Shown: in pieces, positions 1-64,000 of the stretch
Layout of the letters: each line of letters opens with the position of its first letter
How positions within the stretch are numbered: position 1 is the stretch's first letter
IMG/VR virus record: IMGVR_UViG_3300031994_000064
Coordinates: 1 to 64,000 of that record
Direction: 5' to 3' (one strand)
From: a virus
Lineage: Duplodnaviria; Caudoviricetes
DNA length: 64,000 bases
Notes under the pieces: generated by a model
Told to the model about the DNA's origin: nothing
What the model saw: only the letters and a program-made list of their open reading frames with translations
Database searches by the model: none
Made by a program: the position numbers and the translations under genes

Positions 1-516
1 GGCTCTCTCTTTTGCTGCTGCTTCTCTTGCGGCTTTTGCGGCGGCTGCGGCTCTCTCTGCTGCTCTGCTGTTGGCAGCGTCTAATAATGTTTGCATGCTC
101 TCAATGTGTCGTACTGCGTTCATTGTTAGTTCATCGTATCTTTTTCGCTCGTCTGCTGTAAGCTCTGTTGTAAGCGTTGCAAACTTACTAATAACTGTTG
201 TTATTCTATCTGTTAAGTTTGCTTTTACAACAGATACACAGCCGCGGGACGTCCCGTCTGCTTTGATACCTTGCACCTGCTCAACGTTGCAGATACGGAC
301 TTCACCATAAAAAACTGTGTAATGTTGTGCTGGCTTCTCGCCCGTCAATCTGAGTTCGTAACCGTCTAAAGATTTGATATAATCTTTTGTTTCTTTTGCA
401 TTCATGTTTACACATGCTGCTTTCAATTGTGCCTTGATAGTTTCAGGACTCAACACATCATTATTGTTTGTGTTGTTTGTGTTAACTTTGCTGCTGTTTT
501 TTTCGCTGTTTTTCAT
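1..516 (-). CDS. Hypothetical protein, partial (runs off left edge), Ala-rich coiled-coil C-terminal part
   Basis: Translated by hand; absent from the ORF track because no stop lies in the window. ATG at 516, MKNSEKNSSKVN...AAERAAAAAKAAREAAAKERA, open to position 1. Confidence 0.75.
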   Translation of the reverse strand, partial: MKNSEKNSSKVNTNNTNNNDVLSPETIKAQLKAACVNMNAKETKDYIKSLDGYELRLTGEKPAQHYTVFYGEVRICNVEQVQGIKADGTSRGCVSVVKANLTDRITTVISKFATLTTELTADERKRYDELTMNAVRHIESMQTLLDAANSRAAERAAAAAKAAREAAAKERA

Positions 517-562
517 AATGATAAATTTTTAAGATTTGTAATATTGTTTATTGTTTTTTTTG

Positions 563-757
563 TTATTTGAACACATACTCTGTTTGCTGGTAAATTCCTG
601 AAGGCCGTTGGTACACCGTATAAAAACCAAAATCTGTGTACTCGAATTTAATTAAACGGCCTGCCTCTAAATTTTTTAAGTTTCTTTTTATATACCTATC
701 TTTTAATGTTTGCGGGACGGTTACCGTTTCATAATTTGTAATAATGTAATTTTCCAT
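563..757 (-). CDS. Small hypothetical protein (64 aa)
   Basis: ORF track; AT-rich leader; lies downstream of the minus-strand promoter at 815-822. Confidence 0.6.
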   Translation of the reverse strand: MENYIITNYETVTVPQTLKDRYIKRNLKNLEAGRLIKFEYTDFGFYTVYQRPSGIYQQTEYVFK

Positions 758-814
758 AACTTTAATTTTTTAATGTTTATAAATTTGTTTATTGTTTGTC
801 TTTGTTTGACGGAG

Positions 815-822
815 CAAAAATA
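815..822 (-). promoter_or_regulatory. Bacteroidota sigma -7 element (TATTTTTG), leftward promoter
   Basis: Matches the TAnnTTTG consensus on the minus strand upstream of 563-757. Confidence 0.6.
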
Positions 823-1159
823 CAACATAAAAACCACATGCAGCCAAAAAAAACACTATTTTTTCAACACTACATCGTTAATAAAGTACACTGTTATTTT
901 GTTGGCTTTTAATACGTTACGGCGTTTTAGTTTGTTTTATTGGTACATTGTTAATTAAAAAAGTCGCTTTTTGCCACCTCAAAAATTGCAAGTTTTAGAC
1001 TTTTGCCAAAAAAAACGGACTTTTGCCCGTTGTGTTTGTAGCTTGTTTTTTTGCCATTACATATATATATATAAAATCAAGCCACCAGCCACAGAAACTC
1101 CTTTAGTGTATGAGTGCACTAATACACCGAAACGCAGGGATCACCCACAACTAAAAATA

Positions 1160-1610
1160 TAGTTACATAATTATCTTTATAGTTACACAATTATCCCGTT
1201 AGTTATATAACTAAACAATTAGTTGAGTGTATGACCTGACTAACACAACGAAACACCTAACGAATAACTTAAATGAATAACTATAAAATTAGTTACACAA
1301 CGAATTATTTAGTTAAGTGTATGAATGACTTAATACACCTAACGAATTATTTAGTTATCCGATTGACTCCATACAATACAGAACAAACAAACGGACAACG
1401 ATTGACTCCAACGACCGACTTATCCGACTGAACAACAACGACTTATCCGACTTACTTAAAGTCCCACTTCAAGTAAATGAACAATCAACATCCAAACGAG
1501 GATTGAATAATCGACCAACGAACGGACAACAACACAACTCCGCACAATCCTCAACGAATTATCCGAACCTAAACGATTGATCCCCAAACGATTGACTATC
1601 CGGCAACCAA
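1160..1610. repeat. Degenerate short direct-repeat array (TAGTT boxes phased at 20 bp; CGATTGACT and CGACTTATCCGACT units)
   Basis: TAGTT at 1160, 1180, 1200, 1220, 1290, 1310, 1352; CGATTGACTCC at 1360 and 1399; CGACTTATCCGACT at 1416 and 1439; non-coding and G-poor. Confidence 0.75.
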
Positions 1611-1699
1611 CAACAAATGGACTTGAAGTTTTCCTTTAAGTGAACGCTGTAACTCCTTGACTGTTAGGGAGATATCCGCCGAATGATTGACAATTTTTT

Positions 1700-2100
1700 C
1701 GCCGAAACTCCAATATATAGGATAATATATATATATTCCATATATAGGATAATATATAAAGGATATTTATTTATACTATTGACTTGTATTTATAACAGAT
1801 AGGATAACAATAAAGAAAGAATATACAATAAAGGACAATAGTAAATAGGAGTAGCTATATATGTAGTTTCAGTATATACGGAGTAGATGATATATTGTTT
1901 ATACTCCTTTATATATTATAGACTATAATATTATCCTTGTTTATTTTTTTTTTTTTTTTTTTTATAATATAGATACTATAATCCTATATAGTCAGTAAAT
2001 AAATAAGTCCTTAGTATATATATAATAATCCTTAATATTGCGTCCACATTTTTATAAAAATATTGGTACGGTATTAAAGAATAATATATATATAGTAGCG
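1700..2100. other. Extremely AT-rich non-coding tract with TA runs and a T20 homopolymer
   Basis: ATATATAGGATAATATATA twice (about 1714 and 1740); T run 1944-1963. Confidence 0.7.
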
Positions 2101-2325
2101 GCGGCCGTTTTTTTTCGTTGGTGGCTGGTTTTTTGCTTTTTGCCGTTGGTTTTTTGCCGTCTAAACTTGTTAACAATTACAAGTTATATAGTAACCAGCG
2201 CACCGCAAAAAGCGTATAAATACCTTATTTATAGCCATTTATAGTATTTATTCAATGTATTAGTTATTCACAATTGATTGTTTATAAATAATTTTAATAG
2301 TATATTGTTTTATTAAAATAATATG

Positions 2326-2333
2326 TATTTTTG
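2326..2333 (+). promoter_or_regulatory. Bacteroidota sigma -7 element, early rightward promoter
   Basis: TATTTTTG preceded by an AT-rich upstream region, at the start of the long plus-strand gene run. Confidence 0.7.
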
Positions 2334-2339
2334 CATATC

Positions 2340-2707
2340 ATTTGAAAGCACAATGAATGCCGCCGGTGACAATAAGAGCGGAGGAGTGTTTCGGAATGGT
2401 CAGGACTCGGAAAGGAAGTAGTGAAGCCAAGTCCGAGGATGTATGAGAGTTCTTTGATTTACTGGCGTACTGTGGGACTGTGAAGTCCCACGATGAGTTC
2501 GGACGAATACGCTCCGGCGACCGATTGGCGGATGAGGCATCGCGCCAGCACGGAAAACCATAAAAGGATTCAGACGTGTCGATTTCCTTCTGTTAGACGT
2601 GTGATTCATTCTTCCAACAAACCCAATCGGGGAACGATTTATATGGAGCCACTTGGTGTCAAGCCTCGGATGAGGTGCAGTTCTGGGTTCGATTCCCACG
2701 GCTTCCG
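2340..2707 (+). ncRNA. Structured leader or ncRNA ending in a 62-nt tRNA-like mini-cloverleaf (2645-2706)
   Basis: Follows the promoter with no credible ORF. Hairpin GTGGGACT-GTGA-AGTCCCAC at 2472-2491; T-arm TGGG-TTCGATT-CCCA at 2684-2698; acceptor-like GGAGCC/GGCTTC. Confidence 0.55.
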
Positions 2708-2739
2708 CTGATTAACTTTTCACTTAAATCCAAACAATA

Positions 2740-3018
2740 ATGAAAAATTCCGAATTGATTTACAGATTTGTCGCGGGAACCGCCCGCGACGGACAGCACA
2801 CCGGAAGTGTGTCTGTCAAGGACAACAAACTCTATTCCTACGCAACCTGCATCGCGGAGCGCGTCGTGGACAAAATCGTGGTGAACGAAACCAAGTATTC
2901 CGTCACCACGTCCAAGCACCAAAGTTATCTGTATGGTGCTATCCGCCGCTACAACGAGTGCGCGGAATTCGTGAACGGCATAATGCGCGAGACGTACCGC
3001 CTTTCGGATGCCGTTTAA
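2740..3018 (+). CDS. Early hypothetical protein (92 aa)
   Basis: ORF with A-rich translation-initiation leader. Confidence 0.8.
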   Translation: MKNSELIYRFVAGTARDGQHTGSVSVKDNKLYSYATCIAERVVDKIVVNETKYSVTTSKHQSYLYGAIRRYNECAEFVNGIMRETYRLSDAV

Positions 3019-3083
3019 CCATCAAGGAAATCGGGCGGGAGACTGCCCGACTTCCTCTAAATTCACTTAAAAATCCAATTATT

Positions 3084-3269
3084 ATGAGCAAACTTATGAT
3101 TTCCTCCGTGGTCATGCAGACCATAGGAGTGGCTTTATGGATTGCCGCGTGCGTTGTCAAGGCGGCGAACGGGATTTCTGACGGATGGGTTGATGCCGCC
3201 GTCCTTGTGCAGGCTGTCGGCTTGCTTCCGGTATTGATTGAATCAAAGATTGAGGAACGCAAGTTGTAG
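3084..3269 (+). CDS. Small two-TM membrane protein (61 aa)
   Basis: Internal ATG of ORF 2958-3269 after the ATTCACTTAAAAATCCAATTATT leader; two hydrophobic segments. Confidence 0.7.
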   Translation: MSKLMISSVVMQTIGVALWIAACVVKAANGISDGWVDAAVLVQAVGLLPVLIESKIEERKL

Positions 3270-3336
3270 GTAACCAACGGGCGGACGGTCTTTGCGGGCT
3301 GTCCGCTTGCTACAATTCACTTAAAAAATCAGTATT

Positions 3337-3516
3337 ATGGAAAACTTTATCTGTTATGTCACGGGATTGTTCAACCGTGACTCCGAGTTGAGCAGAAACG
3401 CTCAGAATGTCCGAACGATTGTCAGCGAGGAGCTTTCCTCGATGAACGAATGCGTCACGGACTACATTGTTCGCACCATTTCTTCCGCCGTATGCGGCAA
3501 CTTGGGGATTGCGTAG
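3337..3516 (+). CDS. Small hypothetical protein (59 aa)
   Basis: Translated by hand (MENFICYVTGLFNRDSEL...GNLGIA); below the ORF-track cutoff; same leader type as its neighbours. Confidence 0.65.
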   Translation: MENFICYVTGLFNRDSELSRNAQNVRTIVSEELSSMNECVTDYIVRTISSAVCGNLGIA

Positions 3517-3586
3517 GCGAACGACTTTATCCCGAACGACCTTTGCGGGTTGCTCGGGAGCGAATTATTCACTAAAATCAAAAAAA

Positions 3587-4033
3587 ATGGGAATTATAGA
3601 ACAAATCGAAAAAACGTACAAGGACAATCCGATGTACATGGTTAAGTTCTCTATAAACTACGAAGGAGAGAACTATGACGGTCTTGAAATCGGAGACGTT
3701 GAACAATCCGAAATGCAATGCGGAACTATGGTTCAGTACCAGCCGATAACATACGAAGGAGTTGAAGTTGGATATGTACGAGACCGCATTTCAGGGAAAC
3801 TGTTTGACCCTCCTGTTCAGTCTTACTGCCATTTTTTAGCCGACTGTTCAGAAGATGATATTCTTACTTACGAACAGAAGTCCGATGTTCATTTCGCAGA
3901 CTGCGGAGAACATTTTGAAATGCAGTTTGCAACGATGAAGGATTTGTGGAATTATGTTTACAACGCTGGCGTCCTTGACGAAATCATTGCAAAAAAAGAA
4001 CTTGCTGAGGAATACGGCGGGTTTTATTGCTAA
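3587..4033 (+). CDS. Acidic hypothetical protein (148 aa)
   Basis: Internal ATG of ORF 3467-4033 after a TTCACT leader. Confidence 0.75.
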   Translation: MGIIEQIEKTYKDNPMYMVKFSINYEGENYDGLEIGDVEQSEMQCGTMVQYQPITYEGVEVGYVRDRISGKLFDPPVQSYCHFLADCSEDDILTYEQKSDVHFADCGEHFEMQFATMKDLWNYVYNAGVLDEIIAKKELAEEYGGFYC

Positions 4034-4109
4034 AAATTATCCGTGGTGAGGCTTGGCCGCCTTTCCATGGGCGAAAATTCACTTATGTTTAACCAAAAAA
4101 TTAGTCATT

Positions 4110-4604
4110 ATGGAAAAGAAAATGATTTCAGTTTTAGAGGATGATTTCAACCGTCTTAAAAGAGAGGTTGAGGAACTTCGTGCAGAGAACAGAGAACTCC
4201 GCAGAGGCAGCGAGCGGTACGACTACCGCGAGCAGGTGACTTCCGATGTCAAAGACGCTGTTTATGAGCGTTACACAAAAGAGGAAATTCGTGAGCGATT
4301 GGAAGACCGCAATGACTTCGAAGAGGAGTTGAACGATGACCTCTTCATGTCGGATTCAGTGACTGGCAACGCGAGTGGCTCTTACTTCTGCAATACGTGG
4401 AAAGCCGAGAACGCTCTTATGCACAACCTTGACTTGCTTGGAGAGGCAATCGAAGAGTTTGGCGGTGTCGGTAATGTTCTTGAAGGCGGAGCCGAGGTTT
4501 GCGATGTTACAATCCGCTGCTACTTGCTTGCAGAGTGTATCTCGGATGCCATTGACGAAATCGAGGATGAACTTGACGAAGAGAGCGAAGAAGACGAAGA
4601 ATAA
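4110..4604 (+). CDS. Acidic phage hypothetical protein with DSVTGNASGSY motif
   Basis: Internal ATG; motif recalled from uncharacterised gut-phage proteins. Confidence 0.8.
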   Translation: MEKKMISVLEDDFNRLKREVEELRAENRELRRGSERYDYREQVTSDVKDAVYERYTKEEIRERLEDRNDFEEELNDDLFMSDSVTGNASGSYFCNTWKAENALMHNLDLLGEAIEEFGGVGNVLEGGAEVCDVTIRCYLLAECISDAIDEIEDELDEESEEDEE

Positions 4605-4670
4605 CCACGACATTTCCCGCGTTGGTTTGACCGCCTGCGCGGGAACAAGTTTCACTAAAACCTTAAAATT

Positions 4671-4874
4671 ATGTGCTACAAAATCAAAGTTAATGATTCA
4701 ATCGGTGTGGCTATGTTCGGAAAATACCATTCTCCGCGCCACGCTGAAATCGGTATGCGTGTAAACGGCATATCGGGGACTGTTGTGAAGTCCGAGCCGT
4801 ATGAGCTTGCGACATTCACAATCCAACACGAGTTCAACGTGTTCAACATGCTTGGAAAGGAGGTTCGGTCATGA
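4671..4874 (+). CDS. Small hypothetical protein (67 aa)
   Basis: ORF track; TTCACT leader. Confidence 0.7.
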   Translation: MCYKIKVNDSIGVAMFGKYHSPRHAEIGMRVNGISGTVVKSEPYELATFTIQHEFNVFNMLGKEVRS

Positions 4875-5041
4875 GTTCAAAACGCTGCACGAGAATCCTC
4901 GAAAAATGGTTTGAGGAAGACGGTCAAGAACTTGCCGACTACATCCTCGACCTTTGCGAGCAATATTGGGAAGTCAAGCTGCTTGAAACCATTGACCACG
5001 AGGACGGCTCTGTCACTTGCCGATGGGCTGTGACGGAGTGA
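4871..5041 (+). CDS. Small hypothetical protein (56 aa)
   Basis: Translated by hand (MSSKRCTRILEKWF...RWAVTE); ATGA overlap with the upstream stop. Confidence 0.65.
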   Translation: MSSKRCTRILEKWFEEDGQELADYILDLCEQYWEVKLLETIDHEDGSVTCRWAVTE

Positions 5042-5237
5042 CAAATTCGGTTTGCGGTGGGGATACCTGCCGCATTCCGCTAATTCACTAAAAGCGTTTT
5101 TAAGCCCTATTTTGAGCGTTTTTAATCTTTTTGAATATCTTATACCAAAAAGATATTTTAACGAGAAAAAAACGGCAAATAAAGCGCAAATAAACGTATT
5201 TTTTGAAATATCATTTATTAACTAAAATATCAAAAGT

Positions 5238-6017
5238 ATGAAAAGCATTGAAAAATTATCAGCTGCGTTGGAAAGTCTTACTCGGGAATTTTCAGAATCA
5301 AAAAACAGTGTCGTGTCGGATGCCATCATCGCCATTCACGAGTTCATCGTTGACAACGCGCCCGTCAAAAAGTCGGAGTTGTCGGTTTGGGAGTTTGTGT
5401 CGAACGACAAATTGAGACCGAACATGATGACGGTGTTCCACGACAACGATTGGAAAGCGGCTGTTGCAACGGATGCACACGTTTTGTTCGTCAACCCCTC
5501 GGAGTACATCGACAGCACCGATGCCGAGGAAGCCAACGGTCAGAAGTTCGACTATGACGGCTACACAGGATTGATGCGCGACAAGTACGGCAAAGTCGTT
5601 GAACGAGACAACGGCACGTTTGGAGACCGCTACCCGAATTACCGAGCCGTAATTCCCGCCGAGGACAGACAGATGCCGTTCGAGGTGCGCTCCGACTTGA
5701 AGCAGTGCCGAGACATCGTGAAGTCAACGCTGAAACTTCGGACTGGCAAATCACGCAGCGAGAGCAACGCGCAAATCTGCATCAACAAGGATTTGAACAT
5801 CTGGATTGGCGAGAAGTACGTTGACATCTTAATTCGCGCAGGCGTTGACTGTTGGACTTGCTCGAAAAAAAATCCGAGCGGTAGTGCGCTTGTCAAGCGT
5901 TTCGCTGACGGCAGAATCCTTTTGATGATGCCTATGCTTGTTGAGCGCGAGGCTTGGGATTGCCAAAGCCCCGAAGATGGAATTGACCTCGTGAACATGG
6001 TCAAGTTCTACGTCTAA
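5238..6017 (+). CDS. Hypothetical protein (259 aa) with weak resemblance to beta-clamp-like phage proteins
   Basis: AVATDAHVL and terminal LLMMPM motifs recall the sliding-clamp fold; not confirmed. Confidence 0.6.
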   Translation: MKSIEKLSAALESLTREFSESKNSVVSDAIIAIHEFIVDNAPVKKSELSVWEFVSNDKLRPNMMTVFHDNDWKAAVATDAHVLFVNPSEYIDSTDAEEANGQKFDYDGYTGLMRDKYGKVVERDNGTFGDRYPNYRAVIPAEDRQMPFEVRSDLKQCRDIVKSTLKLRTGKSRSESNAQICINKDLNIWIGEKYVDILIRAGVDCWTCSKKNPSGSALVKRFADGRILLMMPMLVEREAWDCQSPEDGIDLVNMVKFYV

Positions 6018-6082
6018 CAGGTTATGCGGGGAGAAATCTCCGCACAGCCGCAAATTCACTAACAACTTAAATTCAAAACAAT

Positions 6083-6304
6083 ATGGAAAAAGATTTGAAC
6101 CTTATGTCTGCAAAGTCCCAGATAGAGGGCTTGCAGCGGATCGTGAAAAGATACGAGCGGAAAGCCGAAAACGCTATGACAAACACGGCGGCATCCCGTT
6201 ATTGGGGTCTTGCCGCACGTTACAGCGGGAGAATCGGCGAACTCAGACGCTGGGTTGCCGAACGCGAGTTGAACATTGTCGGAAAGGAGGTGGCGGTATG
6301 TTAA
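6083..6304 (+). CDS. Small hypothetical protein (73 aa)
   Basis: ORF track; TTCACT leader. Confidence 0.7.
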   Translation: MEKDLNLMSAKSQIEGLQRIVKRYERKAENAMTNTAASRYWGLAARYSGRIGELRRWVAERELNIVGKEVAVC

Positions 6305-6804
6305 TCGACGCAATCCTCGACAGACGAGCCGACAGAGAGGATGGAATCTTCAACTATGACCCAAAGAAGTTGTATAATTACCTAATTGATTCTATTCATC
6401 CGTCATATCATGATGTAGCACGCGCCATGGACAAAGGCTCGAATATGGAAGTGCAAGCCGAAATGTGCGCCTACATTGACTTGGAAGAGTACAACCCAAA
6501 CATCAAGTGCTTCGTGAACTCTGTGGATTGGCTGACTGCCGACCCTCAGAAGCCGAAACAAGAGATTTTTCAAGAAATCCGCGCCTACAAATCACGCGAG
6601 GATATGTTCGCTCACAATCCTCTCGACTTGAAGTTTGTGGTAAACCAAAACCCCGATTACCGTGAGCGTTACGAAAAGGAGTACGCTCGCGGTGTTGCGG
6701 CAGGATTGACGGTGAAGTACGCTCGCCCCGTAGTGGCTGTCTTGACCACGATAGACGGCAAGACGGAGGTCACGGAAGTTCACCAAGCAAGACGCTGCAA
6801 GTAA
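6298..6804 (+). CDS. Hypothetical protein (168 aa)
   Basis: Internal ATG (MLIDAILDRR) after AAGGAGG, overlapping the upstream stop. Confidence 0.75.
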   Translation: MLIDAILDRRADREDGIFNYDPKKLYNYLIDSIHPSYHDVARAMDKGSNMEVQAEMCAYIDLEEYNPNIKCFVNSVDWLTADPQKPKQEIFQEIRAYKSREDMFAHNPLDLKFVVNQNPDYRERYEKEYARGVAAGLTVKYARPVVAVLTTIDGKTEVTEVHQARRCK

Positions 6805-6878
6805 CCTTGTTTCCCGCGAGGCGAGAGCCTTTCGGGAAACCTACAATTCACTAAATGTTTAACCAAAATTTCGGTATT

Positions 6879-7229
6879 ATGAATGGTAATTATCCTTTGG
6901 GCGCGGAGTATCTTCCAAACGCGCCTTTCAATCAGCCAGAACCGATTGAAAAAGACTATGACGTGGAAGTGACGGCAACGCTGTCTTGTTCCACGACAGT
7001 GACAAGCAATGACGCTTACTATGACGAGGACGGCGAGCTTTGCGAGGAAAATGTTTGTCTCGGTGTTGACTTTTACAACCAAAAGCACTCTCCAAAAGAC
7101 TTAATCAAGTACTTGTACAACATTCTTCGCGAGCATCCCGAAATAAAGTTCAGCGACAGAAAAAGTGTGCTTTACAGCTGCGGAATGTGGCTTGCCGGCA
7201 ACGAAGACCTTGAGGTCGAGGAGGCTTAA
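6879..7229 (+). CDS. Phage hypothetical protein (NYPLGAEY..NAPFNQ N-terminus)
   Basis: Internal ATG of ORF 6855-7229; N-terminal motif recalled from gut phages. Confidence 0.75.
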   Translation: MNGNYPLGAEYLPNAPFNQPEPIEKDYDVEVTATLSCSTTVTSNDAYYDEDGELCEENVCLGVDFYNQKHSPKDLIKYLYNILREHPEIKFSDRKSVLYSCGMWLAGNEDLEVEEA

Positions 7230-7465
7230 CGTAACAACCCTTTGAAAGAGTCCGCAATCGCAAACTCGGACGTTGACTTGTTGGCTGCTCGGAAAAAGCC
7301 GCGAAGCCCGTCTTGCCGTTCATCGGGAGAACACGGTGCGTCCTTGCACAACCTGCTGCTTTGTAACACGCACTTGGCGCATCTGTTCTCCCCGTTGTAC
7401 GGCATGAAAGTTGCGAAAACATCCTTGCCGTTGCCTAAGTCGTTCTGTTTGTTCGTTATCTTCAT
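7226..7465 (-). CDS. Small Cys-containing hypothetical protein (79 aa)
   Basis: ORF track; CxxC..C..C pattern; convergent with the early genes. Confidence 0.5.
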   Translation of the reverse strand: MKITNKQNDLGNGKDVFATFMPYNGENRCAKCVLQSSRLCKDAPCSPDERQDGLRGFFRAANKSTSEFAIADSFKGLLR

Positions 7466-7612
7466 CGCTTGTCAATTTTGCGGCAAAAGTGCGAAATTTG
7501 CGCGAAAAAACAAGCGGGATGGCGGCAAAAAATTTGTGTGTCGGTTCTAATCGGCTGATTTATAGCCACAAAAAAATTATTGTTTAGTATAACAACGTAT
7601 TGAAATAAATTG

Positions 7613-7620
7613 TATATTTG
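7613..7620 (+). promoter_or_regulatory. Bacteroidota sigma -7 element (TATATTTG)
   Basis: Consensus match in an AT-rich intergenic region. Confidence 0.65.
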
Positions 7621-7762
7621 CTCATCAAAATTAAAACAATATGATTATTTACATTTTGATTGGTGCGCTTGGGTGGATTCTTGAAGCCGTTGGAGGCGCA
7701 CTCATTGGGAAAGAACCCAAGTTATAGTTCCACGACCCCGCCTATGTAGGTAAAGTCTGGAA

Positions 7763-7836
7763 AGCCACGTAGTTCAGTTGGTTAGAACGGAGTGACATAT
7801 GTCGAGCGGTCGCGGGTTCGAGTCCCGCCGTGGCTT
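7763..7836 (+). tRNA. tRNA-like gene or pseudo-tRNA without a canonical anticodon arm
   Basis: Acceptor AGCCACG/CGTGGCT, D-arm GTTC/GAAC and T-arm GCGGG-TTCGAGT-CCCGC are canonical; positions 27-43 (GAGTG-ACATATG-TCGAG) cannot form the normal 5-bp stem. Confidence 0.65.
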
Positions 7837-7861
7837 TAAAACATCACTAAAAACCAAAAAT

Positions 7862-8164
7862 ATGAAAAATTTCAAAATCAGAAAAAAAGGCGTTGGTATG
7901 CGCCTCGGATTAAAAGACATCTATCATCTTCGCGGTAGGGTATTTGAAAAGGGCGGAGAACTTATGTATATCGCCCAAGTTGACATTTACTGCCGAAATG
8001 GATATGACGTGACCGTGTATGTAATTACAGAGGGTTACAAGTCCTTGTATTCCCGCCTTACGTGGCTTGACGAAGACACCGAAACGTGGATTGGGGAAAT
8101 CGTTGACCAAAATGGATGCGCGGTTAACGAACTTGTGATTCCCGCGAACGTATTGATAAATTAA
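7862..8164 (+). CDS. Hypothetical protein (100 aa)
   Basis: Internal ATG after an ATCACTAAAAACCAAAAAT leader. Confidence 0.7.
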   Translation: MKNFKIRKKGVGMRLGLKDIYHLRGRVFEKGGELMYIAQVDIYCRNGYDVTVYVITEGYKSLYSRLTWLDEDTETWIGEIVDQNGCAVNELVIPANVLIN

Positions 8165-8189
8165 CTATTCACCAAAAAACCAAAAAATT

Positions 8190-8531
8190 ATGGAAAGAAA
8201 CGATTTTAGAGAACTCGTGTACGATGCCATTTGCACCGTCACGGACAGCGAAACCGCCAACATCAAGGCAGACCTCGCGGCCGACTTGCGCGAGGAAATG
8301 TTATCAAGAGTGGTTGAGTTTGAGTTTATCAAGAAAGACGGCTCGACCCGACACGCTTACGGGACAATCTGCCCCGACTTTCTGCCGCAAGTTGAGAGTG
8401 ATGGCAACCCGAAGAAAGCACCTTCCGCACCGAACTATTCTTGTTTTCGGTATTATGACACCGAGAAGCAAGCGTGGAGAGCGTTTTCGGTTGTTAACCT
8501 CGTCTCTTTTGAGAAAGGAGGCGAGCAATGA
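8190..8531 (+). CDS. SH3 beta-barrel / WYL_2 (DUF2693-like) protein
   Basis: VEFEFIKKDGSTRHAYGT...YYDTEKQAWRAF motif. Confidence 0.75.
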   Translation: MERNDFRELVYDAICTVTDSETANIKADLAADLREEMLSRVVEFEFIKKDGSTRHAYGTICPDFLPQVESDGNPKKAPSAPNYSCFRYYDTEKQAWRAFSVVNLVSFEKGGEQ

Positions 8532-8752
8532 AGTATTGTCATATATCTGTATATTGGAACGACCTCAAAGGCGTTTGGCAAATCTTGGGGTTCAAGGAAG
8601 AAAATTCTGACATCTTTGATGTTCTTGCCGAGGTTTACAAACCGGACATTGAGCATGAGGACTTTTACGTTGAATATAAGAAAGAAGATGCAGAAACACT
8701 TGTTTCGGAAGAAATCGAAAAAATAAAATGCGGCTATTACATTGAATTTTAA
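8528..8752 (+). CDS. Small acidic hypothetical protein
   Basis: ORF track; ATGA coupling. Confidence 0.65.
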   Translation: MKYCHISVYWNDLKGVWQILGFKEENSDIFDVLAEVYKPDIEHEDFYVEYKKEDAETLVSEEIEKIKCGYYIEF

Positions 8753-8792
8753 CTAAAAGTTGCGCACGACACGGATTAAGTGCATATTTTTA

Positions 8793-8954
8793 ATGGATAA
8801 CAAAAAAATGTTAGAAGAATTTGAAAAATTGACGAAACCTTTGAACGAATGGTTGCAAAAAAACGGGAACCCTCATCAGCAAATCGTCATTTCGTTTGAC
8901 GGCGCAGAACTTGTCGAGGGTGTAATTTGCGTTCCGTTTCAAGTGAATGATTAA
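8793..8954 (+). CDS. Small phage hypothetical protein
   Basis: Internal ATG (MDNKKMLEEFEKLTKPLNEWL). Confidence 0.6.
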   Translation: MDNKKMLEEFEKLTKPLNEWLQKNGNPHQQIVISFDGAELVEGVICVPFQVND

Positions 8955-8967
8955 AAAAATATTCAAT

Positions 8968-9246
8968 ATGGTAGAAAACGTAGAAATTATCAGAACAGAA
9001 ATGGAGCGTCTGAACAAGGGCATTCGGACGCTCGCCGAAGAAATCGGCACAAGCACCGCCACCATCGTCAAAGCCCGCGATGGGAAGAACGTGACCACCG
9101 ACACTTTGGCGGCGGTCGCAGAGGCACTTGGGCTGAAAGTTGTAATCGTCAAGGTCGAGAACGCCGATGTCAAAGCGTATCAACGCAAAAAGCCCGTAAA
9201 GAGAAGAAGGGCGAAGAAAATCCCCGTGCCGAGAATAAACAAGTAA
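8968..9246 (+). CDS. XRE/Cro-like helix-turn-helix regulator
   Basis: IRTLAEEIGTSTATIVKARDG...TLAAVAEALG pattern. Confidence 0.75.
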   Translation: MVENVEIIRTEMERLNKGIRTLAEEIGTSTATIVKARDGKNVTTDTLAAVAEALGLKVVIVKVENADVKAYQRKKPVKRRRAKKIPVPRINK

Positions 9247-9275
9247 ACAATCACTAAACACCAAAAAAAATCATT

Positions 9276-10109
9276 ATGGAAAAACAAACAATCACCACAA
9301 AGGTTGAGACAATCTCACCGAACACCGCGATGACTTACCTCAAAAACGCGGGAAAAAACCGAAAGTTATCGGAGAAAAAAGTGCAGGACTACGCCAAGCA
9401 GATGACCGATGGCGAGTGGGTGCTGAACGGTGAACCCATCATCTTCGGCAAGTCCGGCAACCTCATTGACGGGCAGCACAGACTTCGTGCGGTCATCTAT
9501 GCAAACGCAAGAGTGCAAATGCTTGTCGTGCGCGGAGTCAACGATGAATACTTTGACAGCATTGACAGCGGAAAGTCACGTTCTCTGCAAGACGTGTTTT
9601 CTTGCAAAGATATTGCCAACTCTCAGTTGATTTCTTCCGTTGTGAAGAAATTCTACATCATGTGCAATAACCCGAATGCGTGCTTTTTCCGTGATTACAG
9701 CAAAGCAACAGCGAGCAGAAAGAAGATGCTTGAAATATACCACCGACACGCACAAACATTTGATTTTGCCGCTCAATTCGGGGCGAATATGTACGCGAAA
9801 AAGCGGCTTGCGTCACCCGCAAACATAGGCGCGATTTACGCATACTTGATGATTGTCAAAGAACACGAGCAAGAAAAGATTGAAGAGTTTTTCTGGTTCT
9901 TGTTCGGCAACAAAGATTATGCTATAATACCCGCTTATTCTGCATCGCTTGAAGTGAGAAACCGCATCATATCCGCAGCACTTTCTGGAAAGAAATTCGA
10001 GCCGAAGACATTGCAAAATATGTTCGCTATTGCTTGGAACTCTTTCATTGAAGTCAAAGAGGTAAAAAGGCTGAACGTCAGCAACGAGGAAATCATTGAG
10101 TTTTTATAA
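9276..10109 (+). CDS. ParB/Srx-like N-terminal domain protein
   Basis: NRKLS...GEPIIF...LIDGQHRLRAV motif. Confidence 0.75.
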   Translation: MEKQTITTKVETISPNTAMTYLKNAGKNRKLSEKKVQDYAKQMTDGEWVLNGEPIIFGKSGNLIDGQHRLRAVIYANARVQMLVVRGVNDEYFDSIDSGKSRSLQDVFSCKDIANSQLISSVVKKFYIMCNNPNACFFRDYSKATASRKKMLEIYHRHAQTFDFAAQFGANMYAKKRLASPANIGAIYAYLMIVKEHEQEKIEEFFWFLFGNKDYAIIPAYSASLEVRNRIISAALSGKKFEPKTLQNMFAIAWNSFIEVKEVKRLNVSNEEIIEFL

Positions 10110-10130
10110 CAAATCAAACAACAAATCATT

Positions 10131-11813
10131 ATGAAAAACATCCAATTAAAGTCAATCTCCCTCAAAGAATGGAAGGGCAGAAACATCAACATTGATTTCA
10201 ACCAAGACCAGCCGACAACCATCACCGGCAGAAACGGCATTGGCAAAACGAGCGTTATGAAAGCGTTCTTGTGGCTGCTGACAGGTCGCACGGACGCGAA
10301 CGGCAAAATCAACAGCGAGTTGTTCGACAACCGCGTTGAACTGTCGCCCGACACTCCGCTTGCAGTTGTAACAGCCACCATCGACATAGATGGTATTGAA
10401 CACACTTTGGCGCGTTCTGCCGAAGCAAAATTCACTCGCAAGAAAGGCGAGATTGAACCGACAAAAGCAGACTCCGACAAGTACACTTTCAGCGTTGACG
10501 GTCTGCCGTACACCGCCACCGACTACAACGGATGGATTTCAGCGCAAATCTGCAACGTGGACTTGCTGCCGACCTGCATTCTCGGCGAGACGTTCAGCAA
10601 CTTTACAGAGAACGACAGAAAGAAAGCCCGCGAGGTGCTGACAAACCTCATCGGCGAAATGCAGCCGAAGGCAAGCAAATATCACGAAATCGAAGAGGAT
10701 TTGTCAATGCACAAGCCCGATGATTTGGTCAAGCTGCTCAACACCAACATCAAGGCTGCGACCGAGGAGCTGAACCAAGTACCCGTCAAAATCGGGGTAC
10801 ACCGAGAAAACCTCAACCTTCTCAAAGAGGCTGACGATAACGAAGATGCCGATTACGATGCGCAAATCAACGATATCTGCAACCAGCTTTACAAAGCCCG
10901 CGAGAAAATGAACGGCAAAAAAAACGAGGCTAACGAGACGAACAGAAACGCGCAAGAACTTTCCGAAAAGAAGCGCAACTTGCAAAAGCAATCTGACGAG
11001 GCGCAGAGAGAGTGTGAAGAGTGGATGACAAAGCAGAGCGAATACGAGCGCAACATTGAAACGCTCACCGCCGTTGTCGAAAACGGCAAATCCGCCTGCC
11101 CTACTTGCGGCACGATGCTTGACCTCTCGGAAGATGAGTTGAACGAAAAGAAAGAGCAACTTGACTGCTACAAAGAGCAGCTGAACATCATCCACGAAAA
11201 GGTGATGGACAAAGACGCTCTTGCCTACAACCTCGAAAAAGAGGCGAACGCGATTGTTGTGCCGGAGTTCGTCACACCCGACACCACTGAAGAGCAGAAC
11301 GAAATCCAACGCTTGAACGATTTGCTTGCCGATGCGAAAGTCAAGAAAGCAGAGCAAGACGGTCGCAAGCAGCGCATCGCAGCAGAAGAGTCCGCCATCG
11401 AGGCTCTTGAAAACTCGCGCAAAGAATACGGCAGCAAACTTGCCGAGTGGGAGCGTAAGAAAATTGAGCTCGACAAATACGTTCAAGACGCTGCAAATAT
11501 GCTTTCCGAAGCAGTAAACGGCAATCTGAAAGACACAAAGATTCAGATGTTCGAGACGCAGAAAAACGGCGAGCAGAAGCCGTCTTGCATCATCACCGAC
11601 AAGCAAGGCGTGAAATACTCCACGCTGAATTTTTCTGCAAGAATGCTCTGCAACGTGGAAATTGCACGTATGTTCTGTCGCCTGCTTGACGTGAACCTGC
11701 CGTGTTTTGTTGATGAGTGCAGCGTGTTCGACAGCAATCACCTTCCGACCATTGACGGAACGCAAATGATTTACATGCGCTGTTCTGACGACCAAAAACT
11801 TGTTGTGTTATGA
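10131..11813 (+). CDS. SMC/Rad50-like ABC ATPase (recombination)
   Basis: Walker A GRNGIGKT, long coiled coil with CPTC zinc hook, Walker B/D-loop FVDECSVFD. Confidence 0.85.
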   Translation: MKNIQLKSISLKEWKGRNINIDFNQDQPTTITGRNGIGKTSVMKAFLWLLTGRTDANGKINSELFDNRVELSPDTPLAVVTATIDIDGIEHTLARSAEAKFTRKKGEIEPTKADSDKYTFSVDGLPYTATDYNGWISAQICNVDLLPTCILGETFSNFTENDRKKAREVLTNLIGEMQPKASKYHEIEEDLSMHKPDDLVKLLNTNIKAATEELNQVPVKIGVHRENLNLLKEADDNEDADYDAQINDICNQLYKAREKMNGKKNEANETNRNAQELSEKKRNLQKQSDEAQRECEEWMTKQSEYERNIETLTAVVENGKSACPTCGTMLDLSEDELNEKKEQLDCYKEQLNIIHEKVMDKDALAYNLEKEANAIVVPEFVTPDTTEEQNEIQRLNDLLADAKVKKAEQDGRKQRIAAEESAIEALENSRKEYGSKLAEWERKKIELDKYVQDAANMLSEAVNGNLKDTKIQMFETQKNGEQKPSCIITDKQGVKYSTLNFSARMLCNVEIARMFCRLLDVNLPCFVDECSVFDSNHLPTIDGTQMIYMRCSDDQKLVVL

Positions 11814-12073
11814 ATTTAATCGAAGAAATAGTAAAGAATCCACAAGCAGTTCAAATTGTAAGATGTAATCATCGTTTTTCTCTTGAAGAACAGTTGAATG
11901 TATATTCATATCCTAAATTAAAGCGAGAAATATATAGAGATATAACAAAAAGGATTGCAAGTTACTTAGTAAAAAACAATTTGATTATGTTTGATGAGGA
12001 AGAAAATAACGGAGAGACAACAATTCATGCAAAATTGTACGTAATTGATTCAAACAAAATAAAAAAAGAATAA
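11810..12073 (+). CDS. Hypothetical protein (87 aa)
   Basis: ORF track; coupled start. Confidence 0.65.
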   Translation: MNLIEEIVKNPQAVQIVRCNHRFSLEEQLNVYSYPKLKREIYRDITKRIASYLVKNNLIMFDEEENNGETTIHAKLYVIDSNKIKKE

Positions 12074-12075
12074 TT

Positions 12076-12465
12076 ATGGAAGAAAAAACAATAGCTGAAA
12101 CAAGGCTTTATGACTTGTTCGACAAAGACATTGAAGATATTGCCGACTATATTCAGACAGGCAGACAGTTCTGGATATACAACGAGCAGGAAAAATCTCA
12201 CAAACTAATTGAAATCACGTATGTAAGGGCGAATGTTGCTTTTTACAAACAAGTGGGTTTTATTGAAGAGAAAGCGTTTTTCAAAAACTCCGCCGGTGCT
12301 TGTTTTCTTTACCCTCGCCATATTTTTGTTGACGATGTTGTAAAACACGTCTTAAAGAGAGGCGGGTTTGAAAATTACGGCGAAGCGTATCAGTCCGTTT
12401 ACACGTTTTTAAGAAAGTATCCGTTAGACGTTCCATACGGGTGCGAAATCGACATTATAGTCTAA
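12076..12465 (+). CDS. Hypothetical protein (129 aa)
   Basis: ORF track. Confidence 0.7.
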   Translation: MEEKTIAETRLYDLFDKDIEDIADYIQTGRQFWIYNEQEKSHKLIEITYVRANVAFYKQVGFIEEKAFFKNSAGACFLYPRHIFVDDVVKHVLKRGGFENYGEAYQSVYTFLRKYPLDVPYGCEIDIIV

Positions 12466-12476
12466 ACCAAAAAATT

Positions 12477-12565
12477 ATGATTGACAACGTAAATTTATAT
12501 CACGGAGACTGTCTCGAATCAACGAGGCAGTAATCAAAAAATCATCAGAAATACAATTTGAGTAA
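12477..12565 (+). pseudogene. Deletion scar of a DNA methyltransferase gene (N- and C-termini fused)
   Basis: Frame 1 gives MIDNVNLYHGDCLE, a typical N4/N6-MTase start; the overlapping frame gives RINEAVIKKSSEIQFE-stop, a typical MTase end; the catalytic core is absent. Confidence 0.65.
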
Positions 12566-12627
12566 TCCCTGCCTTTTTGTCAGCCGTCAGCATTCTGGCG
12601 GATTTTTTTAACAAAAACAAACAAGTT

Positions 12628-13113
12628 ATGAAAAACAGTTTTGAAGCATTCAAAAGATGTGTTTACGAATACTATTGTAAGCATGAGAACAGTCCGATGA
12701 GCAAAGAAGATTTTGCCAAATCGGTTGTTGACTACAAAGAAAGAGCCGACAAATACCTTGTATATCTCGGATACTCAAAGAAAGACAAAGAGCACAAAAA
12801 GATTATCTACGTCGGAACAACAATTCAGCACCCGATGTCAAGATGGTATTACCATTCCATTCACGGGAAAGACCTTGATTTTGTTGAGTATAAGCGTTTT
12901 GACAACGAAAATGATATGCTTGACCTTGAGTTTGAACTTATCAAAAAGCACAAGCCTTCGTTAAACAAGATTACAAAACGAAAGCAAAATTTTAACGTGG
13001 AATTGACAGAGGATGTGTTAGAACAGCGAAAAGGAGACGAGCAGTGGTGTCAGTGTTGCCTCAAACGCCGCGTGAACAAAGGTTATCGTTATTGCTATTG
13101 GTGCTCTAAATAG
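12628..13113 (+). CDS. GIY-YIG nuclease with C-terminal Cys4 zinc finger
   Basis: YLVY...IIYVGTT...MSRW...LEFELIKKHKPSLN; CQCC...CYWC. Confidence 0.75.
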   Translation: MKNSFEAFKRCVYEYYCKHENSPMSKEDFAKSVVDYKERADKYLVYLGYSKKDKEHKKIIYVGTTIQHPMSRWYYHSIHGKDLDFVEYKRFDNENDMLDLEFELIKKHKPSLNKITKRKQNFNVELTEDVLEQRKGDEQWCQCCLKRRVNKGYRYCYWCSK

Positions 13114-13196
13114 CCTTATTTCAGCCGTTCTTGTTTTTTTCGGTATCGTTAGCCGTCTGAAAGAAAACAACGCGAAATTCGGGCGGTTTTGAGGCT

Positions 13197-14126
13197 CTAC
13201 GGCAATTCTATCTTGAAATAGTCTTCAAGCATTTGTTTCGCGCTGCTTTCAGAAAAAAGCGAAGACCTGCCGTATTTGCGCTGATAGACCGCGTAAGATT
13301 CGCAAAACACGTTGTGAATGAATAAATGATAGATAGAATCGAATTTCTGATGAGAAGATGTGTTCGGTCTGTTCTCCCACCACACCTTTCCGTGTTTGAT
13401 ATAAGCCTTGACAAAAGCAGGATGCGCTTTGAAATCCTCAATAAGAAGCCTTTGTGACTGCAACACACAGCAAATACATCCCAGCCTTTGTTTAGGGTCA
13501 AAACAACCGTTTTTGTCGTAATAAAGTCGGTGGCATTGTATTTTCTCTTGCTCTACAAACTCTTTGACATCATCGTCAGTCCAATCAAGAATCGGAAGAA
13601 ACACCTCGACCTTGTTTTTCTTGTTACCTCCGTACACTCGACAAATCTGCGGCTCTTTGTACAACTTTGCTCTCTTTTTCGATTCTGAAACACGAATGCC
13701 GTGAACTGCCGTGTCAAGCACCTTGTATTCTTTAAGATTAGAACAGCAAAATCGTGCGCGTCTTGTCGGAAAGCCGCTTTGCTCAATCAAAGAAAAAAAT
13801 GATTTTTGTGGTTCTAATATTACCGCTTTGTTTTCAATGCAGTGTCGTAATGTTCCTGCCTCGTCTATTGTTGTTCTCTTGTGTATGGCTCTATGTTTTA
13901 TACCAGCCATCTGTGCAAGGCGCAAAATCACGTCTGAATCTTTGCCGCCAGAGTAAGATATTTCCACTAAATTATTGTCAATCAGTGTTTTCTGCCACCC
14001 CCCGTCAGTATTCCAAGCGGGTGTGTTTACCTCAACCATCTTCGATTCTTTTGTTGCAGCTTGCTGCTCGGCGGTTTTCAGCAACTTTATCGCCGTATCT
14101 ACTTTCTGTATCAGTGTTTTGCTCAT
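13197..14126 (-). CDS. PAPS/APS reductase family (PP-loop) protein
   Basis: SYSGGKDS PP-loop, RFCC and GCICC Cys motifs, VHGIRVSES, PILDWTDDDV. Confidence 0.85.
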   Translation of the reverse strand: MSKTLIQKVDTAIKLLKTAEQQAATKESKMVEVNTPAWNTDGGWQKTLIDNNLVEISYSGGKDSDVILRLAQMAGIKHRAIHKRTTIDEAGTLRHCIENKAVILEPQKSFFSLIEQSGFPTRRARFCCSNLKEYKVLDTAVHGIRVSESKKRAKLYKEPQICRVYGGNKKNKVEVFLPILDWTDDDVKEFVEQEKIQCHRLYYDKNGCFDPKQRLGCICCVLQSQRLLIEDFKAHPAFVKAYIKHGKVWWENRPNTSSHQKFDSIYHLFIHNVFCESYAVYQRKYGRSSLFSESSAKQMLEDYFKIELP

Positions 14127-14132
14127 AAATAT

Positions 14133-14726
14133 CTATTGCTTTGATTTCTTTCTGTTAAACAAGATTATAGTAAGTGCTTCTTCAAGTTTGTTCTTGTCGG
14201 CGGCCACGCTGTTCTGTATTCTGTGCGTTTCCATTTTGTAAGAAGCAAAAGCATCATCCCGCAAATAATCTTTTCTTTGATTTCTTACGTTTTCGTGTGA
14301 ACTTCCGTCCACCTCTATCAACACCCTTAATGCGGGTATATAAAAATCTGCAAAAAAGATTTGACCGTCAAGCACAAATGGTGCTTGGTGTATAAACTCT
14401 ACACCTTTGTCCTTTAATGCTTTGTAAACGGCTTTTTCGTACTTGTTAGCCTTTTCTCTAAGCTCATACATGGTATGCTCTATCCAATCTTTTTGAGCTT
14501 TGCATATTGGCAATCTTCCCAAATAGTTGTAGTCCATAATTATGTCTTTGTGCGACAACGGCACTTCTTGGTAGCCGCTAACCTCTTTTATGAACTTTTT
14601 TTTTCTTTCTTTCTTTTCTTTGTCACGCTCTATTTTTGCAAGGCGTTCTTCTTCTGTTAATTCGCCCCAAGATTTTTTGGTGCTTTTTTGTGGACTAATA
14701 TATTTTTTATGTCTTTGTAATGCCAT
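14133..14726 (-). CDS. DUF559 / Vsr-like endonuclease domain protein
   Basis: FADFYIPALRVLIEVDGSSH...D..RD motif after a basic N-terminus. Confidence 0.8.
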   Translation of the reverse strand: MALQRHKKYISPQKSTKKSWGELTEEERLAKIERDKEKKERKKKFIKEVSGYQEVPLSHKDIIMDYNYLGRLPICKAQKDWIEHTMYELREKANKYEKAVYKALKDKGVEFIHQAPFVLDGQIFFADFYIPALRVLIEVDGSSHENVRNQRKDYLRDDAFASYKMETHRIQNSVAADKNKLEEALTIILFNRKKSKQ

Positions 14727-14746
14727 AGCAACTAAAAAAATATTGA

Positions 14747-15661
14747 TTAAGCGCAAATACCGACAAACTTGCCACCGTTCTCTATATACTGTCGGTTTTC
14801 GTACTCTAACTGTACCAGCAATTTATCTTTGGGTGCGCGGTAGTTGTCGTATCTCAACATAGGAATGTCATAAGGATTATATACATAAGTATTAGCCAAT
14901 ATCTTATAAGAGTATAGAGTATCAGTATCAGAGTAATATACGTAGAACTGACAATTATCCCTAACACAATGTATCAGCTTTTTCAAACTGCCGACAAAAC
15001 GACTTGCGTTTTTGTAAACATCGCGGTGTCTGTTCGGCTCTTTGCGAAATATTTTTGCCTTTTCGCAAATCTTTATGTATTTTGACACGTAACTTTTCGA
15101 TATCCCGAACCTTGCGGCGAGCGTTTCGTATGTCACACCGTTGTCATAGAACTCGTCAATATCAAAACCAAGAGAACGTGAGCGTCGGATTGACTGTTTA
15201 TGTTCTTTTTTGTCGTGCGGGTTTTTGATTTTGCACTTCAATTCCATAACATACCCGATGGCACGCATCGTAGCGGAGAAGATATACTTGGCAAATTCTA
15301 TTGCAGCGGCTCTTATACTTGCGTAGTCGCTAAATTCGATGATAAAATTGCGTTCTTTCCTTTTGCTTTTGAGAGTCTTGAAATGGAGCGTATTGTTTTC
15401 AACTGTTGCAAGACCAAAGTGCATGAGCGTGTCAACATAATGCCCGACCGTTTCGCGGTGGAGGAAAACGCCGTAGAGTTTCTTGTAGATTTCCCTTACC
15501 TTGTACTTGCTGTACTTGTTGATGGTATGGTAGCCGTTTGCAAGCATACGCGAAGAAAACACCATCGCGTTCGTCAGGTCAATGATAGACACACCATTAA
15601 AGAGCTTGTCTTTGTCAAGCCCCAATCTGTGCACCAAATGCTTTGACATCTTTACTTCCAT
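14747..15661 (-). CDS. Basic HTH-containing protein, candidate replication initiator
   Basis: YETLAARFGISKSYVSKYI HTH-like segment; first gene of the leftward operon. Function inferred. Confidence 0.55.
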   Translation of the reverse strand: MEVKMSKHLVHRLGLDKDKLFNGVSIIDLTNAMVFSSRMLANGYHTINKYSKYKVREIYKKLYGVFLHRETVGHYVDTLMHFGLATVENNTLHFKTLKSKRKERNFIIEFSDYASIRAAAIEFAKYIFSATMRAIGYVMELKCKIKNPHDKKEHKQSIRRSRSLGFDIDEFYDNGVTYETLAARFGISKSYVSKYIKICEKAKIFRKEPNRHRDVYKNASRFVGSLKKLIHCVRDNCQFYVYYSDTDTLYSYKILANTYVYNPYDIPMLRYDNYRAPKDKLLVQLEYENRQYIENGGKFVGICA

Positions 15662-15681
15662 ACTCGAATGTTTTAAAACCA

Positions 15682-15860
15682 AACGCCCCGCAACGAGTGT
15701 CGCGGAGCGTTCTTTTACTCGAACCTTGCCACCCCTCGGTTAAGAGGGGCGAAAGCAGACGCAAGGTGTATGAACATTTGAGTATATTTCTATCCTAAAC
15801 TGTTATCATTTCACGGTACGGCTGCTTTTCCGTTACTCGTCAAAAGACGCGGCAAAGATA
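15682..15860 (-). promoter_or_regulatory. Promoter (TATCTTTG 15853-15860) plus structured attenuator-like leader
   Basis: Nested hairpin 15724-15766, then hairpin 15682-15711 followed by TGGTTTT on the minus strand. Confidence 0.55.
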
Positions 15861-15988
15861 CACTTTTTTCGTAAAGTCTGCGAAAAAAAGTGAGATTTTT
15901 TGAAAAAAATTTTTCATCGTTTCGCAACTTACTGAAAACCAATAAGAAAAAATTTTCACGCTGCTGTGTTTTGTTTTTATAAAAATGT

Positions 15989-15996
15989 TATATTTG
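15989..15996 (+). promoter_or_regulatory. Bacteroidota sigma -7 element (TATATTTG), divergent partner of 15853
   Basis: Consensus match upstream of 16040. Confidence 0.65.
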
Positions 15997-16039
15997 CAGC
16001 ATCAAACATTAAGTTAATAACCAATTAAATTTATCAATT

Positions 16040-16261
16040 ATGGAAAAATTTTATTTTACTTTCGGCATCGGGCAGTCTTTGCTCGCCAACCGATACATCG
16101 AAATCGAGGCGGAAAACTACGAAGCCGCCCGCGAAATCATGGTAGAATCCTTCGGCACAAAATGGGCGTTCTCGTACAACGAGAAAGAGTGGACTGAAAA
16201 GAACCTCTCCGGCAAGTACGGTCTTGTCAAACTTAACGTGAACGAATTTTGGAAGGAGTAG
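16040..16261 (+). CDS. Small phage hypothetical protein
   Basis: MEKFYFTFG...WAFSY; ORF track. Confidence 0.7.
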   Translation: MEKFYFTFGIGQSLLANRYIEIEAENYEAAREIMVESFGTKWAFSYNEKEWTEKNLSGKYGLVKLNVNEFWKE

Positions 16262-16304
16262 TTATGGATGATAAAACAGAGAAACATCTTAAAAATGAAA
16301 TAAT

Positions 16305-16724
16305 ATGGATGCTAATAAATTTCAGTTAGGAGATTGGTGTTTATATGGAAAGAGATATGGCATAATTCAAAAAATCTCCAATAATAGTGCGTGTGTTCTT
16401 GTTAATACTGGAGTTCAAGATGAAATCATCGTTGAAACATGGGACAACATAGACTCTGTAAAGTTGACACAAGACATATTAGAGAAAAACGGGTTTATTG
16501 AAATAGCAGAAGATATTTACAAATGTTGTGTCGGCGAAGTATATATTGAAATAGGTATTTACAAACCAATGTTTATCTATATTGGAGCGCGTGTGATTAC
16601 ACCAGAAGAAGTGTATGATACAGACATTTCTTCAATTACAAAAGCCAACGGTGGCGATTTTTTTGTTCACGACTTGCAGAACGCATTGAGATTGTGCGGA
16701 ATTGACAAAAAAATAAAACTTTAA
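16305..16724 (+). CDS. Phage hypothetical protein (139 aa)
   Basis: FQLGDW...LTQDILEKNGF...FVHDLQNALRLCGI, a recurrent Bacteroidota phage pattern. Confidence 0.7.
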   Translation: MDANKFQLGDWCLYGKRYGIIQKISNNSACVLVNTGVQDEIIVETWDNIDSVKLTQDILEKNGFIEIAEDIYKCCVGEVYIEIGIYKPMFIYIGARVITPEEVYDTDISSITKANGGDFFVHDLQNALRLCGIDKKIKL

Positions 16725-16762
16725 GTTACTGCGATAGTTTATTCACTTAAAAATCTGATATA

Positions 16763-16954
16763 ATGGTTATAGCAACAAGAAGAATGTCGTTTCAAATAGC
16801 AGAAAGTGATTTTGATGTGACAACAGAGTGTAAAAAGTTTGACGATAATGCAACTATTTCGGAGATAAAAAGATGGTATGAAGAAGGAAATAAAAAATAT
16901 CACTTTTATGCAAGTTCAGAGATTTGTATTCATTTTGTGAATGATAACGAGTAA
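16763..16954 (+). CDS. Small hypothetical protein
   Basis: ORF track; TTCACT leader. Confidence 0.55.
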   Translation: MVIATRRMSFQIAESDFDVTTECKKFDDNATISEIKRWYEEGNKKYHFYASSEICIHFVNDNE

Positions 16955-16967
16955 TATAACAAAAAAT

Positions 16968-17213
16968 ATGGAAAAAGCGAGATTCAAAGAAGCGAAAAAG
17001 CAAGTTGAAATCATTGACGCTTGCGAATATATCTTGGACGTTGATATTGACTACGCAGATATAAAAGACTCTTTCGCCCATTTAGTAGCAAACAAAGACC
17101 CGAATGGGCTGATTTTGAAACTTCTTTGGACAGACAAGCACGTCCAGCGTTCTTTCCTGCGCTGGGTAGAGAACGAGAAAGCAATCGCGGAACAGAAATT
17201 CAAAGAAATATGA
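16968..17213 (+). CDS. Small hypothetical protein
   Basis: Internal ATG (MEKARFKEAKK). Confidence 0.65.
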   Translation: MEKARFKEAKKQVEIIDACEYILDVDIDYADIKDSFAHLVANKDPNGLILKLLWTDKHVQRSFLRWVENEKAIAEQKFKEI

Positions 17214-17386
17214 CGATAGAGTTTATACACCGACTTAACGTACTTACATCGCAGTGGCTTTACCACGAGCAGGAATTGCGCCGAGATTCTGACGAAAAAT
17301 ATCACAAAAAAGAACAAAGAAAGATTGAAAAACTTATAAAACAACTTATCAACGCTATAAAGACGGATTCTACGTCCGAAAAATAA
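17210..17386 (+). CDS. Small hypothetical protein
   Basis: Internal ATG with ATGA coupling. Confidence 0.55.
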   Translation: MTIEFIHRLNVLTSQWLYHEQELRRDSDEKYHKKEQRKIEKLIKQLINAIKTDSTSEK

Positions 17387-17410
17387 TTATTCACCTTAAA
17401 ATTAAAAAAA

Positions 17411-17845
17411 ATGGAAGAAATTCAAGAAGATTATCAAGTTAAAAGAATGAGAGAAGAAAGAAAGCTGAAAAGACAAACCGCGTTTTTTGTGTTTGGCGCA
17501 ATATTCCTGTTTTTGGCGGTTTTGGTCTCAATGTTTGTGTTTTTGCCAAAGTACAATGTCTGGCGTTCTGAATTAAAAGGCAAAGCGGAATTTGTTCGGG
17601 CAGAACAAAACAGACAAATCAAGATAGAGGAGGCAAAAGCCAACCTTGAATCCGAAAAACTGAACGCCAAGGCGGAGGTTGAACGCGCAAAAGGCGCGGC
17701 AGAGGCAATCAAAATTGAAAACGGTCAGCTTACCACAACCTACATCCAATATCTTTGGGTGCGCCAACAAAGCAACAACCAAATTCAAAAAATCGTGTAC
17801 ATTCCGACAGAGGCAAGTATGCCTATTTTAGAGGCAAAGAAATAA
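17411..17845 (+). CDS. Single-TM membrane protein with coiled coil (SPFH-C-terminal-like)
   Basis: TM segment FFVFGAIFLFLAVLVSMFVFL then an Ala/Glu/Lys-rich helix. Confidence 0.7.
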   Translation: MEEIQEDYQVKRMREERKLKRQTAFFVFGAIFLFLAVLVSMFVFLPKYNVWRSELKGKAEFVRAEQNRQIKIEEAKANLESEKLNAKAEVERAKGAAEAIKIENGQLTTTYIQYLWVRQQSNNQIQKIVYIPTEASMPILEAKK

Positions 17846-17883
17846 TTTTTTTTCAAACCTATTCAGTATATCAGAAAATTTTG

Positions 17884-17891
17884 TATCTTTG
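17884..17891 (+). promoter_or_regulatory. Bacteroidota sigma -7 element (TATCTTTG)
   Basis: Consensus match upstream of 17945. Confidence 0.65.
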
Positions 17892-17944
17892 CAACCTAAA
17901 ATTAAACATTACAATTACAAATATTATTAACAAAAATCAAAATT

Positions 17945-18244
17945 ATGAAAAGATTTGAAGGAAAGAAGTGCATCATCAGGAGTTATGGTGCAGGGGTGTT
18001 CTTCGGAACGCTCGAAAAGGTAGAGGATAACAACTGCGTGGTGTTGTCTGACGTGCGGCGCATTCATTTCTGGGACGGCGCGGCTTCTTTGAGCCAGCTT
18101 GCCACCGAAGGGGTGAAGAGACCTCACAACTGCAGATTTTCCGTTGTAGTGCCGTCATGTGCTGTGACGGGGGTGCTTGAAATCATTCCTTGCAGCGACG
18201 AGGCGATTAGAAACATTATGTCCGTGCCTGTATGGAAGCAATAG
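17945..18244 (+). CDS. DUF6948-like small protein
   Basis: CIIRSYGAGVFFG...VRRIHFWDGAASLSQLATEGV motif, as recalled. Confidence 0.7.
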   Translation: MKRFEGKKCIIRSYGAGVFFGTLEKVEDNNCVVLSDVRRIHFWDGAASLSQLATEGVKRPHNCRFSVVVPSCAVTGVLEIIPCSDEAIRNIMSVPVWKQ

Positions 18245-18969
18245 AGCGATGGGTTAAATACAACCTTGGAACTGATGGCTATGGCTATGGTGGTGGCTCT
18301 GGCTATGGCTCTGGCTCTGGCTATGGCTCTGGCTATGGCTCTGGCTATGGCTATGGCGATGGCTCTGGCTCTGGCTATGGCTCTGGCACTGGCGATGGCT
18401 CTGGCTCTGGCTATGGCTCTGGCTCTGGCTCTGGCTATGGCTCTGGCGATGGCTCTGGCTCTGGCGATGGCGATGGCTCTGGCGATGGCGATGGCTGTTT
18501 GAGTACTTATTGTGGAAAAAAAGTGCATTATATAGACGGTATACCCACTGTCATTCACTCCATACGCGGTGCTTTCGCTAAAGCGGGTGTTATACAAAAG
18601 GATTTCACCGAAAAGCCATGCTATTTGGCAAAAGGTAAAGGATTTTTTGCACATGGTGAGACCGTGAAGGAAGCCGCCACTGCACTGGAAGCGAAAATTG
18701 CCGAGAATAAACCGATTGAATTAAGGATTGAGCGTTTCGTGCAGAAATATCCGACCATTGACAGTGTGGCCGAGAACAAGGAATTGTTCATTTGGCACCA
18801 CATTTTAACGGGCAGCTGCGAGTTCGGCAGACGCGAGTTTGCGAAGAAACATGACATAGATGTGGAGCATGGCAGAATGACCGTTTGCAGATTCATTGAG
18901 TTGACCGAAGAAGAATATAGTGGAAGAATAATAGCTTTGTTAAAGCAAAAATACGAAAAATCGAATTAA
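18232..18969 (+). CDS. Protein with Gly/Ser/Tyr/Asp hexanucleotide-repeat tract and conserved C-terminal domain
   Basis: GYGSGSG low-complexity block followed by ...WHHILTGSCEFGRREF. Confidence 0.8.
   Translation: MEAIERWVKYNLGTDGYGYGGGSGYGSGSGYGSGYGSGYGYGDGSGSGYGSGTGDGSGSGYGSGSGSGYGSGDGSGSGDGDGSGDGDGCLSTYCGKKVHYIDGIPTVIHSIRGAFAKAGVIQKDFTEKPCYLAKGKGFFAHGETVKEAATALEAKIAENKPIELRIERFVQKYPTIDSVAENKELFIWHHILTGSCEFGRREFAKKHDIDVEHGRMTVCRFIELTEEEYSGRIIALLKQKYEKSN
18277..18494 (+). repeat. In-frame GGCTCT/GGCTAT/GGCGAT hexamer minisatellite
   Basis: Directly visible tandem hexamers. Confidence 0.9.
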
Positions 18970-18978
18970 AACAACAAT

Positions 18979-19054
18979 AAATCACCTTACGTGGTATGGG
19001 TAGAGGACGTGGAATGGTCGGCATTGGCTGACACGTTGAAGCGTCAATCTATTT
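18979..19054 (+). mobile_element. Orphan copy A of the TnpB right-end/omegaRNA 3' module
   Basis: 69/76 identical to 25245-25320 (reverse complement), aligned by hand. Confidence 0.85.
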
Positions 19055-19084
19055 AACAAAAAAAATAAAACAACGTAGAACAAT

Positions 19085-19585
19085 ATGTTTCAGATAGAAG
19101 GCATTTTAAGAGAAATCACGCCGGTGCAGTCCGGCACATCGGCACAAGGAAACTCGTGGCAACGCTGCGAGGCAATCGTAGAAGCACAAGACGGTCAATA
19201 TGTCACAACCTACGTCTTCACCGTCTTCAACAAAGACATCACAATCCACGTAGGCTCTACCGTGGTATGCGACTTTTATGTAAAATCACAGAACTACAAC
19301 GGAAAGTGGTTCACAAATCTGAATTTGTTTAAGATGGAGCCAAGCGTCCAACAGCCGACATACCAACCTCCGGCACAGCCGCAGTACAACAACCAAGGCT
19401 ATCAGCAGCCGATGCAGCAGCAACCGAGACGGCAACCCGCACCGCAGATGCCCGCGCAACCCGTAAGACCGACACCCGCACCAGCACCGCAGCAATACCA
19501 GCAACCGCAGATGCCGCCGATGCCGACTGCACCCGTGCCGAAACAAGGCGCGTCCGTTGAGGAGGTCAACGACCTGCCGTTCTAA
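19085..19585 (+). CDS. DUF3127-like single-stranded DNA-binding protein
   Basis: OB-fold-like N-terminus (SGTSAQGNSWQR), Gln/Pro-rich linker, SSB-type DLPF tail. Confidence 0.8.
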   Translation: MFQIEGILREITPVQSGTSAQGNSWQRCEAIVEAQDGQYVTTYVFTVFNKDITIHVGSTVVCDFYVKSQNYNGKWFTNLNLFKMEPSVQQPTYQPPAQPQYNNQGYQQPMQQQPRRQPAPQMPAQPVRPTPAPAPQQYQQPQMPPMPTAPVPKQGASVEEVNDLPF

Positions 19586-19628
19586 AATCAGTAACCAATT
19601 CATTTTCAAACCTTAAATTATCACAATT

Positions 19629-20543
19629 ATGGTACAACAACAAAACCAAATCCAACAGCAGCAGCCGAAACTCGGCATCGCCGCACTCAAAAACGTCCTC
19701 AACAACGACGCTATCAAACAGAAATTTGCAGATATGCTCGGCAAAGAATCGCAAGGGTTTATAACGAGCGTTATTGCTGTTTGCTCAAACAACCAGCTTC
19801 TTGCAAAAGCAGACGCTAACAGTATTGTTCTTGCGGCTTCTCTTGCGGCAGGAATGAAGCTACCGATAAACCCAAATCTGGGTTATGCGGCTATTGTTCC
19901 GTTTAGAGACGGCAAAACAGGAATCACTACAGGAACCATGCAAATAATGCGCAATGGTTGGGTAGAGCTTGCTTTGCGTACTGGAAAAGTTGCGAAAATA
20001 ACCAACGAACTCGTTTACGAGGGAGAACTTGTCAGCAAAAACCGCTTTACCGATGAGTATGTGTTTGACGAAACAAAGCGCGTGTCAGACAAGGTTATAG
20101 GCGCGATGGCATACGTTAAATTGACGAAAGAAATGGGAGGTCTTGAAAAGACCGTTTACTGGACTACCGAACAGTGCTTAAAACACGGCAAGAGATATTC
20201 GCAAACATTCAGAAAAGGCTACGGACTTTGGGTTTCCGACCCGGAAAGTATGTTTTTGAAAAGCGTGCTAAAGCATTTGATTGTCAAATATGTTCCAAAA
20301 TCTATCGAGCTACAAAAAGCTATTGATTCAGACCAAGCCGCGTTCACTGGCGACATCGACAACCCGAAACCTGTTTACGTTGACAATCCGCACGAGGAGG
20401 AGGTCGGCGAACCAGTCGATTTCGAGGAGGTCGATACCGAAAGCGGCGAGGTTCAGCAAGAGGAAGAACCCAAAACAACCATCGTTGTCGAGGATGACGA
20501 GCCGACCAACGGCGAACTTTTCAACGAAAAAGAACAACAATAG
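19629..20543 (+). CDS. recT: RecT/Red-beta family single-strand annealing protein
   Basis: LPINPNLGYAAIVPF, QIMRNGWVELALRTG, MFLKSVLK; acidic tail. Confidence 0.85.
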   Translation: MVQQQNQIQQQQPKLGIAALKNVLNNDAIKQKFADMLGKESQGFITSVIAVCSNNQLLAKADANSIVLAASLAAGMKLPINPNLGYAAIVPFRDGKTGITTGTMQIMRNGWVELALRTGKVAKITNELVYEGELVSKNRFTDEYVFDETKRVSDKVIGAMAYVKLTKEMGGLEKTVYWTTEQCLKHGKRYSQTFRKGYGLWVSDPESMFLKSVLKHLIVKYVPKSIELQKAIDSDQAAFTGDIDNPKPVYVDNPHEEEVGEPVDFEEVDTESGEVQQEEEPKTTIVVEDDEPTNGELFNEKEQQ

Positions 20544-20595
20544 GAGGGCGATTTGTTCTTTCATAATTTGGTTATTTTTGATTTGTTGATATTGT

Positions 20596-20765
20596 TTGAC
20601 AGTCACCGCCTCACAAAGCCCTCCGGCGGTGACGATGCTCCGCGCAAGCGAGCGCATCTTGCCTTATATGGGCAGCGATAGCCACCAGCCCGCAACTGGG
20701 GCGGAGCACGAGGACGGGTCGCGCCCGTATATGCCGAGTATAAACATGAGGGACAACCTCGGCAG
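20596..20765 (+). ncRNA. GC-rich multi-helix RNA element upstream of tRNA-Ser
   Basis: Helices GTCACCGCC/GGCGGTGAC, TGCTCCGC/GCGGAGCA, ACGGG/CCCGT, TGCCGAG/CTCGGCA. Confidence 0.5.
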
Positions 20766-20790
20766 AAATAAACAATAAAACCCTCAAACA

Positions 20791-20877
20791 AGAGAGGTGG
20801 CCGAGTGGCTGAAGGCGGCGGTCTTGAAAACCGTTGGGGTGTAACAATCTCCGTGGGTTCGAATCCCACTCTCTCTG
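20791..20877 (+). tRNA. tRNA-Ser (anticodon TGA)
   Basis: Full class II cloverleaf: AGAGAGG/TCTCTCT, GCGGT-CTTGAAA-ACCGT, long variable arm, GTGGG-TTCGAAT-CCCAC, G73. Confidence 0.95.
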
Positions 20878-20904
20878 CAAAGAAAAATAAAAAAAAACGA
20901 CAGA

Positions 20905-21630
20905 ATGGCGAAAATAAAGATTTTAGGAAGCGGCAGCAGCGGTAACGGCTACATCATCGAGGCGGGCGGTCAATCGCTTATCCTTGAACTCGGCATGCCG
21001 TATGAAGACTACATCGTGAACGCCGATTTTTCAAGCATCGTGGCTTGCATCGTGTCTCACAGACACCGCGACCACTACCGCGAGAAAGTGGCTAAAAGGT
21101 TCGCCAAAATGGGCGTTAACGTGTTCGCCAACCAAGACGTTCACGATGCCTACACGGGCAAAGACAACCCTATAAAGGTGCTTGAGAAAGGCAAAGCCAA
21201 CTTTTTCGGCGACTTTGTTGTGCAAGCGATTCCGCTGTCGCACAGCGTCCCGAATTTCGGCTACCTAATAAAACACCCGAATATCGGTCGCCTCGTGTTC
21301 GCCACCGACACCAACGAGTTCAACTACAAGTTCAAGGAGATAAACCACTGGCTCATCGAATGCAACTACGACCCGAACATCGTTGTTGACACAAAACTAT
21401 CCGGAGAAGACGTGAGAAGCAACTACGGCGACCACCTCTCAAAACAGAAATGCTTCGAGGTGCTGCAAAACAACTACGGCGTGTTCACGAAGACCATCAC
21501 GCTCATCCATTTGAGCGACAGCAACAGCAACGCAAAAGCTTTCAAACAAGAACTGCAAGACCTTCTGAACTACGACAAAATAGAGGTCGCGGGGCTTACC
21601 AAAGACGTTCAAGTCATTAACCTACTTTGA
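20905..21630 (+). CDS. Metallo-beta-lactamase-fold hydrolase (phage nuclease type)
   Basis: GSGSSGNGY, SHRHRDH, LSHSV, ATDT, IECNYD, IHLS motifs. Confidence 0.85.
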   Translation: MAKIKILGSGSSGNGYIIEAGGQSLILELGMPYEDYIVNADFSSIVACIVSHRHRDHYREKVAKRFAKMGVNVFANQDVHDAYTGKDNPIKVLEKGKANFFGDFVVQAIPLSHSVPNFGYLIKHPNIGRLVFATDTNEFNYKFKEINHWLIECNYDPNIVVDTKLSGEDVRSNYGDHLSKQKCFEVLQNNYGVFTKTITLIHLSDSNSNAKAFKQELQDLLNYDKIEVAGLTKDVQVINLL

Positions 21631-21915
21631 TTCGCAAATAAAACGTCGCGCTGACTGACGTGCGAAGCGGGTTAGCCAAAGCCCCTGTCAGCAATAGGGA
21701 GCTACGTTGCGGGAGAATGAAACAATAGGCACTTCGGGGCGGTCGCCCTAACCCCGAACTCTGCGGACAGTGGTTAAAAAAAGCGAAAGCGACGGTGCTG
21801 CTGCCAAGCAAACCTCCCGACAACATTGGCGAAGGGCGCACAACGCGGGCAACCGCGACTTATACCGAAAAGGTATCACGGGCAACGCAGACGAACTGCG
21901 GAAACGATTAAAACA
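21630..21915 (+). ncRNA. IscB omegaRNA (HEARO-like scaffold)
   Basis: TTAGCC...GCTACGTT...ATAGGCAC...CTCTGCG...GGTTAAA...AAACC...ACAACATTGGCGAAGG landmarks directly 5' of iscB. Confidence 0.85.
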
Positions 21916-21922
21916 TTGAACT

Positions 21923-23161
21923 ATGGTGTATGTTTTAGACAAAGACGGCAGACCTTTGATGCCGACAAAGCGACACAGAAAAGTCAGACGGCTTCTTCGT
22001 GACGGTCTTGCTGTTGTCGTGAGACGAACACCGTTCACCATCAGACTTCTGTTTGACACGACCCATTACAAGCAGAATGTCACTCTTGGAATTGATGCAG
22101 GGTCTAAACACGTAGGTGTCAGCGCATCAACGAAAAACGAAGAACTCTTCAGTTCAGAGGTATTGCTACGCAATGATATTGTGAATTTATTAAGTACGAG
22201 ACGCGAGGCACGCAGAACAAGAAGAAGCAGAAAATTACGTCACAGAGCTGCAAGATTCAACAACAGACGAAAAGAAGATGGATGGCTTGCTCCGTCTGTA
22301 ATGCAGAAGGTTGACAGCCATATCAAGATTGCGAACCTTGTATGCTCAATTCTGCCTATTGATACAATTGTGATAGAGACAGCGCAGTTTGATACGCAGA
22401 AAATCAAAAATCCAGATATTAGCGGAGAAGAGTATCATCACGGAGAACAAGAAGGCTTTTGGAACGTGCGCGAATATGTTTTGTGGCGAGACGGTCACGT
22501 TTGCCAACACTGCAAAGGCAAAAGCGGCGACAAGATTTTGAACGTGCATCATCTTGAAAGCCGAAAGACGGGCGGCGACAGTCCAAACAATCTCATAACG
22601 CTTTGCGAAACGTGTCACAAATCATATCACAAAGGCGAGATTGAACTAAAATTCAAACACCGTTCAAATTCTTTGCGCGACGCGGCGTTTATGAATGTTA
22701 TGCGGTGGCGCGTGTATGAATTGATGAAAAAGATGTTTGCGGACAAGACCGTGAAGATTACTTATGGCTATCAGACAAAGCGCAAGCGCATTGAAAACGT
22801 AATAGAAAAGACGCATTGCGCGGACGCTTTTTGCATTGCTGGTAATTTAACTGCAAGACGCACAGACAGACTTTATAAAGGTCGTTTTGTCGCACGTCAC
22901 GCGAGAAGCCTTCACGTGTTTGTGCCAAAGAAAGGCGGAGTACGCAGAAGCACTATTGCAAACCATTGGATAGGGAAAAACAGATTGCAACGGTTTGATA
23001 CGGTTCGATACAACGGTGCTGATTGTTTTATTTCTGGAAGCTCAAACGGAATACCGTTTTTGCGTGATGCTGATTGGAAAAAAGTTACAAAAACATCAAT
23101 AGTAAATGCAAAATATGTCAAATTTATGTCTCGTAAGCATAGTTCTTTGTTGATTTTGTAA
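21923..23161 (+). CDS. iscB: IscB RNA-guided endonuclease (IS200/IS605 OMEGA)
   Basis: PLMP domain, RuvC-I GIDAG, Arg-rich bridge helix, RuvC-II IETAQFD, HNH (HHLESR..NNLITLCETCH), RuvC-III THCADA. Confidence 0.95.
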   Translation: MVYVLDKDGRPLMPTKRHRKVRRLLRDGLAVVVRRTPFTIRLLFDTTHYKQNVTLGIDAGSKHVGVSASTKNEELFSSEVLLRNDIVNLLSTRREARRTRRSRKLRHRAARFNNRRKEDGWLAPSVMQKVDSHIKIANLVCSILPIDTIVIETAQFDTQKIKNPDISGEEYHHGEQEGFWNVREYVLWRDGHVCQHCKGKSGDKILNVHHLESRKTGGDSPNNLITLCETCHKSYHKGEIELKFKHRSNSLRDAAFMNVMRWRVYELMKKMFADKTVKITYGYQTKRKRIENVIEKTHCADAFCIAGNLTARRTDRLYKGRFVARHARSLHVFVPKKGGVRRSTIANHWIGKNRLQRFDTVRYNGADCFISGSSNGIPFLRDADWKKVTKTSIVNAKYVKFMSRKHSSLLIL

Positions 23162-23195
23162 TATAATAAAATTTAGTAATATAACCTTTAATATT

Positions 23196-23654
23196 ATGTG
23201 CATTATGAGTTGGTTCAACAAAAAACAAAACAAGCAGAGCAAGTGGCACAACACCCCTTGCGAGTACAACGGCATCAAATTCGACTCCCACAAGGAGCGC
23301 GACCGTTACATCTTTCTCAAGTCTTTGGAAGACAAAGGCGTTATCAGCGACTTGAAACGGCAAGTCAGATACACCGTCTGCCCAGCTGTCTATGGAGAGC
23401 GTGAGGTGCAGCTCAAGACAAAGACCAAGATTGAGAAATACACGCGCCAAATCGCCTCGTACTACTATGCGGATTTTACCTATATGTTAAACGGCGAACT
23501 TGTCGTTGAGGACATAAAAGGAGCGGAAGGTACTGAAACAGAGGTATTTAGGCTAAAAGCCAAACTGATGTTGGCTCACAACGGAATCGAAGTTAAAAAA
23601 GTTTATAACCCTACGGAATGGAATCACGTGAACTACGGAAAGACCCCGAGATAA
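23196..23654 (+). CDS. DUF1064-like endonuclease
   Basis: KWHN...GIKFDSHKE...YYADFTY...VVEDIKG...FRLKAKLM. Confidence 0.8.
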   Translation: MCIMSWFNKKQNKQSKWHNTPCEYNGIKFDSHKERDRYIFLKSLEDKGVISDLKRQVRYTVCPAVYGEREVQLKTKTKIEKYTRQIASYYYADFTYMLNGELVVEDIKGAEGTETEVFRLKAKLMLAHNGIEVKKVYNPTEWNHVNYGKTPR

Positions 23655-23941
23655 CCGGCATCGCAGAGGCGATAGCATCGCAGTTCGGCTACAAGTTCGA
23701 GAATCTTCTTGAAAAAGGCAACAGCAACCACCTCACATCGGCGAGGAACTTCGCGTATTATATCCTGCACTACGACTACGGGGTATCTCTCAACGACCTA
23801 TGCGCAATGTTCCAACGCTCGAACAGGGAGGTCTGTTACCGCATTAAGAAAGTGCGCGACAAACACGAGAAAGAAAACGCTTTCAGACTGCGTTGCGAAA
23901 GCATAAAGAAAAAACTTGAAGCATCGCTGTCGGAAGAATAG
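23618..23941 (+). CDS. DnaA C-terminal (domain IV)-like HTH protein
   Basis: IAEAIASQFG...LL.K...TSARNFAYYIL...SLNDL..MFQRS pattern. Confidence 0.65.
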   Translation: MESRELRKDPEITGIAEAIASQFGYKFENLLEKGNSNHLTSARNFAYYILHYDYGVSLNDLCAMFQRSNREVCYRIKKVRDKHEKENAFRLRCESIKKKLEASLSEE

Positions 23942-23951
23942 TAAAAAATCG

Positions 23952-23959
23952 TATTTTTG
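23952..23959 (+). promoter_or_regulatory. Sigma -7 element driving the tRNA(CAT)
   Basis: TATTTTTG ending 17 nt before the tRNA 5' end. Confidence 0.65.
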
Positions 23960-23975
23960 CCGCGTGAAAGACGAT

Positions 23976-24049
23976 GGCGGGGTGGCGCAGATGGTAGCGC
24001 GTGAGAATCATAGTCTCAAGGTCAGTGTGTTCAAGTCCACTCCCCGCTA
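23976..24049 (+). tRNA. tRNA with CAT anticodon (Met or Ile2), extra T in the T-stem
   Basis: GGCGGGG/CCCCGCT acceptor, GCGC/GCGC D-stem, TGAGA-ATCATAG-TCTCA, AGTG(T)G-TTCAAGT-CCACT. Confidence 0.8.
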
Positions 24050-24120
24050 CAAACCATGCGGATTGAAACCATACCATATTTGGTGATTTTTTTGGATTTA
24101 TTTAGTGAATTGTGTGAAGA

Positions 24121-24146
24121 AGGGCGACTGTTAATTCAGCCGCCCT
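24121..24146. terminator. Hairpin between the convergent tRNA and lysis transcripts
   Basis: AGGGCGACTG-TTAATT-CAGCCGCCCT. Confidence 0.45.
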
Positions 24147-24203
24147 CTCTTCTTCTAACTAAAACACCTAAAAATTAAAAATTATGGAAAAAAACAACAC
24201 TGC

Positions 24204-24770
24204 TCATTTCCCAATGAGCAGGTTTCTCTTTATAGCCATCGTGTCGCCGGTGCAGCCGCTTATGGCAATCGCTTTCACACGCCTTTTGCCGAACAAGCAT
24301 TTGCGCTTCTCTTTGTACAAAGAAACAAGAATCTCGTCTTGAGCTGTAAACCCGCTTATTTCAAGCGTATCGTCAATGATTTGACCATCTATACTATAAC
24401 AATCGGTTTGAACGCAAAAATCGGCTTTGTGGGCTTTTCTGACGGTATCGTAAACATACACCAATGTGTCGCGGTAAACAGTCGTGTCGTGAACGTAATA
24501 AGTGACCTCGACAATGTTCTCCACATCACGAGGCTTTATGCCGTGCTCTTTCAGCGTGGCGACCTCCTTGCTGAAATAGTCTTTCAGCTCTTGAACGTCA
24601 ATCGTCTGCTGCCGAGAGTGGTCTTTGCTTAACTCGATGTCGTAGTTTTCCTTGAGCCTCCGTTTTTCATCGCCCTGCTTTTTAAGGCACACCGCCATTA
24701 TCACAATCGCAGCCACCATCAGCACAAAGATGGCAATCTTCGCTACCGTTATCCAAATGTTTTTTGTCAT
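24204..24770 (-). CDS. Spanin-like N-terminal TM plus periplasmic domain protein (DUF6549-like)
   Basis: N-terminal TM helix then coiled coil and beta region; end of the lysis operon. Confidence 0.55.
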   Translation of the reverse strand: MTKNIWITVAKIAIFVLMVAAIVIMAVCLKKQGDEKRRLKENYDIELSKDHSRQQTIDVQELKDYFSKEVATLKEHGIKPRDVENIVEVTYYVHDTTVYRDTLVYVYDTVRKAHKADFCVQTDCYSIDGQIIDDTLEISGFTAQDEILVSLYKEKRKCLFGKRRVKAIAISGCTGDTMAIKRNLLIGK

Positions 24771-24915
24771 CTTTTTTGATTTTCTTTGTTTTTCTTATAC
24801 AAACCCCGTATTGCTCCTCGAAATAAAGCGCAATCACATCGTAGAACATATACACCGCAAGCGCGACAATCGCCGCGATAAAAAGAAATTGCACGATAAT
24901 TGACAAAAATTTCAT
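24682..24915 (-). CDS. Small membrane protein (uncertain)
   Basis: Hydrophobic N-terminus; overlaps the next start by about 90 nt. Confidence 0.35.
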   Translation of the reverse strand: MKFLSIIVQFLFIAAIVALAVYMFYDVIALYFEEQYGVCIRKTKKIKKDDKKHLDNGSEDCHLCADGGCDCDNGGVP

Positions 24916-24921
24916 ATAAAT

Positions 24922-25212
24922 TTATCTTTGTGTTTCAATCTTTATTCCGAGTTTAAGCGCGATGAAATGCTCAAGTTTCGCACCATGAGAGGCTTTCCAC
25001 CCTTTGAGCATATAGATGCCGTCGCAATTGACGAGCAAAGGAATCACTGTCTGCATACATTTCTTCCAAGACCATGACACATTGCAGTGCTTTGTAGGGT
25101 TCACGGGTTCGTCTCCGCGAGAATACAAGAACTCTTCTGCTTTTGCGAAATTGTCCATCGCCTGCTCATAGGGCAAACCGCTGACTTGACCTGCAATATA
25201 AATTTTACTCAC
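24922..25212 (-). CDS. DUF4406 (nucleoside deoxyribosyltransferase-like) protein
   Basis: KIYIAGQVSG...PVNP...CDGIYMLKGW..S.GA.LEH. Confidence 0.8.
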   Translation of the reverse strand: MSKIYIAGQVSGLPYEQAMDNFAKAEEFLYSRGDEPVNPTKHCNVSWSWKKCMQTVIPLLVNCDGIYMLKGWKASHGAKLEHFIALKLGIKIETQR

Positions 25213-25227
25213 GTGATTTCTCCTTTC

Positions 25228-26436
25228 TTATTTTGTTAATAATGAAATAGATTGACGTTTCATCGTGTCAGCCAATTCCGACCACTCCGCGTCCTCTACC
25301 CCTACCACGTAGGGTGATTTATTGTTGTTTGTTAAATTCTGTTCTTGCAAACCGAATCTTAGAATGTTCACGGCGGCGAGCAAGTCCCTGTCATTGTCGC
25401 GACCGCATGACGGGCACACCCATCTTCGCTGTGACAGCTTCAAGTCTTTGTAAACGCTACCGCACAAGCACATCTTTGAACTCGGCTCGAAACGCCCGAT
25501 GCGCACAAGGTTTTTGCCGTACCAATCGCATTTATATTGCAACTGTCTGAAAAATTCAGACCACGCAACAGAGCTTATGCTTTTGGCGAGGCAATGGTTT
25601 TTAAGCATTCCGTCCACATTCAAGTCCTCAACGACTATGGTTTGGTTCTCACGCACAATCTTCGATGTTACTTGGTGAATAAAATTGGTACGCTTGTTTC
25701 TTATGCGCTCATGCTGTTTTGCGACTGCAAGTTTTGCGCGTTCTCTGCGTTTGCTGCCTTTCTGCTTTTTCGCAAGCCGTCTTTGCAGCACTTTGAGACG
25801 CTTTTCCTCTTTTTCAAGAAATTTAGGATTCTCGAACACTTGACCGTTTGAAAGCACGGCAAAATCCTTGATGCCAACGTCTATACCAACCGATGTATTA
25901 AAATCAATCATCGGCTTTTCGGGCATCGGCTTGCCGTCATCAACGGTTATAGATATATAGTATTTGTTAGTCGGCGATTTAGAAACGGTGCAAGTACCAA
26001 TTTTTCCTACAAAAGTTCTGTCGCAGGCAAACTTCACCTTGCCGACTTTTGGCATCTTAACACGCTTATTATCAAAATCAACGAATACGCAGTCAACAAA
26101 CTGAAACGAGTTTCTGTTTCTTTTCTTTGACTTGAATTTCGGGAAACCTTTCTTTTCTCTGAAAAAGCGGGTAAACGCGGCATCCATATTGCGTATTGAC
26201 GATTGCAGAGATTGATTTGAAACCTCGGACAGCCATTCTGTCTCTTCTTGTTTTTTAAGGCTTGTGAGTTCTTTTGCGATAGACACATAGCTGAGCCTTT
26301 CGCCGCTGTTTTGGTATGTTTCAATCCTTCTCTGCAACGCCCAATTATAGACATATCGGCAGCAGCCAAACGATTTCTCAAAAAAAGTCGCTTGTTCCGC
26401 TGTTGGGTATAGCCTATATTTGTACGATTTAATCAT
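25228..26436 (-). CDS. tnpB: TnpB RNA-guided endonuclease (IS200/IS605)
   Basis: MIKSYKYRLYPT HTH, RuvC GIDVGIKD / IVVEDL / DRDLLAAVNI, zinc finger; probable start ATG 26436 just after TATATTTG (26441-26448). Confidence 0.95.
   Translation of the reverse strand: MIKSYKYRLYPTAEQATFFEKSFGCCRYVYNWALQRRIETYQNSGERLSYVSIAKELTSLKKQEETEWLSEVSNQSLQSSIRNMDAAFTRFFREKKGFPKFKSKKRNRNSFQFVDCVFVDFDNKRVKMPKVGKVKFACDRTFVGKIGTCTVSKSPTNKYYISITVDDGKPMPEKPMIDFNTSVGIDVGIKDFAVLSNGQVFENPKFLEKEEKRLKVLQRRLAKKQKGSKRRERAKLAVAKQHERIRNKRTNFIHQVTSKIVRENQTIVVEDLNVDGMLKNHCLAKSISSVAWSEFFRQLQYKCDWYGKNLVRIGRFEPSSKMCLCGSVYKDLKLSQRRWVCPSCGRDNDRDLLAAVNILRFGLQEQNLTNNNKSPYVVGVEDAEWSELADTMKRQSISLLTK
25245..25320 (-). ncRNA. TnpB right end / omegaRNA 3' scaffold ending in GTCAA, followed by flank-derived guide
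   Basis: Overlaps the tnpB 3' end; two hairpins; TCAA boundary at 25252-25255. Confidence 0.7.
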
Positions 26437-26574
26437 GCCGCAAATATACAAAAAAATTAAATACAAACGGGCTTAATTTTTATAAAAGCTTTTTTTTAAA
26501 AATATCAAAATAGTTGTATCAACATATTGATTTTTCATTTATAAAAAATCATGAGCCTTTGCCATACTATTTTT

Positions 26575-27105
26575 CTATTTCACTTCGGTTTTCTTTTCAG
26601 CACAAGCAGCTTTGCGAGATTTCGGAACTTGCTTTTTGCGGCGACGCTTCCATTCGGCAAAGTCTCCGTTGAGAAACCCGCTTACTTGCCCAACCTCCTC
26701 GGTGAGCGACGCTACTTGGTTGTCCATCTTTGTGACGCGCTTGTCAACCGATGTGACGCGTTTGTCCAAATTGTCAACCTTGTCGTTTAGGTTTCCCACA
26801 AGACCGCGCAATTCATTCATTGTCTCCTCTTGCTTTGCCCAGTACTCGTCACGCTCTTTGTTGCTGTTGAGCATCATCTCCTGCATCCTCTGCGTTATTT
26901 CAAGGGTGCTTTCAAGATACTTTTTGCCGAGGTCTATCTGCTTGTCGTCGTTGTCGATTTCCTTGCCCTCAACGTCTGCGTTTGACGATTTTACCTCGTT
27001 TCTTTTCAACTGCCTGTTCTCGCGGAAGAAAAACACACCCGTAATTAGTCCTCCGATGCCCGTGCCGCCGAACAAAAACCCCAAAATCAAATTCCAATCC
27101 ATCAT
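26575..27105 (-). CDS. Holin-like single-TM plus coiled-coil protein
   Basis: N-terminal TM (LILGFLFGGTGIGGLITGVFFF), basic C-terminus, adjacent to the endolysin. Confidence 0.55.
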   Translation of the reverse strand: MMDWNLILGFLFGGTGIGGLITGVFFFRENRQLKRNEVKSSNADVEGKEIDNDDKQIDLGKKYLESTLEITQRMQEMMLNSNKERDEYWAKQEETMNELRGLVGNLNDKVDNLDKRVTSVDKRVTKMDNQVASLTEEVGQVSGFLNGDFAEWKRRRKKQVPKSRKAACAEKKTEVK

Positions 27106-27106
27106 T

Positions 27107-27595
27107 CTACTTTTTTACAATTATTTTATTCTCAACTTTGACTTTGTTATAAGTCTTGAAATCTTTCGTCCATAACAATTTCATACGGTTACCAGTGCTT
27201 CTGTATGCAACGTGAATCCATTGAGCCGAGACAATCTCGCCGTTGGTGTTGAACTTCGCGCCCTCGATGATGCACTCGTCATAAGGTATTTTCAGTTCAA
27301 GCAAAGATTTGACTATAAGGATGTTGTCCGTGCTGTCGTTACCAATATGAATGTCCGCCGCACAAGCTATTTTGTGGTTCGATGTCGGGCTGCCACCAAC
27401 AGCTTTGTTCAAAGCGTCAGGTCTGTACCCGCTCGTCACCCTTATCGGTCTTCCGAGTTTAACCCGCAATGGGTCAAGCAGTTTCTCGATAAGCGCGACA
27501 ATGTTTCTGTACTCTGCCGTGCCTTGTTTCGGCACTTGCACAAGTTTTGGATGAGACCCCGACACACACAACTCTTGAACCGAAAAATACAACAT
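27107..27595 (-). CDS. Endolysin, peptidase M15A family
   Basis: LDPLR...PIRVTSGYR..ALNKAVGGS..SNH....AADI...WIHV. Confidence 0.9.
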   Translation of the reverse strand: MLYFSVQELCVSGSHPKLVQVPKQGTAEYRNIVALIEKLLDPLRVKLGRPIRVTSGYRPDALNKAVGGSPTSNHKIACAADIHIGNDSTDNILIVKSLLELKIPYDECIIEGAKFNTNGEIVSAQWIHVAYRSTGNRMKLLWTKDFKTYNKVKVENKIIVKK

Positions 27596-27618
27596 CCTTA
27601 CAAATCTTTTTCTCGTTG

Positions 27619-27626
27619 CAAAAATA
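27619..27626 (-). promoter_or_regulatory. Sigma -7 element for the lysis operon
   Basis: TATTTTTG on the minus strand upstream of the endolysin. Confidence 0.6.
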
Positions 27627-27649
27627 CGATTTTTATGATAACAAAAATA

Positions 27650-30600
27650 TTATGACTCCAAAATTGCGTGTACTTTCAGATAGCTGCCTCCGCCGTTGCC
27701 TTGGTAACCTCCGGAATGCACAACGCTGTCGAGCAACAAGTTAATTGACGTGGTTTGCGCCGCCACGATTTTCAGCTGCTGCAACATCGGGTTGCTGTTG
27801 TTGTCTATCGTCAGACCGTTAAGCAGGTTCTGCAACAGCTGGTTGTTGTCGGCAACGTAAAACCTCACGCTGTTCAAATACGCGGCGAGAATGTCTGCGG
27901 TTTCCTCGGTCATGCCTTGCAAACCTGCTTGCAGACCCTCAAGACCGCCACCGATGCCAGTGACACTCTGAATCGCGTTAACGGCAGCCTGCATCTCTTC
28001 GTCGGCTTGCACAGCCAAATCGTGGTATTGGTTAATCCAGTCGTTTAGAGCGTCAAGGTTGCCCATAACACCTCCCTCAGTGCCGAGAATCTTGTCCAAA
28101 CCGCTTAAAAAGTTATCGCCGAAATACTTTGTCATAATGTTGTTCATCAAATGTTTTTTGACAATATTCTCAAAAAATTCTTCAAACGAATCTTCAAGAC
28201 CGCTAAGACCGTCACCTGTCTCTTTGAAAGCCTCGTACCAAGCGTCAGTCCACTCTTCAACGGTTGATTTCATGTTCGCCGCGCTGCCGAAACCTCCGAG
28301 AGCCTCGTAGAAATTCTCTATGCCCTCTTGCATCTCCTTGTTTAAGCTGTCTATTTGGTTTTGGTAATCATCAATGACGGCTTGGTCGGACTTTTTCTTC
28401 GCTTCTTCGGCTTCTTTCATGTCTTCAAGAGTGGCAATGGCAAGTTCACGTGTCCTTATAAGAGCAGCGTCAAGTTGGCGCAATTCTTCTTCGGCATAAG
28501 AGCTTTCAAATGCTTCTGACAAGTCTTCGGCAGTTTTTTCAAGCTTGTCAAGGCTTTTTTGCAGTTTCTCTATTTCTGCTTGTTTGTAAGAATCGTGAAG
28601 CCCCGAAATCGCTTTTATTCCAGACATAATCAGCGTAATAGCCTCGGCAATAAGACCAATCCAGCCAGCCGCCGCATTGATAGCCGTTTCAGCGGTTGTA
28701 ATAGACGCAACCATCGCAGGTAACATCTGAAGCGCACGGGATATTGTGTCAAACATTTCATCTCCGAACTCTTTCCACGCTTGACCTATTGTGTCAGTGC
28801 CGACACCTATGCTTTCAAGACCTTCGTAAATAGAGTCAAAAGACTCTTTTGCCTTTTGAGTCCAATCACCGAGCAATTCGCCCATTGCCTTCACCGCTTT
28901 TGCCCAATCGTCAAGTCTCTTTTTTGTGTCTGCGAGCTGGTTTGCTTGACTTGTTACTTTTTTTAAGCTTTCGTTAGCTTTGTCAAGATTGATTTGCAAA
29001 TCTTCAAATTCCGCGAACGGGTCTCCGCCGTTTTCTTCAAATTTCTTACGAGCAGAAAACAATTTTCCGATAGATTTTGCAAGTTTGTCGTACTTCAAGT
29101 ATTCTTGTTCGTTTTCTGACAAACCAAGTCTGTCTTCTTCTCCGCTCAATATTTTTGCAAGACGGTCGTTGCTTATTTTATTTGCGGCTTCTTCTCTCTT
29201 TTTTTCAACGTCTTTTAATGTGTTTTCAAGTTCTTCTGAATTGTATATATCTCTCCAATCAACGCCTTGCTCTTCAAGCATTTTTTTCGCCTCGTCGCGT
29301 TCTTTCCCAGCACCGAGCAATGTTTCTTTTAAGTCAACATCTCTTTTTGCTTCATACTGCTTTTGGCGGGCAATGTTTACTGCTTCGTCAAGTGTTTTTC
29401 TGAAATTCTTGATGGGGGCGTTCAAATCTTTTTCGCCTAAAACTTCATTGATAAGATTTCTTGTCTTCAAATCTTTAGTTGCCGATTTATATTCTTTTAT
29501 AGAATCAGCCAAAGATTTGAACGGGTTTCTCTTAATCATCTCGTCACGCAGTTTCTGCATTTGCTCTGTGATGGCTTTCAAATCCGACGGAGATAAGTTT
29601 TTCAAAGAAGATTTCAGCTCTTCCAAATGTCTCAACATTGACTCTATCGCTTTGTTTGACACACGCTCCAAATCTTCAAACACCTCAATGTACATGTCTG
29701 AACTTGTGAACGTCTTCCAATCTATCTCGTCAAGTTTTTTCTGCGTCTCTTTCTGCAAGTTGTCAAGTATGCGCATCGTTTCGTTTTCGTCAAACGGCAA
29801 AGCGTAAATTTCGGCACGCTGACGCATATATTCCAACTCAACCTTTGCACGCTCGCCATATTCTTCACGCAGATATTTGACGTATTTCTTTGCCATCTCA
29901 AGGTTCGCCTTGTCATTGATTTCGACAATCTTGCGCATAAATTGGCGGTACTCCTTCTCCATATTGCGACCGACAAACTCTTCTTTCATGGATTCGAGCT
30001 TCTTTTCAAGCGTCAGCAAATCCTTCGTGTCAATGTTGAACAGCTTGCCAACCTCTTCAGCGTCAACACCGAGTTTTCCAAGCTCGATGGTCAGATTGTA
30101 GTCGTCAAACATCTTCTGCACCTGCGCCTTGAGGCGTTCGTCCTCGCGGGCTTTCAATTCGAGTTCGGCTTCGAGTTTTATTTGTCCGACAGCCTCTCCC
30201 CATGCACGCTGCAACTCTTCTTTTTCTTTCTTTGTCAAATCCTTCGCGCTGTCAATAAGACCTTTGACAATGTTTTCGGCTTCTACAGTGCCTTCTTTCG
30301 TTGTGAAATCAATGCTTCTTAACGTGTTTTGGAAAGCCTTCTTGAACTTTGTCGGCATCGCGCCGAATTTCGCCTCAAACGATGACAGAATGCGGTTTGT
30401 CGCGCCTGCCCATTTTGCGGAATCTTTCTCGTTGAAATTCTTTCTCAACGTGTCGAACTCCCTGTTCAGCTCACGCACAAAGTCAATCATAGACTGATAT
30501 TCGGACTTCATGCTTTTTGCCCTTGTAGAAGAACTTTTATCTTCTGGCCATTCATAAAGCATCCTGTCACCAAAAATCTTTGCGTTAGAAAGCTCTGTGT

Positions 30601-33600
30601 TGATATAATTTATCATATCTTGAAGAGTGTGGAACTGAGTACCCATCAACTGATTCATTCTCGTCTTAATAACCTCTTCTTCGATTTGATTCTTCTTTCC
30701 TCTTTCTATAAGTTTTAAGTATTCTTGGTACTTCTGAACCTCGTCTTTGAAAGTTTTTTCTTTCTCTTTTTCTCCTCCGACGGCATCTTGGACGGCTTTT
30801 ACTATTCTCATTGCCGTTTCAAGTTCGTTTTTTCGTTCTTCGTTGACTTGTTGCAGCGGGTCTATCAATGCCTGTTCTGCCTCTACTTGAGTTCCTATAA
30901 AGTCGGGTAAATCGCCAGTTCTTTTTATTTCAACATCATATACAAGTGTTCTTACATATCCGTTTTCGTCTGAATTTGCTATATCGTCAATAAGACGCTG
31001 AAGGTTTGTGTTTGTTGCATCCGTTTTTGCTTTCTGCGCTTCAAATATAATAGTAGCGGTGTATGACTTGTCAAGATCTAATATGTCAGAAACAAGGTCT
31101 GGCATATTTTGTTTTGCAAATTCACCAGCGTCTGCGAAAGCATCAATCACAGCGGATATTTTTGTTTGTACTGCTTTTTTGTATTCTTCTTCTGTTCCAA
31201 CAAAATCGTCTGGGCTTATAACTTTTTTGATTGCTGGTTCAAGTTCTTTTTTTGCGTTTGCAAGTGCTTTCTTGTAAGAACTTGTAAACTTTGTCAAATC
31301 TGTTACTGCGTTTTTTAGAAACGTATTTTCTGCCTCAGAAAGACCTTGAACGCTTCTGCCTCCAAGTGTTATGTTTTGAGCATTTGTGGTTATTCCAGCC
31401 ATAATTTGCATTCGCTCAAGTCTGGCAATCTTCCATTGCTCGTTTGTCATTTTGTATTTTTTGACAGCTTCTTCTTCGTTTTTTGAGAAAGCCTCATCTA
31501 TTTCACGAAGGTTATCTACCATCTTTTTTTGCTCGTCTGAAAGATGCTCATAGTCACCTATGAGCATATTCATCATATTTTGGTATCCCAAAGAAGCGTT
31601 TGCAAACTCAAGGTTTGTTGCGTTTAGCTTTTCAAGAGCCTCGTTTACATCAACAGAATATAATGCTGATTTGTACAAAAGAACTTGATGTGTGTATTCT
31701 TCAATCTGCTTACTCGCGCTTTCAAAATTCTTGTCTATGTTAGATTGAGTTATGTTTTCGTCTATCTCCAAAGCCATCTTATACTCTTTGGCTTTTTCGA
31801 TAAGTTGTTGTAACAAAGCAATACGACCGCTAAATGTTTTGTCTTTGCTATATGCTTGTTCAATCGTTTTCATTTCAGACATCCTTTTGTTGTACTCGGA
31901 AATCTCTTCAACAAGAGAACGCTGTATTTCTTCTCTTTTTGCTTTTGCCTCCTGATGTCTTGCCAAAAAGAAAGCAAAAGCTGCGGCGGCTGCTTGTATC
32001 CCTATTGTGAGCGCGTTCATCCCAATTTTTGCATTCCATATAGATGTAGTCAGTGCTGTAAATCTTGTGGAACCTAACGCACGTGCAACGACCCATCCTT
32101 CTTTTAATGAAATAGCTAAACTTTTTGCTCCACTTGTAATAGCCGCAAAATTACGAATCAGTTTTACAAACAAAGCAGAACCAGCCCAAGCCACCATTAT
32201 TGAAATTACTTCACGTAAATGTCTAATAAAAAACTGAATTGTAGTTATCACTTTTAGAAGCACCCCAGATGTAGATGTTCCGATTTTGTTCATCGAAATC
32301 TGGAACAAGTCTCCGAGTTTCTGCAACTGCCCGTAAAGCGTCTGTGACTGAATCAGCTGCATATTGTAGAACTCGCCACCGCTTTGAGTCATGCGTTTCA
32401 GCACCGCGTCAACGTCTTCAAACAGCACTTTTCGCTTTGAAACGCTGTCGAAAATCTCGTTGATAGACATGTTGATGTTCTTTGTTTCGCGGTAATACTC
32501 TTGCAGTCCGCCGAGAATGTTCACACCCGCTTCGGAGAACTGACGCAACTCTTGACCGCGCAGATAGTTTGCCGCTTTTACCTGCCCATAAGCAAGGATA
32601 AGTCTGTCCATATCAACACCGACACCGACAGCAATATCTCCAAGCATCTTCAAAGAATCATACAAATTGGTTGTTTCAATACGGAAAGCCGCCAACTGCT
32701 TTGCATAGCGGTTCAAGTCCATGAATTTCATTGGAGATTCGACCGCCAAAGACTGCATTTGCTTGAACAACACGTTCGCCTCTCTCGTGTTTTGAATAAT
32801 TGCACCCAATGCGCGTTGTTGCAACTGAAACTCTGCTGTTATTTTGTAAAGCTGCTTGACAAAGTTTGTAGCACCAAACACACCTGTCATAACTCCGAAA
32901 GACATTGCGAGTTGTTCAACCATGCTTTTTGACTTTGAAAAAGCGGATGAAAGCCTGTCTGCAATGTTGGCGTTTCTGCCAAGCATAAACTCCAAACTTT
33001 TGATTTGCTGACCGAGTTTAGCGTATTCTTGCTGACCTTTTTTCGTTGCAAGATTGCAGTTCTCTTGGGCGGCACGAAGCCCAGCAAGCGCGTTGTTAAT
33101 GCGCTTGATAGATTTTTCTTGCTTAAGGTACTCTTGAATCGCAGATTTGTCTCCTGTCAAAACTTTTTCTTCTTGTATTTGCTCAAGAGTCTTTTGAAGA
33201 GACTTTGCGTTTTTTAATATTTGTTCTTCGTTTTTTAATGTTTTTGACGCTTCGTCTGACGCTTTTTTTTGAGCATCAGCTTGACCTTTTGTTGCGCTTG
33301 CGGCTTGCGATGCGCTTTGTGCCGTATGCTGTTGGGCGTTTGCGGTTTGTTGAGCGTAAACAGAACTTTGTTTTAACGAATTTAAGATTGTGGTTGCAGC
33401 AATAGCACCTGCTTGCGCACTTGCGTTTTGAACTTTGTTTAACTGTTCAATTACGTTTGTCATTCCAAGTTCGCTTGCCGTACCTTTAAGCGTCCTTAAC
33501 TGCTCAATAAGAGCTTGAAAACTTTTAACAGCTTCGGCGTTCCCACTACCAATTTGTTTTCTAAAATCTTCAAGTATTTTGCTCGTGGACTGAAGGTCGC

Positions 33601-33760
33601 TTTTAAAAACATTCACGTTTGTTTTTTCAGACAAATCTCCAAATCTTTGAATGTTTTTTGAGGCTATGTCAAAACTTCTGCCAAGTTTTTGTATGTCGTT
33701 TTGAACGTCTTTTATCTGTTTGTCAAGACCTGTCAAATCAATCTCTTCTCCTGCACCCAT
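27650..33760 (-). CDS. Tail tape measure protein (2036 aa)
   Basis: Very long helical ORF downstream of the tail tube and chaperones; tape-measure domain (LGDIAVG...LILAYGQVKAANYLRGQELRQF) and TM-like segments. Confidence 0.92.
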   Translation of the reverse strand: MGAGEEIDLTGLDKQIKDVQNDIQKLGRSFDIASKNIQRFGDLSEKTNVNVFKSDLQSTSKILEDFRKQIGSGNAEAVKSFQALIEQLRTLKGTASELGMTNVIEQLNKVQNASAQAGAIAATTILNSLKQSSVYAQQTANAQQHTAQSASQAASATKGQADAQKKASDEASKTLKNEEQILKNAKSLQKTLEQIQEEKVLTGDKSAIQEYLKQEKSIKRINNALAGLRAAQENCNLATKKGQQEYAKLGQQIKSLEFMLGRNANIADRLSSAFSKSKSMVEQLAMSFGVMTGVFGATNFVKQLYKITAEFQLQQRALGAIIQNTREANVLFKQMQSLAVESPMKFMDLNRYAKQLAAFRIETTNLYDSLKMLGDIAVGVGVDMDRLILAYGQVKAANYLRGQELRQFSEAGVNILGGLQEYYRETKNINMSINEIFDSVSKRKVLFEDVDAVLKRMTQSGGEFYNMQLIQSQTLYGQLQKLGDLFQISMNKIGTSTSGVLLKVITTIQFFIRHLREVISIMVAWAGSALFVKLIRNFAAITSGAKSLAISLKEGWVVARALGSTRFTALTTSIWNAKIGMNALTIGIQAAAAAFAFFLARHQEAKAKREEIQRSLVEEISEYNKRMSEMKTIEQAYSKDKTFSGRIALLQQLIEKAKEYKMALEIDENITQSNIDKNFESASKQIEEYTHQVLLYKSALYSVDVNEALEKLNATNLEFANASLGYQNMMNMLIGDYEHLSDEQKKMVDNLREIDEAFSKNEEEAVKKYKMTNEQWKIARLERMQIMAGITTNAQNITLGGRSVQGLSEAENTFLKNAVTDLTKFTSSYKKALANAKKELEPAIKKVISPDDFVGTEEEYKKAVQTKISAVIDAFADAGEFAKQNMPDLVSDILDLDKSYTATIIFEAQKAKTDATNTNLQRLIDDIANSDENGYVRTLVYDVEIKRTGDLPDFIGTQVEAEQALIDPLQQVNEERKNELETAMRIVKAVQDAVGGEKEKEKTFKDEVQKYQEYLKLIERGKKNQIEEEVIKTRMNQLMGTQFHTLQDMINYINTELSNAKIFGDRMLYEWPEDKSSSTRAKSMKSEYQSMIDFVRELNREFDTLRKNFNEKDSAKWAGATNRILSSFEAKFGAMPTKFKKAFQNTLRSIDFTTKEGTVEAENIVKGLIDSAKDLTKKEKEELQRAWGEAVGQIKLEAELELKAREDERLKAQVQKMFDDYNLTIELGKLGVDAEEVGKLFNIDTKDLLTLEKKLESMKEEFVGRNMEKEYRQFMRKIVEINDKANLEMAKKYVKYLREEYGERAKVELEYMRQRAEIYALPFDENETMRILDNLQKETQKKLDEIDWKTFTSSDMYIEVFEDLERVSNKAIESMLRHLEELKSSLKNLSPSDLKAITEQMQKLRDEMIKRNPFKSLADSIKEYKSATKDLKTRNLINEVLGEKDLNAPIKNFRKTLDEAVNIARQKQYEAKRDVDLKETLLGAGKERDEAKKMLEEQGVDWRDIYNSEELENTLKDVEKKREEAANKISNDRLAKILSGEEDRLGLSENEQEYLKYDKLAKSIGKLFSARKKFEENGGDPFAEFEDLQINLDKANESLKKVTSQANQLADTKKRLDDWAKAVKAMGELLGDWTQKAKESFDSIYEGLESIGVGTDTIGQAWKEFGDEMFDTISRALQMLPAMVASITTAETAINAAAGWIGLIAEAITLIMSGIKAISGLHDSYKQAEIEKLQKSLDKLEKTAEDLSEAFESSYAEEELRQLDAALIRTRELAIATLEDMKEAEEAKKKSDQAVIDDYQNQIDSLNKEMQEGIENFYEALGGFGSAANMKSTVEEWTDAWYEAFKETGDGLSGLEDSFEEFFENIVKKHLMNNIMTKYFGDNFLSGLDKILGTEGGVMGNLDALNDWINQYHDLAVQADEEMQAAVNAIQSVTGIGGGLEGLQAGLQGMTEETADILAAYLNSVRFYVADNNQLLQNLLNGLTIDNNSNPMLQQLKIVAAQTTSINLLLDSVVHSGGYQGNGGGSYLKVHAILES

Positions 33761-33792
33761 AATAATCTATGTTTTTATCGTTAATACTCTTG

Positions 33793-34134
33793 TTAAAAAC
33801 CCATCGGCTGACCCAAATCGTTCAACCAGTCAAAACCGTATTCGCCTCCTATCTGAACGGCATCGCGCTCGGCTTTCCTGCGCTTCGCCTCTTTCTCGCT
33901 CAAATGCTCCAAATGCGTGTTGTCGAACCGCATCAGCTGTATCATCGGCACACTCAACCTCCACAAGTAATCGTCAACACTCACAGAAGGAAACGCCTTG
34001 ATGAAATCAACCATGTCGCCGATTTCACTCACAGCGTATATCATTTCTGTTCTTTCGTCTTCGTCCTCATCCTCTTCTTCTTCGTCACCGCTTGTCTGAA
34101 TACGTCCAGCATATCCAGACTCTGCAAAAAAAAA
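33793..34134 (-). CDS. Tail assembly chaperone C-terminal extension (-1 frame, gpGT-like); may also start at ATG 34043
   Basis: Open -1 frame entered at the T9 run 34126-34134, directly upstream of the tape measure gene. Confidence 0.65.
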   Translation of the reverse strand, partial: FFFAESGYAGRIQTSGDEEEEDEDEDERTEMIYAVSEIGDMVDFIKAFPSVSVDDYLWRLSVPMIQLMRFDNTHLEHLSEKEAKRRKAERDAVQIGGEYGFDWLNDLGQPMGF

Positions 34135-34616
34135 CTTATGTCGAGAAGGCTCAATGTCTCTATCAGTATCTTGCCGAACTGCTTCGGGTCGCAATCCCAC
34201 ATAAGCGTGTTATAAGTAGCCTCGTAAAGCTCAGAAAACCCTTTTGACGGGTCTCCGTCTTCGTATATCTTGTTCTTGTCGTTAAGCAAAGCCAACGTGA
34301 AAATATGAATCGTAGCAGGCACGCTTTTGGCAAAATGCTTTACAGTACCGCCGAAAGCGTCTTGCTTTTCGCCGTCAGAATCTTCTTTCGGCGCGTTTGC
34401 GTTGATTTCAAGAACCTTTTCCGCTATCAGGTTCTGAGTTCCAGCCCTCAACGGACGTATCGCCCATTCAGTGCCCTCCAACGCAACAATTGTCGGCGTG
34501 TCGTTCAATATTTTCGCAAGCCGCATCTGGTCTTCAAGGCTCACATCGGGGCAACCTTTGCGCTTTTCCTCGGCAAGCCGCTGTTTTTTGTCGCTTTTTA
34601 CTTTTTCAATAGCCAC
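34041..34616 (-). CDS. Tail assembly chaperone (gpG-like)
   Basis: Position between tail tube and tape measure; contains the slippery T TTT TTT. Confidence 0.7.
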   Translation of the reverse strand: MAIEKVKSDKKQRLAEEKRKGCPDVSLEDQMRLAKILNDTPTIVALEGTEWAIRPLRAGTQNLIAEKVLEINANAPKEDSDGEKQDAFGGTVKHFAKSVPATIHIFTLALLNDKNKIYEDGDPSKGFSELYEATYNTLMWDCDPKQFGKILIETLSLLDISFFLQSLDMLDVFRQAVTKKKRMRTKTKEQK

Positions 34617-34640
34617 TTTTTCAAGTTTTTATATTCGGTG

Positions 34641-34648
34641 CAAAAATA
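34641..34648 (-). promoter_or_regulatory. Sigma -7 element for the chaperone/tape measure genes
   Basis: TATTTTTG on the minus strand. Confidence 0.55.
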
Positions 34649-34660
34649 CAAAAAAAATGC

Positions 34661-34690
34661 AAAAAGAAAGGCGGGGCATATCACCCCGCC
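34661..34690 (-). terminator. Intrinsic terminator after the major tail protein gene
   Basis: GGCGGGG-TGATATG-CCCCGCC followed by TTTCTTTTT on the minus strand. Confidence 0.8.
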
Positions 34691-34725
34691 AATCCCACAA
34701 TTATGAAAAAACTTACCAATTAAGG

Positions 34726-35403
34726 TTAAGAAAGATAGAACTCGCCGTTTGTGGCTGCCGTAACAGAACCGACAGCGACAAGGTTTGCAGCGGTAGCCGC
34801 ATCGGTCGCGCTGTTTGCAACGCTGATGGCTTGCGAGGTAATCGGGTTCAAGTACGCGATTTCGGTTTCGGCGTTCTTGTTCGAGTAGTCGATGTAGCCT
34901 TGCATTGCCGTGCCGGAAATCTGCGCCGAGCCAGTGGAGGTCTTGAACGTGCCAAGCGTGGTCTTCGCGCTCATTGAGACCTTGGGCAACACGATGATGG
35001 GTGCGCTCGTCGGGTGGAACGTGATGACGATGGTGGCATAGCTTTCTGCAGATGCCGCCTCGGAAACCATCACGTCAACAGGCGTAGAGCCGGAGGTGTC
35101 GATTTCGCGAGTCCAACCAAACACGCGCTGCATAATGTCAAACGACATATCAACGCAGTCTGCGGTGACCGTGCGCTCGCCTTTGGTGGAAGAACTCATC
35201 AGAGGGGTGTCGCCAAATTCCCAATCAACGGTCTCGGTGGTCGGGTCACCCTGCTCGATGCTGATGGAGTCGGCAAGAATCTCAACGATGTCGTAAGTGC
35301 TCGTGCCGGGCTTCCATACATTGTTGGTGAACACCCAAGGGGTGTAGTACATGTGGGAGGCTTTGTGAACAAAGACGCTGCCCTTTAATTGTGTAACTGC
35401 CAT
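34726..35403 (-). CDS. Major tail (tube) protein
   Basis: Size 225 aa, Thr/Ser-rich beta pattern, biased codon usage, canonical position. Confidence 0.7.
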   Translation of the reverse strand: MAVTQLKGSVFVHKASHMYYTPWVFTNNVWKPGTSTYDIVEILADSISIEQGDPTTETVDWEFGDTPLMSSSTKGERTVTADCVDMSFDIMQRVFGWTREIDTSGSTPVDVMVSEAASAESYATIVITFHPTSAPIIVLPKVSMSAKTTLGTFKTSTGSAQISGTAMQGYIDYSNKNAETEIAYLNPITSQAISVANSATDAATAANLVAVGSVTAATNGEFYLS

Positions 35404-35441
35404 AATGTAAAGATTTTAATTGTTAATGATAAAATTTCTTG

Positions 35442-35840
35442 TTAAAAAACCATGATGTTAAGCTCTACGATGTTGTAGTGCCAGTTTCTTTTGGTATCGT
35501 AGTCGGTGTAGGTCGCTCTTCTTGAGATTTGGTAGTGCGGGTTGTTGGCGTTTCTGATGATTTCGTTCAGACGCTGCTCCAACTGGCTCATCTTCGGAAC
35601 GTTCTTGCTGCCGTCGGTGTTCGGTCTTGCGTACAAGAGTATCATTACCGTGCCGCTCGCCCTTGCATCCTCGTCAACAATGCTGCTGCCGCAGTCTATA
35701 AGGCACATTTCCTGCCACGTGTCCTTGATGGTTTCGGGCAGCGTGCCTACAAAAGTCTGCTGCGTCAGCGTTCCGTAAAGTTCGCCGTAAAGATAGCTTT
35801 CTATCTTCGATATGTTGAATTTGTCGTCTGCTACATTCAT
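35442..35840 (-). CDS. Tail terminator-like protein
   Basis: 132 aa immediately upstream of the tube gene; synteny. Confidence 0.55.
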   Translation of the reverse strand: MNVADDKFNISKIESYLYGELYGTLTQQTFVGTLPETIKDTWQEMCLIDCGSSIVDEDARASGTVMILLYARPNTDGSKNVPKMSQLEQRLNEIIRNANNPHYQISRRATYTDYDTKRNWHYNIVELNIMVF

Positions 35841-35842
35841 AG

Positions 35843-36460
35843 TTAATAAGTTGTCGTTCCTACTTCAATTCCTATCATTTTGATTGCGCTTTTGCCCTTA
35901 CCGAGATAACTGTTGACAGCATCTTCAATAAGGTTGATTGTACGATAGCGCATATTGCCCCTTTTAAACCAAGCGTAAGGCATACCAACCGTAAGCACAA
36001 TTTCGTAGCCTTTCTTTACTTTCAGTATTTTCTTGGCTTCTCTTGCAGCGTAAACAGCATAGTCTCTGCCCGTTTTTCTCGCCATGTTTTGATTCACGGC
36101 GTATTTCCAAGGTCTGTCGCCTTTGCCGTTTAAATCAAAGCCGTAAACGGGGTTTTTCTTGACAAACGGGTTGCCGTATAAAGCTCTGTTTTTAGAGCCG
36201 TGCTTTGTGCTTGTCACAAAATGCGCACCGTCAGTCTCAACACCGAGAACCTTTCCGTTGTAGAACAAGATTCCGACCACGCTTGCCGCATAGTTCCACG
36301 TTCGGTATTTCATGAACCTGCTGCCCATGAACTGTGCATAGTCAACAGCTTCAATCAATCTTCTCAACCATAGCGATTCGGTTTGTCGCAGCCGTCTTTC
36401 GGCGGTGTCAACAACCGCGTTCATCACGTTCTCACGCCATTGTGAAATTTTGAACCCCAT
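35843..36460 (-). CDS. Tail completion / neck protein (putative)
   Basis: Basic 205-aa ORF in the neck cluster; synteny only. Confidence 0.45.
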   Translation of the reverse strand: MGFKISQWRENVMNAVVDTAERRLRQTESLWLRRLIEAVDYAQFMGSRFMKYRTWNYAASVVGILFYNGKVLGVETDGAHFVTSTKHGSKNRALYGNPFVKKNPVYGFDLNGKGDRPWKYAVNQNMARKTGRDYAVYAAREAKKILKVKKGYEIVLTVGMPYAWFKRGNMRYRTINLIEDAVNSYLGKGKSAIKMIGIEVGTTTY

Positions 36461-36462
36461 CG

Positions 36463-36813
36463 CTACACGTCGTTAGCCTGCACGTAGGCGACAAAACCGC
36501 CGAGCTGCGAGGGGAAAACCCCCTCTACCTTGCCCTCTATCAGCAAACCGTACATGTTGGCGCGAAACATCACACCTCGGTTCACCTCTATCGGATTCAC
36601 CGACTCCTTGTCGAAAGGGACGAAAATGGAGTACACCGCCTTGATGAACTCACCAACCCTCGAATGGCTTGCCTCGGTGATGTCGCATTTCGTCTCCAAC
36701 AAAACAACCTCACTCTCAACCTGCAACTCAAGAGGCAAGCTCTTGTCTATTTCTGACGTGTAAAAAACCCCATCAAACGGGTACTCCTGTATTTCGTCTC
36801 TGTCTATGTGCAT
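36463..36813 (-). CDS. Head-tail joining (stopper-like) protein (putative)
   Basis: 116-aa beta-rich ORF; synteny. Confidence 0.5.
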   Translation of the reverse strand: MHIDRDEIQEYPFDGVFYTSEIDKSLPLELQVESEVVLLETKCDITEASHSRVGEFIKAVYSIFVPFDKESVNPIEVNRGVMFRANMYGLLIEGKVEGVFPSQLGGFVAYVQANDV

Positions 36814-36832
36814 CGTACTATTTATTCAAAAA

Positions 36833-37201
36833 CTAAAAGAACTTTCCTTCGTCAATCCACTTGACACGACCAGCGATACCGTCAAGCAACTCGTCTTCAC
36901 CATAGCGTCTGTATATGCCCATGAATATCTGATACAACTCATCGCGGTTGATGGTCTGCGACCCGACAGTTTTCGAGTAAGAGCCGTGCTGGTGCGTGTG
37001 GTTAGCCATCATGTTCGGCGAACAATACGCGGTGTACAGCAAGTCAGCCAACAACAAATCCTTGTCGCGCTGCGTAAGAGAATCGTATGACGTGACCTCG
37101 GACACGCCTCTGTCAAGGGCTATGCGCTCGATGACGGTCTTGTCGAACACGAATCCCGTCAACCCCTCGATGTACTTGTATATGTCAAATTCATCAGCCA
37201 T
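36833..37201 (-). CDS. Head-tail adaptor/connector protein (putative)
   Basis: 122-aa helical ORF directly after the capsid gene. Confidence 0.55.
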   Translation of the reverse strand: MADEFDIYKYIEGLTGFVFDKTVIERIALDRGVSEVTSYDSLTQRDKDLLLADLLYTAYCSPNMMANHTHQHGSYSKTVGSQTINRDELYQIFMGIYRRYGEDELLDGIAGRVKWIDEGKFF

Positions 37202-37212
37202 GATTCAGACGT

Positions 37213-38391
37213 TTAGAAAGTGGTTGAAGACGTTTGCGTGGTGTCGATGATGTAATGGTACAGGAACTTGTCAAGCACCGGAATTGCGCTCATCATCAAG
37301 TCGCTGTGCCACTCTTTGAGGTTGCCGTTGGCGATGACAGAGTTCATCACAAGGGCGAGTCCGTTCAACGCGCTGGAGAATGTTCTGTCAATCAGCTTGT
37401 TGCCGTATTTCTTGTAGATTTCCTCGTCAAGAATGTTGGTTCTCAACACTTGACCGGCTTTGCCGACAGGACGCAGAACGGCGGTGTTGTCGTTCCAACC
37501 GTGAACAGTCTGACCGGCGAAAGAGTCGTACTGGCTCTCTTCTACAATCACGATTTCGGGCATGTCGTCGCCGAAATTGTACTGACGGATGGCGTTCAAA
37601 GCCATTTCGGTGTTGGCTTGGAAGACCTGCGGCAGAAGCACGTTGTTGAGGCTGTTGTAGTAACGGATAACCTCAAGCACCTGCGCGTTCTTGAGCCAGT
37701 TGTTGAGCCACTGGTTGCGGGTGATTTCAAGCTGCATCTTAATTTCCATGCCGAGATGTTCGCGCACATCGGCGTAAATCTTGCGCACTTGGTCGAGAAT
37801 CTTGCAGTTCGTGGTGTCAGACCAAACGACAGCACCGGCTTTCAAGAAGTTCTCGGTTGGGATGTTAGCCTTGTACAGAGGGGAGCGGACACCATGCTCG
37901 TAGTTCCAAAGCACTTGACCCGTTGAAATGGCTTGAGCAGCCATGTTGGAAAGGGTCTGGTTTGCTTGGTCGAGAGCGGGTTGCAGCCACTCGGTGACGT
38001 AGGCTTTGATGAGGTCGCTGTCCTCGAACTGCGAGAACAGTTTTTCGCGCTGGTCTCTCTCCATGGCGGTTTCCACATAACCCTTGGCGATGAAATCGGG
38101 AATCGTGCCCGTATAGTAAGCCAAGTTACCCTTTTCTTGAGGGATGGAATCACCGAGAGGTCCGCGCATATCCATCATGCCGCCGCTTTCGACTTTCGTC
38201 ATTTCCTGCACGAAGGTTGCTCTGCCCTTTGGGTTTGTCGGGATGATGGAAGAAGACACCGTGAACTTCTGTCTCCAGAAGCCGTGGTTGGCGTGTACAA
38301 GGTTGGGGTCTTGAAGGATGGTAGAGGTAATCAGCTTGCCTTCCTTGCTGTCCCATAATTTTGCAAATAACGTATTTTCAAATTTAGCCAT
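37213..38391 (-). CDS. Major capsid protein (392 aa)
   Basis: Size, strong C-ending codon bias, position after scaffold and decoration genes; lambda gpE-like order. Confidence 0.8.
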   Translation of the reverse strand: MAKFENTLFAKLWDSKEGKLITSTILQDPNLVHANHGFWRQKFTVSSSIIPTNPKGRATFVQEMTKVESGGMMDMRGPLGDSIPQEKGNLAYYTGTIPDFIAKGYVETAMERDQREKLFSQFEDSDLIKAYVTEWLQPALDQANQTLSNMAAQAISTGQVLWNYEHGVRSPLYKANIPTENFLKAGAVVWSDTTNCKILDQVRKIYADVREHLGMEIKMQLEITRNQWLNNWLKNAQVLEVIRYYNSLNNVLLPQVFQANTEMALNAIRQYNFGDDMPEIVIVEESQYDSFAGQTVHGWNDNTAVLRPVGKAGQVLRTNILDEEIYKKYGNKLIDRTFSSALNGLALVMNSVIANGNLKEWHSDLMMSAIPVLDKFLYHYIIDTTQTSSTTF

Positions 38392-38411
38392 ATCTTACTC
38401 CTTTCTTGTTT

Positions 38412-39233
38412 TTATGCTTCAAGTGTGTCAATTCTTGCCTCGTGGTCTGCGGTGGTGACGGCAACCTTGTTCAAGAAATCAACCTTGAACCATCCGTTCA
38501 CGTTGGCGAGGTTGAGGTCAAGCACACATTGCGGCATAGGTGACATTTTGTGAATGTACATCAGACCGCCAAGAGCGGGGGTATAGATGTATCTTGCAGA
38601 ATCGTAGTCCATGCTCGTGACAGCCTTGACGGTGTTCTTGCCGGTGTCTATGACGGGGTAGTCGAAGAAATCGCAGTCGCAATCGACAACGGAGTTGACG
38701 GTTTCGACAAGCATCTTCTTGCTTGCACCCGCTTCGGTGGCTTCGACAAGAATCGTGCCCTTGCTGATAGAAGAGGCGATGTTCGCGCTCACGGTCAAAG
38801 CCCACACTGGGTAGTCAACGCTGCTGACGGTGGCTGTCGTCTCGGTGATTGCGGTCACGGTGACACCCGTGCCGGTTCCGCCCATGACGGCGGGGGCAAC
38901 CATGAGGATGTCTCCTACAAACGGCTTGTGATGATAGCCGTCACGAAGGATGTTGATGGTGGTGGTGGCTGCGCTTACAGCCTCGTAGGTCTTCAGAATG
39001 TAGATTTCGGGGCGAACGCCTTGGGCGTTGGTCTTGTACCAGCAAAGGTCGCCTGCGAACATCTTGGCAGGGCCTTTGAAGGGGTTCATAATCATGCCGC
39101 CGAACGTGGGGTAAACAAGTTCGTTCTTGATACCCTGCAATTTGACGAACACGTTTCTTGAACCGCCTACTTCGCCTCTCTTTTGGATAAGCTCTCGACC
39201 TCTGAATGTTCCGACTTCGTTTTCGTAAATCAT
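38412..39233 (-). CDS. Head decoration / cement-like protein
   Basis: Between scaffold and capsid genes; Thr/Val-rich insert; C-terminal DHEARIDTLEA. Confidence 0.55.
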   Translation of the reverse strand: MIYENEVGTFRGRELIQKRGEVGGSRNVFVKLQGIKNELVYPTFGGMIMNPFKGPAKMFAGDLCWYKTNAQGVRPEIYILKTYEAVSAATTTINILRDGYHHKPFVGDILMVAPAVMGGTGTGVTVTAITETTATVSSVDYPVWALTVSANIASSISKGTILVEATEAGASKKMLVETVNSVVDCDCDFFDYPVIDTGKNTVKAVTSMDYDSARYIYTPALGGLMYIHKMSPMPQCVLDLNLANVNGWFKVDFLNKVAVTTADHEARIDTLEA

Positions 39234-39273
39234 AATGTAAAGGTTTTAATGTTAATAAAAAGTTAGTTCATCT

Positions 39274-39957
39274 CTACTCGCCTTGTTCGGCTTTCAAGGC
39301 TTCTCCTGCGGCTTTGATGGTTTCCTTGATTTTTTCAAGGTGGCTTGCCGAGCCTGCGCCGCGAGGTGTCAAGTCGTCGTCTTCGGGCATTTCCGAGAAG
39401 AACTCGTTGTACATCTCAAGGTAGCTTTCGGCTTCCGCTTCGATGTCGGTGTTCTCGTCAATCTTCGCCTTGTCGAGCATTGATTTCACCCATTTGTCGT
39501 TCTTGACACCTTTCTTCTTGATTTCGGCGGCAAGCTGTTCGCGTTTCTGACCAATGGTCTTTTTCGTTTCTTCGGCTTGCTTTTCGTCCTCAAGCTTTTT
39601 CAAGCGTTCTTCCAACTTGGCGATGGTCTCGTCTTTCTTGCCGTCATCGTTGCCGACCTCGTCTTTTTTTTTCTTTTTCGCAGGCTCTTCGATTTGCTTT
39701 TTCAGCTCCTCGATTTGCTTGTTAAAATTCTCGGCGAGGGTCGAATTGGCTTTGTTAATGTGACCTTTCTGCGTTTCAAGCATTTTAACGGCTTTTTCCG
39801 CAAAAGCGTCAAGTTCGATTTCGCTGTCTTCACCAACAAGTTCGCATAGGGTCTCTACGTGTTCCTTGATGGTTCGTTCCCAATCGGCGATTTTTTCTAC
39901 CTTTTTTGAGAACATTGCCGTGATTTTTTCACGGGCTTCCTCTTTTGTGAATTTCAC
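39274..39957 (-). CDS. Capsid scaffolding protein (putative)
   Basis: Highly charged coiled-coil protein heading the head operon; GTG start. Confidence 0.65.
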   Translation of the reverse strand: MKFTKEEAREKITAMFSKKVEKIADWERTIKEHVETLCELVGEDSEIELDAFAEKAVKMLETQKGHINKANSTLAENFNKQIEELKKQIEEPAKKKKKDEVGNDDGKKDETIAKLEERLKKLEDEKQAEETKKTIGQKREQLAAEIKKKGVKNDKWVKSMLDKAKIDENTDIEAEAESYLEMYNEFFSEMPEDDDLTPRGAGSASHLEKIKETIKAAGEALKAEQGE

Positions 39958-39979
39958 GTTGTTCTATTTTTTTTAAGTT

Positions 39980-40055
39980 AAATAGATTGACGCTTCATCG
40001 TATCAACCAATGTTGACTACTCCACGTCCTCTACCCCTACCACGTAGGGTGATTT
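39980..40055 (-). mobile_element. Orphan copy C of the TnpB right-end/omegaRNA 3' module
   Basis: 68/76 identical to 25245-25320, with compensatory changes in hairpin 2. Confidence 0.85.
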
Positions 40056-40112
40056 AAGTTAGTTTATGTTTTTATCTTTTTTCAATTTCCTGTTCGTTTT
40101 GGATTAACGCGG

Positions 40113-40189
40113 CAAAAATAACAATTATTTTGTATTTTTTTATTATTCGGAGGGAAAAATCGTCCTATGACGTTTTTTTTGTATTTTTG
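40113..40189. promoter_or_regulatory. Divergent sigma promoter pair (head/tail operon leftward, terminase/portal operon rightward)
   Basis: TATTTTTG at 40113-40120 (minus) and 40182-40189 (plus). Confidence 0.7.
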
Positions 40190-40208
40190 CGGCTGTAAAT
40201 AATACCGA

Positions 40209-41813
40209 ATGTCCGAGATAAAAATCATACGACCGCAAGCTGGATTTCAGGAGAAGTTCTGCCGTACCAATGTGGATTTCTGCATTGGCGGCGGCTTATT
40301 GAACTCTGGCAAGTCGTATGCTTCCGTTTTGGCTTGCGCACAAGCGGTTTCAGACCCGAATTTCCGCGCTTTGTACTTGCGTAACAACCTCGGCGACTTG
40401 AAGGCAGGCGGCGGTATCGCCGATACGTTCAGAGAGATTTTCGGCGAAAGCATAAAGATTGTCGAGTCCGGCGACCCGCACATCAATTTCCCAAGCGGGG
40501 CGGTCATAGACCTCACGCACGTCGCCAACCAAAGCAGAGAAGCAATACGACAGCGTTTCAAAGGACGTCAGTACGATTTGATTGTGTTCGACGAAGGAAC
40601 GGGTTACACTTGGGAATGTCTTACCGAGATTATGACACGTAACCGTGGCAAGGGAAGCTGGACGGGTCACGTGCTTATGACCACCAACCCCGAAAAAGAC
40701 CATTGGATTCGCACGTTCATAGACTGGTACATCGGCGAAGACGGCTACATCAGAGAAGACCGAAACGGTGTGGTGCGCTATTTCTACATCAACGGCGAAA
40801 CCGTCAACGATGTTGTGTGGGGCGACACGAAAGAGGATGTATTCAACAAGTGCCGTGTCGAAATATCGCAGCGTCTGCGCAAAATGAACGGCAAGAAAGA
40901 GATTTTCAAGTGGCAAGACCTCATAAAGTCTTTCACATTCTATCTTGGCAGTATGTCCGAGAACGTAGCGTCCATCAGCGGCAATAGCGGTTATGCGGCA
41001 TCAGTGGCGATGGTCGGCGGTCGTGCCGCCCAGCAATACCTTGAGGGCAACTGGAACGTCAGCACCAAAGGCGACCTAAACTCACCGATACCGCAGGCAC
41101 TCGCAGAATCCGTGTTTGACAACGACCCAATGACCAACGGCGACCGATGGATTACCGCAGACCTCGCCGATACTGGGACAGACAACTTCATTGCGCTTGT
41201 ATGGGACGGCTTTCACGTCTTTGACATGGTTGTAGCAGGAAGAACAACGCCAAGAGAAAATGCGGATATTCTCAAAAACCTGTGCAGCAAACACAAGATA
41301 CCAGAAACAAATGTGATTTTCGACGCGACTGGAGGCGTTTATCTGAAAGACTACATGCCTACCGCGATTGCATATTACTCTAACGCTTCTCCGATGGGCG
41401 TGTACATGAACCGCTATATGAAGCTGAAAGACGAATGCTACGGGCGTTTGTGCACTCTGATAAAAGAACACAGCATTTCTTTCTCCGAAGACCTCGCCAA
41501 CAAGATATACTCGCATCCGCTTTTGAGCGACAAGATAACCATCAAGGAAGAGTTCAAAGAGGAATGCGCGTGCGTGAAGTTCAAGGACGACACCGGCATA
41601 CGCAGGTCGCTGATTACGAAACGAGAGATGAGAAAGCTGCTCGGCAAGTTCCGTTCGCCCGACTTGTTAGACCCTTGCGCGATGCGGATGATGCCCATAT
41701 TGAGATACGCGAACGGCGAGGAACTGATAAAGACAAGCGCGTACCGAAAAGACGATGAAGATGAAATGGATGGACTTACTGTCAACGTGTTCGACGATAC
41801 AACTTGGTGTTAA
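40209..41813 (+). CDS. terL: Terminase large subunit
   Basis: RPQAGFQ adenine-binding motif, Walker A GGGLLNSGKS, Walker B LIVFDEG, coupling motif TTNP, nuclease DLADTGTD ... SPDLLD. Confidence 0.92.
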   Translation: MSEIKIIRPQAGFQEKFCRTNVDFCIGGGLLNSGKSYASVLACAQAVSDPNFRALYLRNNLGDLKAGGGIADTFREIFGESIKIVESGDPHINFPSGAVIDLTHVANQSREAIRQRFKGRQYDLIVFDEGTGYTWECLTEIMTRNRGKGSWTGHVLMTTNPEKDHWIRTFIDWYIGEDGYIREDRNGVVRYFYINGETVNDVVWGDTKEDVFNKCRVEISQRLRKMNGKKEIFKWQDLIKSFTFYLGSMSENVASISGNSGYAASVAMVGGRAAQQYLEGNWNVSTKGDLNSPIPQALAESVFDNDPMTNGDRWITADLADTGTDNFIALVWDGFHVFDMVVAGRTTPRENADILKNLCSKHKIPETNVIFDATGGVYLKDYMPTAIAYYSNASPMGVYMNRYMKLKDECYGRLCTLIKEHSISFSEDLANKIYSHPLLSDKITIKEEFKEECACVKFKDDTGIRRSLITKREMRKLLGKFRSPDLLDPCAMRMMPILRYANGEELIKTSAYRKDDEDEMDGLTVNVFDDTTWC

Positions 41814-41830
41814 ACATATATTTAACCACA

Positions 41831-42355
41831 ATGATAAGCAAATCGAAACTTAAAAAGATAATCGAAGATGCAGAGAGAAAAGGTTACAAACTGAAAGTCA
41901 GAGATGTGGCTTACGCTTACCTTTGCACACATTTCGAGGACAGCGCGATAGCGTACAAGGTCGTTTACGGCGAAGACGTGCTTGACACGGCTGCTTTTGA
42001 CGCGAAGCCAGCAATCGCGTACATCAAAGACCAAATCAAATACTCGCTTGTCACGGATGCCTCTGAAAGTGCCGACAAAATGTCTTTTGATGAAAACAAG
42101 AAAGAGATGATTAAGCTCATCAAAAGAACAGAAAAAGGCATGGAAGAAGGCAGAATTGACGAAGATAAAGGTCTTAACATAATAAAAGACATCCGTGTGA
42201 AACTGAACGACAAGTTCAACGTAAGCGACAAGTCGAAGAGCGGAATCGTAATAGTAGAGCCGAAGTTTTCAAAAATCTGCGAGTGTGGCAGGGAAATATA
42301 CGTACCGAGCAAACAAGAGTTGATGGCGCAATACGGGCTGGTTGAAAAAGAATAA
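41831..42355 (+). CDS. Hypothetical protein between terminase and portal (possible small terminase)
   Basis: Internal ATG (MISKSK); position only. Confidence 0.55.
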   Translation: MISKSKLKKIIEDAERKGYKLKVRDVAYAYLCTHFEDSAIAYKVVYGEDVLDTAAFDAKPAIAYIKDQIKYSLVTDASESADKMSFDENKKEMIKLIKRTEKGMEEGRIDEDKGLNIIKDIRVKLNDKFNVSDKSKSGIVIVEPKFSKICECGREIYVPSKQELMAQYGLVEKE

Positions 42356-42385
42356 CGTACAATAATATAATATATACTATATACT

Positions 42386-43915
42386 ATGGGTTACGAAGAA
42401 ATGAAAAAAGAGCTTTTGGCAAGTCCCGAAAAGCTCATGCAGAAAAAGCCGTTTTACAGAGAGGTTTACGAAACGAAGGGTGTGGCGAACTGCGGCTTTC
42501 TCTCTGAACAATATATAAACGAGACGATAACCGCAGAGCCTACGTCGCTGAAGGTCACCCCCGTCTCGCAGGACAGGTTCTTGATGGAACTCAACCCAGA
42601 CTCTCACGATGTCTTGTTTGACGAGAACATCCCGTCAATCACGATGAAGCTGAAAAACGGCGGTTGGGCTGACTTGAAATTCAAAAGGGTGGCTGTGCCT
42701 TTCCAACGCCTCATCAAGAACAAGCAAGTGCTTCACGCGACCGGCAATCCGCTGAACCACACACTGCTGATTGAAAACCCGACAGAAACGCAATCCGACA
42801 GCTTCATTCTTGTAAAGCAGTATTGGAAGATGCGCAACCAAGACGGAATGTTCAAGAAGATGGTCGAAACGCAGAAGTCGATGGGCGATGTGGGGTTGCT
42901 CTACTATTACGACTACAAAGGTCAAATCAAGTGCCGTGTGCTTTCGTACAAAGACGGCTACGCGATATGCACACACCGAGACAACAACGGCGATGTGATA
43001 CTTGAAAGCGTTGTGTACGAAAAAGACAACGTGAAATACATAGACAGTTACGATGACCTGTATATGTACCGCTACAAGAACGACACGAACGTCACAAAGT
43101 CCGAAGAAGACGGATGGGTGCTTGAAAAGCGAGTAAGGCACGGCTTTGACGAAATACCGCTCATCTCAAAACGCGGAGAGGTCGCTTGGAACGCCGTGCA
43201 AAGCGCGATTGACGTTTACGAGGTCATCTACAACGTGTTTCTCGCCATTCAGAAAAAACACGGCTGGGGCGTTCTCTACATCAAGGGCAACTTTGACGAG
43301 AACGGCAAGAAACTCGCGGGAAACATCATTCTGAACGACAACAGCATAGACGGAAAAGGCGATGCCAAGTTCTTGACACCGCCATCTCCAGAACATATCA
43401 TAGAGACCTTGCAAAGCATCGAGGACAACATTCAGAAAGGTGCTGGCACGACGTTCATTCTGCCGAAAGACATCAGATTGAGCGGCGACATCAGCGGCAT
43501 AGCAATCGCACTCACAATGTCTCTTGACATCGAGACCGCGGAGCAAGACAGAATAGACTGGCAGAACGTGACGTGCAAGATGATGCGTCTGTTCAAGTTC
43601 GGTCTTGCCAAGGAGTTGTACAACAAAGACAAGAAGAAATACAAAAGCGTCATTTCCGATTTCGAGGACATCGACATCTACTCTGAAATCAAGGTTTGGA
43701 GACCGATGAATGAATACGAATACAACCAGATGATTCAGATGATGACCCAAGGCGGTGTGCTTTCGTTCGAGACCGGCACTGAACTCTGCACATTGAGCAA
43801 ACCCGATGAAAAGGCACGGCTTGCAAGAGAAGAAAAAGCAGAAGAAGAGAAAGAGCAGCGCAAAGAAGAACGTGAGTTTCAAGTAAAAGGTTTTACAAAC
43901 CCACAAAACGAATAG
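42386..43915 (+). CDS. Portal protein (SPP1 gp6-like)
   Basis: About 500 aa after terminase; KSMGDVGLLYY, helical wing pattern, SGDISGIAI. Confidence 0.8.
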   Translation: MGYEEMKKELLASPEKLMQKKPFYREVYETKGVANCGFLSEQYINETITAEPTSLKVTPVSQDRFLMELNPDSHDVLFDENIPSITMKLKNGGWADLKFKRVAVPFQRLIKNKQVLHATGNPLNHTLLIENPTETQSDSFILVKQYWKMRNQDGMFKKMVETQKSMGDVGLLYYYDYKGQIKCRVLSYKDGYAICTHRDNNGDVILESVVYEKDNVKYIDSYDDLYMYRYKNDTNVTKSEEDGWVLEKRVRHGFDEIPLISKRGEVAWNAVQSAIDVYEVIYNVFLAIQKKHGWGVLYIKGNFDENGKKLAGNIILNDNSIDGKGDAKFLTPPSPEHIIETLQSIEDNIQKGAGTTFILPKDIRLSGDISGIAIALTMSLDIETAEQDRIDWQNVTCKMMRLFKFGLAKELYNKDKKKYKSVISDFEDIDIYSEIKVWRPMNEYEYNQMIQMMTQGGVLSFETGTELCTLSKPDEKARLAREEKAEEEKEQRKEEREFQVKGFTNPQNE

Positions 43916-43918
43916 TGT

Positions 43919-46900
43919 ATGGAAAAGGTGTTGCGATTATACGAGATACCCGATGTCGAGAACATAGTTACCGTTCTCGGCTCTGGGGATTCTCTGCCAG
44001 AAAGCGGGTTTTCGGAAAACGACTTGTTCATAAATCTTAACACCGACGGCTTGTACAAAGCGGTTGAAAACCAATCGCAACAGCTGCAATGGGTGCAGAT
44101 TCAGTTTGACGAAACAAAATACTACCGCGACAAGTCTGCGGAAACACCGCTGTTTTTCAATTTCAGCCAGCAATACGGGTTGAATGAATACGATGTTTCG
44201 TTCCCTCAAAACGCCGAAAGAGCCGCTGAAATCACGTCTTTCACATACAGCGCGACAAGAATGGGCAACGCGCCCACAATATCGGGAACGCTCATGTACC
44301 GCCAATGCCTTGACGAGCTTTGGACTGACCGCGTGTGCGTTTTTTTCAACAAAAAGTTCTATTTCATAGACAAGATACCGACAAGCGAGTACAACAACAC
44401 CGATGAGCGGTACAAACACTCTTGCGAGTTCGTGAGCGAGAACAAGCTGCTTGAAAACGTATATTTCACAAACGTGGTTGATGTAGAGCATTCAGGCGAA
44501 GACGAGGCGATGCTACCGATGCAATGGCTTGATTTCACGTTTTTCGGCGGTATAAGCGAGTTTGTTTCACGTTTGAACCTTTCTCTTGAATACAGCGGTC
44601 TTGACGCACAACACGTCGGGTTCAGAGTCGTGAAAGACTATCTTGAACCAGTAGAGGAAAAACTGATTACAATATCTGAAACAACGCTCAAAGCGGCTCT
44701 TGACTTGATTTACGAAACGTGGGAGATTCCTTATTGGTTTGACGGTTACACAATACACATCGGTTACTCAAACGAGCAGCAGATGCAGCAAGCTGGCATA
44801 ACGATGCCAACATTCCAATACGGGGCGGTGCAAAGCCTTCTTTCTTTGCAGAAAAGCCAAAGCAACGACATTGTGAACAGAATAACGGGTTTTGGCTCGG
44901 AAGAAAACATACCGACATTCTATCCAAACAAAAACCCGAACGCCATAGAGTTGCAATACCAGCGCAACCAAACGCTGATGGTGGATTATGCAAAGATAGT
45001 GAACCCGTACAAGACTGTGAAACTCAAACCTTCCGAATCGGTACACCAAGGCGTGCCAAGCGGCTCGTATTTCAAGTACATGCCGATAACAAAGACGTAC
45101 AACTATGACCAGTTCATGTCGGTGAACACTCATGCAAAACCTAAAGTGGTTGATGAAGACGGCGATCCATCTCTTGTTTTGACGGCAATAGAAGACTACA
45201 ACTGCCAAAGCAGGTATTTTGTGCAAGGACACGGAGGAACGCCCTCTATTATAGGGCATTCAAACGCCCACCCCGAATACAACATCATATGCAAAAGAAT
45301 ATGGGTGTGGCTTCGCGAGGGCACTTTTGAAAGCTTGTCGATAAAAGACGAGATGGACGCAGTTGAAATGTTCAAAAAAAGCGGTGCTTCGCAAGTTCTT
45401 TTCTATGACACGAACGCGCCGAAATTCTTTGTCAAAGCGCAGTCGTACACTTACACAAGAGAGCAGTACGAAACGGTAATAGGCAACAACCAAGGGTTCA
45501 ATCAAAATTCATCGGCAAACCTAATAGACAAATATTTCACTTTGCGCACAGAGAGCAACGATGTCGTTTATGTATGGGATGACGGAACAGAGACGGACAC
45601 TTACAACGAGGTGTTCCCGATAGACATTCAGAGTTTTCCCGCAGGCACAACTTGTCTGTCTTTCACGGTAGGATTGATGGCGAAATACAACGATGCCACA
45701 GCACCTACGTCTTACGTGCAGACACAGTTCAAGACAAAAACGCAGACCGTTATAACGCACACTCTTTTATCTACGCCGGACTGGTCTTTGAACGCCGACG
45801 GTAACGTCGCTCATCTTTGGCGGTATGGCATACGCCTGAACAGCGATGTGACACCTCTTGAAAACGACATCATCTATTTCACGAAAGAAACTGGTGCTTT
45901 GCCTTATTATTGCGGAATGCTCATGCCTTATTCTTTCAGACTGACAAACGACATTTGGATTAATGCAAAAAACAACGAATATCTGAAAGAAAACGGCACT
46001 GATTATTACTCTTTTGAAAATCTTTACAAGATTTCGTGCGCAAAAGAACACGTTGAGAATTTCGACGACATCAAGCCTACGATAAAAGGCATGATGAACA
46101 ACGACACGCCATCGAAACGCATAGACCAAATAATTGATGTTGCCTTCGACCAAGACGACAACAACGACTTGCAAGAAAACGGCACTGATTACCAACACCC
46201 GTATTTCTTTGTCAAGCTTGCCAAGACAAGCCTTGATGACGGCTACGGCTTCAACTTGTTCGACTGCGCCATAGACGGCGACACGATGAAACTTAACATG
46301 GCTGACGGCAACTGCGGCGGATGCACGTTTGAAGTCATGGTTGACTACAACGACGGCGTTGCTGTAAACCCGATAGGTGTGTTTACCGAAGCGAAAACGA
46401 TAAACGGAGTGACCTACGCTGCCGGCACGCCATACCGAAACGCAAACGGTGATGTGATGACAAGCAATGCGCCGAACACAAGCGGTCAGCAAGACACATC
46501 GGCCGCAGAGGTGTGGATTGCGTTGAGAAAAGACAACGAGACTTTCGGCAGCTACGCAAACGGTGCGGAAGTCGTGCTTCCAGACAGCAAACGCGGGGAG
46601 AATTTCATACCGCAAGAGGGTGACAGCTTTACAATCATCAACATTTGTCTGCCTTACGCTTACATTATCGCGGCTGAACAACGGCTTTATTATGCGATTC
46701 TCGACTATATGGAGAGAAACAACCCCCGCACTTGGTCTTTTTCTGTCAAATTCTCGTCAATCTACTACAAAAAACACTACGAGTTCATGGACAAATGGCT
46801 CAACGAATCATCTCAATTGCCTTTTGTCTATAACGACATTGAAAGAAAATACTTTGTGCAGTCGTACTCGTACAAGATGAGCAACAACTCGGCACTGCCG

Positions 46901-47608
46901 GAGGTTACCGTTGAATTGAACGAAAAAGTCAAAAAAAGAAACTTGTTCTACCCGATACCGTACAACCCTTACCAAAACACAGAATACGTGGAATCGCAGA
47001 ACAAAATGGCTGTGATGAAAATCGTGAAAGAAATGATTGGCGACACTGCTTCTCCGATAAACCAAAACGTAAATGACTTGAAAGTCAGCGGTGACATAAC
47101 ATTGTCAAACGGCGTTTCTTTGAACTCGCAGATAGCCGCCATAAACGCACAGATTTTCACCAACGACAACATTCAGACAAAATACAATATATGGGCTAAA
47201 ATCAAAGATGTTGCAGAAGCCGAAAACCTTTTCAAAGACGGTGTTTTTGCGACAGAATACAACAGCATTTCACCGACAAACTCTGCTGTTTCAAAACTTG
47301 AAAACGGCGTGTTCGGCAAAGACGGCTTGCACGTGGAGTTTTCAGACACCATCGCTGGAATCTCTTTCGAGCAAAAGATTTTTGTCGAAGAAGAAACGGC
47401 ATACACAATCGTCTTTTACGCTAAATCCGACGACAATGTGAACATAGACACTAAAATATATTATTTTGACGAAGACGACAAATCGTTGTCTTATGACACG
47501 TTTGAAAACAGAGAGCTGACAACAGAGTGGCAAAAAATTGTTTTCTTGATAAACACGCCACAAGCGACAAATTACCTTACTATAAAAATCAACAAGTCCG
47601 CATCTTAG
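43919..47608 (+). CDS. Tail hub / tail-associated protein (1229 aa) with C-terminal carbohydrate-binding-like domain
   Basis: NRITGFGSEENIP and TLKAALDLIYETWE motifs typical of siphovirus Tal-like proteins; C-terminal CBM4/9-like beta sandwich. Confidence 0.75.
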   Translation: MEKVLRLYEIPDVENIVTVLGSGDSLPESGFSENDLFINLNTDGLYKAVENQSQQLQWVQIQFDETKYYRDKSAETPLFFNFSQQYGLNEYDVSFPQNAERAAEITSFTYSATRMGNAPTISGTLMYRQCLDELWTDRVCVFFNKKFYFIDKIPTSEYNNTDERYKHSCEFVSENKLLENVYFTNVVDVEHSGEDEAMLPMQWLDFTFFGGISEFVSRLNLSLEYSGLDAQHVGFRVVKDYLEPVEEKLITISETTLKAALDLIYETWEIPYWFDGYTIHIGYSNEQQMQQAGITMPTFQYGAVQSLLSLQKSQSNDIVNRITGFGSEENIPTFYPNKNPNAIELQYQRNQTLMVDYAKIVNPYKTVKLKPSESVHQGVPSGSYFKYMPITKTYNYDQFMSVNTHAKPKVVDEDGDPSLVLTAIEDYNCQSRYFVQGHGGTPSIIGHSNAHPEYNIICKRIWVWLREGTFESLSIKDEMDAVEMFKKSGASQVLFYDTNAPKFFVKAQSYTYTREQYETVIGNNQGFNQNSSANLIDKYFTLRTESNDVVYVWDDGTETDTYNEVFPIDIQSFPAGTTCLSFTVGLMAKYNDATAPTSYVQTQFKTKTQTVITHTLLSTPDWSLNADGNVAHLWRYGIRLNSDVTPLENDIIYFTKETGALPYYCGMLMPYSFRLTNDIWINAKNNEYLKENGTDYYSFENLYKISCAKEHVENFDDIKPTIKGMMNNDTPSKRIDQIIDVAFDQDDNNDLQENGTDYQHPYFFVKLAKTSLDDGYGFNLFDCAIDGDTMKLNMADGNCGGCTFEVMVDYNDGVAVNPIGVFTEAKTINGVTYAAGTPYRNANGDVMTSNAPNTSGQQDTSAAEVWIALRKDNETFGSYANGAEVVLPDSKRGENFIPQEGDSFTIINICLPYAYIIAAEQRLYYAILDYMERNNPRTWSFSVKFSSIYYKKHYEFMDKWLNESSQLPFVYNDIERKYFVQSYSYKMSNNSALPEVTVELNEKVKKRNLFYPIPYNPYQNTEYVESQNKMAVMKIVKEMIGDTASPINQNVNDLKVSGDITLSNGVSLNSQIAAINAQIFTNDNIQTKYNIWAKIKDVAEAENLFKDGVFATEYNSISPTNSAVSKLENGVFGKDGLHVEFSDTIAGISFEQKIFVEEETAYTIVFYAKSDDNVNIDTKIYYFDEDDKSLSYDTFENRELTTEWQKIVFLINTPQATNYLTIKINKSAS

Positions 47609-47643
47609 TGAACTACCGCTTGGCTAAAGACCAATGGGTTTTC
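47608..47643 (+). mobile_element. IS200/IS605-type end hairpin remnant
   Basis: TTAG|TGAACTACC-GCTTGG-CTAAAG-ACCAATGGGTTTT resembles the recalled AACTACCC..CTAAAG..GGG end consensus. Confidence 0.5.
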
Positions 47644-47676
47644 TTGGCAAATTAATTATAAAATGCGGACTTTTCT

Positions 47677-48618
47677 TTATCCTTTCAAGTACAGCGCATT
47701 TGGGTCGAACATCGCCGACTTGTCTTGCTCTTCCCATGCTCCGTTAGCTTTTTTATACGCTTTGTTTACTGACTGCCATGTGCCGTTGACCTTGACCTTT
47801 ATATCAGACGCTTCAACCCAGTTGCCGTTGCGCTTCACGAATATCTTGTTTCCTCGAAGATAAAAGTGAATGAAATGGTCTTCCGACACATTTGTCAAAG
47901 AGTATGTTGCGCTTACGCTGCCACCTGCCTGTGGCTCAAGCTGCGACGTGACATCAATGCCGTTATCCTCAATGATGACGTTTGTAAGGTCACCTAAAAT
48001 GTCAAATGTCCTCCCGCCTCCAGCAACTATGTCAGCTCTACTCGGAGACATGAGCACTCCTGACACGTTGCTGACGGCCGCAACCTCATACACAACCTGG
48101 TTGTAAGTGTAATTTACCGTCAGTGTAGCACCGTAAAAGCGGAAATTTGTAGTTGAATTAGCATTATTAGCATTGGTTGACCTTTTTGCATATAATCTTA
48201 TACTAAGATTGTTAACTTCTTGAGCCGTCCACGAATCAGTATTGTTACTTAAAGTGGATATTGTTGACGTTGATGTTGTTACAGTTATTTCAGTTCCTTT
48301 CCCGACACCATTTGCGAACATCTGCATCTTTCTTTGTCCAGAAAGCAAAGTTGAAGTTTGTGTTGTAGAAATATATGCTTTTGCTTGACAAGTCAATGAA
48401 TTTATCGTTGCTCCGGAAGGGACCAAATCGCTTGCAAAATCAAAATACATATATGTCTCGGCACTTACTCCGCGAGCAAGATATATAGTTGCGTAAGTGG
48501 TGCTATCCGCTTCAGTATATCCTCTTGTCACGTTTGACACGGAATAAACTTCTGCCGAATCATAATGGTTAGACGATGGGTTAACCGACTTGCTGTCTGT
48601 TATTGTCTCTGTTCTCAT
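47677..48618 (-). CDS. Fibre/adhesin-associated beta protein
   Basis: Probable start MRTETIT at 48618; Ser/Thr/Asn-rich; C-terminal KVNGTWQ...KKANGAWEE motif. Confidence 0.6.
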   Translation of the reverse strand: MRTETITDSKSVNPSSNHYDSAEVYSVSNVTRGYTEADSTTYATIYLARGVSAETYMYFDFASDLVPSGATINSLTCQAKAYISTTQTSTLLSGQRKMQMFANGVGKGTEITVTTSTSTISTLSNNTDSWTAQEVNNLSIRLYAKRSTNANNANSTTNFRFYGATLTVNYTYNQVVYEVAAVSNVSGVLMSPSRADIVAGGGRTFDILGDLTNVIIEDNGIDVTSQLEPQAGGSVSATYSLTNVSEDHFIHFYLRGNKIFVKRNGNWVEASDIKVKVNGTWQSVNKAYKKANGAWEEQDKSAMFDPNALYLKG

Positions 48619-51086
48619 TACGATTGTATTTGTATATAAATGTCGCCGTCGGCACCAAGCGAGCTTGACGGTGCTGATGTCCCGCTGTAAATGGTAACAG
48701 GTTTTGTCCACTCGACATCGGTTTCTGTACTGTTCACGGTAAGCACTTTGCCAGCGTTGTTGTCTAAAGACGGCAGCTCAAACTCGTCCGTTATGCCGAT
48801 ACCGGTCATGTATATATGCGCGGCTTTGGCTTCACCGTTGTTGCCTGTGTTAAGGTACATGAACATCGCACCTTCCGGGACTTTGAACGTTCTCTTTCCG
48901 CCAACGGCGACAGACACGGTAGTTTCCCACCCGTCTGAATAATCGGGCGTTGTGCCGTATGTTGTGGATTCATAGCTGTCGAGAAAAGCTATATATGCCG
49001 CAGTTGACGAATTTGACTCCACAGTGACTTCCCTTATGTCAGCGACAGGCACAATCCAATGTTTGTAAGTCGATGATGACACCCATTTTCCAGACGCTGT
49101 AGCTATATAGTTGTTATGCGATTCATATTCGTTGTCAAGCCGCGAAACGATGTCTTTCTTGTTCCAAAGTTTGCGTAATTCAATTCCAATCGTTTTGTTT
49201 TGAACAGGATTAGTGCTTGTTTCGGATATTTCTGTGTCAACGACAAGCCGTTGCTGAATATCAAATGTGAAAAATTTCCAGCCATCTGTAGTTGTATATC
49301 TTAACACGTGATATTTTACTGTTAAAACTGATGTTGAAGATGTGGTTTGCGAAAATCCAGTGAAAACAACAAACGGATTAGAATTTGCTTGATTCAAAAG
49401 CAAAAAGTCTGTCGTAGGATACGATAGTTTGCAAATGACAATTTTGTTCGCATCTTTCGCTTCCACAATTTCAGCTGGTGTTTTGTCCATCGTGTTGTTT
49501 GAAATGTCATAATTGCATACAAACACTTCTTCTGTGTCGCCCCCACTTTGCTCTACCCATTCAACTCCAGTAGCTTCGCTGTTGACTGCAAGGACCTTGC
49601 CAGAGTTGTCGTCAATTGACGGATAATCCGACAAGTCATCAAGTTTGTTGGTTATTCCGATGCCTGTAAACAACAAAGAGACGGGTGTCGATCCAAAACC
49701 AAGATATAGATATTGTGCATCTTTAGGTACTTTATAAGTATGCGTACCTAAACGGTAATCCTTTCTTCCAGAATAACCTTCTGCATAAGTTGATGACGGC
49801 GGTGTACCTTCCGTATAAGTTTTTAGAAATGTGTAGTGACTACTTACGTTTGGGTCTGATGTAATTGTAAATTCTTTAATGTCGTTACACGGTATTATAC
49901 AATGTTTGATTGTTGTGCTGTTTGTCCAAGTGCCGCTGGAGTTTATATACCCATTCTTTTTTTGATATTCATTATCGATTCTTCCAACTATTTCTTTCTT
50001 GTTCCACAGCTTTCTCAACTCAATACCGATTACTTGGTTTTGCACAGGATTTGTGCTTGTTTCGGATATTTCTGTGTCAACTGTCACATTGTCGCCTATT
50101 GTCAAATCACCGCTACCAAGAAGGCTGTTGCCGTTGATGGTTTTAATGTTCTGACCTGTGCCAGTCCCAATGAGTAATTCTTGAGCACGGAATTTGAAAT
50201 AATTCCATTTTGATGAAGAATCATAATAAAGACTATATACGTCACTACCATCAATATGGGTAAAAAACAATTGAAATGTGCCTTCTTTTGAATCCTCAAC
50301 ATAACCAATACAGTGATATAGTAGACGTTCATTCTTGCTTGACTGAATTATTGGATTAATTCCAATAACACACTTTGTCTCCGTTTTCAAAGCCGCAAGA
50401 ATATTTGCTGGTGTCATGCTTGACGTGTACAAACCTCCAGATAAAGTCCAAGTAAAATAAACCACTTCTGTCGGAACATCGTTCAGCGTAATAAAATTAG
50501 TGTCATTGGTGAAGTAACTCAAAGCAGCTGGCAACCCAATCAAATCGGAATATGTACCTGTCTTCGCTACTTTGTGCAAATTGACCGTTCCGCTCAACGC
50601 TTCTGACGAGCTTGTTGACTGCGCTGTTGTGTTTGTCGTGTTCAACGTGCCGGGTGCGGAAGGTATTGTCGGCTTGTTCTTGATATAGTCGTCTTTGGTG
50701 TTGTCGCTCTGGTTCCAGTCTGATTGTACGTTCTTCTCCGCACCCGCTTCGATGTCCGCCAACTTGCTTTTCTCTGTTGTGGTGTAGTTGTTGTCGGTAT
50801 GAACGTATCCCGCATCAGTTACGATATTCTGCGGCTTGTTCTTGATGTATGCGGGGTCTGTCGCGTCAGTTTCGCTCCAATCGGACTGTTCTTGCTCGGG
50901 TATGTTTTGCAAAGCATTGTACACGCCGCCGCTTGTTATCGGGTTTGTGCTGCCGCTCGTGGGTGTGGTGTCAACTGTTTCTGGGACAAGGTACATTTCC
51001 GTGTCTGACGGAGATTGTATCTGTTCGTACTGCGCTTCTGACAGCACGTTTATTTTTAAATCGTTTACTTGGGTGTCTGTGGGCAT
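48618..51086 (-). CDS. Fibre / receptor-binding protein with internal repeats (822 aa)
   Basis: Duplicated DTEISETSTNPVQN...IGIELRKLWNKK module; [13 protein letters not shown] repeats. Confidence 0.65.
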   Translation of the reverse strand: MPTDTQVNDLKINVLSEAQYEQIQSPSDTEMYLVPETVDTTPTSGSTNPITSGGVYNALQNIPEQEQSDWSETDATDPAYIKNKPQNIVTDAGYVHTDNNYTTTEKSKLADIEAGAEKNVQSDWNQSDNTKDDYIKNKPTIPSAPGTLNTTNTTAQSTSSSEALSGTVNLHKVAKTGTYSDLIGLPAALSYFTNDTNFITLNDVPTEVVYFTWTLSGGLYTSSMTPANILAALKTETKCVIGINPIIQSSKNERLLYHCIGYVEDSKEGTFQLFFTHIDGSDVYSLYYDSSSKWNYFKFRAQELLIGTGTGQNIKTINGNSLLGSGDLTIGDNVTVDTEISETSTNPVQNQVIGIELRKLWNKKEIVGRIDNEYQKKNGYINSSGTWTNSTTIKHCIIPCNDIKEFTITSDPNVSSHYTFLKTYTEGTPPSSTYAEGYSGRKDYRLGTHTYKVPKDAQYLYLGFGSTPVSLLFTGIGITNKLDDLSDYPSIDDNSGKVLAVNSEATGVEWVEQSGGDTEEVFVCNYDISNNTMDKTPAEIVEAKDANKIVICKLSYPTTDFLLLNQANSNPFVVFTGFSQTTSSTSVLTVKYHVLRYTTTDGWKFFTFDIQQRLVVDTEISETSTNPVQNKTIGIELRKLWNKKDIVSRLDNEYESHNNYIATASGKWVSSSTYKHWIVPVADIREVTVESNSSTAAYIAFLDSYESTTYGTTPDYSDGWETTVSVAVGGKRTFKVPEGAMFMYLNTGNNGEAKAAHIYMTGIGITDEFELPSLDNNAGKVLTVNSTETDVEWTKPVTIYSGTSAPSSSLGADGDIYIQIQS

Positions 51087-51113
51087 ATATTTGTGTTTTT
51101 TATATTTTATTCG

Positions 51114-51773
51114 TCAATTCGGCATAACGGTGATATTGAATGAAGCTATGGCTGTTTCATCGCAATCATTCTCCGCAAACAAACTGATGTTGTGCGGAAC
51201 ATAATGACCGTCTATTAATACCGATTCTTGGTAATGGTCGTCTGGTGTTTTCCCCGCTATATTCTCGAAATAACCGTTCGCCCTTGTGCTTGGGTGTATC
51301 ATCGACAAATCAACAGTGGCATAATTCTGCCCTGCGTCACAATACACGGTTATATCATTCGGCACGTTCAGCCACTCAAGTTCAACGGGCGATTTCAATT
51401 CCACGTCCACGTGCCCAATCCTGCCGTTAGCATCCTTTGCGTATATCGTCTTGTGGCACACGACAATGCCTCCGTATTGGTCTGTGCTTTCGTATACAGT
51501 ACCCGAAACGGAAAGCCCGCTGAAAACACCCGTGCTGTTCGTGGTTGTGAAATTCGGTTCTAACGAATAGACATAAGGTGCTGTACCGCCGCTCGCGGAA
51601 ACAGTTATGCTTCCATCCGCACCGTCAAAGCAGGTCACGTCTTTATGCGCAGATACGTTTTCTGTCACAGTCAATGCGACACCAAGCACAAAAGAGCCTT
51701 TACCGCTGAACGATGGGCTTTTCAGCTTGTATCTGTTGCTTCCGTTATATAGTTTGTATCTTATCAGTGCCAT
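51114..51773 (-). CDS. SprB-repeat-containing protein
   Basis: [27 protein letters not shown] motif. Confidence 0.7.
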
Positions 51774-51774
51774 G

Positions 51775-53064
51775 TCACCAATGTCTGAATGTTACTGTCG
51801 TGAGTGTCGGCTTGTTTGACAAATCGTCATAGTCCCCGCTCGTGGCTACATTTGCCAAATTCGGCTTGTTGTTCAGTTGATTGTAATTTCCAGTAAACGC
51901 AACGGTGTTTAACGCTCCGTTTTCCCAGCATCGGTGTAGCTCGCTGTAAACAAGCACATCATAATCATCGGGAAGATAAATGTCTGTATCATTTAAATCT
52001 TCAATGGAGGCTGGTATAGTCGGTTTGTTCTTTATATAGTCGTCTTTGGTGTTGTCGCTTTGATTCCAGTCAGACTGTACGTTTTTTTCCGCTCCCACCT
52101 CTATGCCGTCAAGTTTGGTTTTCATCGTCAACGTGAAAACCTTGTTGACATTCCCGTCAACGACCAAATCCGCTGACAGCGGGTTCTGTGGCGTTATCTC
52201 GCTCTGCAAGCCGGCAACCAGGTCTGCGACGGAAAACTCGATCGTGCTGCCGTTCTGAAGCGTCAAAACAACCTTCTTCGTGCTGTCGTCATAATAACCG
52301 CTGACTACAACGCTCTCCAACGGCAAGTCTATTGTCCCAGCACTACCGAGGTTGTTCCCGTCTTGGTCTTTCAGTTGGGCTGTCACGACAAAAGAAGAAC
52401 TGTTCACGGACAGCGACAATGACGCACCATATTTCGTGCTTGACGGCAAGGCAGACACATCGTTTGCCGTAGTAGGAACAGTGATGTTTATGGTTTTGTC
52501 AACAGACGCATTTGCCGTGAACGTGTCTATCGTAGTACTGTTTTTCTGAATGGTAAGCACTGCGTTGTTGACGGTCGGTATCGTCGGCTTGTTGAGCAAA
52601 TCATCGTAGCTTCCAGTCTTTGAAACTTTATGCAGATTAACATCGCCGCTCAAAGATTCGCTTGCGGATGGAGTCTGTGCGGATGTATTCGTGGTGTCCA
52701 GCGTACCCGCCATGCCTTGCCGCGTGTCGCTGTCCGTGAACGGAAGATTCCCGACGGTTGTAACACCGTCGCCGACCTTGTATTTCGGGACAGGAATTGT
52801 CTGCCCGCCTTGTGTTATAGTTCCGCCGTCGGAATATATTATCTCCTCGCCTTTCTTCGGTATGTATGTCGCATGCTCCTCCCAATAGGCGGAGGTGTTT
52901 GTGTATCTGCCTATCTGTTCTCCAGAAAGCGGCTCTTTCAAAGAAGGCACATATTTGTCCGGCGTTGTCACGCTTGCAACAATGTTGCCGTCTTGGTCAA
53001 CGGCTGTCAAGTCGCTTCTGAACACCATCAAGCCGTCTATGTCAAAAGATTCTTTCGTCGGCAT
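51775..53064 (-). CDS. Fibre-like protein with SGxYxDLxNKP repeats
   Basis: [37 protein letters not shown]; YKVGDGVT motif. Confidence 0.65.
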
Positions 53065-53094
53065 ATACTGTTTTTGAAAGGTTGTTGAAAAAAA

Positions 53095-53931
53095 TTATTG
53101 ATTATCTCCGCCGAATCCGTTTGTGTTGCCCATCCATTCCGCGATTTCGTAGGCATCGTCGTAGGTCGTTTCGCCTGCCGTGATAGGAGGTGTCGGGAAT
53201 GCGAAGTTGAGCGTTGTGCCGTCGTCGGACATGTCGAATGTGCAGCCCGAGTACATGCTGTCGCAGCCGCCGTAGCCGATGGTGGTCAGTTGTGGAATAT
53301 TAGCCGCAGCTGTGAGGGAGGTGCAGCCCGAGTACATGAAGTCGCAGCCGTAGTCGCCAATAGAGGTGATAGTGTCCATCGCAGGAGGCGTGAGCAGGAC
53401 AGGCTCAACGTCTTCACCAATGATTGCAAACAAGTTCATAAAACCGTAATCAGGAACTTCCGTTAATTCCATTGTCTTGTCAAGAAGCGACATTATATTC
53501 CCGCCTGCTGAAACGCTGCCATCAATGACAAAATTGGTGAAACTCGGCGTTTCTTGTCCTTCAACAATAGCTCCTAATCCATTCGGGTTGTTGCCTCTGA
53601 TGAAAAGTCTTTCCCCGACAGAATACAACAACTTTCCATCAAATCTATGAACTCCATCTATTGTTGTATAGTGCCACTGATGCCATTCTTTTCTGTCCCA
53701 GCTCCACTCAAAGTTCGGTGCGGTTTCAAGCGTTGAAACAAAGCCTACATGACTGTTGATTGCAAGATTATCAAAATAAAGCGGCAACATTTCCGGCTCT
53801 GGTTCTACTGGCGTAAAACTGCCATCGTGAATCGTTTTCATCAGCTTGCCGTCTTCCAAGTAAACGGTCTTGTGCCATTTGCATTTCGGGTTTTCTATGT
53901 CAAGTCTTCCGACCTCTTTTCTGCGTTCCAT
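53095..53931 (-). CDS. BspA-like leucine-rich-repeat surface protein
   Basis: MYSGCTSL repeats 27 aa apart; 18-bp direct repeat at 53240 and 53321. Confidence 0.65.
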   Translation of the reverse strand: MERRKEVGRLDIENPKCKWHKTVYLEDGKLMKTIHDGSFTPVEPEPEMLPLYFDNLAINSHVGFVSTLETAPNFEWSWDRKEWHQWHYTTIDGVHRFDGKLLYSVGERLFIRGNNPNGLGAIVEGQETPSFTNFVIDGSVSAGGNIMSLLDKTMELTEVPDYGFMNLFAIIGEDVEPVLLTPPAMDTITSIGDYGCDFMYSGCTSLTAAANIPQLTTIGYGGCDSMYSGCTFDMSDDGTTLNFAFPTPPITAGETTYDDAYEIAEWMGNTNGFGGDNQ

Positions 53932-54060
53932 ATTCTCGGTTTTATAAAACTAAAATCTTTTTCTCTGCGCTCTGTGTCGCGGGTTTCTTGACTCTCTTTG
54001 TTTGATTTTCCTTATGTGGTTTGACTTTCCCATTGAAACATCCGCAAAACAAAAACACCG

Positions 54061-54068
54061 CAAAAATA
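54061..54068 (-). promoter_or_regulatory. Sigma -7 element for the fibre/adhesin operon
   Basis: TATTTTTG on the minus strand. Confidence 0.6.
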
Positions 54069-54118
54069 CAAAAATATTGTATAATCGCGGTGTTGTAACA
54101 CAAAAAAACTGTTTTCCG

Positions 54119-54517
54119 TCAAAATTCCCTTGCCACTTCAAGAACTGAATCCGACATTTCAGCCATCAAGTCGCCAAGCATATAGCAGAATTCCTCTTCG
54201 GTCAGCTTTATAACAAAAGCTTTCGTGATGTGGGAGCATATATGGGCGACCTCGTGGCTTAACGTGTTTATGAACTCTTTGAAGCTTGTAGTCTTGTAAA
54301 CGACAGCCACGGACGAGCGGTATTCGGGCGAGGAATACGTAAGACCCGTGTCTTTCGCGCAGTTCATCATGCTGTATTCGGCATCAAGAAGATGATGCTT
54401 GTCGCAGCCTATCTGCTCAAGAGCGTCAAGAACCAAGTCTGTCTTCTCGCAATCGAAATCCACAAACACATCTACACGCCATCCGTAGCGCGGTATGAAA
54501 ACGGTTTCTTTTGTCAT
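54119..54517 (-). CDS. HExxH zincin-like small protein
   Basis: NTLSHEVAHIC...EEFCY; probable start MTKETV at 54517. Confidence 0.6.
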   Translation of the reverse strand: MTKETVFIPRYGWRVDVFVDFDCEKTDLVLDALEQIGCDKHHLLDAEYSMMNCAKDTGLTYSSPEYRSSVAVVYKTTSFKEFINTLSHEVAHICSHITKAFVIKLTEEEFCYMLGDLMAEMSDSVLEVAREF

Positions 54518-54948
54518 AGCATTTCCTCCCATTCGATAGGTTCGCCGTTGTTCACGCAATCGTAGAAAAATCTGCTGAATACATGACCGTCAGCTTGGTC
54601 GGGGTCGTCAACATAATCCTTGACGAAAAGAGCAAGGTGCTGCTCGTCGGGAACAGAACTGCCGAGGTAATCGGCTGTCCCCATGCTCCATGTATAGACA
54701 CCATCGTACATCACATCGTTGTCTAAAACGATGCCGTACTTGGTCATAACACTGTCGAAAACCTCTTTCGTGACGGGTGCAACCTTCTCTTTCTTGCCGT
54801 TGGCTTTGTTGACCTTGTACATCTTCGACACGGCAAACTCATACATCTTCTTGTTGAAATGCTTGCCGTAATGCCGCAGATAGTTTATCATCTCGGTCGG
54901 AAATTCATCGTATAAATCAAGCGGTTGTCTGTTCTTTGCCATATCCAA
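54514..54948 (-). CDS. Phage hypothetical protein (CCC operon)
   Basis: YLRHYGKHFNKKMYEFAVSKM motif; coupled to its neighbour. Confidence 0.75.
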   Translation of the reverse strand: MDMAKNRQPLDLYDEFPTEMINYLRHYGKHFNKKMYEFAVSKMYKVNKANGKKEKVAPVTKEVFDSVMTKYGIVLDNDVMYDGVYTWSMGTADYLGSSVPDEQHLALFVKDYVDDPDQADGHVFSRFFYDCVNNGEPIEWEEML

Positions 54949-54961
54949 GACTTTTTGATGT

Positions 54962-55246
54962 TTAGTACATGCCTCCGCGTCTGCGCCGTCTCTCGCTAAT
55001 CATGTGGCGGATTTCGTCGCCTTCGTCCATGTCACGGTTGCGGTCGGAATCGTCATCGCGCATACCGACATTCATCGGCATACGTCTGCCGTATCTGCCT
55101 CCATCAGAACCTCTGCGCTCGCCGTAGAACTCATCTTCCATTTTAGAGATGCAGTGCATCAGCTCGCCGCCAGCCAAAAGCATGTCTTCTACAAGGCTCG
55201 AAAGCTTGTCAATCTTCTTTTCGCTTATTTCAATGACTCTTGCCAT
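54962..55246 (-). CDS. Small protein with helical N-terminus and Arg/Gly/Asp-rich disordered tail
   Basis: ERRGSDGGRYGRR...RRRRRGGMY. Confidence 0.7.
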   Translation of the reverse strand: MARVIEISEKKIDKLSSLVEDMLLAGGELMHCISKMEDEFYGERRGSDGGRYGRRMPMNVGMRDDDSDRNRDMDEGDEIRHMISERRRRRGGMY

Positions 55247-55265
55247 ATTTTACTCCTTTCTTGTT

Positions 55266-55775
55266 TTAAGAAACCAAAGACTTGATGTTCTTGCTCATCT
55301 CGGCAAGCATCGCCTCCATACTGTTCATCCTTGTTTCAAGGGTGTTCATCTTGTTCTCCCTCTCCTGCTCTTTGGCGATAGATGGGTTCAGCTGTGCGCT
55401 TATCAAGTCGCACTGTTCGATGATTTTTCGGTCGTTGTCTATGCCCTCGATGCGCTTGCGGCTACTGTCGCGCATAGCGTCAATCTCGGCGCATACAGCG
55501 TCTTTGCTCTCTGAAATCAAGATGCCGTTCTCTCCGTAAATCGAAAGGTTCGATGGCACTTTCTTGAAATCCACGTTCTGCCCGTCAATGTCAACTGTGA
55601 TGTCAACCGTGGTTTCGACGCCGTTAATTAACGGGTTCAGCGGGTTCACGTTCGGCGAGTATTTAGGCACGGGGGTCGTGACCGCCGACACTCTGCCGGT
55701 CTTGAATACGATGTTGGGCAACGCCCTTTTGTCCAATATGTAGATTAAATTTGTCTGCCTTAAAGTGCTAAACAT
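55266..55775 (-). CDS. Hypothetical protein with C-terminal coiled coil (CCC operon)
   Basis: MFSTLRQTNLIYILDK; ORF track. Confidence 0.75.
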   Translation of the reverse strand: MFSTLRQTNLIYILDKRALPNIVFKTGRVSAVTTPVPKYSPNVNPLNPLINGVETTVDITVDIDGQNVDFKKVPSNLSIYGENGILISESKDAVCAEIDAMRDSSRKRIEGIDNDRKIIEQCDLISAQLNPSIAKEQERENKMNTLETRMNSMEAMLAEMSKNIKSLVS

Positions 55776-55827
55776 AGTCTTTGGTTTTTTTGTTAATAAT
55801 TAGGTTTGTTTGTTTTGAAATTTTTTG

Positions 55828-55917
55828 TATCTTTGCACCCATAATTGGGTCGATAGTTCAGACTTGCAAACTGAATGACAAGGAGATAAGTCAACGGCTC
55901 TTTCGACCCTCTATTTT
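55828..55917 (+). promoter_or_regulatory. Promoter (TATCTTTG) and three-way-junction leader of the HNH gene
   Basis: GGGTCGA/TCGACCC closes the TTCAG/CTGAA and TGAC/GTCA hairpins. Confidence 0.55.
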
Positions 55918-55946
55918 ATCGTTGGCATCATCAAAATCGTTGACAA

Positions 55947-56597
55947 ATGACAAACGAAGAATTTATTGAGAGCATCAGACTCCCGAATGAGGAGTGGAGA
56001 TACGTTGTTGGCTATGAAGACCGCTACATGGTATCGTCTTTTGGTAGAGTTGCAAGAAAAATGATAGTGTATAATCAATGCAACAAATATCATACAGTTG
56101 TCCTTAATCAAAAAATTTTGAAACCTTTCATTAAAACAACAAGGAACAACCAATATGAAGAAATAGGTTTAACCGTATCAAGAAAAAAGACAAACCTTAA
56201 AGTGCATAGACTTGTTGCAATGGCTTTTATCGAAAATCAAGACAACAAACCAAAAATAGACCATATAGACGGAAACGGGCTAAACAATCACGTTGAAAAT
56301 CTTCGTTGGTGCACTCATCTTGAAAATGTTAACAACCCTATCACAAAAAAAAGACAATCTGAAGCTCGAAAAAACAGAAGATTTCCTGTTTATTGGAAAG
56401 CAGTTGTTTGTGTATTCAAAGATGGCAGCACAAAACAATTCAATTCTATTACAGACGCGGAAAAAGAAGGTTATCAAAGGGCTTCAATTATACATTCTTG
56501 CAAAAGAAAAGATATAATTCCGAGAAAATTCAAATGGTATTATTTAGACGATTACCAAAAACTCATATCATCCAGCGATGTCAAAGAACTATCGTAA
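55947..56597 (+). CDS. NUMOD4-HNH homing endonuclease
   Basis: EEWRYVVGYEDRYMVSSFGRV; VHRLVAMAFI..DHIDGNGLNNHVENLRW; antisense to the surrounding operon. Confidence 0.9.
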   Translation: MTNEEFIESIRLPNEEWRYVVGYEDRYMVSSFGRVARKMIVYNQCNKYHTVVLNQKILKPFIKTTRNNQYEEIGLTVSRKKTNLKVHRLVAMAFIENQDNKPKIDHIDGNGLNNHVENLRWCTHLENVNNPITKKRQSEARKNRRFPVYWKAVVCVFKDGSTKQFNSITDAEKEGYQRASIIHSCKRKDIIPRKFKWYYLDDYQKLISSSDVKELS

Positions 56598-56608
56598 AAT
56601 GGCTAATA

Positions 56609-56941
56609 CTACGCCGTCAGCGGTGATGTAAGTTGCAAGATATTGTTGAACTTGTCGTTAAACAATTGCAAAATACCTGTGCCGTCCAAATCGGCAGCGG
56701 TCACGGCTACACCGTTGAAATAGGTCAGCGGTCTTGTAATTCCGTTAAGCGTCAAAGTTATCGGAAGTGTGCCAGTAGTACCAGTAGGAATAGCATCCGT
56801 GATACGTATGGTCAAATATCCAACAGGAGGTATGCGACGGAAACCAAGCGCAAAATTGACAGCCGTGTCACTTACCGTAGTGTTAAATGTCGGCAAGTAG
56901 CTTATGCCTTGAACATTAGTGGTTACGTTTACGCATCCCAT
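56609..56941 (-). CDS. Small all-beta Thr-rich protein (CCC operon)
   Basis: ORF track; 110 aa. Confidence 0.7.
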   Translation of the reverse strand: MGCVNVTTNVQGISYLPTFNTTVSDTAVNFALGFRRIPPVGYLTIRITDAIPTGTTGTLPITLTLNGITRPLTYFNGVAVTAADLDGTGILQLFNDKFNNILQLTSPLTA

Positions 56942-56956
56942 ATCAAACCTCCCTTC

Positions 56957-57937
56957 TTAAAACGCGATACCGTTGTTCCAGCCGTTACCGAAGAATCCGC
57001 CGTTCCAACCGAAATTATTCATATTCGGTGTTGCATTGTAAACCCCAACTTGTGGGTACTCCACGTTAATAGTCGCGGGTAATTTGCATTTAATGTCGTC
57101 AACCTCGCGGGCGATGCCGTTGATTGCGGCGTTCAGCGGGGCGACAGCCTGTTGCACGATACCTGCGGTGAAGTTCTGCGACTCAAGTTTGGCGACCTGT
57201 GCCGTGAGAGCGGTGATTTCGCGGTCTTTGCGGCTTGATTCAAGAGCGTCAATCTTGTTGTCAAGCAACTGATAGTTGCGGTTCATCGTGTCAACGAGCA
57301 ACTGGCTTTGTTTGCAGTCAGACAGTTCCTGCGCGGCTTTGGTGGCTGCGATATTCTGGTTGACTGCGGCAAAACCGTTGTTGATAGCACCCGTCTGTTC
57401 CACGGTGCGCAACTGTGACTGGTAGCCTTGTTCGGTGACGAGCAGTTTATTTTCGCAACAGCACTGGGCAAAGGTCGCTGCGAGGTCTTTGTTGCCGCTG
57501 CAAATCTGATTGATAATTTGCAACGGAGTTGTTGCGTTCTGAATTGCCATGTTGTTCAAGATTCCGTTGATAGCACCGAACTGTGCGCTGACGGTTGCGA
57601 AGTCTTGACCGAGCATATTGCTTACTGTCTGGATAGCTTGACGGCTCTGCTCTCCGTTAGAGCTGATGGCTTGAATAAGCAAATCAGTGTTGTTGTTTGC
57701 GGTCGCCTGTGCGCCAAGAGCAGCAGCGGCAGCACCGCCACCGTTCATGCCAAAGCCATTTCCACCAATCCAGTTGCCGAGTGCGCTACCGAGAAAACCG
57801 CCGATGCCTGCTCCCCAGAAGTTTCCGCCTCCGAAACCGTTACCCCAGCCACCGTTGTTGCCATAAGCCAACCATGCGGGAACGGAGTTGTTTCCTTCGT
57901 TGCCGAAAACATAAGTTTTTGAAGTTTCACTTTCCAT
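56957..57937 (-). CDS. Gly/Asn-rich protein with coiled coil and QCCC motif
   Basis: Probable start MESETSK at 57937; GGWGNGFGGG low-complexity region, FAQCCCENK, GWNGGFFGNGW tail. Confidence 0.8.
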   Translation of the reverse strand: MESETSKTYVFGNEGNNSVPAWLAYGNNGGWGNGFGGGNFWGAGIGGFLGSALGNWIGGNGFGMNGGGAAAAALGAQATANNNTDLLIQAISSNGEQSRQAIQTVSNMLGQDFATVSAQFGAINGILNNMAIQNATTPLQIINQICSGNKDLAATFAQCCCENKLLVTEQGYQSQLRTVEQTGAINNGFAAVNQNIAATKAAQELSDCKQSQLLVDTMNRNYQLLDNKIDALESSRKDREITALTAQVAKLESQNFTAGIVQQAVAPLNAAINGIAREVDDIKCKLPATINVEYPQVGVYNATPNMNNFGWNGGFFGNGWNNGIAF

Positions 57938-58079
57938 ATTATTTACTATTAAAAGGTTAAATCGCCCTCTTTCGCCTTCGGGCATTGGCTGTAAGCTTAC
58001 GGATGCAAAGAAAATACAAAAAACCCGCGACGAAAAATTATCGACGCGGGAAAAATACAAAGTAATGAGATAGAAAAAG

Positions 58080-58358
58080 TTAAAAGTCTTTCCGAGCGGA
58101 AAGTTTGTCAATATAGTCTTTGTCCCAATAGAGGGATGTTATGCCTCTGATTTTTCGACCGTTGCGGATTTCGCCTTTGCGTATTTTGCGGTCAAATTGT
58201 CTAACTGACAGACCGAGCAAGTCAGACGCTTCTTTCTTGGTGTAGCCGTACATTTCGCGTGAATCGACCAATTTGAAGTCGCCTTTGATGGGTTGGTCGC
58301 AAACACCGCTTTCATACATTTTGAAGCCGAAAGAGAGGTATTTGATGGCGTTTTTCAT
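58080..58358 (-). CDS. Excisionase/MerR-like HTH protein
   Basis: YTKKEASDLLGLSVRQFDRKIRKGEI; probable start MKNAIK. Confidence 0.7.
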   Translation of the reverse strand: MKNAIKYLSFGFKMYESGVCDQPIKGDFKLVDSREMYGYTKKEASDLLGLSVRQFDRKIRKGEIRNGRKIRGITSLYWDKDYIDKLSARKDF

Positions 58359-58365
58359 AAACACC

Positions 58366-58761
58366 TTAAAACTTGTATTTGAATCTGTCATATATATAAG
58401 TGCAAAGTGATGAAACGACAACGGCGATGAATATCGAAAACACAAACTCTTGCAGAGTGGCGAACTTTTTAGAAAACTTGAATATGCTGTCAAGAAAATC
58501 AACAAGAGACACCATTATCAAATTAAGATAAAGTATTCTTGACCAAAGAGAAACATACAGCCTTCTGCTGATGAAATAAAGCATCGCAAGAATGTAGATT
58601 GAAAAGCCCGCTATCGGGCAAAGATACCAGCAAATCTCTAAATCATAGGTGTCACAAAGAAAACCTATTACCACAACAAGAGACAAGACTATCGGTATTT
58701 GTTGCAAAACACGGATAGCCTTTCTCAAGTTGTTCACACGTCTGTTACTTTTTTGACGCAC
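58366..58761 (-). CDS. Multi-pass membrane protein (about 4 TM)
   Basis: Hydrophobic segments throughout. Confidence 0.7.
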   Translation of the reverse strand: MRQKSNRRVNNLRKAIRVLQQIPIVLSLVVVIGFLCDTYDLEICWYLCPIAGFSIYILAMLYFISRRLYVSLWSRILYLNLIMVSLVDFLDSIFKFSKKFATLQEFVFSIFIAVVVSSLCTYIYDRFKYKF

Positions 58762-58848
58762 CTCTTTTTCTTCTTTGACGGCTTTTAGTCAGCCCCGTCG
58801 TACCAGAAATTTTCTTTGCCATAGCCGTGAAATTTGATTGGTTAAACA

Positions 58849-59370
58849 CTATTGTTGATTATCAGTTTCTTCGGGCAAAGCGTCTGCAATGCCTTTCAGA
58901 TTTTCCACTAATTCTTCTGCGGATTTCACCGAGCTCTCGAAGTCGTTGTTCGCATCGAAATCCTCTTTCTGCAAGGTTTCCGTACTCTTGTTCATCAACT
59001 CTTCGGTGAACTTTTGTATGCTCTCGAAAGCCTTGAACATAAAATCTTCGTTAGAGAAGATGATTGTCGGTGCGAAAAGGATGGCTGACACGAAATCGGC
59101 GATGTTCTGAAGGTTCTCTTTCTCCTCGCCTTTCTTGTCCTTGCCGTCGATAAGAACGTCAAGCAGTATTTCAAGCGTGTCGTACAGCGACTTGTAGTCG
59201 GGCTTCACGAAAACGTGATAGCCGCCTTTGGTCATATAGTGCATAAAGCCACCAGCTTTGTACAAGCAAAACGATTCGCAGTCAAACTGCTTCTCAACGT
59301 CTTTCTCCTCGATGCAGAAGTGCATCGGGGTTACTTTCTCGGTTTTCTCTTTCTTTTTTGTGTTCGCCAT
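58849..59370 (-). CDS. Hypothetical protein (173 aa)
   Basis: ORF track. Confidence 0.75.
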   Translation of the reverse strand: MANTKKKEKTEKVTPMHFCIEEKDVEKQFDCESFCLYKAGGFMHYMTKGGYHVFVKPDYKSLYDTLEILLDVLIDGKDKKGEEKENLQNIADFVSAILFAPTIIFSNEDFMFKAFESIQKFTEELMNKSTETLQKEDFDANNDFESSVKSAEELVENLKGIADALPEETDNQQ

Positions 59371-59372
59371 AA

Positions 59373-60068
59373 CTATTCAATTCTTGTTTTTTCGTTTTTG
59401 TAAATGTCCTCGTAGTACATCTTGATTTGCAGGTCAAGCATCATGTCGGTAAGTTCCTCGTAGGTTTTGTGCTGCAACTCGTCAACGGTCAGCTCGGAGT
59501 AGTTTGCGATGAATTTCGCCATCTCGTATGTGCTGTTCTGCGGAAACGCAGCGCTGTAGTTGTACGGAATCACCTCGATGGGTATTGGCGTGCCGACTTT
59601 CTTGATGGCGGCGCAATGACCGAAAATCTTCTCGATGTTGTGCGTTTTAGCGCCCGTGCGTTTCAGCACCACCCAAGAGACGGAGGTGTCTATCTTCAGC
59701 ACTTTGGCGATTGCTCTCACCCACACAGCGCTCTTTTGGAATTTCGGTATGCTTGAGATGCCGACAAAATCAAGCATCTCGCGTGTGTCGTTTTCCGACG
59801 GGTTGTACTTGACCTCTATTTCTTCTTCTTTAGGCAAGTCTGCGGGCTTGATTTCTTGAATTGTCTGTTGAGGTTGAGGTTCTTGAACTTGCTTTTCAAT
59901 TTCTGCCGCTTGTTCTTGCTGCGTCTGCTCAAGCCCGATTTCGGGCAGTTGCTCTACGGTTTCAGCCGTTTGCACCGTTTCGTTGGTGTCAACGAACTGC
60001 TCTTGTTTTTCCTCGGCTTTCTTAGTGGTTATCTTTGCGGTGTTGCCGCTTTTGCGTGGTCTTCCCAT
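59373..60068 (-). CDS. Hypothetical protein (231 aa) with Glu/Gln-rich N-terminus
   Basis: ORF track. Confidence 0.75.
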   Translation of the reverse strand: MGRPRKSGNTAKITTKKAEEKQEQFVDTNETVQTAETVEQLPEIGLEQTQQEQAAEIEKQVQEPQPQQTIQEIKPADLPKEEEIEVKYNPSENDTREMLDFVGISSIPKFQKSAVWVRAIAKVLKIDTSVSWVVLKRTGAKTHNIEKIFGHCAAIKKVGTPIPIEVIPYNYSAAFPQNSTYEMAKFIANYSELTVDELQHKTYEELTDMMLDLQIKMYYEDIYKNEKTRIE

Positions 60069-60081
60069 AGTAGAATGTATT

Positions 60082-60630
60082 TTAACTTAAAACTTTCGTG
60101 ATTATCGGCAAGGCTGCGTATTCAACAGCCTGCAACTGGTTAGGTATCTGCGAATCGTACACGTAAGGGCAATGACCAATCAGGTTGTTGAACTTTAGCT
60201 CAATCTCGATGTATTTCATGCCCTTGTAGTTGTCTTCTTTGACCTCGACCGCGCTTATGAGCGTCATCACAGCCATCTTGCGGCGAACGTTGTCCCAAAA
60301 GACGACTGGCAGTGTGCCGGAGACAAGCCCTATCACGGTGTTCATATCGTCATTGCCATTGGCTATTGACGGGTCTCTTCTTACCACAAGGTCTAAGGTT
60401 ATGGTTGTCGCCTCTCTCGTGATTACTTCGGGGAAGTCGGCTCTCACCGTATCACTGTCGGCGTATGTCTCTGTGTATATGTTCTTCACTTTTCCGAAAT
60501 CCTCAAGACCAGTGCATTTTCGGTAAAGCAGCGTTCTGCCAGTCCCGAGAACGTAGTTGTTGATGTCAGTCCAAGTCCAAGAACTGTTTGCGTATTTTCC
60601 TATATATACGTGTACGTCTTGTATTTCCAC
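60082..60630 (-). CDS. Hypothetical protein, possibly distal-tail (Dit)-like
   Basis: KCTGL..FGKVKNIYTETYAD...TTITLDLVV...FWDNVR pattern recalls Dit-like proteins; unverified. Confidence 0.5.
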   Translation of the reverse strand: MEIQDVHVYIGKYANSSWTWTDINNYVLGTGRTLLYRKCTGLEDFGKVKNIYTETYADSDTVRADFPEVITREATTITLDLVVRRDPSIANGNDDMNTVIGLVSGTLPVVFWDNVRRKMAVMTLISAVEVKEDNYKGMKYIEIELKFNNLIGHCPYVYDSQIPNQLQAVEYAALPIITKVLS

Positions 60631-60653
60631 GTGATTTCTATTTTAATTGTTAA

Positions 60654-60968
60654 TCAGTATTTTCGTTTCGACACGGGTCTTAGCCTTCCTATAAACCTTG
60701 TCGGCGGGCAGCCCATCTCTTTTCTTCTCTTGAAATTCTCCTCGTTGTATATCGGCTTGAGTATGTGAGAAATCCTCTCTGTCGGTTTGCTCAACTGCGA
60801 TGCGTAGAACGACAGATAGCAGTAGTTCTTGTCGGTCTTGTATATGTTCGCAGACTGCAATGGCAGGAACATTCCGAGTTCCTGCTTGCAAGTGTATGGG
60901 TTCTCGTCCCACAGCAGACGCGCACCTTCGAGGTTGCTCAACGATATTGTGACTAAAAAATCCTGCAC
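60654..60968 (-). CDS. Hypothetical protein (104 aa)
   Basis: ORF downstream of the promoter at 60990-60997 (minus). Confidence 0.65.
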   Translation of the reverse strand: MQDFLVTISLSNLEGARLLWDENPYTCKQELGMFLPLQSANIYKTDKNYCYLSFYASQLSKPTERISHILKPIYNEENFKRRKEMGCPPTRFIGRLRPVSKRKY

Positions 60969-61004
60969 AACAATTCAAATTTTCGGTTGCAAAAATAAAA
61001 AAAA

Positions 61005-61451
61005 TTATAAAACAACGGCGTTTTGACCTTGAAAATCGACAATGGCGTTGCCATTGCCCTTGATTTCAACGTGCGAGTCCCCCACAACGTAAAGCTTGCA
61101 GAGCCGCCACTCCTCTTCAAGGTTGAGAGTGCAGTTGCAGTCTATGAGGCAATATACGGTCGATTTGGCTTTTATCTCGCCGTTAAAGCGGCAATAAAGC
61201 TCGGAGGTGTACTTTCCATCATAAACGCAATTGCCGTTCAAATAAGGCGCAAAATCACGGCAAATCTCGTCAGATGTCATGCCCCACCCCTCGTCTATCG
61301 CCTTGCACAAAAACTCTATAGACTGGATTTCAAGAGCCGCCTTGAAAATCTCCATCTTGCTCTTGGCGTGCATTATCTTCAAAGAATACTCTTTGCAAGC
61401 TGGCGTGTTCGCCTTTGCACGCTCGAAAAAAGACTCTACGCTCTTAATCAT
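61005..61451 (-). CDS. Phage hypothetical protein
   Basis: Probable start MIKSVES at 61451. Confidence 0.65.
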   Translation of the reverse strand: MIKSVESFFERAKANTPACKEYSLKIMHAKSKMEIFKAALEIQSIEFLCKAIDEGWGMTSDEICRDFAPYLNGNCVYDGKYTSELYCRFNGEIKAKSTVYCLIDCNCTLNLEEEWRLCKLYVVGDSHVEIKGNGNAIVDFQGQNAVVL

Positions 61452-62127
61452 TCTCGCCTCCTTCCTTGATACGGTCACCAAAATGATACTTGAAATCGCG
61501 TTCAATGCAAACGTTCTCTATCACCGTCACGAACGGAGCCGGTTTCGGATCACCTGCTTTATGATAATACTCGGTTCGCAAGCAACTGTCGGCCTTGTCG
61601 CATCCAATTCCTCTGCAATGACAATTATAATAGATGAATTGGTCACGCTCCCGAAGATATCGGTTACTTTTCCTATCCTTGAACATTTCCATCGCCAGCT
61701 TTCTGTGCAAAAACCGCTGGTAGCGTGCAGGCTCTTTAAGTAGGCGATTGTAGTCAAAGTCGTATTTATTCAATATGCCTGCATGGAACACAAATGAATC
61801 TGTGAGTGCTTCCTGAGCCGATTTTAGCTCATGAACCAAATCGAAATCATCGCCGTACTTGCTAATGATGAGTTCCGTGATGAAGTCAATGTTGCAACCG
61901 TGTTTACCGTTCTTTACATTTTTCTGGTCATAAGTAAGGCCTTTCGAAAGCCCGAGCACCCACACAGCAGAATCCCATTTAATCAGATACTTGCCGTATC
62001 TTAACCATGAAGACAAATGCTTGCAGGCGTAGAGATGCAAGCCTCCGATTGTATGTTTTGATTCGGTCGCCATATCGCGCATGGCATCCCGGTCTTTTTT
62101 GTCGAACTTATGAATAAATATTTCCAT
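61444..62127 (-). CDS. Hypothetical protein with C-terminal Cys cluster
   Basis: Probable start MEIFIH; CHCRGIGCDKADSCLR. Confidence 0.65.
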   Translation of the reverse strand: MEIFIHKFDKKDRDAMRDMATESKHTIGGLHLYACKHLSSWLRYGKYLIKWDSAVWVLGLSKGLTYDQKNVKNGKHGCNIDFITELIISKYGDDFDLVHELKSAQEALTDSFVFHAGILNKYDFDYNRLLKEPARYQRFLHRKLAMEMFKDRKSNRYLRERDQFIYYNCHCRGIGCDKADSCLRTEYYHKAGDPKPAPFVTVIENVCIERDFKYHFGDRIKEGGEND

Positions 62128-62149
62128 TATTTTCAAGCTATATAACAAC

Positions 62150-62536
62150 TTATCGAATAATATCATACATACCTTCTGGTGCTTCGATGGCGAGCCCTTT
62201 TTCAAGAAGGCCACGGTAGTCGAAATGGTGGGCGTTCATCCAATCATAGAACTCTGTGGTTTTGTCATAGAACCTCTCTCCGAATGATTCAACCCATTCC
62301 AACTCTTCTCTCATATCGTCCCTTTCGTCATCGGTCATACTTGACATAGGGCGGATATAAGGTTTGACTGAAAATTTCTCGTCATCTATTAACCTAATGT
62401 AAGTGCTAACTGTGTCATATTTTACATTATCCACAGATTTTATATCTTTGTCTTTTATACAGACTTCTACTTTAATGCCATACGGCAACCTGCAGCAAAG
62501 GTCTTTCGTTAAAATGTCTTTATCTTTAGTCGTCAT
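62150..62536 (-). CDS. Phage hypothetical protein, paralog 2
   Basis: KDLCCRLPY...KPYIRPMSSMT...AHHFDYRGLLEKGLA. Confidence 0.8.
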   Translation of the reverse strand: MTTKDKDILTKDLCCRLPYGIKVEVCIKDKDIKSVDNVKYDTVSTYIRLIDDEKFSVKPYIRPMSSMTDDERDDMREELEWVESFGERFYDKTTEFYDWMNAHHFDYRGLLEKGLAIEAPEGMYDIIR

Positions 62537-62547
62537 AATTTCCGAAT

Positions 62548-62958
62548 TTATTCATACATACCTTTTGGCGATTCAAGTGCCAATCCCTTTTCTATTAATC
62601 CACGGTAGTCGAAGTGGTGTGCGTTGAGCCAATCAAACATTTTGATTTCATCTTTCAATGTAAGCATTTCGTCTATTATAATAGGGCATAAGTTTACACA
62701 ATGAAATCCTACAAACTCTTTCTGTTCTTCTTCGGTCATGCTTGAAATCGGACGCAAGAATGGCTTAACTTTTTCAATTAAAAATCCGTATTGGAACACA
62801 TCAACAGTAGGCATTCCTTTATATCCATCCAGTGTCACACCCATTGCAATATCAGAATCCAATCTGTTATCTTCAAGGTCAAGGTATTGAACCTTCACCT
62901 TATATGGCAATCTCGCACAAAGGTCTTTCAGTAATAATTGTTTGTCTTCGTTATTCAT
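62548..62958 (-). CDS. Phage hypothetical protein, paralog 1
   Basis: KDLCARLPY...KPFLRPISSMT...AHHFDYRGLIEKGLA. Confidence 0.8.
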   Translation of the reverse strand: MNNEDKQLLLKDLCARLPYKVKVQYLDLEDNRLDSDIAMGVTLDGYKGMPTVDVFQYGFLIEKVKPFLRPISSMTEEEQKEFVGFHCVNLCPIIIDEMLTLKDEIKMFDWLNAHHFDYRGLIEKGLALESPKGMYE

Positions 62959-63358
62959 TGTCGCCTCCTTTCAAAAGCTGTTTATCGTCAAAAATGTTAC
63001 CAATGACTACAACATCAACCATACTTAAATGGTTATGCAATACGTTGTGCATAAACTTTTCGCCGCATTTAAGTTCAAAACGACATCTTTCTTCTTTATA
63101 GACAACAACACTTCTGTATTGTTTCCAAAATTCATCAGGATAAAAAGATACAATATCTCCTTCAAATATCTCTTTGCCGTTTTTGTCAACAAGACCCGTA
63201 AATTGACCGACGGTATCTGGAACAACTTGAAACAAATCGTCTGTTTCGTCATCGTAGTGAACGCAAATCTGAGCAAACTTTTCATAATGGTACAGATCGC
63301 CGTACACCCACTCGCCGTTGTCGATGCGTTTGCCGCGAAACTTTATAACTCTATTCAT
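62951..63358 (-). CDS. YopX family protein
   Basis: IKFRGKRIDNGEWVYGDL...GQFTGLVDKNGKEIFEGDIV...VIGNIFD. Confidence 0.9.
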   Translation of the reverse strand: MNRVIKFRGKRIDNGEWVYGDLYHYEKFAQICVHYDDETDDLFQVVPDTVGQFTGLVDKNGKEIFEGDIVSFYPDEFWKQYRSVVVYKEERCRFELKCGEKFMHNVLHNHLSMVDVVVIGNIFDDKQLLKGGDNE

Positions 63359-63998
63359 TGTTTGCCTCCTCCCCGATGATAAGTTCTTTTGCGTAAGGCA
63401 ACTCTTCGATGAACTTGCAAAACGCGCCCCAATCCTCTTTCAGCTTGTGGCTCTTGCGCTGTTTGTAGATGGTCGCCAATTGCTCGTAGTTGGTCGAAAC
63501 GTGAACCGTCAGCTCCGCACCCATCGGGCAGTTGCTGATGATGCGCATATAACAATCGTAAAGAAAATTTGCGCGGTCAACAAACACATCATCATCTAAC
63601 GTGAAATTGTTGTCATCCTCAAGGTATGAAAGATAGCTGCAATACGCTTCAACTGTTTCGTTCCACTCTTTGATGTGGTAAAAGTATTTTTGAAACATAT
63701 TGTAATAATGAACAAGGCGGTTCACGATGTTCTTGACCGCTTTCGACACATATTTGTTGCAGCACTTGTCAAAGTCCATCTTCGTGATGCGGTGCATCAT
63801 AGACGTGCTGCTCACGTATTGAAGAAAATGGTATCTCTGTATCTGCTTCGAGAAATACTGCGGGTATTTCAAGTCGAAAGTCACCAAGATGCCCGTTCTG
63901 AAATTCGAGTTCCCCGTTCCTCCTCCGAGTTTCGCCAGCTTCTTGCACCTTTCAAGACCTCTCTCAAACTCTTCTTTCGTGCATTCGGCGGGCTCAAG
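63351..63998 (-). CDS. ThyX/Thy1-like (thymidylate synthase complementing-like) protein, 5'-partial
   Basis: Frame stays open to the right edge (NSNFRTGILVTFDL...QRYHF..VSSTSMMHRIT...NYEQLATIYKQRKSHKLKEDW); motif recalled from phage Thy1-like proteins. Confidence 0.6.
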   Translation of the reverse strand, partial: LEPAECTKEEFERGLERCKKLAKLGGGTGNSNFRTGILVTFDLKYPQYFSKQIQRYHFLQYVSSTSMMHRITKMDFDKCCNKYVSKAVKNIVNRLVHYYNMFQKYFYHIKEWNETVEAYCSYLSYLEDDNNFTLDDDVFVDRANFLYDCYMRIISNCPMGAELTVHVSTNYEQLATIYKQRKSHKLKEDWGAFCKFIEELPYAKELIIGEEANNE

Positions 63999-64000
63999 CC

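What the first reader, a model, noticed from the sequence alone, without database searches (positions are those of the whole stretch)
2340..2707. First early transcript starts with a structured RNA ending in a 62-nt anticodon-less mini-tRNA
Seen: 2645-2706 folds as a four-arm cloverleaf: acceptor GGAGCC/GGCTTC, arm CTTG-GTGT-CAAG, arm CCTC-GGAT-GAGG and T-arm TGGG-TTCGATT-CCCA. An alternative long-range fold pairs GAAGCC (2423) with GGCTTC (2700) and TCCGAGG (2432) with CCTCGGA (2664), enclosing about 230 nt that includes CCGATTGG/CCAATCGG and an 8-bp hairpin. The two folds are mutually exclusive, which suggests a switch. Known: small tRNA-like modules can act as RNase P/Z processing signals. 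Inference: an undescribed phage ncRNA, processing signal or decoy.
Basis: partly seen in the sequence, partly recalled or inferred. Interest (0 to 1): 0.7.

Follow-up and report, generated by a model that had tools for sequence, protein, structure and literature searches.

The report
Large phage RNA with tRNA-like tail
A phage from the sheep rumen opens one of its operons with a gene for a large folded RNA that ends in a stub of a tRNA. Related phages keep the fold through matching base changes, it fits no described RNA family, and its job is still unknown.

Summary
The thing is real, but it is larger than described and folds differently.

Window 2340-2709 is a non-coding RNA gene placed 6-8 nt after a Bacteroidota-type TAnnTTTG promoter box. 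I recovered 10 distinct relatives (370-750 nt) from sheep, goat and cattle gut assemblies.

On five close relatives, 72 proposed pairs are 98% kept, against 33-48% when partners are slid. Eleven pairs change on both sides.

All members share three things:
- a hairpin loop with the invariant 8-mer GUAGUGAA;
- a canonical T-arm;
- an acceptor-like stem followed by CCGCU.

The conserved 3' module is an acceptor plus T-arm minihelix. Its short third hairpin is missing in two relatives. Its alternative long-range fold fails the covariation test.

Rfam 15, ARAGORN, GenBank phages, IMG/VR and 185,000 prokaryote genomes gave no match. The region is not protein-coding, and the phage has no integrase.

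Best reading: a new family of large phage RNA. Its tRNA-like end is probably a maturation or stability handle used by host tRNA enzymes. What the RNA body does is unknown.

This scan has met anticodon-less tRNA mimics in other phages before, but not this RNA.

The parts
2326..2333 (+). Promoter -7 box of the Bacteroidota type (TAnnTTTG). The RNA starts about 6-8 nt downstream, near 2340.
   Evidence: The same box stands at the same distance in front of the RNA in 9 of the 10 family members; L070 starts inside it. Reading it as a Bacteroidota promoter rests on established knowledge of that consensus.
2340..2709 (+). Gene for the structured non-coding RNA (type A, about 370 nt).
   Evidence: Conserved in L007, L070, L191 and L332, with larger homologues in L005, L006, L192, L334 and L336. 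Substitutions are spread evenly over codon positions.
2406..2437 (+). Hairpin that carries the family's invariant loop. Outer stem 2406-2411/2432-2437, inner GG/CC 2414-2415/2427-2428, invariant 8-mer GUAGUGAA at 2418-2425.
   Evidence: The outer stem covaries: three pairs have changes on both sides (helix 1). GUAGUGAA is the only 8-mer shared by all 10 members.
2441..2453 (+). 5' strand of the long closing helix. It includes the start of the conserved GUUCUUUG motif (2449-2456).
   Evidence: Pairs with 2631-2644. 93% of cells are paired and the changes are on one side only (helix 3). In types C and hybrid the same motif can pair with a different partner just upstream of the tRNA-like module.
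2471..2492 (+).
   Evidence: Compensatory changes in L007, wobble changes in L070, L191 and L332 (helix 4).
2499..2517 (+). Conserved hairpin (7 pairs, one bulge).
   Evidence: 100% of cells paired, one pair varies on one side (helix 5). Its sequence is also conserved in type C.
2521..2630 (+). Central domain closed by helix 2521-2528/2623-2630, with an inner helix 2530-2534/2607-2611.
   Evidence: The closing helix is fully exchanged in L070 and L191: 5 of 8 pairs change on both sides and 100% stay paired (helices 6 and 7).
2631..2644 (+). 3' strand of the long closing helix. It abuts the tRNA-like module with no spacer.
   Evidence: helix 3.
2645..2705 (+). tRNA-like module: acceptor-like stem 2645-2650/2700-2705, short hairpin 2664-2667/2672-2675, T-arm 2684-2687/2695-2698 with T-loop 2688-2694.
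   Evidence: The three-helix fold is the unconstrained MFE in L007, L006 and L192, and is the MFE in L005 apart from one T-stem pair. Acceptor, T-stem and hairpin sequences differ between types yet stay paired. The T-loop heptamer is shared by all members. ARAGORN and the Rfam tRNA model do not call it.
2705..2709 (+). Invariant CCGCU tail at and after the 3' strand of the acceptor stem.
   Evidence: Present at the same distance from the T-loop in all 10 members. It is paired inside the acceptor stem in types B and C and mostly unpaired in type A.
2719..2724 (+). First UUCACU leader box. The same box stands about 21 nt before the start of most genes of this operon.
   Evidence: TTCACTWAA occurs 10 times against 2.1 expected, 7 of them on the + strand between 2719 and 6855. 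It is the exact complement of AGUGAA (2420-2425), the last six bases of the invariant 8-mer, but the predicted duplexes are only modestly stable.
2740..3018 (+). First protein gene after the RNA (DUF8033, PF26096); context only.
   Evidence: In relatives the RNA is followed by other genes instead.

Best explanation
Window 2340-2709 encodes a previously undescribed structured non-coding RNA of ruminant-gut phages whose promoters and start sites look like those of Bacteroidota hosts. It is transcribed from the TAnnTTTG promoter at 2326-2333 as the first unit of a rightward operon. Its parts, in order, are: a variable 5' hairpin; a hairpin with the invariant loop GUAGUGAA; a long helix that closes a variable multi-helix core; and, directly next to that helix, a tRNA-like minihelix (acceptor stem plus canonical T-arm, with or without a short third hairpin) that ends in CCGCU. 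Shown: the family exists, it is under selection for RNA structure, it is not coding, it is not a tRNA, tmRNA or any Rfam family, and it moves as a cassette in front of different genes. Inferred: the minihelix is a handle for host tRNA enzymes (RNase P and/or RNase Z, CCA-adding enzyme, T-loop modifiers). That handle would define and protect the 3' end of a stable RNA and set it apart from the downstream mRNAs. The RNA body would then act through its invariant loop on a partner not yet known.
For: Ten distinct members were recovered from independent assemblies. The type-A structure has 72 pairs, 98.1% of cells paired against 33-48% for slid partners, and 11 pairs changed on both sides against 0-2; 0 of 500 shuffles reach it. 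Type C shows whole-helix exchanges. The minihelix fold is the MFE, or within one T-stem pair of it, in four members with different sequences, and the T-stem covaries. The middle hairpin is absent in L334 and L336, so the acceptor plus T-arm is the conserved unit. There are no Rfam hits at E up to 10 (window) or up to 1 (relatives' loci), and no tRNA or tmRNA by ARAGORN. There is no codon-position bias. The RNA precedes DUF8033, a 62-aa gene or other small genes in different relatives (and joints). That argues against a gene-specific leader. Contigs of two RNA libraries from one sheep sample are identical to 2360-2573 and 2428-2687, and the latter bridges the 2644/2645 junction.
Against: No RNA ends were mapped. 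The RNA-library contigs could stem from contaminating DNA, and they do not show processing. In type A the closing helix abuts the acceptor stem with no single-stranded leader, which is unfavourable for RNase P. No CCA is encoded. The acceptor stem is irregular: 6 bp here, bulges in other types, and one unpaired base between the T-stem and the acceptor. The phage encodes no CCA-adding enzyme, Ro or RtcB that would point to a tRNA-type pathway. The function of the RNA body is not known at all.
Confidence: 0.5

Rival explanations
1. It is a cis-acting leader of the operon. One form would modify RNA polymerase so that it reads through the hairpins between the downstream genes, like the put RNAs of phage HK022. 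Another form would have its invariant loop pair with the UUCACU boxes in front of the operon's genes to control their translation or processing.
For: It lies directly behind the promoter and in front of a row of short genes, each preceded by a hairpin and a UUCACU box. AGUGAA (2420-2425), the last six bases of the invariant 8-mer, is the exact complement of UUCACU.
Against: Loop-box duplexes are weak, -6 to -8.8 kcal/mol, and 8.7% of random phage windows reach -7. The box after the RNA has a mismatch in L005, and there is no covariation between loop and box. The hairpins between genes lack U-tracts and none scores as a terminator. A tRNA-like end is not needed for either mechanism.
Confidence: 0.2
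2. It is a tRNA-mimicking decoy or sponge. The abundant minihelix would titrate a host factor that acts on the acceptor/T-arm half of tRNAs, for instance a defence toxin that modifies tRNA 3' ends, or a tRNA-binding protein.
For: The acceptor plus T-arm is kept while the anticodon part is dispensable. It sits at the head of what looks like an early operon, where phages often place counter-defence functions (inference from established knowledge).
Against: No CCA end is encoded. The acceptor sequence is not conserved between types. Nothing explains the large conserved body and the invariant loop. No defence partner is known.
Confidence: 0.12
3. It is a riboswitch-like switch between the cloverleaf and the reader's long-range fold (2423:2700 and 2432:2664).
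For: Both complementarities exist in this window.
Against: The alternative fold does no better than shuffles (174/500), and 4 of 7 pairs of its second helix break in variants. 2423-2428 is constant while the acceptor 3' strand differs in types B and C. 2432-2437 pairs locally with covariation.
Confidence: 0.03
4. It is a tmRNA-like or chargeable tRNA-like RNA, with alanine identity through a G:U pair in the acceptor stem.
For: Type A has a G:U as the second pair of its 6-bp stem, which would be position 3:70 in a 7-bp numbering. The layout of acceptor, linker, helix and T-arm recalls the tRNA-like domain of tmRNA.
Against: The G:U is not conserved: it is absent in type C and elsewhere in type B. 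The acceptor is closed locally, not by the RNA's two ends. ARAGORN finds no tmRNA in any member. Rfam tmRNA matches only the 15-nt T-loop at E 0.06. No conserved tag frame exists.
Confidence: 0.03
5. It is not an RNA gene. It would be a small protein gene (ORF 2493-2711), a decayed tRNA or an attP core, or chance.
For: The ORF stays open in the four type-A members translated in all frames (L332 was not checked). The T-arm is tRNA-like.
Against: Substitutions are spread 15/16/14 and 16/14/15 over codon positions, with nine indel columns. Type C has no + strand ORF of 35 aa or more. There is no Pfam hit. There is extensive compensatory pairing. The phage has no integrase. The acceptor and T-stem sequences differ between relatives but stay paired, which an attP core copied from a host tRNA would not do.
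Confidence: 0.02

Closest known systems
GOLLD (RF01998) and ROOL (RF03087) RNAs
   Same: Large, elaborately folded RNAs carried by phages and prophages. They have a conserved part and a variable part, are tied to tRNAs, and have no known function. Some GOLLD RNAs carry covalently linked tRNAs in a linker (PMC12286853). ROOL was first found in rumen metagenomes.
   Different: There is no similarity by covariance model at E up to 10 in the window and up to 1 in the relatives' loci. This RNA is smaller (0.37-0.75 kb). Its tRNA part is an anticodon-less minihelix fixed at the 3' end. It sits behind a promoter at the head of a protein operon, not in a tRNA island. The hosts look like Bacteroidota. 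Whether it forms multimers is unknown.
tRNA-like 3' processing signals: mascRNA at the end of MALAT1, and t-elements of plant mitochondria (Forner et al. 2007, PMC1920247, not read here)
   Same: A small tRNA-shaped element without a working anticodon sits at the end of a longer RNA, directly before the next transcript part. There it is cut by RNase P and RNase Z (established knowledge).
   Different: Those are eukaryotic or organellar. Cleavage is not shown here. The 5' flank here is base-paired right up to the acceptor stem.
Anticodon-less tRNA-shaped stable RNAs of phages (T4 species 1 and 2 RNAs rnaC/rnaD, T5 RNA1), and the many phage tRNA mimics this scan has noted
   Same: Phage-encoded, tRNA-derived top half, cannot decode, function unknown.
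   Different: Those are separate small RNAs inside tRNA gene clusters. Here the mimic is the 3' domain of a 370-750 nt conserved RNA.
tRNA-like domain of tmRNA
   Same: Acceptor stem, a short linker in place of the D-arm, a helix in place of the anticodon stem, and a canonical T-arm.
   Different: The acceptor is not formed by the RNA's two ends. There is no tag frame and no conserved G3:U70. It is not found by ARAGORN or by the Rfam tmRNA models.
put RNAs of phage HK022
   Same: A structured RNA made first from an early promoter, in front of genes separated by hairpins.
   Different: put is about 70 nt with two stem-loops. No sequence or structure likeness was found, and no antitermination evidence exists here.

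Membership tests
tRNA (RF00005) | Score above threshold with a tRNA covariance model or ARAGORN | tested here: not met
   No tRNA hit on 2250-2800 even at E up to 10. ARAGORN finds none in the window region or in six relatives.
tRNA (RF00005) | Anticodon arm with a 7-nt loop, and a D-arm | tested here: not met
   The arm at 2664-2675 has a 4-nt loop and is missing in L334 and L336. The D-arm is not conserved.
tRNA (RF00005) | T-arm with a canonical T-loop stacked on an acceptor stem | tested here: met
   The T-loop is invariant, the T-stem and acceptor covary between types, and one unpaired base lies between them.
tmRNA (RF00023 and permuted forms) | Acceptor stem formed by the 5' and 3' ends, a tag reading frame, and G3:U70 | tested here: not met
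   The acceptor is closed locally. There is no conserved frame. The G:U is not conserved. ARAGORN finds none. Rfam matches only a T-loop fragment.
GOLLD / ROOL | Match to the family covariance model | tested here: not met
   No hit in the window (E up to 10) or in L005, L006, L007, L070, L191 and L192 (E up to 1).
GOLLD / ROOL | Homo-oligomeric RNA cage | not testable with these tools
   Needs cryo-EM or native gels.
tRNA-like processing signal (mascRNA / t-element kind) | tRNA-shaped element at the boundary between two transcript parts | tested here: met
   The module lies between the RNA body and the leader of the next gene in all members.
tRNA-like processing signal (mascRNA / t-element kind) | Cleavage by RNase P at its 5' side and RNase Z at its 3' side | not testable with these tools
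   Only assembled contigs of RNA libraries were on hand. One bridges 2644/2645, so an uncut form may exist.
Y RNA-like (YrlA) | Match to the Rfam model and association with Ro (TROVE) | tested here: not met
   No Rfam hit. No TROVE or RtcB gene in the phage.
attP core / tRNA gene fragment | An integrase in the element, and a 3' tRNA segment copied from a host tRNA | tested here: not met
   No Phage_integrase match in the complete genome. The acceptor and T-stem sequences vary between relatives with compensation.

The most novel reading that the evidence does not exclude
This is a third kind of 'ornate' phage RNA beside GOLLD and ROOL. It would be a stable, abundant RNA with a built-in tRNA minihelix, made first after infection, that takes over or shields a host process. 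Examples would be translation start at UUCACU leaders, a tRNA-end-directed defence, or an RNA assembly. It would act through its invariant GUAGUGAA loop.
Probability: 0.3. Interest if true: 0.8.

Novelty: new variant of a known kind. Interest (0 to 1): 0.62.

Why it matters
Large structured RNAs of phages (GOLLD, ROOL) are among the least understood RNAs, and their unexplained tie to tRNAs is a standing puzzle. Here the tie is fixed in one molecule. A tRNA minihelix is the obligatory 3' domain of a conserved 0.4-0.75 kb RNA with one invariant loop, at a defined place in the genome. That gives a compact system for asking what the tRNA part does for such RNAs: processing, stability, modification or partner binding. 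It also adds a family from Bacteroidota-type rumen phages, where hardly any phage RNAs are known. If the tRNA-like end proves to be a cut-and-stabilise signal, it would be a bacterial-virus counterpart of the MALAT1/mascRNA arrangement.

Tried and rejected
1. Rfam at gathering and at permissive thresholds gave only chance microRNA or sRNA rows.

2. GenBank phages by blastn: nothing for types A and C, and only a 42-nt T-arm match for type B.

3. IMG/VR scans:
- A 15-mer around the invariant loop gave 62 hits, all chance; none had the second motif or a T-arm in place.
- T-arm plus CCGCT gave mostly ordinary or type-II tRNAs and no relatives.

4. The exact T-arm plus acceptor 22-mer gave no hit.

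5. 185,000 prokaryote genomes gave two hits, both inside protein genes.

6. More distant DUF8033 loci (L002-L004) have no such RNA upstream.

7. Kin phages with 54-56% TerL identity lack both motifs. The single 9-mer hit lies in a coding region.

8. Pairing of the loop with the UUCACU boxes or with the CGCU tail is only modestly stable and does not covary, so it is kept as an idea only.

9. RNA libraries: no contig covers 1900-2283 upstream of the promoter, and contig depth was higher over the RNA than over the genes behind it. The tool warns that contig depth and uncovered parts prove nothing, so neither is used as evidence.

10. SRP RNA and 5S rRNA likeness of the loop region is a resemblance by eye only. 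There was no model hit, and the supposed tetraloop is not conserved in L007.

11. In L006 the hexamer GGACGG, complementary to the acceptor 3' strand, occurs four times. This could mean alternative pairings, but it was not pursued.

12. No covariance model was built. A model of the full RNA exceeds the calibration limit, and no searchable collection beyond the session's loci would have been reached.

Full report
**What is in the sequence.**
The window is the first 64 kb of an 82,983-bp IMG/VR virus record. Its "terminal repeat" is only 58 bp. The phage has a 2,036-aa tape-measure protein and a large terminase. It has no integrase, CCA-adding enzyme, Ro or RtcB.

Folding energy alone says little. 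The z-score is -0.42 for the 64-nt module and -0.39 for 2340-2720, and the cloverleaf is not the minimum-energy fold here. ARAGORN finds three tRNAs elsewhere in the window and none here. Rfam 15 gives nothing at gathering score, or at E up to 10 on 2250-2800.

**Relatives.**
The gene behind the region (2740-3018) is a DUF8033 protein. Homologues of it and of the next 61-aa protein led to contigs from JGI, ENA and Logan assemblies. An exact-motif scan of JGI metagenomes added one more. Ten distinct versions of the upstream RNA were recovered:
- Type A, about 370 nt: the window, L007, L070, L191 and L332.
- Type B, about 690 nt: L006 and L192 (identical in L193 and L194).
- Type C, 570-680 nt: L005 and L336.
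- A B/C hybrid, about 750 nt: L334.

Except in L070, which starts inside the box, each version starts 6-8 nt after a TAnnTTTG box, the -7 element of Bacteroidota promoters (the reading of the box is established knowledge). Genes in the operon lack Shine-Dalgarno sequences, which also fits such hosts.

By shared 31-mers the stretch or parts of it occur in sheep, goat and cattle gut runs of 13 studies. Pieces from sheep, goat and cattle runs were laid on the window.

**It is a structured RNA, not a protein gene.**
I took a structure from covariation-guided folding and counted it on the five type-A sequences:
- 72 pairs, with 98.1% of cells paired.
- 33-48% paired when the partners are slid by 1-3 columns.
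- 11 pairs changed on both sides, against 0-2 for slid partners.
- 0 of 500 shuffles reach the observed values.

The clearest cases are these:
- Helix 2521-2528/2623-2630 is wholly exchanged in L070 and L191.
- Hairpin 2471-2492 is changed in L007.
- Stem 2406-2411/2432-2437 has three pairs changed on both sides (L007, L332).

Type C shows exchanges of whole helices between L005 and L336.

An ORF (2493-2711) stays open in the four type-A members translated in all frames (L332 was not checked). Even so, substitutions fall evenly on codon positions (15/16/14 and 16/14/15) and there are nine indel columns. Type C has no + strand ORF of 35 aa or more, and Pfam finds nothing.

**Architecture in the window.**
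- A variable 5' hairpin.
- A hairpin at 2406-2437 whose loop holds GUAGUGAA (2418-2425), the only 8-mer common to all ten members.
- A long helix, 2441-2453 with 2631-2644, which contains the conserved GUUCUUUG motif and closes a core of at least three helices.
- Directly next to it, the tRNA-like module at 2645-2705.
- The invariant CCGCU tail.

Types B and C keep the loop hairpin, the T-arm and the tail. All but L192 also keep the GUUCUUUG motif, and several short blocks are shared between pairs of types. Types B and C have much larger cores.

**The tRNA-like module.**
Across the types the acceptor-like stem, the T-stem and the short hairpin have different sequences yet remain paired. The three-helix fold is the unconstrained minimum-energy fold in L007, L006 and L192, and in L005 apart from one T-stem pair.
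- A G-to-A change in L192 turns a U:G into a U:A in the acceptor.
- In L334 and L336 the middle hairpin is absent, and the T-stem differs again.

So the conserved unit is an acceptor plus T-arm minihelix with a canonical T-loop, not a four-arm cloverleaf.

The G:U pair that would give alanine identity in type A is not conserved.

**The proposed switch.**
On the same alignment it does no better than shuffles (174 of 500), and four of seven pairs of its second helix break. In types B and C the acceptor 3' strand is different, while the 2423-2428 segment is unchanged. I reject it.

**Context.**
The RNA behaves as a cassette. It is followed by different genes in different relatives:
- DUF8033 in the window, L007, L070 and L006.
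- The 62-aa gene directly in L332.
- Other small genes in L005, L191, L192, L334 and L336.

A goat-gut run holds contigs that join the tail to 3018 or 3105.

The tail is followed by a UUCACU box. The same box stands about 21 nt before most starts of this operon: 10 matches of TTCACTWAA against 2.1 expected, 7 of them between 2719 and 6855.

AGUGAA (2420-2425), the last six bases of the invariant 8-mer, is the exact complement of the box. The duplexes are weak, however, and there is no covariation, so this stays an idea.

**Expression.**
Two RNA libraries from one sheep sample hold contigs identical to 2360-2573 and 2428-2687. The second bridges the 2644/2645 junction. The tool warns that DNA can be present in such libraries and that contig depth cannot rank parts. 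This is therefore only a hint that the region is transcribed and that an uncut form exists.

**What it is and how it may work.**
Shown: this is a new, conserved, structured RNA family of ruminant-gut phages. It ends in a tRNA minihelix and sits at the head of an operon.

Inferred (about even odds): the minihelix is a handle for host tRNA enzymes that defines and protects the RNA's 3' end and separates it from the mRNAs behind it. This would resemble the tRNA-like elements at the end of MALAT1 or in plant mitochondria. The RNA body would then act through the invariant loop.

Against a simple RNase P model: the 5' flank is base-paired right up to the acceptor stem, and no CCA is encoded.

The rivals are:
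- a cis-acting leader (antitermination, or control of the UUCACU leaders);
- a decoy for a factor that recognises the acceptor/T-arm half of tRNAs;
- tmRNA-like charging, coding, or an attP relic. These last three failed tests here.

**Comparison with known systems.**
The nearest in kind are GOLLD and ROOL, large phage RNAs tied to tRNAs, sometimes covalently (PMC12286853). This RNA does not match their models and differs in size, genome place and host.

Small anticodon-less tRNA mimics of phages, such as the T4 and T5 stable RNAs, share the top-half mimicry but are free-standing. So do several other cases this scan has met (for example e1-4134619 and e1-5359642).

I class it as a new variant of a known kind.

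Noticed in passing
window 7763-7836: A second tRNA-shaped element. ARAGORN calls it tRNA-Cys (anticodon ACA) and Rfam tRNA scores 46.8 bits. By eye the anticodon stem cannot pair, and a palindrome sits there instead. It is followed by an ATCACT box and the next gene, in the place where other genes of the operon have a hairpin.
   Followed up: partly
window 2719, 3062, 3316, 3568, 4651, 5084, 6847 (+ strand): TTCACTWAA boxes stand about 21 nt before the start codons of the operon's short genes (10 in the window against 2.1 expected). Their role is unknown; it could be a leader, a processing site or a binding site.
   Followed up: partly
window 2493-2711: A 72-aa ORF that overlaps the RNA stays open in the four type-A relatives translated in all frames (L332 not checked), although substitutions show no codon-position bias and the middle of the 'protein' is not conserved. 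This is probably chance in a GC-rich structured region.
   Followed up: yes
window 1-58 and genome 82926-82983: The record's 'direct terminal repeat' is only 58 bp, which looks like an assembly overlap of a circular or permuted genome. The RNA's place near the 'left end' is therefore arbitrary.
   Followed up: partly
   Followed up: no
L006 about 583-901 (GGACGG at 706, 726, 852, 896; GACGGG at 583): The hexamer GGACGG occurs four times and GACGGG once in the type-B RNA. All are complementary to the 3' strand of its acceptor stem. Type A has two such segments (2423-2428 and 2629-2635). This could be chance, internal repeats or alternative pairings.
   Followed up: partly
window 2709/3105 and 2716/3018 (joints in a goat-gut run); L332 2470-2501: Relatives lack the DUF8033 gene and join the RNA's tail directly to the next gene. 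The early region looks like a set of exchangeable cassettes bounded by hairpin-plus-box units.
   Followed up: partly
window 2687: The RNA-library contig that covers 2428-2687 stops exactly at the last base before the T-loop. With one sample and assembled contigs this proves nothing. A stop of reverse transcription at a modified T-loop base would look like this.
   Followed up: no

Follow-up and report, generated by a model that had tools for sequence, protein, structure and literature searches.

The early RNase III sites of bacteriophage T7 leave a hairpin on the 3' end of each message, and in the mascRNA and menRNA of MALAT1 and MEN-beta (RF01684) a tRNA-like fold lies within a long transcript, with RNase P and RNase Z cuts forming the 3' end. 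In plant mitochondria tRNA-like folds, acceptor-like stem-loops and tRNAs, known as t-elements, stand at the mRNA boundaries of polycistronic transcripts and, in line with the mitochondrial tRNA-punctuation model, are thought to specify where RNase P and/or RNase Z generates the 5' and 3' ends of mRNAs (Forner et al. 2007, PMC1920247). In T4-type phages, PeSLs (promoter-early stem-loops) combine terminating stem-loops with a complete promoter of the host sigma-70 consensus and its AT-rich upstream element (Arbiol et al. 2010, PMC2839356; Comeau et al. 2014, PMC4122927). Here we consider a phage of a Bacteroidota host (genome 82,983 bp; the window analysed is its first 64,000 nucleotides) in which a 32-base hairpin and a TTCACT leader come after each of eight small early genes (Table 1). 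Our preferred explanation, to which we assign a probability of roughly 45%, is that these units serve as tRNA-style punctuation marks along one early RNA, which would be cut beside them; we found no published description of tRNA-mimic punctuation in phages.

A sequence-only reading of the window had drawn attention to eight uniform hairpins, and all eight fold as it claimed, with helix limits within 1 nt of those it gave. Folding energies run from -17.7 to -22.9 kcal/mol (z -2.95 to -6.0), and equally good folds arose in 0-1 of 200 shuffles. The geometry it described also holds: the helices lie just 3' of stop codons at a gap of 2-13 nt (the stop being TAAC in four of the eight), TTCACT begins 4-8 nt and TCACT 5-9 nt after the helix, the loop families are those reported (TTTGCG twice, TTGRCC twice, GAGA/GAAA three times), and TCACT follows both the mini-tRNA (at 2720) and tRNA-Cys (at 7844). 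From TCACT to the next ATG there are 19-32 nt, the exception being unit 6 with 153 nt. U-tails are indeed absent; a terminator scan flagged none of the eight hairpins, yet detected U-tailed hairpins elsewhere in the phage, and the trailers are C-N-A and A-rich with no direct U-run, so that intrinsic terminators were rejected as a candidate. A ninth unit, on the minus strand, is longer than the eight, and only its motif is scored by the covariance model described below.

Table 1. Positions of the hairpin units and of the promoter, tRNA and motif features associated with them.
Feature	Extent or helix	Motif	Strand	Next ATG	Score (bits)	Remarks
Host-type (Bacteroidota sigma-A) -7 box at array head	2326-2333		+			TATTTTTG; consensus per PMC7366714
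G+A-rich non-coding leader of early transcript	2340-2644		+			between promoter and mini-tRNA
Anticodon-less mini-tRNA	2645-2706		+			acceptor and T arm with TTCGATT loop; slot before first gene
Leader motif of first gene		TTCACT 2719-2724	+	2740		21 nt upstream of ATG
Unit 1	3025-3056	TTCACT 3062-3067	+	3084	48.2	C at 3057
Unit 2	3278-3309	TTCACT 3316-3321	+	3337	47.8	
Unit 3	3530-3559	TTCACT 3568-3573	+	3587	48.4	
Unit 4	4040-4071	TTCACT 4078-4083	+	4110	40.4	ATG-proximal second copy TAACCA 4090
Unit 5	4614-4645	TTCACT 4651-4656	+	4671	48.1	
Unit 6	5048-5079	TTCACT 5084-5089	+		44.9	
Conserved AT-rich non-coding block	5092-5237	TAACTA 5219 (degenerate)	+			palindrome (AATATCTT..AAGATATT); near-consensus -7 box
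Unit 7	6020-6049	TTCACT 6055-6060	+	6083	47.0	
Unit 8	6809-6840	TTCACT 6847-6852	+	6879	55.4	second copy TAACCA 6860
tRNA-Cys in unit-type slot	7762-7848 (including TCACT)	TCACT 7844-7848	+	7862		TCACT 6 nt after tRNA
Motif-only gene start		TTCACC 8168-8173	+	8190		22 nt upstream of ATG; WYL_2 Sm-like protein
Motif-only gene start		ATCACT 9250-9255	+	9276		TCACT to ATG 25 nt
Motif-only gene start		TTCACT 16742-16747	+	16763		21 nt upstream of ATG
Ninth unit	24102-24152 (37-nt helix 24152-24116)	24109-24104	-			helix, ACACAA, TTCACTAA; dG -25, z -7.9

To describe the units we used a gapless alignment of 38 distinct copies, drawn from the phage itself and from seven contigs related to it. The covariance-model scan that had been proposed as a check, run with a model built on these 38, recovers exactly the eight and scores them at 40-55 bits (E <= 2e-7); all lie on the sense strand, and nothing else in the 82,983-bp genome exceeds 15 bits on either strand. 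Across the 38 units the helix register is fixed at 32 nt relative to TTCACT, 88.7% of cells being paired as against 49.8% in shuffles and 42-46% when the register is shifted by 1-3 columns, and covariation, that is change on both sides, is present at all 14 rungs. Wobble pairs are strongly asymmetric (85 G.U against 6 A.C), and the sense-strand fold is stronger than the antisense in 37 of the 38. From the wobble asymmetry and the stronger sense fold we conclude that the unit is an RNA structure; the asymmetry shows selection acting on the sense RNA and not on DNA, and the earlier proposal of RNA-level action is upheld. Each helix totals 30-32 nt and 13-14 rungs: seven well-paired rungs, irregular rungs 8 and 9 (unpaired in 8/38 and 12/38, the mismatch position being variable), four more well-paired rungs and a loop of 4-6 nt. 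The first position after the helix is C in every unit and the third is A in 34, giving a C-N-A trailer; the second is C in only one of the 38, and there is no CCA, which speaks against a tRNA-type element.

What the sequence-only reading lacked was the link to tRNA, which is seen in the acceptor-plus-T-arm size of the helix and in the mimics, tRNAs and ribozyme that occupy equivalent slots in relatives. A tRNA acceptor (7 bp) with its T arm (5 bp, 7-nt loop) amounts to 31 nt, against 30-32 nt for the unit helix. Real tRNAs stand at unit-like spacing to TCACT both here (7762-7837) and in four relatives (L002, L007, L008 and L010), and are thus interchangeable with the hairpins at an mRNA boundary, as among t-elements. 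The mini-tRNA has orthologues in L002, L003 and L008, the copy in L003 being matched by the Rfam tRNA model. Mimics in the relatives consist of a 5-8-bp acceptor, a linker of ~10 nt always containing GG and a 4-7-bp T stem with a 7-nt UYCRANN loop, the 3' acceptor strand following directly after the T-arm part. An N-C-A-A-A trailer, of the same kind as the C-N-A of the units, follows tRNA-Ser and tRNA-Met (two of the three phage tRNAs; tRNA-Cys lacks it), a mimic near 68.3 kb and, in relatives, each of the five tRNAs read. One relative, L005, carries in its early leader a ribozyme resembling twister-P1 (51.5 bits, E 2e-10), one pseudoknot pair of which is compensated; it takes the place of the mini-tRNA by position only, as the leaders of the two phages do not align. 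Since the helix has the size of a tRNA top half and the relatives' slots hold mimics, tRNAs and a twister-like ribozyme, tRNA-type processing is indicated. The acceptor/T-arm fold with its T-loop is present in the relatives and in the mini-tRNA, whereas the eight hairpins keep its length and trailer only; as they carry tetraloops or hexaloops, not T-loops, their recognition by tRNA enzymes would rest on length and on analogy with the relatives.

The units punctuate the genes of a single operon, as had been claimed: a host-type promoter stands at the head of the 4.9-kb array and there is no other within it, no further TAnnTTTG box occurring on the + strand between the first and position 7613. 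This -7 box is the Bacteroidota consensus (PMC7366714). Consensus boxes also stand in front of many further phage operons, which means that the phage in general is read by host RNA polymerase. The region around the promoter aligns with its counterpart in L005, and in L002 and L008 conservation extends over the 3' half of the leader (from 2448-2488 on); an Rfam search with the leader (2340-2644) gave no match. In the AT-rich block behind unit 6, the -7 box is near-consensus here and a perfect TATTTTTG in L005, L007 and L008, and the degenerate motif lies 19 nt upstream of ATG 5238. There are 13 copies of TTCACTWA itself where 5.9 +/- 2.2 would be expected, and nine of these are consecutive on the + strand at 2719-6847. 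Although TCACT is scarce genome-wide (56 against 126 expected), the shortage was rejected as a specific signal, the Markov-model ratio being only 0.81 (rank 40 of 512). The motif drifts by phage lineage (TTCACT, TTCACC, TTAACC) and is restricted to this part of the genome, most other gene starts being without it. In L005, L007 and L008, and at 15989 in the present phage, it sits 13-20 nt 3' of host-type -7 boxes and is therefore transcribed.

Gene gain and loss in the relatives had also been proposed as a check, and 46 of 112 blastn alignment ends fall in junction zones, which cover 13% of the sequence, a coincidence to be read with the caveat that mosaic joints tend to favour gene boundaries in any phage. 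Units of 60 nt are 89-97% identical between unrelated flanking genes; unit 5 and the unit following ArdA in L008, for example, share 97% identity over 60 nt. The genes flanking the units in this phage match no family, or only unnamed or marginal ones. It is because this patch of ~60 nt is common to otherwise unrelated genes that we consider the units places of cassette swapping by homologous recombination. Of the suggested recombination cassette system, then, the joints at the units stand and the dedicated machinery is not supported: beyond RecT, no integrase or recombinase was found in the ~66 ORFs scanned, and a DNA hairpin would not be expected to have the G.U asymmetry. The suggestion that cassettes may be anti-host holds in at least one case, the ArdA gene of a relative (L008:4932-5447). 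The genome also carries several TnpB and IscB-type elements.

In tRNA-style punctuation, host RNA polymerase would transcribe the early operon from the sole promoter at 2326, and the 32-nt helix with its C-N-A trailer would serve as a pared-down tRNA top half, that is, the stacked acceptor and T arms. A host tRNA-maturing nuclease would cut the long transcript beside the helix, the candidates being RNase Z, RNase P or both, or else an enzyme of RNase G/E type cutting within the A-rich trailer; B. thetaiotaomicron encodes homologues of RNase P, Z, BN, G and III (PMC7366714). The helix would remain on the upstream message as a 3' cap and the downstream message would keep an A-rich leader of ~25-30 nt, starting near UUCACU(A/U)AAA. 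UUCACU would be a lineage-specific leader element, which could determine cleavage or could act as a signal for stability or translation that a phage factor reads, and the ~60-nt patches would double as homologous-recombination sites exchanging gene cassettes. As the same slot in relatives holds tRNA look-alikes and real tRNAs, the hairpins most plausibly mark the cut-and-cap points of the early message.

Against this stands the motif: strictly conserved over 8-12 nt and drifting with lineage, it has the classic signature of a promoter for a phage factor, and a host nuclease leaves it unexplained. The main rival, possible though in our view doubtful, is accordingly a PeSL-like composite in which the hairpin would stop or dampen upstream transcription and (A/T)TTCACT(A/T)AAA would be a -10-only promoter, read by host RNA polymerase with a phage-specified (or unusual host) specificity factor, so that every cassette would have its own promoter. 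It would suit an invariant motif (6-8 nt) before every independently started gene of the region, the hairpin-free copies at 8168, 9250 and 16742, and the lineage dependence, as in promoters of phage-encoded factors; the layout, too, is that of PeSLs, which flank ORFans and mediate shuffling (PMC2839356, PMC4122927). However, no RNA polymerase, sigma or known transcription factor was found in the ~66 ORFs scanned, many small ones being familyless, and the motif is unlike the TAnnTTTG box of the phage's other operons, early and late. Several copies lie 13-20 nt 3' of such boxes, and with the motif as a -10 box leaders would be ~8-12 nt, a length rare in Bacteroides, where the modal leader is 23 nt (PMC7366714); a 5' end near the motif would come close to that mode. 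The hairpins also lack the U-tails seen on the phage's own terminators, and tRNAs and mimics at an equal distance from the motif are left unexplained.

It is unlikely, to our minds, that there is no cutting at all, the hairpins being passive stabilisers or insulators in an intact polycistronic RNA, where they would block 3' exonucleases after random decay and prevent mis-pairing of neighbouring cistrons, with UUCACU ~20 nt upstream of each start codon as a translation-initiation enhancer in a host without Shine-Dalgarno pairing. Such pairing is unused in Bacteroidetes (PMC7366714), the modal TCACT-ATG distance is 19-20 nt, a second copy (TAACCA/TCACCA) appears at 18-21 nt where the hairpin-proximal motif is farther off, and no unit is present where the stop and start codons of neighbouring genes overlap (4871, 6298). 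But the motif is limited to one part of the genome and missing at most other gene starts, and the fixed 32-nt length, the tRNA-like C-N-A trailer, the mimics and the leader ribozyme of a relative would go unexplained. Far less probable is that a phage enzyme moves cassettes at DNA sites dedicated to recombination (integron attC-like or IS200/IS605-like); coincident mosaic joints, 60-nt units shared by unrelated genes and the TnpB and IscB-type elements would fit this, but the wobble asymmetry reflects selection on sense RNA, the stems differ in sequence and have no conserved core, an integrase or Y1 transposase was not found in the ~66 ORFs scanned, and RecT with ordinary homologous exchange at the shared patch suffices for the joints. 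An N4-type hairpin promoter, which is a short DNA hairpin of 5-7 bp with a 3-nt loop read by a virion RNA polymerase, was rejected as a candidate because the stems have 13-14 rungs and are RNA-constrained and an RNA polymerase gene was not found among the ORFs scanned. We find it hardly credible that these are RNase III processing sites as between T7 early genes: the units are indeed hairpins between cistrons, with a central mismatch, in an early operon that host polymerase reads, yet helices of 13-14 rungs with a mismatch of varying position are too short beside T7 substrates, which span roughly two turns of helix and contain a defined internal loop, so the comparison made in the sequence-only reading fails, and neither tRNAs nor T-loop mimics are RNase III substrates.

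Set beside the described systems, then, the units share with the T7 sites per-gene hairpins in a host-transcribed early operon, and differ in their shorter helix, in having no fixed internal loop and in being related to tRNA and not to long double-stranded RNA. The mascRNA and menRNA are eukaryotic and single copy per transcript, and the one match to their model, by a unit of a relative (L009:468-527), is far below threshold (25.8 bits, E 0.68). With T4-type PeSLs (Arbiol et al. 2010, PMC2839356; Comeau et al. 2014, PMC4122927) they have in common a stem-loop and a conserved sequence between small ORFans of a hyperplastic early region, the signal being conserved between unrelated neighbours, with insertions, deletions and replacements joined at it. 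In contrast to PeSLs, the conserved part is unlike the host promoter consensus (TAnnTTTG/TTTG occurs in none of the eight units), the array has a single host promoter, and the stem-loop, without a U-tail, is tRNA-sized and interchangeable with tRNAs. Plant mitochondrial t-elements share the feature that tRNA-like folds, acceptor-like stem-loops and real tRNAs occupy one slot. Here, however, the setting is a phage in a bacterial host, the element is a plain 32-nt helix with C-N-A, and the units are tied to a conserved leader motif and to recombination joints, whereas the plant ends are without a conserved sequence motif.

All eight hairpins of the sequence-only reading fold as it proposed, with free energies of -17.7 to -22.9 kcal/mol and z scores of -2.95 to -6.0, and they have the surroundings it ascribed to them. 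The helix starts 2-13 nt downstream of a stop codon in 8/8, none carries a U-tail, and TTCACT follows 4-8 nt past each helix and opens an A-rich leader. The distance from TCACT to the next ATG is 19-32 nt, the exception being unit 6, where a conserved AT-rich block sits before the next gene. The motif also stands without a hairpin unit ahead of genes at 2740, 7862, 8190, 9276 and 16763, the first two of which follow the mini-tRNA and the tRNA-Cys, as had been noticed, and the minus strand carries a ninth unit, which is longer. No Rfam family matches any of the eight units. The raw genome-wide shortage of TCACT vanishes under a Markov model of neighbouring-base composition and is therefore not evidence for a signal.

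Close relatives were found in none of the public phage, IMG/VR and GTDB collections. Relatives could be reached only in metagenome assemblies, via homologues of a 259-aa protein of the array, and this gave eight further contigs of 37-92% protein identity, seven of them with scorable units. All have small-gene arrays whose 60-90-nt gaps hold the same architecture as the window. The window together with six of the contigs supplied 38 distinct units for an alignment anchored on the motif, and MAFFT set the whole helix without internal gaps. In the resulting 14-rung helix (columns 6-19/24-37; a rung is one pair position) 88.7% of cells are paired; sliding the 3' strand by 1-3 columns lowers this to 41.9-46.2%, and shuffles give 49.8%. 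Changes on both sides occur in 14/14 rungs, with a covariation score of 0.996 versus 0.26. Because pairing peaks in one register and all rungs covary, the length of the helix and its register to the motif are fixed while its sequence is free. G.U pairs outnumber A.C by 85 to 6, and in 37 of the 38 units folding is stronger for the sense than for the antisense strand (mean -19.5 versus -14.4 kcal/mol), which together place the constraint on the sense RNA and not on the DNA. Rungs 1-7 and 10-13 are well paired and rung 14 closes a loop of 4-6 nt; the irregular rungs 8 and 9 are unpaired in 8/38 and 12/38. The first base past the helix is C in 38/38, the second is C in only 1/38 and the third is A in 34/38. 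After this C-N-A trailer comes a spacer varying by up to 4 nt and then (A/T)TTCAC(T/C)(A/T)AAA. The covariance model that the sequence-only reading had called for was built from this alignment. With it the eight window units score 40-55 bits, and nothing further exceeds 15 bits on either strand of the entire genome; its matches in the relatives are all on the sense strand.

Features of the window, the remaining genome and related metagenome contigs (prefixed by contig handle)
Feature	Position	Strand	Remark
Terminator-like hairpin	2097-2109		U-tailed
Early promoter box	2326-2333	+	TAnnTTTG
Leader	2340-2644	+	purine-rich, ~300 nt, no Rfam match
Mini-tRNA	2645-2706
Units 1-8	3025-6852	+
Block common with L002	3310-3580		from spacer past one helix to just beyond next motif
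Unit shared without flanking genes	4035-4083
Unit shared without flanking genes	4614-4673		97% identical to L008:5462-5521
Unit shared without flanking genes	5045-5089
AT-rich block	5092-5237	+	non-coding
259-aa protein	5238-6017
tRNA-Cys	7762-7837
WYL_2 protein	8190-8531	+	Sm-like SH3 barrel
HTH paralogue	14747-15682	-
RecT	19629-20543
MBL-fold hydrolase	20905-21630	+	adjoins tRNA-Ser
HEARO RNA match	21620-21844	+	69 bits, threshold 83 bits
HNH-endonuclease ORF	21923-23161	+	412 aa
Ninth unit	24152-24102	-
TnpB/IS605-type gene	25228-26466	-
HTH paralogue	genome 64457-65392	-
tRNA mimic	genome ~68290-68390	+	outside the array
TnpB/IS605-type gene	genome 77350-78543	+
TnpB/IS605-type gene	L003:12004-13197		adjoins RecT
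tRNA mimic	L003:6184		in place of hairpin
Twister-P1-like sequence	L005:7083-7135	+	51.5 bits, E 2e-10
ArdA gene	L008:4932-5447	+
tRNA mimic	L008:6067		in place of hairpin

In the more distant contigs L005, L006 and L009, and occasionally in near ones (L003, L008), the hairpin is replaced by a different fold: a stem of 5-8 bp (mostly 7 bp), a linker of ~10 nt always containing GG, an inner stem of 4-7 bp with a 7-nt loop (UCCGAUU, UUCGACU or similar), and directly after it the returning 3' strand of the outer stem, with C as the next base. Such a fold is a tRNA top half, in which acceptor stem and T arm are stacked, and its GG linker lies at the docking place of the D loop. When the linker is left out, these mimics have 12-13 bp and 7 nt and so equal in helical length the plain hairpins with their 13-14 rungs and 4-6 nt; the linker enters at the point that corresponds to the irregular rungs 8-9 in the hairpins. 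Real tRNAs take the same slot at equal distance to TCACT, as tRNA-Cys does in the window and others do in L002, L007, L008 and L010, and truncated forms in L003, L008 and L010 are also matched by the Rfam tRNA model. A trailer N-C-A-A-A, of the same kind as the hairpins' C-N-A, follows tRNA-Ser (G-CAAA), tRNA-Met (A-CAAA), the relatives' tRNAs and the further mimic near 68.3 kb, which has the T arm GCGGTTCGACCCCGC and the G-CAAA of tRNA-Ser; in the window's tRNA-Cys the trailer is without the C. The motif itself drifts by lineage, from TTCACT to TTCACC in L005 and TTAACC in L006 and L009.

TAnnTTTG, usually as TAT(C/T/A)TTTG, occurs in many well-placed intergenic copies before the early, replication, head and tail operons, and it is the consensus box of the Bacteroidota primary sigma factor (PMC7366714); the host is therefore a member of the Bacteroidota and its RNA polymerase reads most of the phage. 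Sample names of the related contigs suggest a ruminant gut origin. A scan of ~66 ORFs against PHROGs, Pfam and NCBIfam found no phage RNA polymerase, sigma factor or RNase. On the + strand from 2326 to 7613 the only TAnnTTTG is the one at the start. The terminator-like hairpin lies before it, and after it come the non-coding leader, then the mini-tRNA, then the gene array, which reaches to 7229. L002 and L008 conserve the 3' half of the leader (from 2448-2488 on); the leader may be released as a separate RNA. Six relatives conserve the AT-rich block at 74-93%, more strongly than the genes beside it, and since it holds an 8-bp palindrome (AATATCTT..AAGATATT) and a near-consensus box at ~5196 it may be a regulated internal promoter. 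That box is perfect in L005, L007 and L008, where a TCAC motif lies 13-15 nt downstream; the same arrangement occurs at 15989 in the window, and the motif, being downstream of a host-type box, is thus transcribed.

L005 has a homologous early promoter and then a leader of ~600 nt, with no homology to the window phage detectable past the promoter. In this leader, ~65 nt before the first ORF, lies the twister-P1-like sequence, which scores under the Rfam threshold of 67.2 bits for lack of one optional stem; it retains the conserved core letters, and a pseudoknot pair shows one compensated exchange. It is the sole ribozyme-like match, and none occurs in the unit slots. By position alone, a predicted ribozyme-like RNA where the window phage has its mini-tRNA would fit a slot for cutting of the transcript.

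On the best-supported interpretation, tRNA-derived helices would act as RNA-level punctuation in a single early transcript made by the host. Host RNA polymerase would make one long early transcript, which host tRNA-maturing nucleases would cut at these helices; we infer such cutting because tRNAs and mimics are interchangeable, the trailer is shared, the helix has tRNA-like length, there is one promoter, U-tails are missing and a relative carries the ribozyme-like RNA. Homologues of RNase P, Z, BN, G and III are found in B. thetaiotaomicron (PMC7366714), and RNase Z clamps an acceptor/T-arm minihelix (PMC11996679). The comparison with T7 RNase III sites drawn in the sequence-only reading fails on helix size and RNA-strand asymmetry, and on the same two properties we reject an attC-like element and an N4-type promoter. 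A PeSL-like arrangement of terminator and promoter (after the promoter-early stem-loops of T4-type phages) seems unlikely to us; we keep it because the punctuation reading poorly explains a motif that is strictly conserved and lineage-specific. The 5' UTR in B. thetaiotaomicron has a modal length of 23 nt, with <4% under 10 nt (PMC7366714); an RNA end near the motif would give leaders close to this mode, and the motif acting as a -10-like box would give leaders of 8-12 nt. To account for the motif we also retain a translation-leader model, which we consider less probable still. The WYL_2 protein lies just past the array in 7/7 relatives whose fetched stretch reaches there, and could be the RNA-binding factor of the leader motif.

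Taken jointly, and with a probability of roughly 0.25, a clade of rumen/gut Bacteroidota phages would run its immediate-early anti-host array by tRNA-derived punctuation. Here tRNAs, top-half mimics and plain C-N-A helices of 32 nt, in which reduction would have reached its end, would recruit the host's tRNA-maturation nucleases to yield capped single-gene messages, whose lineage-specific UUCACU-type leader would be read by a co-evolving phage factor, possibly the WYL_2 protein, and the same 60-nt units would be portable joints for cassette exchange.

Evidence on these joints came from blastn of window 2300-9300 against the relatives, a junction zone being helix or tRNA through the next ATG. 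The expectation that gene gain and loss would break at the units is borne out: 46 of 112 alignment ends fall inside junction zones (13% of the sequence). Such ends do not count as separate events, and joints gather at gene boundaries in any phage. Stronger evidence comes from three units that are shared without their flanking genes; the L008 copy of unit 5, 97% identical, follows the ArdA gene and precedes an unrelated gene. We therefore regard units as homology patches where cassettes are exchanged. The suggestion of a recombination cassette system stands only as to exchange at the units; no integrase was found in the ~66 ORFs scanned, and RecT is present. ArdA, an anti-restriction gene in one array cassette of a relative, bears out the idea of anti-host cargo.

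The two ends of the single 82,983-bp sequence overlap by 58 nt, so the genome is circularly assembled, and the window is its first 64 kb. Besides RecT it encodes a tape-measure protein, large terminase, SPP1-type portal, DNA polymerase III beta clamp, methylases and several TnpB/IscB-type elements; 1229-aa and 822-aa proteins are without an informative family or solved relative. The HEARO match, directly 5' of the HNH ORF, and that ORF together resemble an IscB-type element residing in the phage, and both TnpB/IS605-type transposase-like genes of the phage have their own host-type promoter box overlapping the start. The HTH paralogues (311 and 325 aa, 35% identical) each head a divergent promoter region opposite a + strand operon. 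The MBL-fold protein was considered as a phage RNase Z and rejected: PhnP/RNase Z matches are weak, its relatives are YycJ-type hydrolases of 230-250 aa (35-40% identity to bacterial proteins), and no close solved relative was found. It may resemble phage anti-Pycsar (Apyc1) nucleases. Short palindromes are strongly avoided genome-wide: GTCGAC, CTCGAG, GGTACC and GGCGCC are absent against ~10-31 expected, words with CTAG or GATC are nearly absent, and GGWCC and CCWGG reach ~10% of expectation, which suggests restriction pressure.

The combination of a 32-nt helix, C-N-A and a TTCACT-type leader gives a search rule for early anti-defence arrays of uncultured phages, and the units offer a concrete mechanism for reshuffling of such arrays. 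The unit could also act as a compact insulator or processing part in engineered Bacteroides operons. If the cutting is real, it would explain how long arrays of tiny early genes are expressed from one promoter in Bacteroidota hosts without Shine-Dalgarno-based initiation, and related phages would have whittled a tRNA stepwise to a bare helix still working as a processing mark. We found no paper describing such tRNA-mimic/hairpin punctuation for phages. As shared homology patches for cassette exchange, the window units are like the PeSLs of T4-type phages, which serve likewise (PMC2839356, PMC4122927). As putative tRNA-derived punctuation of a transcript, with cutting in the phage a predicted step, they are like the t-elements that serve this way in plant mitochondria (PMC1920247); if cut in this manner, they would give mitochondrial tRNA punctuation a parallel in a bacterial virus.

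What the first reader, a model, noticed from the sequence alone, without database searches (positions are those of the whole stretch)
18979..19054. Orphan TnpB right-end/omegaRNA module (copy A) in front of the SSB gene
Seen: 76 nt, 69/76 identical to the 3' end of tnpB (25245-25320), with no tnpB remnant upstream. It is in sense orientation, and its TCAA boundary lies 38 nt before the SSB start. All three copies share TCTATTT after TCAA, the position of the guide seed, then diverge. Known: TnpB guides come from the flank 3' of the right end, and duplication of such ends is proposed as a route from TnpB to CRISPR-like arrays. Inference: a dispersed set of trans-acting guide modules for one TnpB, or deletion relics of elements homing to a shared gene-leader motif.
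Basis: partly seen in the sequence, partly recalled or inferred. Interest (0 to 1): 0.8.

Follow-up and report, generated by a model that had tools for sequence, protein, structure and literature searches.

The report
Orphan TnpB guide-RNA scaffold before SSB gene
A 107-base leftover of a TnpB jumping element, reduced to its guide-RNA scaffold, fills the gap in front of a rumen-type phage's SSB gene; such stand-alone scaffolds are already known, and this copy looks partly eroded.

Summary
The repeat is real: 69/76 matches to the tnpB 3' end, with no tnpB remnant beside it.

- **Extent.** The module is about 107 nt (18968/18970-19075). It fills the spacer between an intact upstream gene and the SSB-RecT genes.
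- **Copies.** The 83-kb phage holds two full tnpB elements, one outside the window. It also holds two orphan modules (A here, C at 40.0 kb) and a 25-nt relic.
- **Structure.** Twenty-two TnpB-linked 3' ends from other phages share a covarying fold of four stems plus a pseudoknot. This is the plan of the 116-nt ISDra2 omegaRNA scaffold.
- **Boundary.** The fold runs 28 nt past TCAA. TCTATTT is the 5' strand of stem 4, not a guide seed. Any guide would start at 19076 and span the SSB ATG.
- **State of copy A.** It matches the model end to end (86 bits). All four of its private substitutions break pairs, and stems 1 and 4 are weakened. Sister copy C changed only by compensated substitutions.

Best reading: a stand-alone omegaRNA scaffold that is drifting. 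Trans use by the phage's two TnpBs is possible but unshown. The kind is known (stand-alone omegaRNAs, PATEs). Earlier agents of this scan had already described copies B, C and D of this genome. No relative covering site A could be fetched.

The parts
18968..19075 (+). Orphan right-end/omegaRNA scaffold module, copy A. It begins at or within the stop codon of the upstream gene and ends with ...AACG.
   Evidence: BLAST and repeat matches. Full-length match to covariance model R1 at 18970-19076, 86.4 bits. 3' end placed by homology to the copy D empty-site junction.
18985..18999 (+). Stem 1 (18985-89 with 18995-99). Its loop, 18990-18994, is the 5' strand of the pseudoknot. In copy A the middle pair is U.U (18987/18997).
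   Evidence: Covariation in 22 TnpB-linked copies. A-specific changes. Hairpin energy -2.7 against -8.4 kcal/mol in the other copies.
19006..19045 (+). Stem 2 (19006-10 with 19041-45) enclosing stem 3 (19014-22 with 19027-34). The basal pair of stem 3 is A.C in copy A (19014).
19048..19069 (+). Stem 4, the guide-proximal hairpin. TCTATTT (19048-54) pairs with 19063-69. G to A at 19068 leaves a C.A mismatch, and the hairpin no longer folds on its own.
19071..19075 (+). 3' strand of the pseudoknot, the last scaffold bases. One G.A mismatch is shared with copy C.
   Evidence: Pseudoknot paired in 22 of 22 sequences, with 2 compensated pairs. Tail comparison.
19076..19091 (+). Position a 16-nt guide would occupy (inferred). 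It spans the SSB start codon 19085-19087.
   Evidence: Flank begins with T in every copy. 16-nt guide length taken from ISDra2 (PMC10097598). No second near-match in the genome.
19085..19585 (+). SSB-like gene (DUF3127 / phrog_4932). Its start is intact.
   Evidence: N-terminus MFQ invariant in 17 homologues.
19629..20543 (+). RecT-type annealing protein gene.
18232..18969 (+). Upstream gene (Gly/Ser/Tyr repeats plus a conserved C-domain). It is full length, and its stop TAA lies at the module's 5' edge.
17884..17891 (+). Bacteroidota-type -7 box (TAnnTTTG with the phage's extended context). It is the likely promoter of the operon that contains copy A.
   Evidence: Inferred, not shown.
25212..26436 (-). 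tnpB-1 (ATG 26436, stop 25228) with its scaffold, copy B (25212-25330). The promoter box lies in the left end at about 26448.
39957..40066 (-). Orphan module, copy C. It shares copy A's 5' boundary and derived tail.
60629..60653 (-). 25-nt relic of the right-end tail, abutting the GTG start of ORF 60630..60082.

Best explanation
Copy A is a stand-alone copy of the omegaRNA scaffold (right end) of the ISDra2-like TnpB elements living in this phage. It has neither the nuclease gene nor a left end.

It occupies the whole spacer between an intact upstream gene and the SSB-RecT genes. It is probably transcribed inside that operon. It belongs to the same orphan lineage as copy C.

In outline it keeps all parts of the scaffold: four stems, a pseudoknot and a tail that abuts the flank. 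Its own substitutions have weakened stem 1 (the pseudoknot platform) and stem 4. It is therefore most likely a drifting leftover, tolerated as an intercistronic leader, rather than an efficient guide module.

If one of the phage's two TnpBs still loads it, the guide would be 19076-19091. Its targets would be SSB alleles without the insert.

Shown: homology, structure, boundaries and the pair-breaking changes. Inferred: transcription, loading and loss of function.
For: **It derives from the TnpB element**
- The same roughly 110-nt element ends the tnpB genes of two full copies here and of many other IMG/VR phages whose TnpB is 61-94% identical.
- TnpB-1 has all three Pfam TnpB domains.
- Its closest solved natural structure is ISDra2 TnpB, E 1e-79. 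In the one alignment printed, to the top-ranked AI-designed nuclease, the RuvC-motif acidic residues line up.

**The structure is real**
- 39 pairs are 94.7% paired, and 17 pairs carry double changes. 0 of 500 shuffles reach these values.
- The pseudoknot is 100% paired.
- The plan equals that of the ISDra2 116-nt scaffold, whose 5' extension is dispensable (PMC10097598).

**Copy A is complete in outline**
- Model positions 1-111 match at 86.4 bits.

**Copy A is eroding**
- Its four private substitutions (18987, 18997, 19014, 19068) all hit paired positions and break three pairs.
- Two of those pairs are never unpaired in the 22 linked copies.
- Stem 1 falls from -8.4 to -2.7 kcal/mol. Stem 4 falls from between -2.2 and -4.0 to 0.
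- Copy C changed only by compensated substitutions.
- A 25-nt tail relic elsewhere shows that such ends are left behind by deletion.

**Context**
- Both neighbouring genes are intact.
- There is no terminator at the module and no convincing promoter next to it.
Against: - Four substitutions are few. All four falling in paired positions has a chance of about 0.1 under neutrality (my estimate from about 60 paired of 106 positions). Decay is therefore suggested, not proven.
- They come from one genome and may not be fixed in the population.
- Stems 2 and 3 are the most stable of any copy, and the overall model score equals that of TnpB-linked copy B.
- A and C share the same 5' boundary, just upstream of stem 1, and the same derived tail. 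Random deletion relics would not be expected to agree like this. It hints at selection for, or propagation of, the scaffold as a unit.
- Copy C sits in a 160-nt island that is 100% identical between phages whose flanks are 50-92% identical. That fits an active role for this orphan lineage.
Confidence: 0.55

Rival explanations
1. Copy A is a working trans-acting guide module. It is co-transcribed with the operon, its 5' end is processed by TnpB, and it is loaded by TnpB-1 or TnpB-2. It then directs cleavage of co-infecting relatives whose SSB start region lacks the insert and sits next to a TAM. The phage's own SSB-RecT recombination system repairs the break from the module-bearing genome, giving RNA-guided homing or marker exclusion.
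For: - Copy A matches the scaffold model end to end.
- Two apparently intact cognate TnpB genes lie in the same genome.
- The copy is in sense orientation inside an operon.
- The ISDra2 scaffold needs only its last 116 nt.
- Stand-alone omegaRNAs have been shown to work in trans with compatible effectors (PMC10691335).
- Sister copy C shows compensated changes and a 100%-identity island across diverged phages.
- The right-end tail differs from the A-rich motif found 5' of targets in relatives. Self-cleavage would therefore be avoided.
Against: - Stem 1 (the pseudoknot platform) and stem 4 are weakened by A-specific changes.
- There are no expression data.
- The TAM is only inferred.
- No empty or occupied site A could be found in any accessible DNA collection.
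Confidence: 0.3
2. The module has been co-opted as a cis-acting RNA element of the SSB-RecT message, independent of TnpB. It could be a stable structure that sets an mRNA processing or stability point, plus an A-rich unstructured leader that helps SD-poor Bacteroidota-type translation starts.
For: - Every copy, and the 25-nt relic, lies immediately 5' of a gene in the same sense. In B, C, D and the relic the tail even supplies the G of a GTG start.
- The A-rich loop and tail of stem 4 precede the SSB ATG by 9 nt.
- Stems 2 and 3 are very stable in copy A.
Against: - This placement is equally explained by the insertion preference, an AAA|T motif that A-rich leaders offer.
- There is no evidence of selection on copy A.
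- SSB homologues exist, but their leaders could not be fetched.
Confidence: 0.1
3. The repeat is the phage's own regulatory repeat, and the tnpB genes merely landed next to two copies of it.
For: All copies sit in gene leaders.
Against: - The element is conserved, with covariation, at the 3' end of TnpB genes in many unrelated phage contigs and contexts.
- It overlaps the last ~30-39 codons of the tnpB reading frame (residues 380-407 recur in copy A).
- At site D a related phage lacks the element together with tnpB.
Confidence: 0.03

Closest known systems
ISDra2 TnpB omegaRNA (reRNA) scaffold (Karvelis 2021, PMC8612924; Nakagawa 2023, PMC10097598)
   Same: - The protein is the closest natural solved relative (E 1e-79).
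- The RNA overlaps the end of tnpB and runs to the right end.
- It has four stems plus a pseudoknot between the stem-1 loop and the bases just 5' of the guide.
- The functional part is about 110 nt.
   Different: - There is no sequence similarity to the ISDra2 RNA that I could test.
- Stem 1 is smaller.
- There is no TnpA here.
- Related elements have inverted ends and 8-bp duplications instead of IS200/IS605-type ends.
- Copy A has no adjacent tnpB.
Stand-alone omegaRNAs of OMEGA systems (Altae-Tran 2021, as summarised in PMC10691335)
   Same: It is an effector-less scaffold in the same genome as compatible effector loci, so it could add target sites without duplicating the nuclease.
   Different: - Those were shown to work in trans; here nothing is shown.
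- This one sits in a phage operon, directly before a gene start.
- It is partly eroded.
PATEs: protein-less IS200/IS605 derivatives (Meers 2023, bioRxiv 10.1101/2023.03.14.532601)
   Same: It is a short non-coding derivative that can encode an omegaRNA needing TnpB in trans.
   Different: PATEs keep both a left and a right end and are mobilised by TnpA. Copy A has no left end, and the phage has no TnpA.
Free-standing homing endonucleases of T-even phages: intronless homing and marker exclusion (reviewed in PMC13565253)
   Same: This is a functional analogy only. A phage-borne nuclease cuts rival genomes at a site that the carrier has altered, and recombination spreads the locus.
   Different: - Target choice would be RNA-guided.
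- The guide module would be separate from the nuclease gene.
- None of this is shown here.

Membership tests
TnpB omegaRNA scaffold / right end of an ISDra2-like TnpB element | Homology to the 3' end of a bona fide tnpB element | tested here: met
   69/76 to copy B. 86-97 nt repeats. The same element ends tnpB genes of other phages. TnpB domains. ISDra2 is the closest natural solved structure.
TnpB omegaRNA scaffold / right end of an ISDra2-like TnpB element | Conserved fold: stems plus a pseudoknot next to the guide, supported by covariation | tested here: met
   Met for the family: 17 pairs with double changes, pseudoknot 100% paired. Copy A matches the model end to end, but three pairs are broken and one pseudoknot mismatch is present.
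TnpB omegaRNA scaffold / right end of an ISDra2-like TnpB element | Scaffold ends at the transposon boundary and is followed by a variable flank (the guide) | tested here: met
   Flanks diverge after ...CACC/CACG in more than 20 contexts. The empty site for copy D places the end after CACG.
TnpB omegaRNA scaffold / right end of an ISDra2-like TnpB element | The RNA is made, bound by TnpB and guides cleavage | not testable with these tools
   No transcript or biochemical data.
Stand-alone omegaRNA | No effector gene adjacent, with a compatible effector elsewhere in the genome | tested here: met
   No tnpB remnant at copy A. Two full tnpB genes at 25.2-26.4 kb and 77.3-78.5 kb.
Stand-alone omegaRNA | Works in trans with that effector | not testable with these tools
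   Needs RIP-seq or an interference assay.
PATE / MITE-like IS200/IS605 derivative | Both a left end and a right end flank a protein-less core | tested here: not met
   BLAST of the whole tnpB-1 element against the genome finds only the right-end part at copies A and C.
IS200/IS605 family (parent element) | Y1 TnpA, or ends of that type without inverted repeats or target duplications | tested here: not met
   No Y1_Tnp in the phage. Related elements show ~28-bp inverted ends and 8-bp duplications: 3 exact and 4 at 7 of 8. For the copies in this phage the left end is unclear.
CRISPR-like array | Adjacent repeats separated by short spacers | tested here: not met
   The copies are 6-39 kb apart and each stands alone.
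Described RNA families (Rfam 15) | Match to a curated model | tested here: not met
   Only tRNAs in the window. Nothing at 18850-19150 even at E up to 10.

The most novel reading that the evidence does not exclude
The two TnpB genes and the two orphan scaffolds form a dispersed multi-guide weapon of the phage. The orphans sit in the leaders of the recombination (SSB-RecT) and head operons. They would supply extra guides that let TnpB cut co-infecting relatives lacking these inserts, and phage recombination would then copy the modules and neighbouring genes into the rival. That would be an RNA-guided form of phage marker exclusion, and a natural step from one-guide transposons towards multi-guide systems.
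Probability: 0.2. Interest if true: 0.8.

Novelty: new member of a known kind. Interest (0 to 1): 0.38.

Why it matters
If the orphan scaffolds are used, a phage would be running a small RNA-guided homing or exclusion system with guides separated from the nuclease. That bears on how single-guide TnpB elements could become multi-guide systems, and on how phages compete.

As it stands, copy A mainly documents three things:
- how TnpB elements decay inside a tightly packed phage genome;
- where the scaffold really ends in this clade;
- that a conserved motif after TCAA is structure, not a guide.

Tried and rejected
**Relatives of site A: none obtained**
- IMG/VR with the SSB protein: no relative.
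- IMG/VR with an alignment of 17 SSB homologues: only a 28% relative.
- IMG/VR with RecT: best relative 60%, without synteny.
- Species genomes: none.
- GenBank phages: only tRNA matches.
- A 22-nt core pattern found only the known relatives of copies B/D and C in IMG/VR and JGI metagenomes, and nothing in species genomes.

**Other negative results**
- Rfam: no family.
- Own promoter for copy A: TAGCTTTG at 18932 lacks the phage's extended promoter context. No terminator at the module.
- Left-end remnant at copy A: none.
- Second target for a guide from copy A: none with fewer than 4 mismatches in the genome or in fetched loci.

**Readings considered and dropped**
- A target duplication around copy A. 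An exact 9-nt direct repeat, TAAAACAAC, sits at 18967-75 and 19066-74. The 5' copy is homologous to tnpB-internal sequence in full elements, and all copies have a similar built-in repeat, so I do not read it as a duplication.
- An upstream coding-region hairpin as part of the scaffold. It covaries in relatives (helix 1) and lies outside both orphans. By analogy with ISDra2 the 5' extension is dispensable, but this is not tested for this clade.

Full report
**Setting**

The window is the first 64 kb of an 82,983-bp IMG/VR phage record with direct terminal repeats, rated complete. Its promoters are of the Bacteroidota TAnnTTTG type. The related contigs carry JGI metagenome identifiers. An earlier agent of this scan calls the phage a sheep-rumen phage; I did not check the source.

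- 18979-19054 matches the reverse complement of 25245-25320 at 69 of 76 positions.
- A 30-nt core is found twice, against none in shuffles.
- The repeat finder extends the match to 86 nt against copy B and 97 nt against copy C.
- The TnpB protein finds only its residues 380-407 at 18970-19053 and nothing upstream.

A whole-genome search changes the inventory.
- A fourth copy lies at 78456-78553. It ends a second full tnpB (402 aa, 94% identical in protein, 91% in DNA) outside the window.
- A 25-nt piece of the element's tail sits at 60629-60653 (-), abutting the GTG start of another gene.
- The phage therefore has two full elements, two orphan modules (A and C) and one stub.

**The repeat belongs to the TnpB element, not to the phage**

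- TnpB-1 (ATG 26436, stop 25228) has the HTH, OrfB_IS605 and Cas12f1-like TNB domains.
- Its closest natural solved relative is ISDra2 TnpB, E 1e-79. In the printed alignment, to the top-ranked designed nuclease, the RuvC acidic residues line up.
- Eighty TnpB loci from other IMG/VR contigs were fetched. Those with 61-94% protein identity carry a recognisable version of the same element at the end of the gene, in many genomic contexts.
- At site D a related phage lacks both the tnpB gene and the repeat.

**Structure and true boundary**

In relatives the conserved sequence does not stop at CGTCAA. It continues for about 30 nt and ends at ...CACC, after which the flanks differ. In this phage the corresponding end is ...CACG in B, D and L005, and ...AACG in A and C.

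An alignment of 22 TnpB-linked ends gives a consensus of four stems. Twelve of its 25 pairs carry compensated changes. I then counted a structure I named myself, adding a pseudoknot between the stem-1 loop and the last five scaffold bases.
- 94.7% of cells are paired, and 17 pairs carry double changes.
- 0 of 500 shuffles reach these values, and sliding the partners collapses the signal.
- The pseudoknot is paired in 22 of 22 sequences with two compensated pairs. One of them is the G-C to C-G swap that separates this phage's clade from the rest.

This is the plan described for the ISDra2 omegaRNA. That RNA has a 116-nt scaffold of four stems and a pseudoknot formed by bases -5 to -3 with the stem-1 loop, and its longer 5' part is dispensable (PMC10097598).

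TCTATTT is the 5' strand of stem 4 and pairs with AAATAGA. It is conserved because it is structure. At site D, homology to the related phage resumes at base 78565, right after CACG. By homology, copy A ends at 19075. A 16-nt guide would be 19076-19091, spanning the SSB ATG at 19085.

**Copy A in detail**

Covariance model R1 was built only from TnpB-linked copies. It matches 18970-19076 over all 111 positions at 86.4 bits. For comparison, B scores 86.8, C 90.2, and D and L005 about 100.

The module starts at the stop codon of the upstream gene. That gene is full length compared with its homologues. The module ends 9 nt before the SSB ATG. The SSB N-terminus is invariant among 17 homologues. 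SSB (phrog_4932, DUF3127) is followed by RecT.

The nearest convincing promoter is at 17884, two genes upstream. There is no terminator at the module. Co-transcription is likely but not shown.

**Signs of erosion**

Against B, C, D and L005, copy A has four private substitutions inside the module: 18987, 18997, 19014 and 19068. All four lie in paired positions.
- They turn a C-G of stem 1 into U.U.
- They turn the basal G-C of stem 3 into A.C.
- They turn a C-G of stem 4 into C.A.
- The first two pairs are never unpaired in the 22 linked copies.

Taken alone, stem 1 drops from -8.4 to -2.7 kcal/mol, and stem 4 no longer folds. Stems 2 and 3 are the most stable of any copy. Copy C, by contrast, differs by five changes in stem 3 that all keep pairing. 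The sample is small: by my estimate, four of four in paired positions has a probability of about 0.1 under neutrality.

**Points that argue against a mere random relic**

- A and C begin within two bases of each other, about 16 nt upstream of stem 1.
- They share a derived tail (AACG context) that differs from the ancestral one kept by all TnpB-linked copies. They look like one orphan lineage.
- Copy C lies in a 160-nt island, 40120-39961, that is 100% identical to four related contigs whose flanks are 50-92% identical.
- I cannot say how an orphan without a left end reached two loci.

**Mobility context**

- The phage has no Y1 transposase.
- In the better-sampled relatives the elements are bounded by ~28-bp inverted ends. 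They often carry 8-bp direct duplications: three exact, four at 7 of 8.
- The three bases before the duplication are A in 16-19 of 21 sites, and the first duplicated base is T in 17 of 21 (my count).
- This suggests an AAA|T target or TAM. It would explain why copies land in A-rich leaders at or near ATG.
- In B, C, D and the stub, the last scaffold G plus the flank's TG make a GTG start, as earlier agents of this scan reported. Copy A is the exception: its junction reads GTA and SSB keeps its own ATG.

**Comparison with what is known**

Stand-alone omegaRNAs in genomes with compatible effectors are known and were shown to work in trans (PMC10691335). Protein-less PATEs that encode omegaRNAs are also described. 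Copy A is a new member of that kind, sitting in a phage operon. It is not a PATE, because it has no left end. It is not an array.

**Verdict**

- Identity as a TnpB right-end/omegaRNA orphan: near certain.
- Present function: open. I put 0.55 on a drifting leftover, 0.30 on a still-working trans guide and 0.10 on a TnpB-independent leader role.
- No DNA of a relative covering site A could be obtained.

Noticed in passing
genome 77299-78564 (outside the window; L002:344-1609): Second full TnpB element (tnpB 77335-78543, 402 aa, 94% identical to TnpB-1). In a related phage (L085:2050-2302) the site instead holds a ~250-nt small ORF. Both variants are bounded by the same ATGAC motif.
   Followed up: partly
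window 60629-60653 (-): A 25-nt stub identical to the right-end tail of the L005 variant sits directly before the GTG start of ORF 60630..60082. It is a much shorter leftover of the same element.
   Followed up: partly
L009, L013, L023, L024, L070 and others (around 2896-4227 in each locus): TnpB elements 61-64% identical in protein have ~28-bp terminal inverted repeats and 8-bp target duplications, with an AAA|T motif in front. These are DDE-transposon-like ends around an ISDra2-like TnpB and are not expected for IS200/IS605. Several loci also hold solo or tandem ends.
   Followed up: partly
L086:2428-3475 and L088:5662-6709, equal to window 40310-40313: Related phages carry an in-frame ~349-codon insertion in the large terminase gene, with LAGLIDADG homing-endonuclease domains (an intein). 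This phage lacks it.
   Followed up: yes
window 39961-40120: A 160-nt island, from the promoter -7 box through copy C to the scaffold-gene start, is 100% identical to four related contigs. The DNA on both sides is only 50-92% identical.
   Followed up: partly
window 18232-19585: The best database relatives of the SSB are 92-97% identical, but the best relative of the gene just upstream is only 67%. This suggests a mosaic junction at copy A. It could not be checked at DNA level.
   Followed up: partly
window 18246-18532: Tandem 12/18-nt repeats encode a Gly/Ser/Tyr/Asp-rich N-terminal tract of the gene upstream of copy A. Tract length varies widely among homologues.
   Followed up: no
window 18967-18975 and 19066-19074: An exact 9-nt direct repeat, TAAAACAAC, brackets copy A. 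Copy C has an 8-of-10 counterpart. Its meaning is unclear (a built-in scaffold repeat, microhomology for the deletion, or chance).
   Followed up: partly
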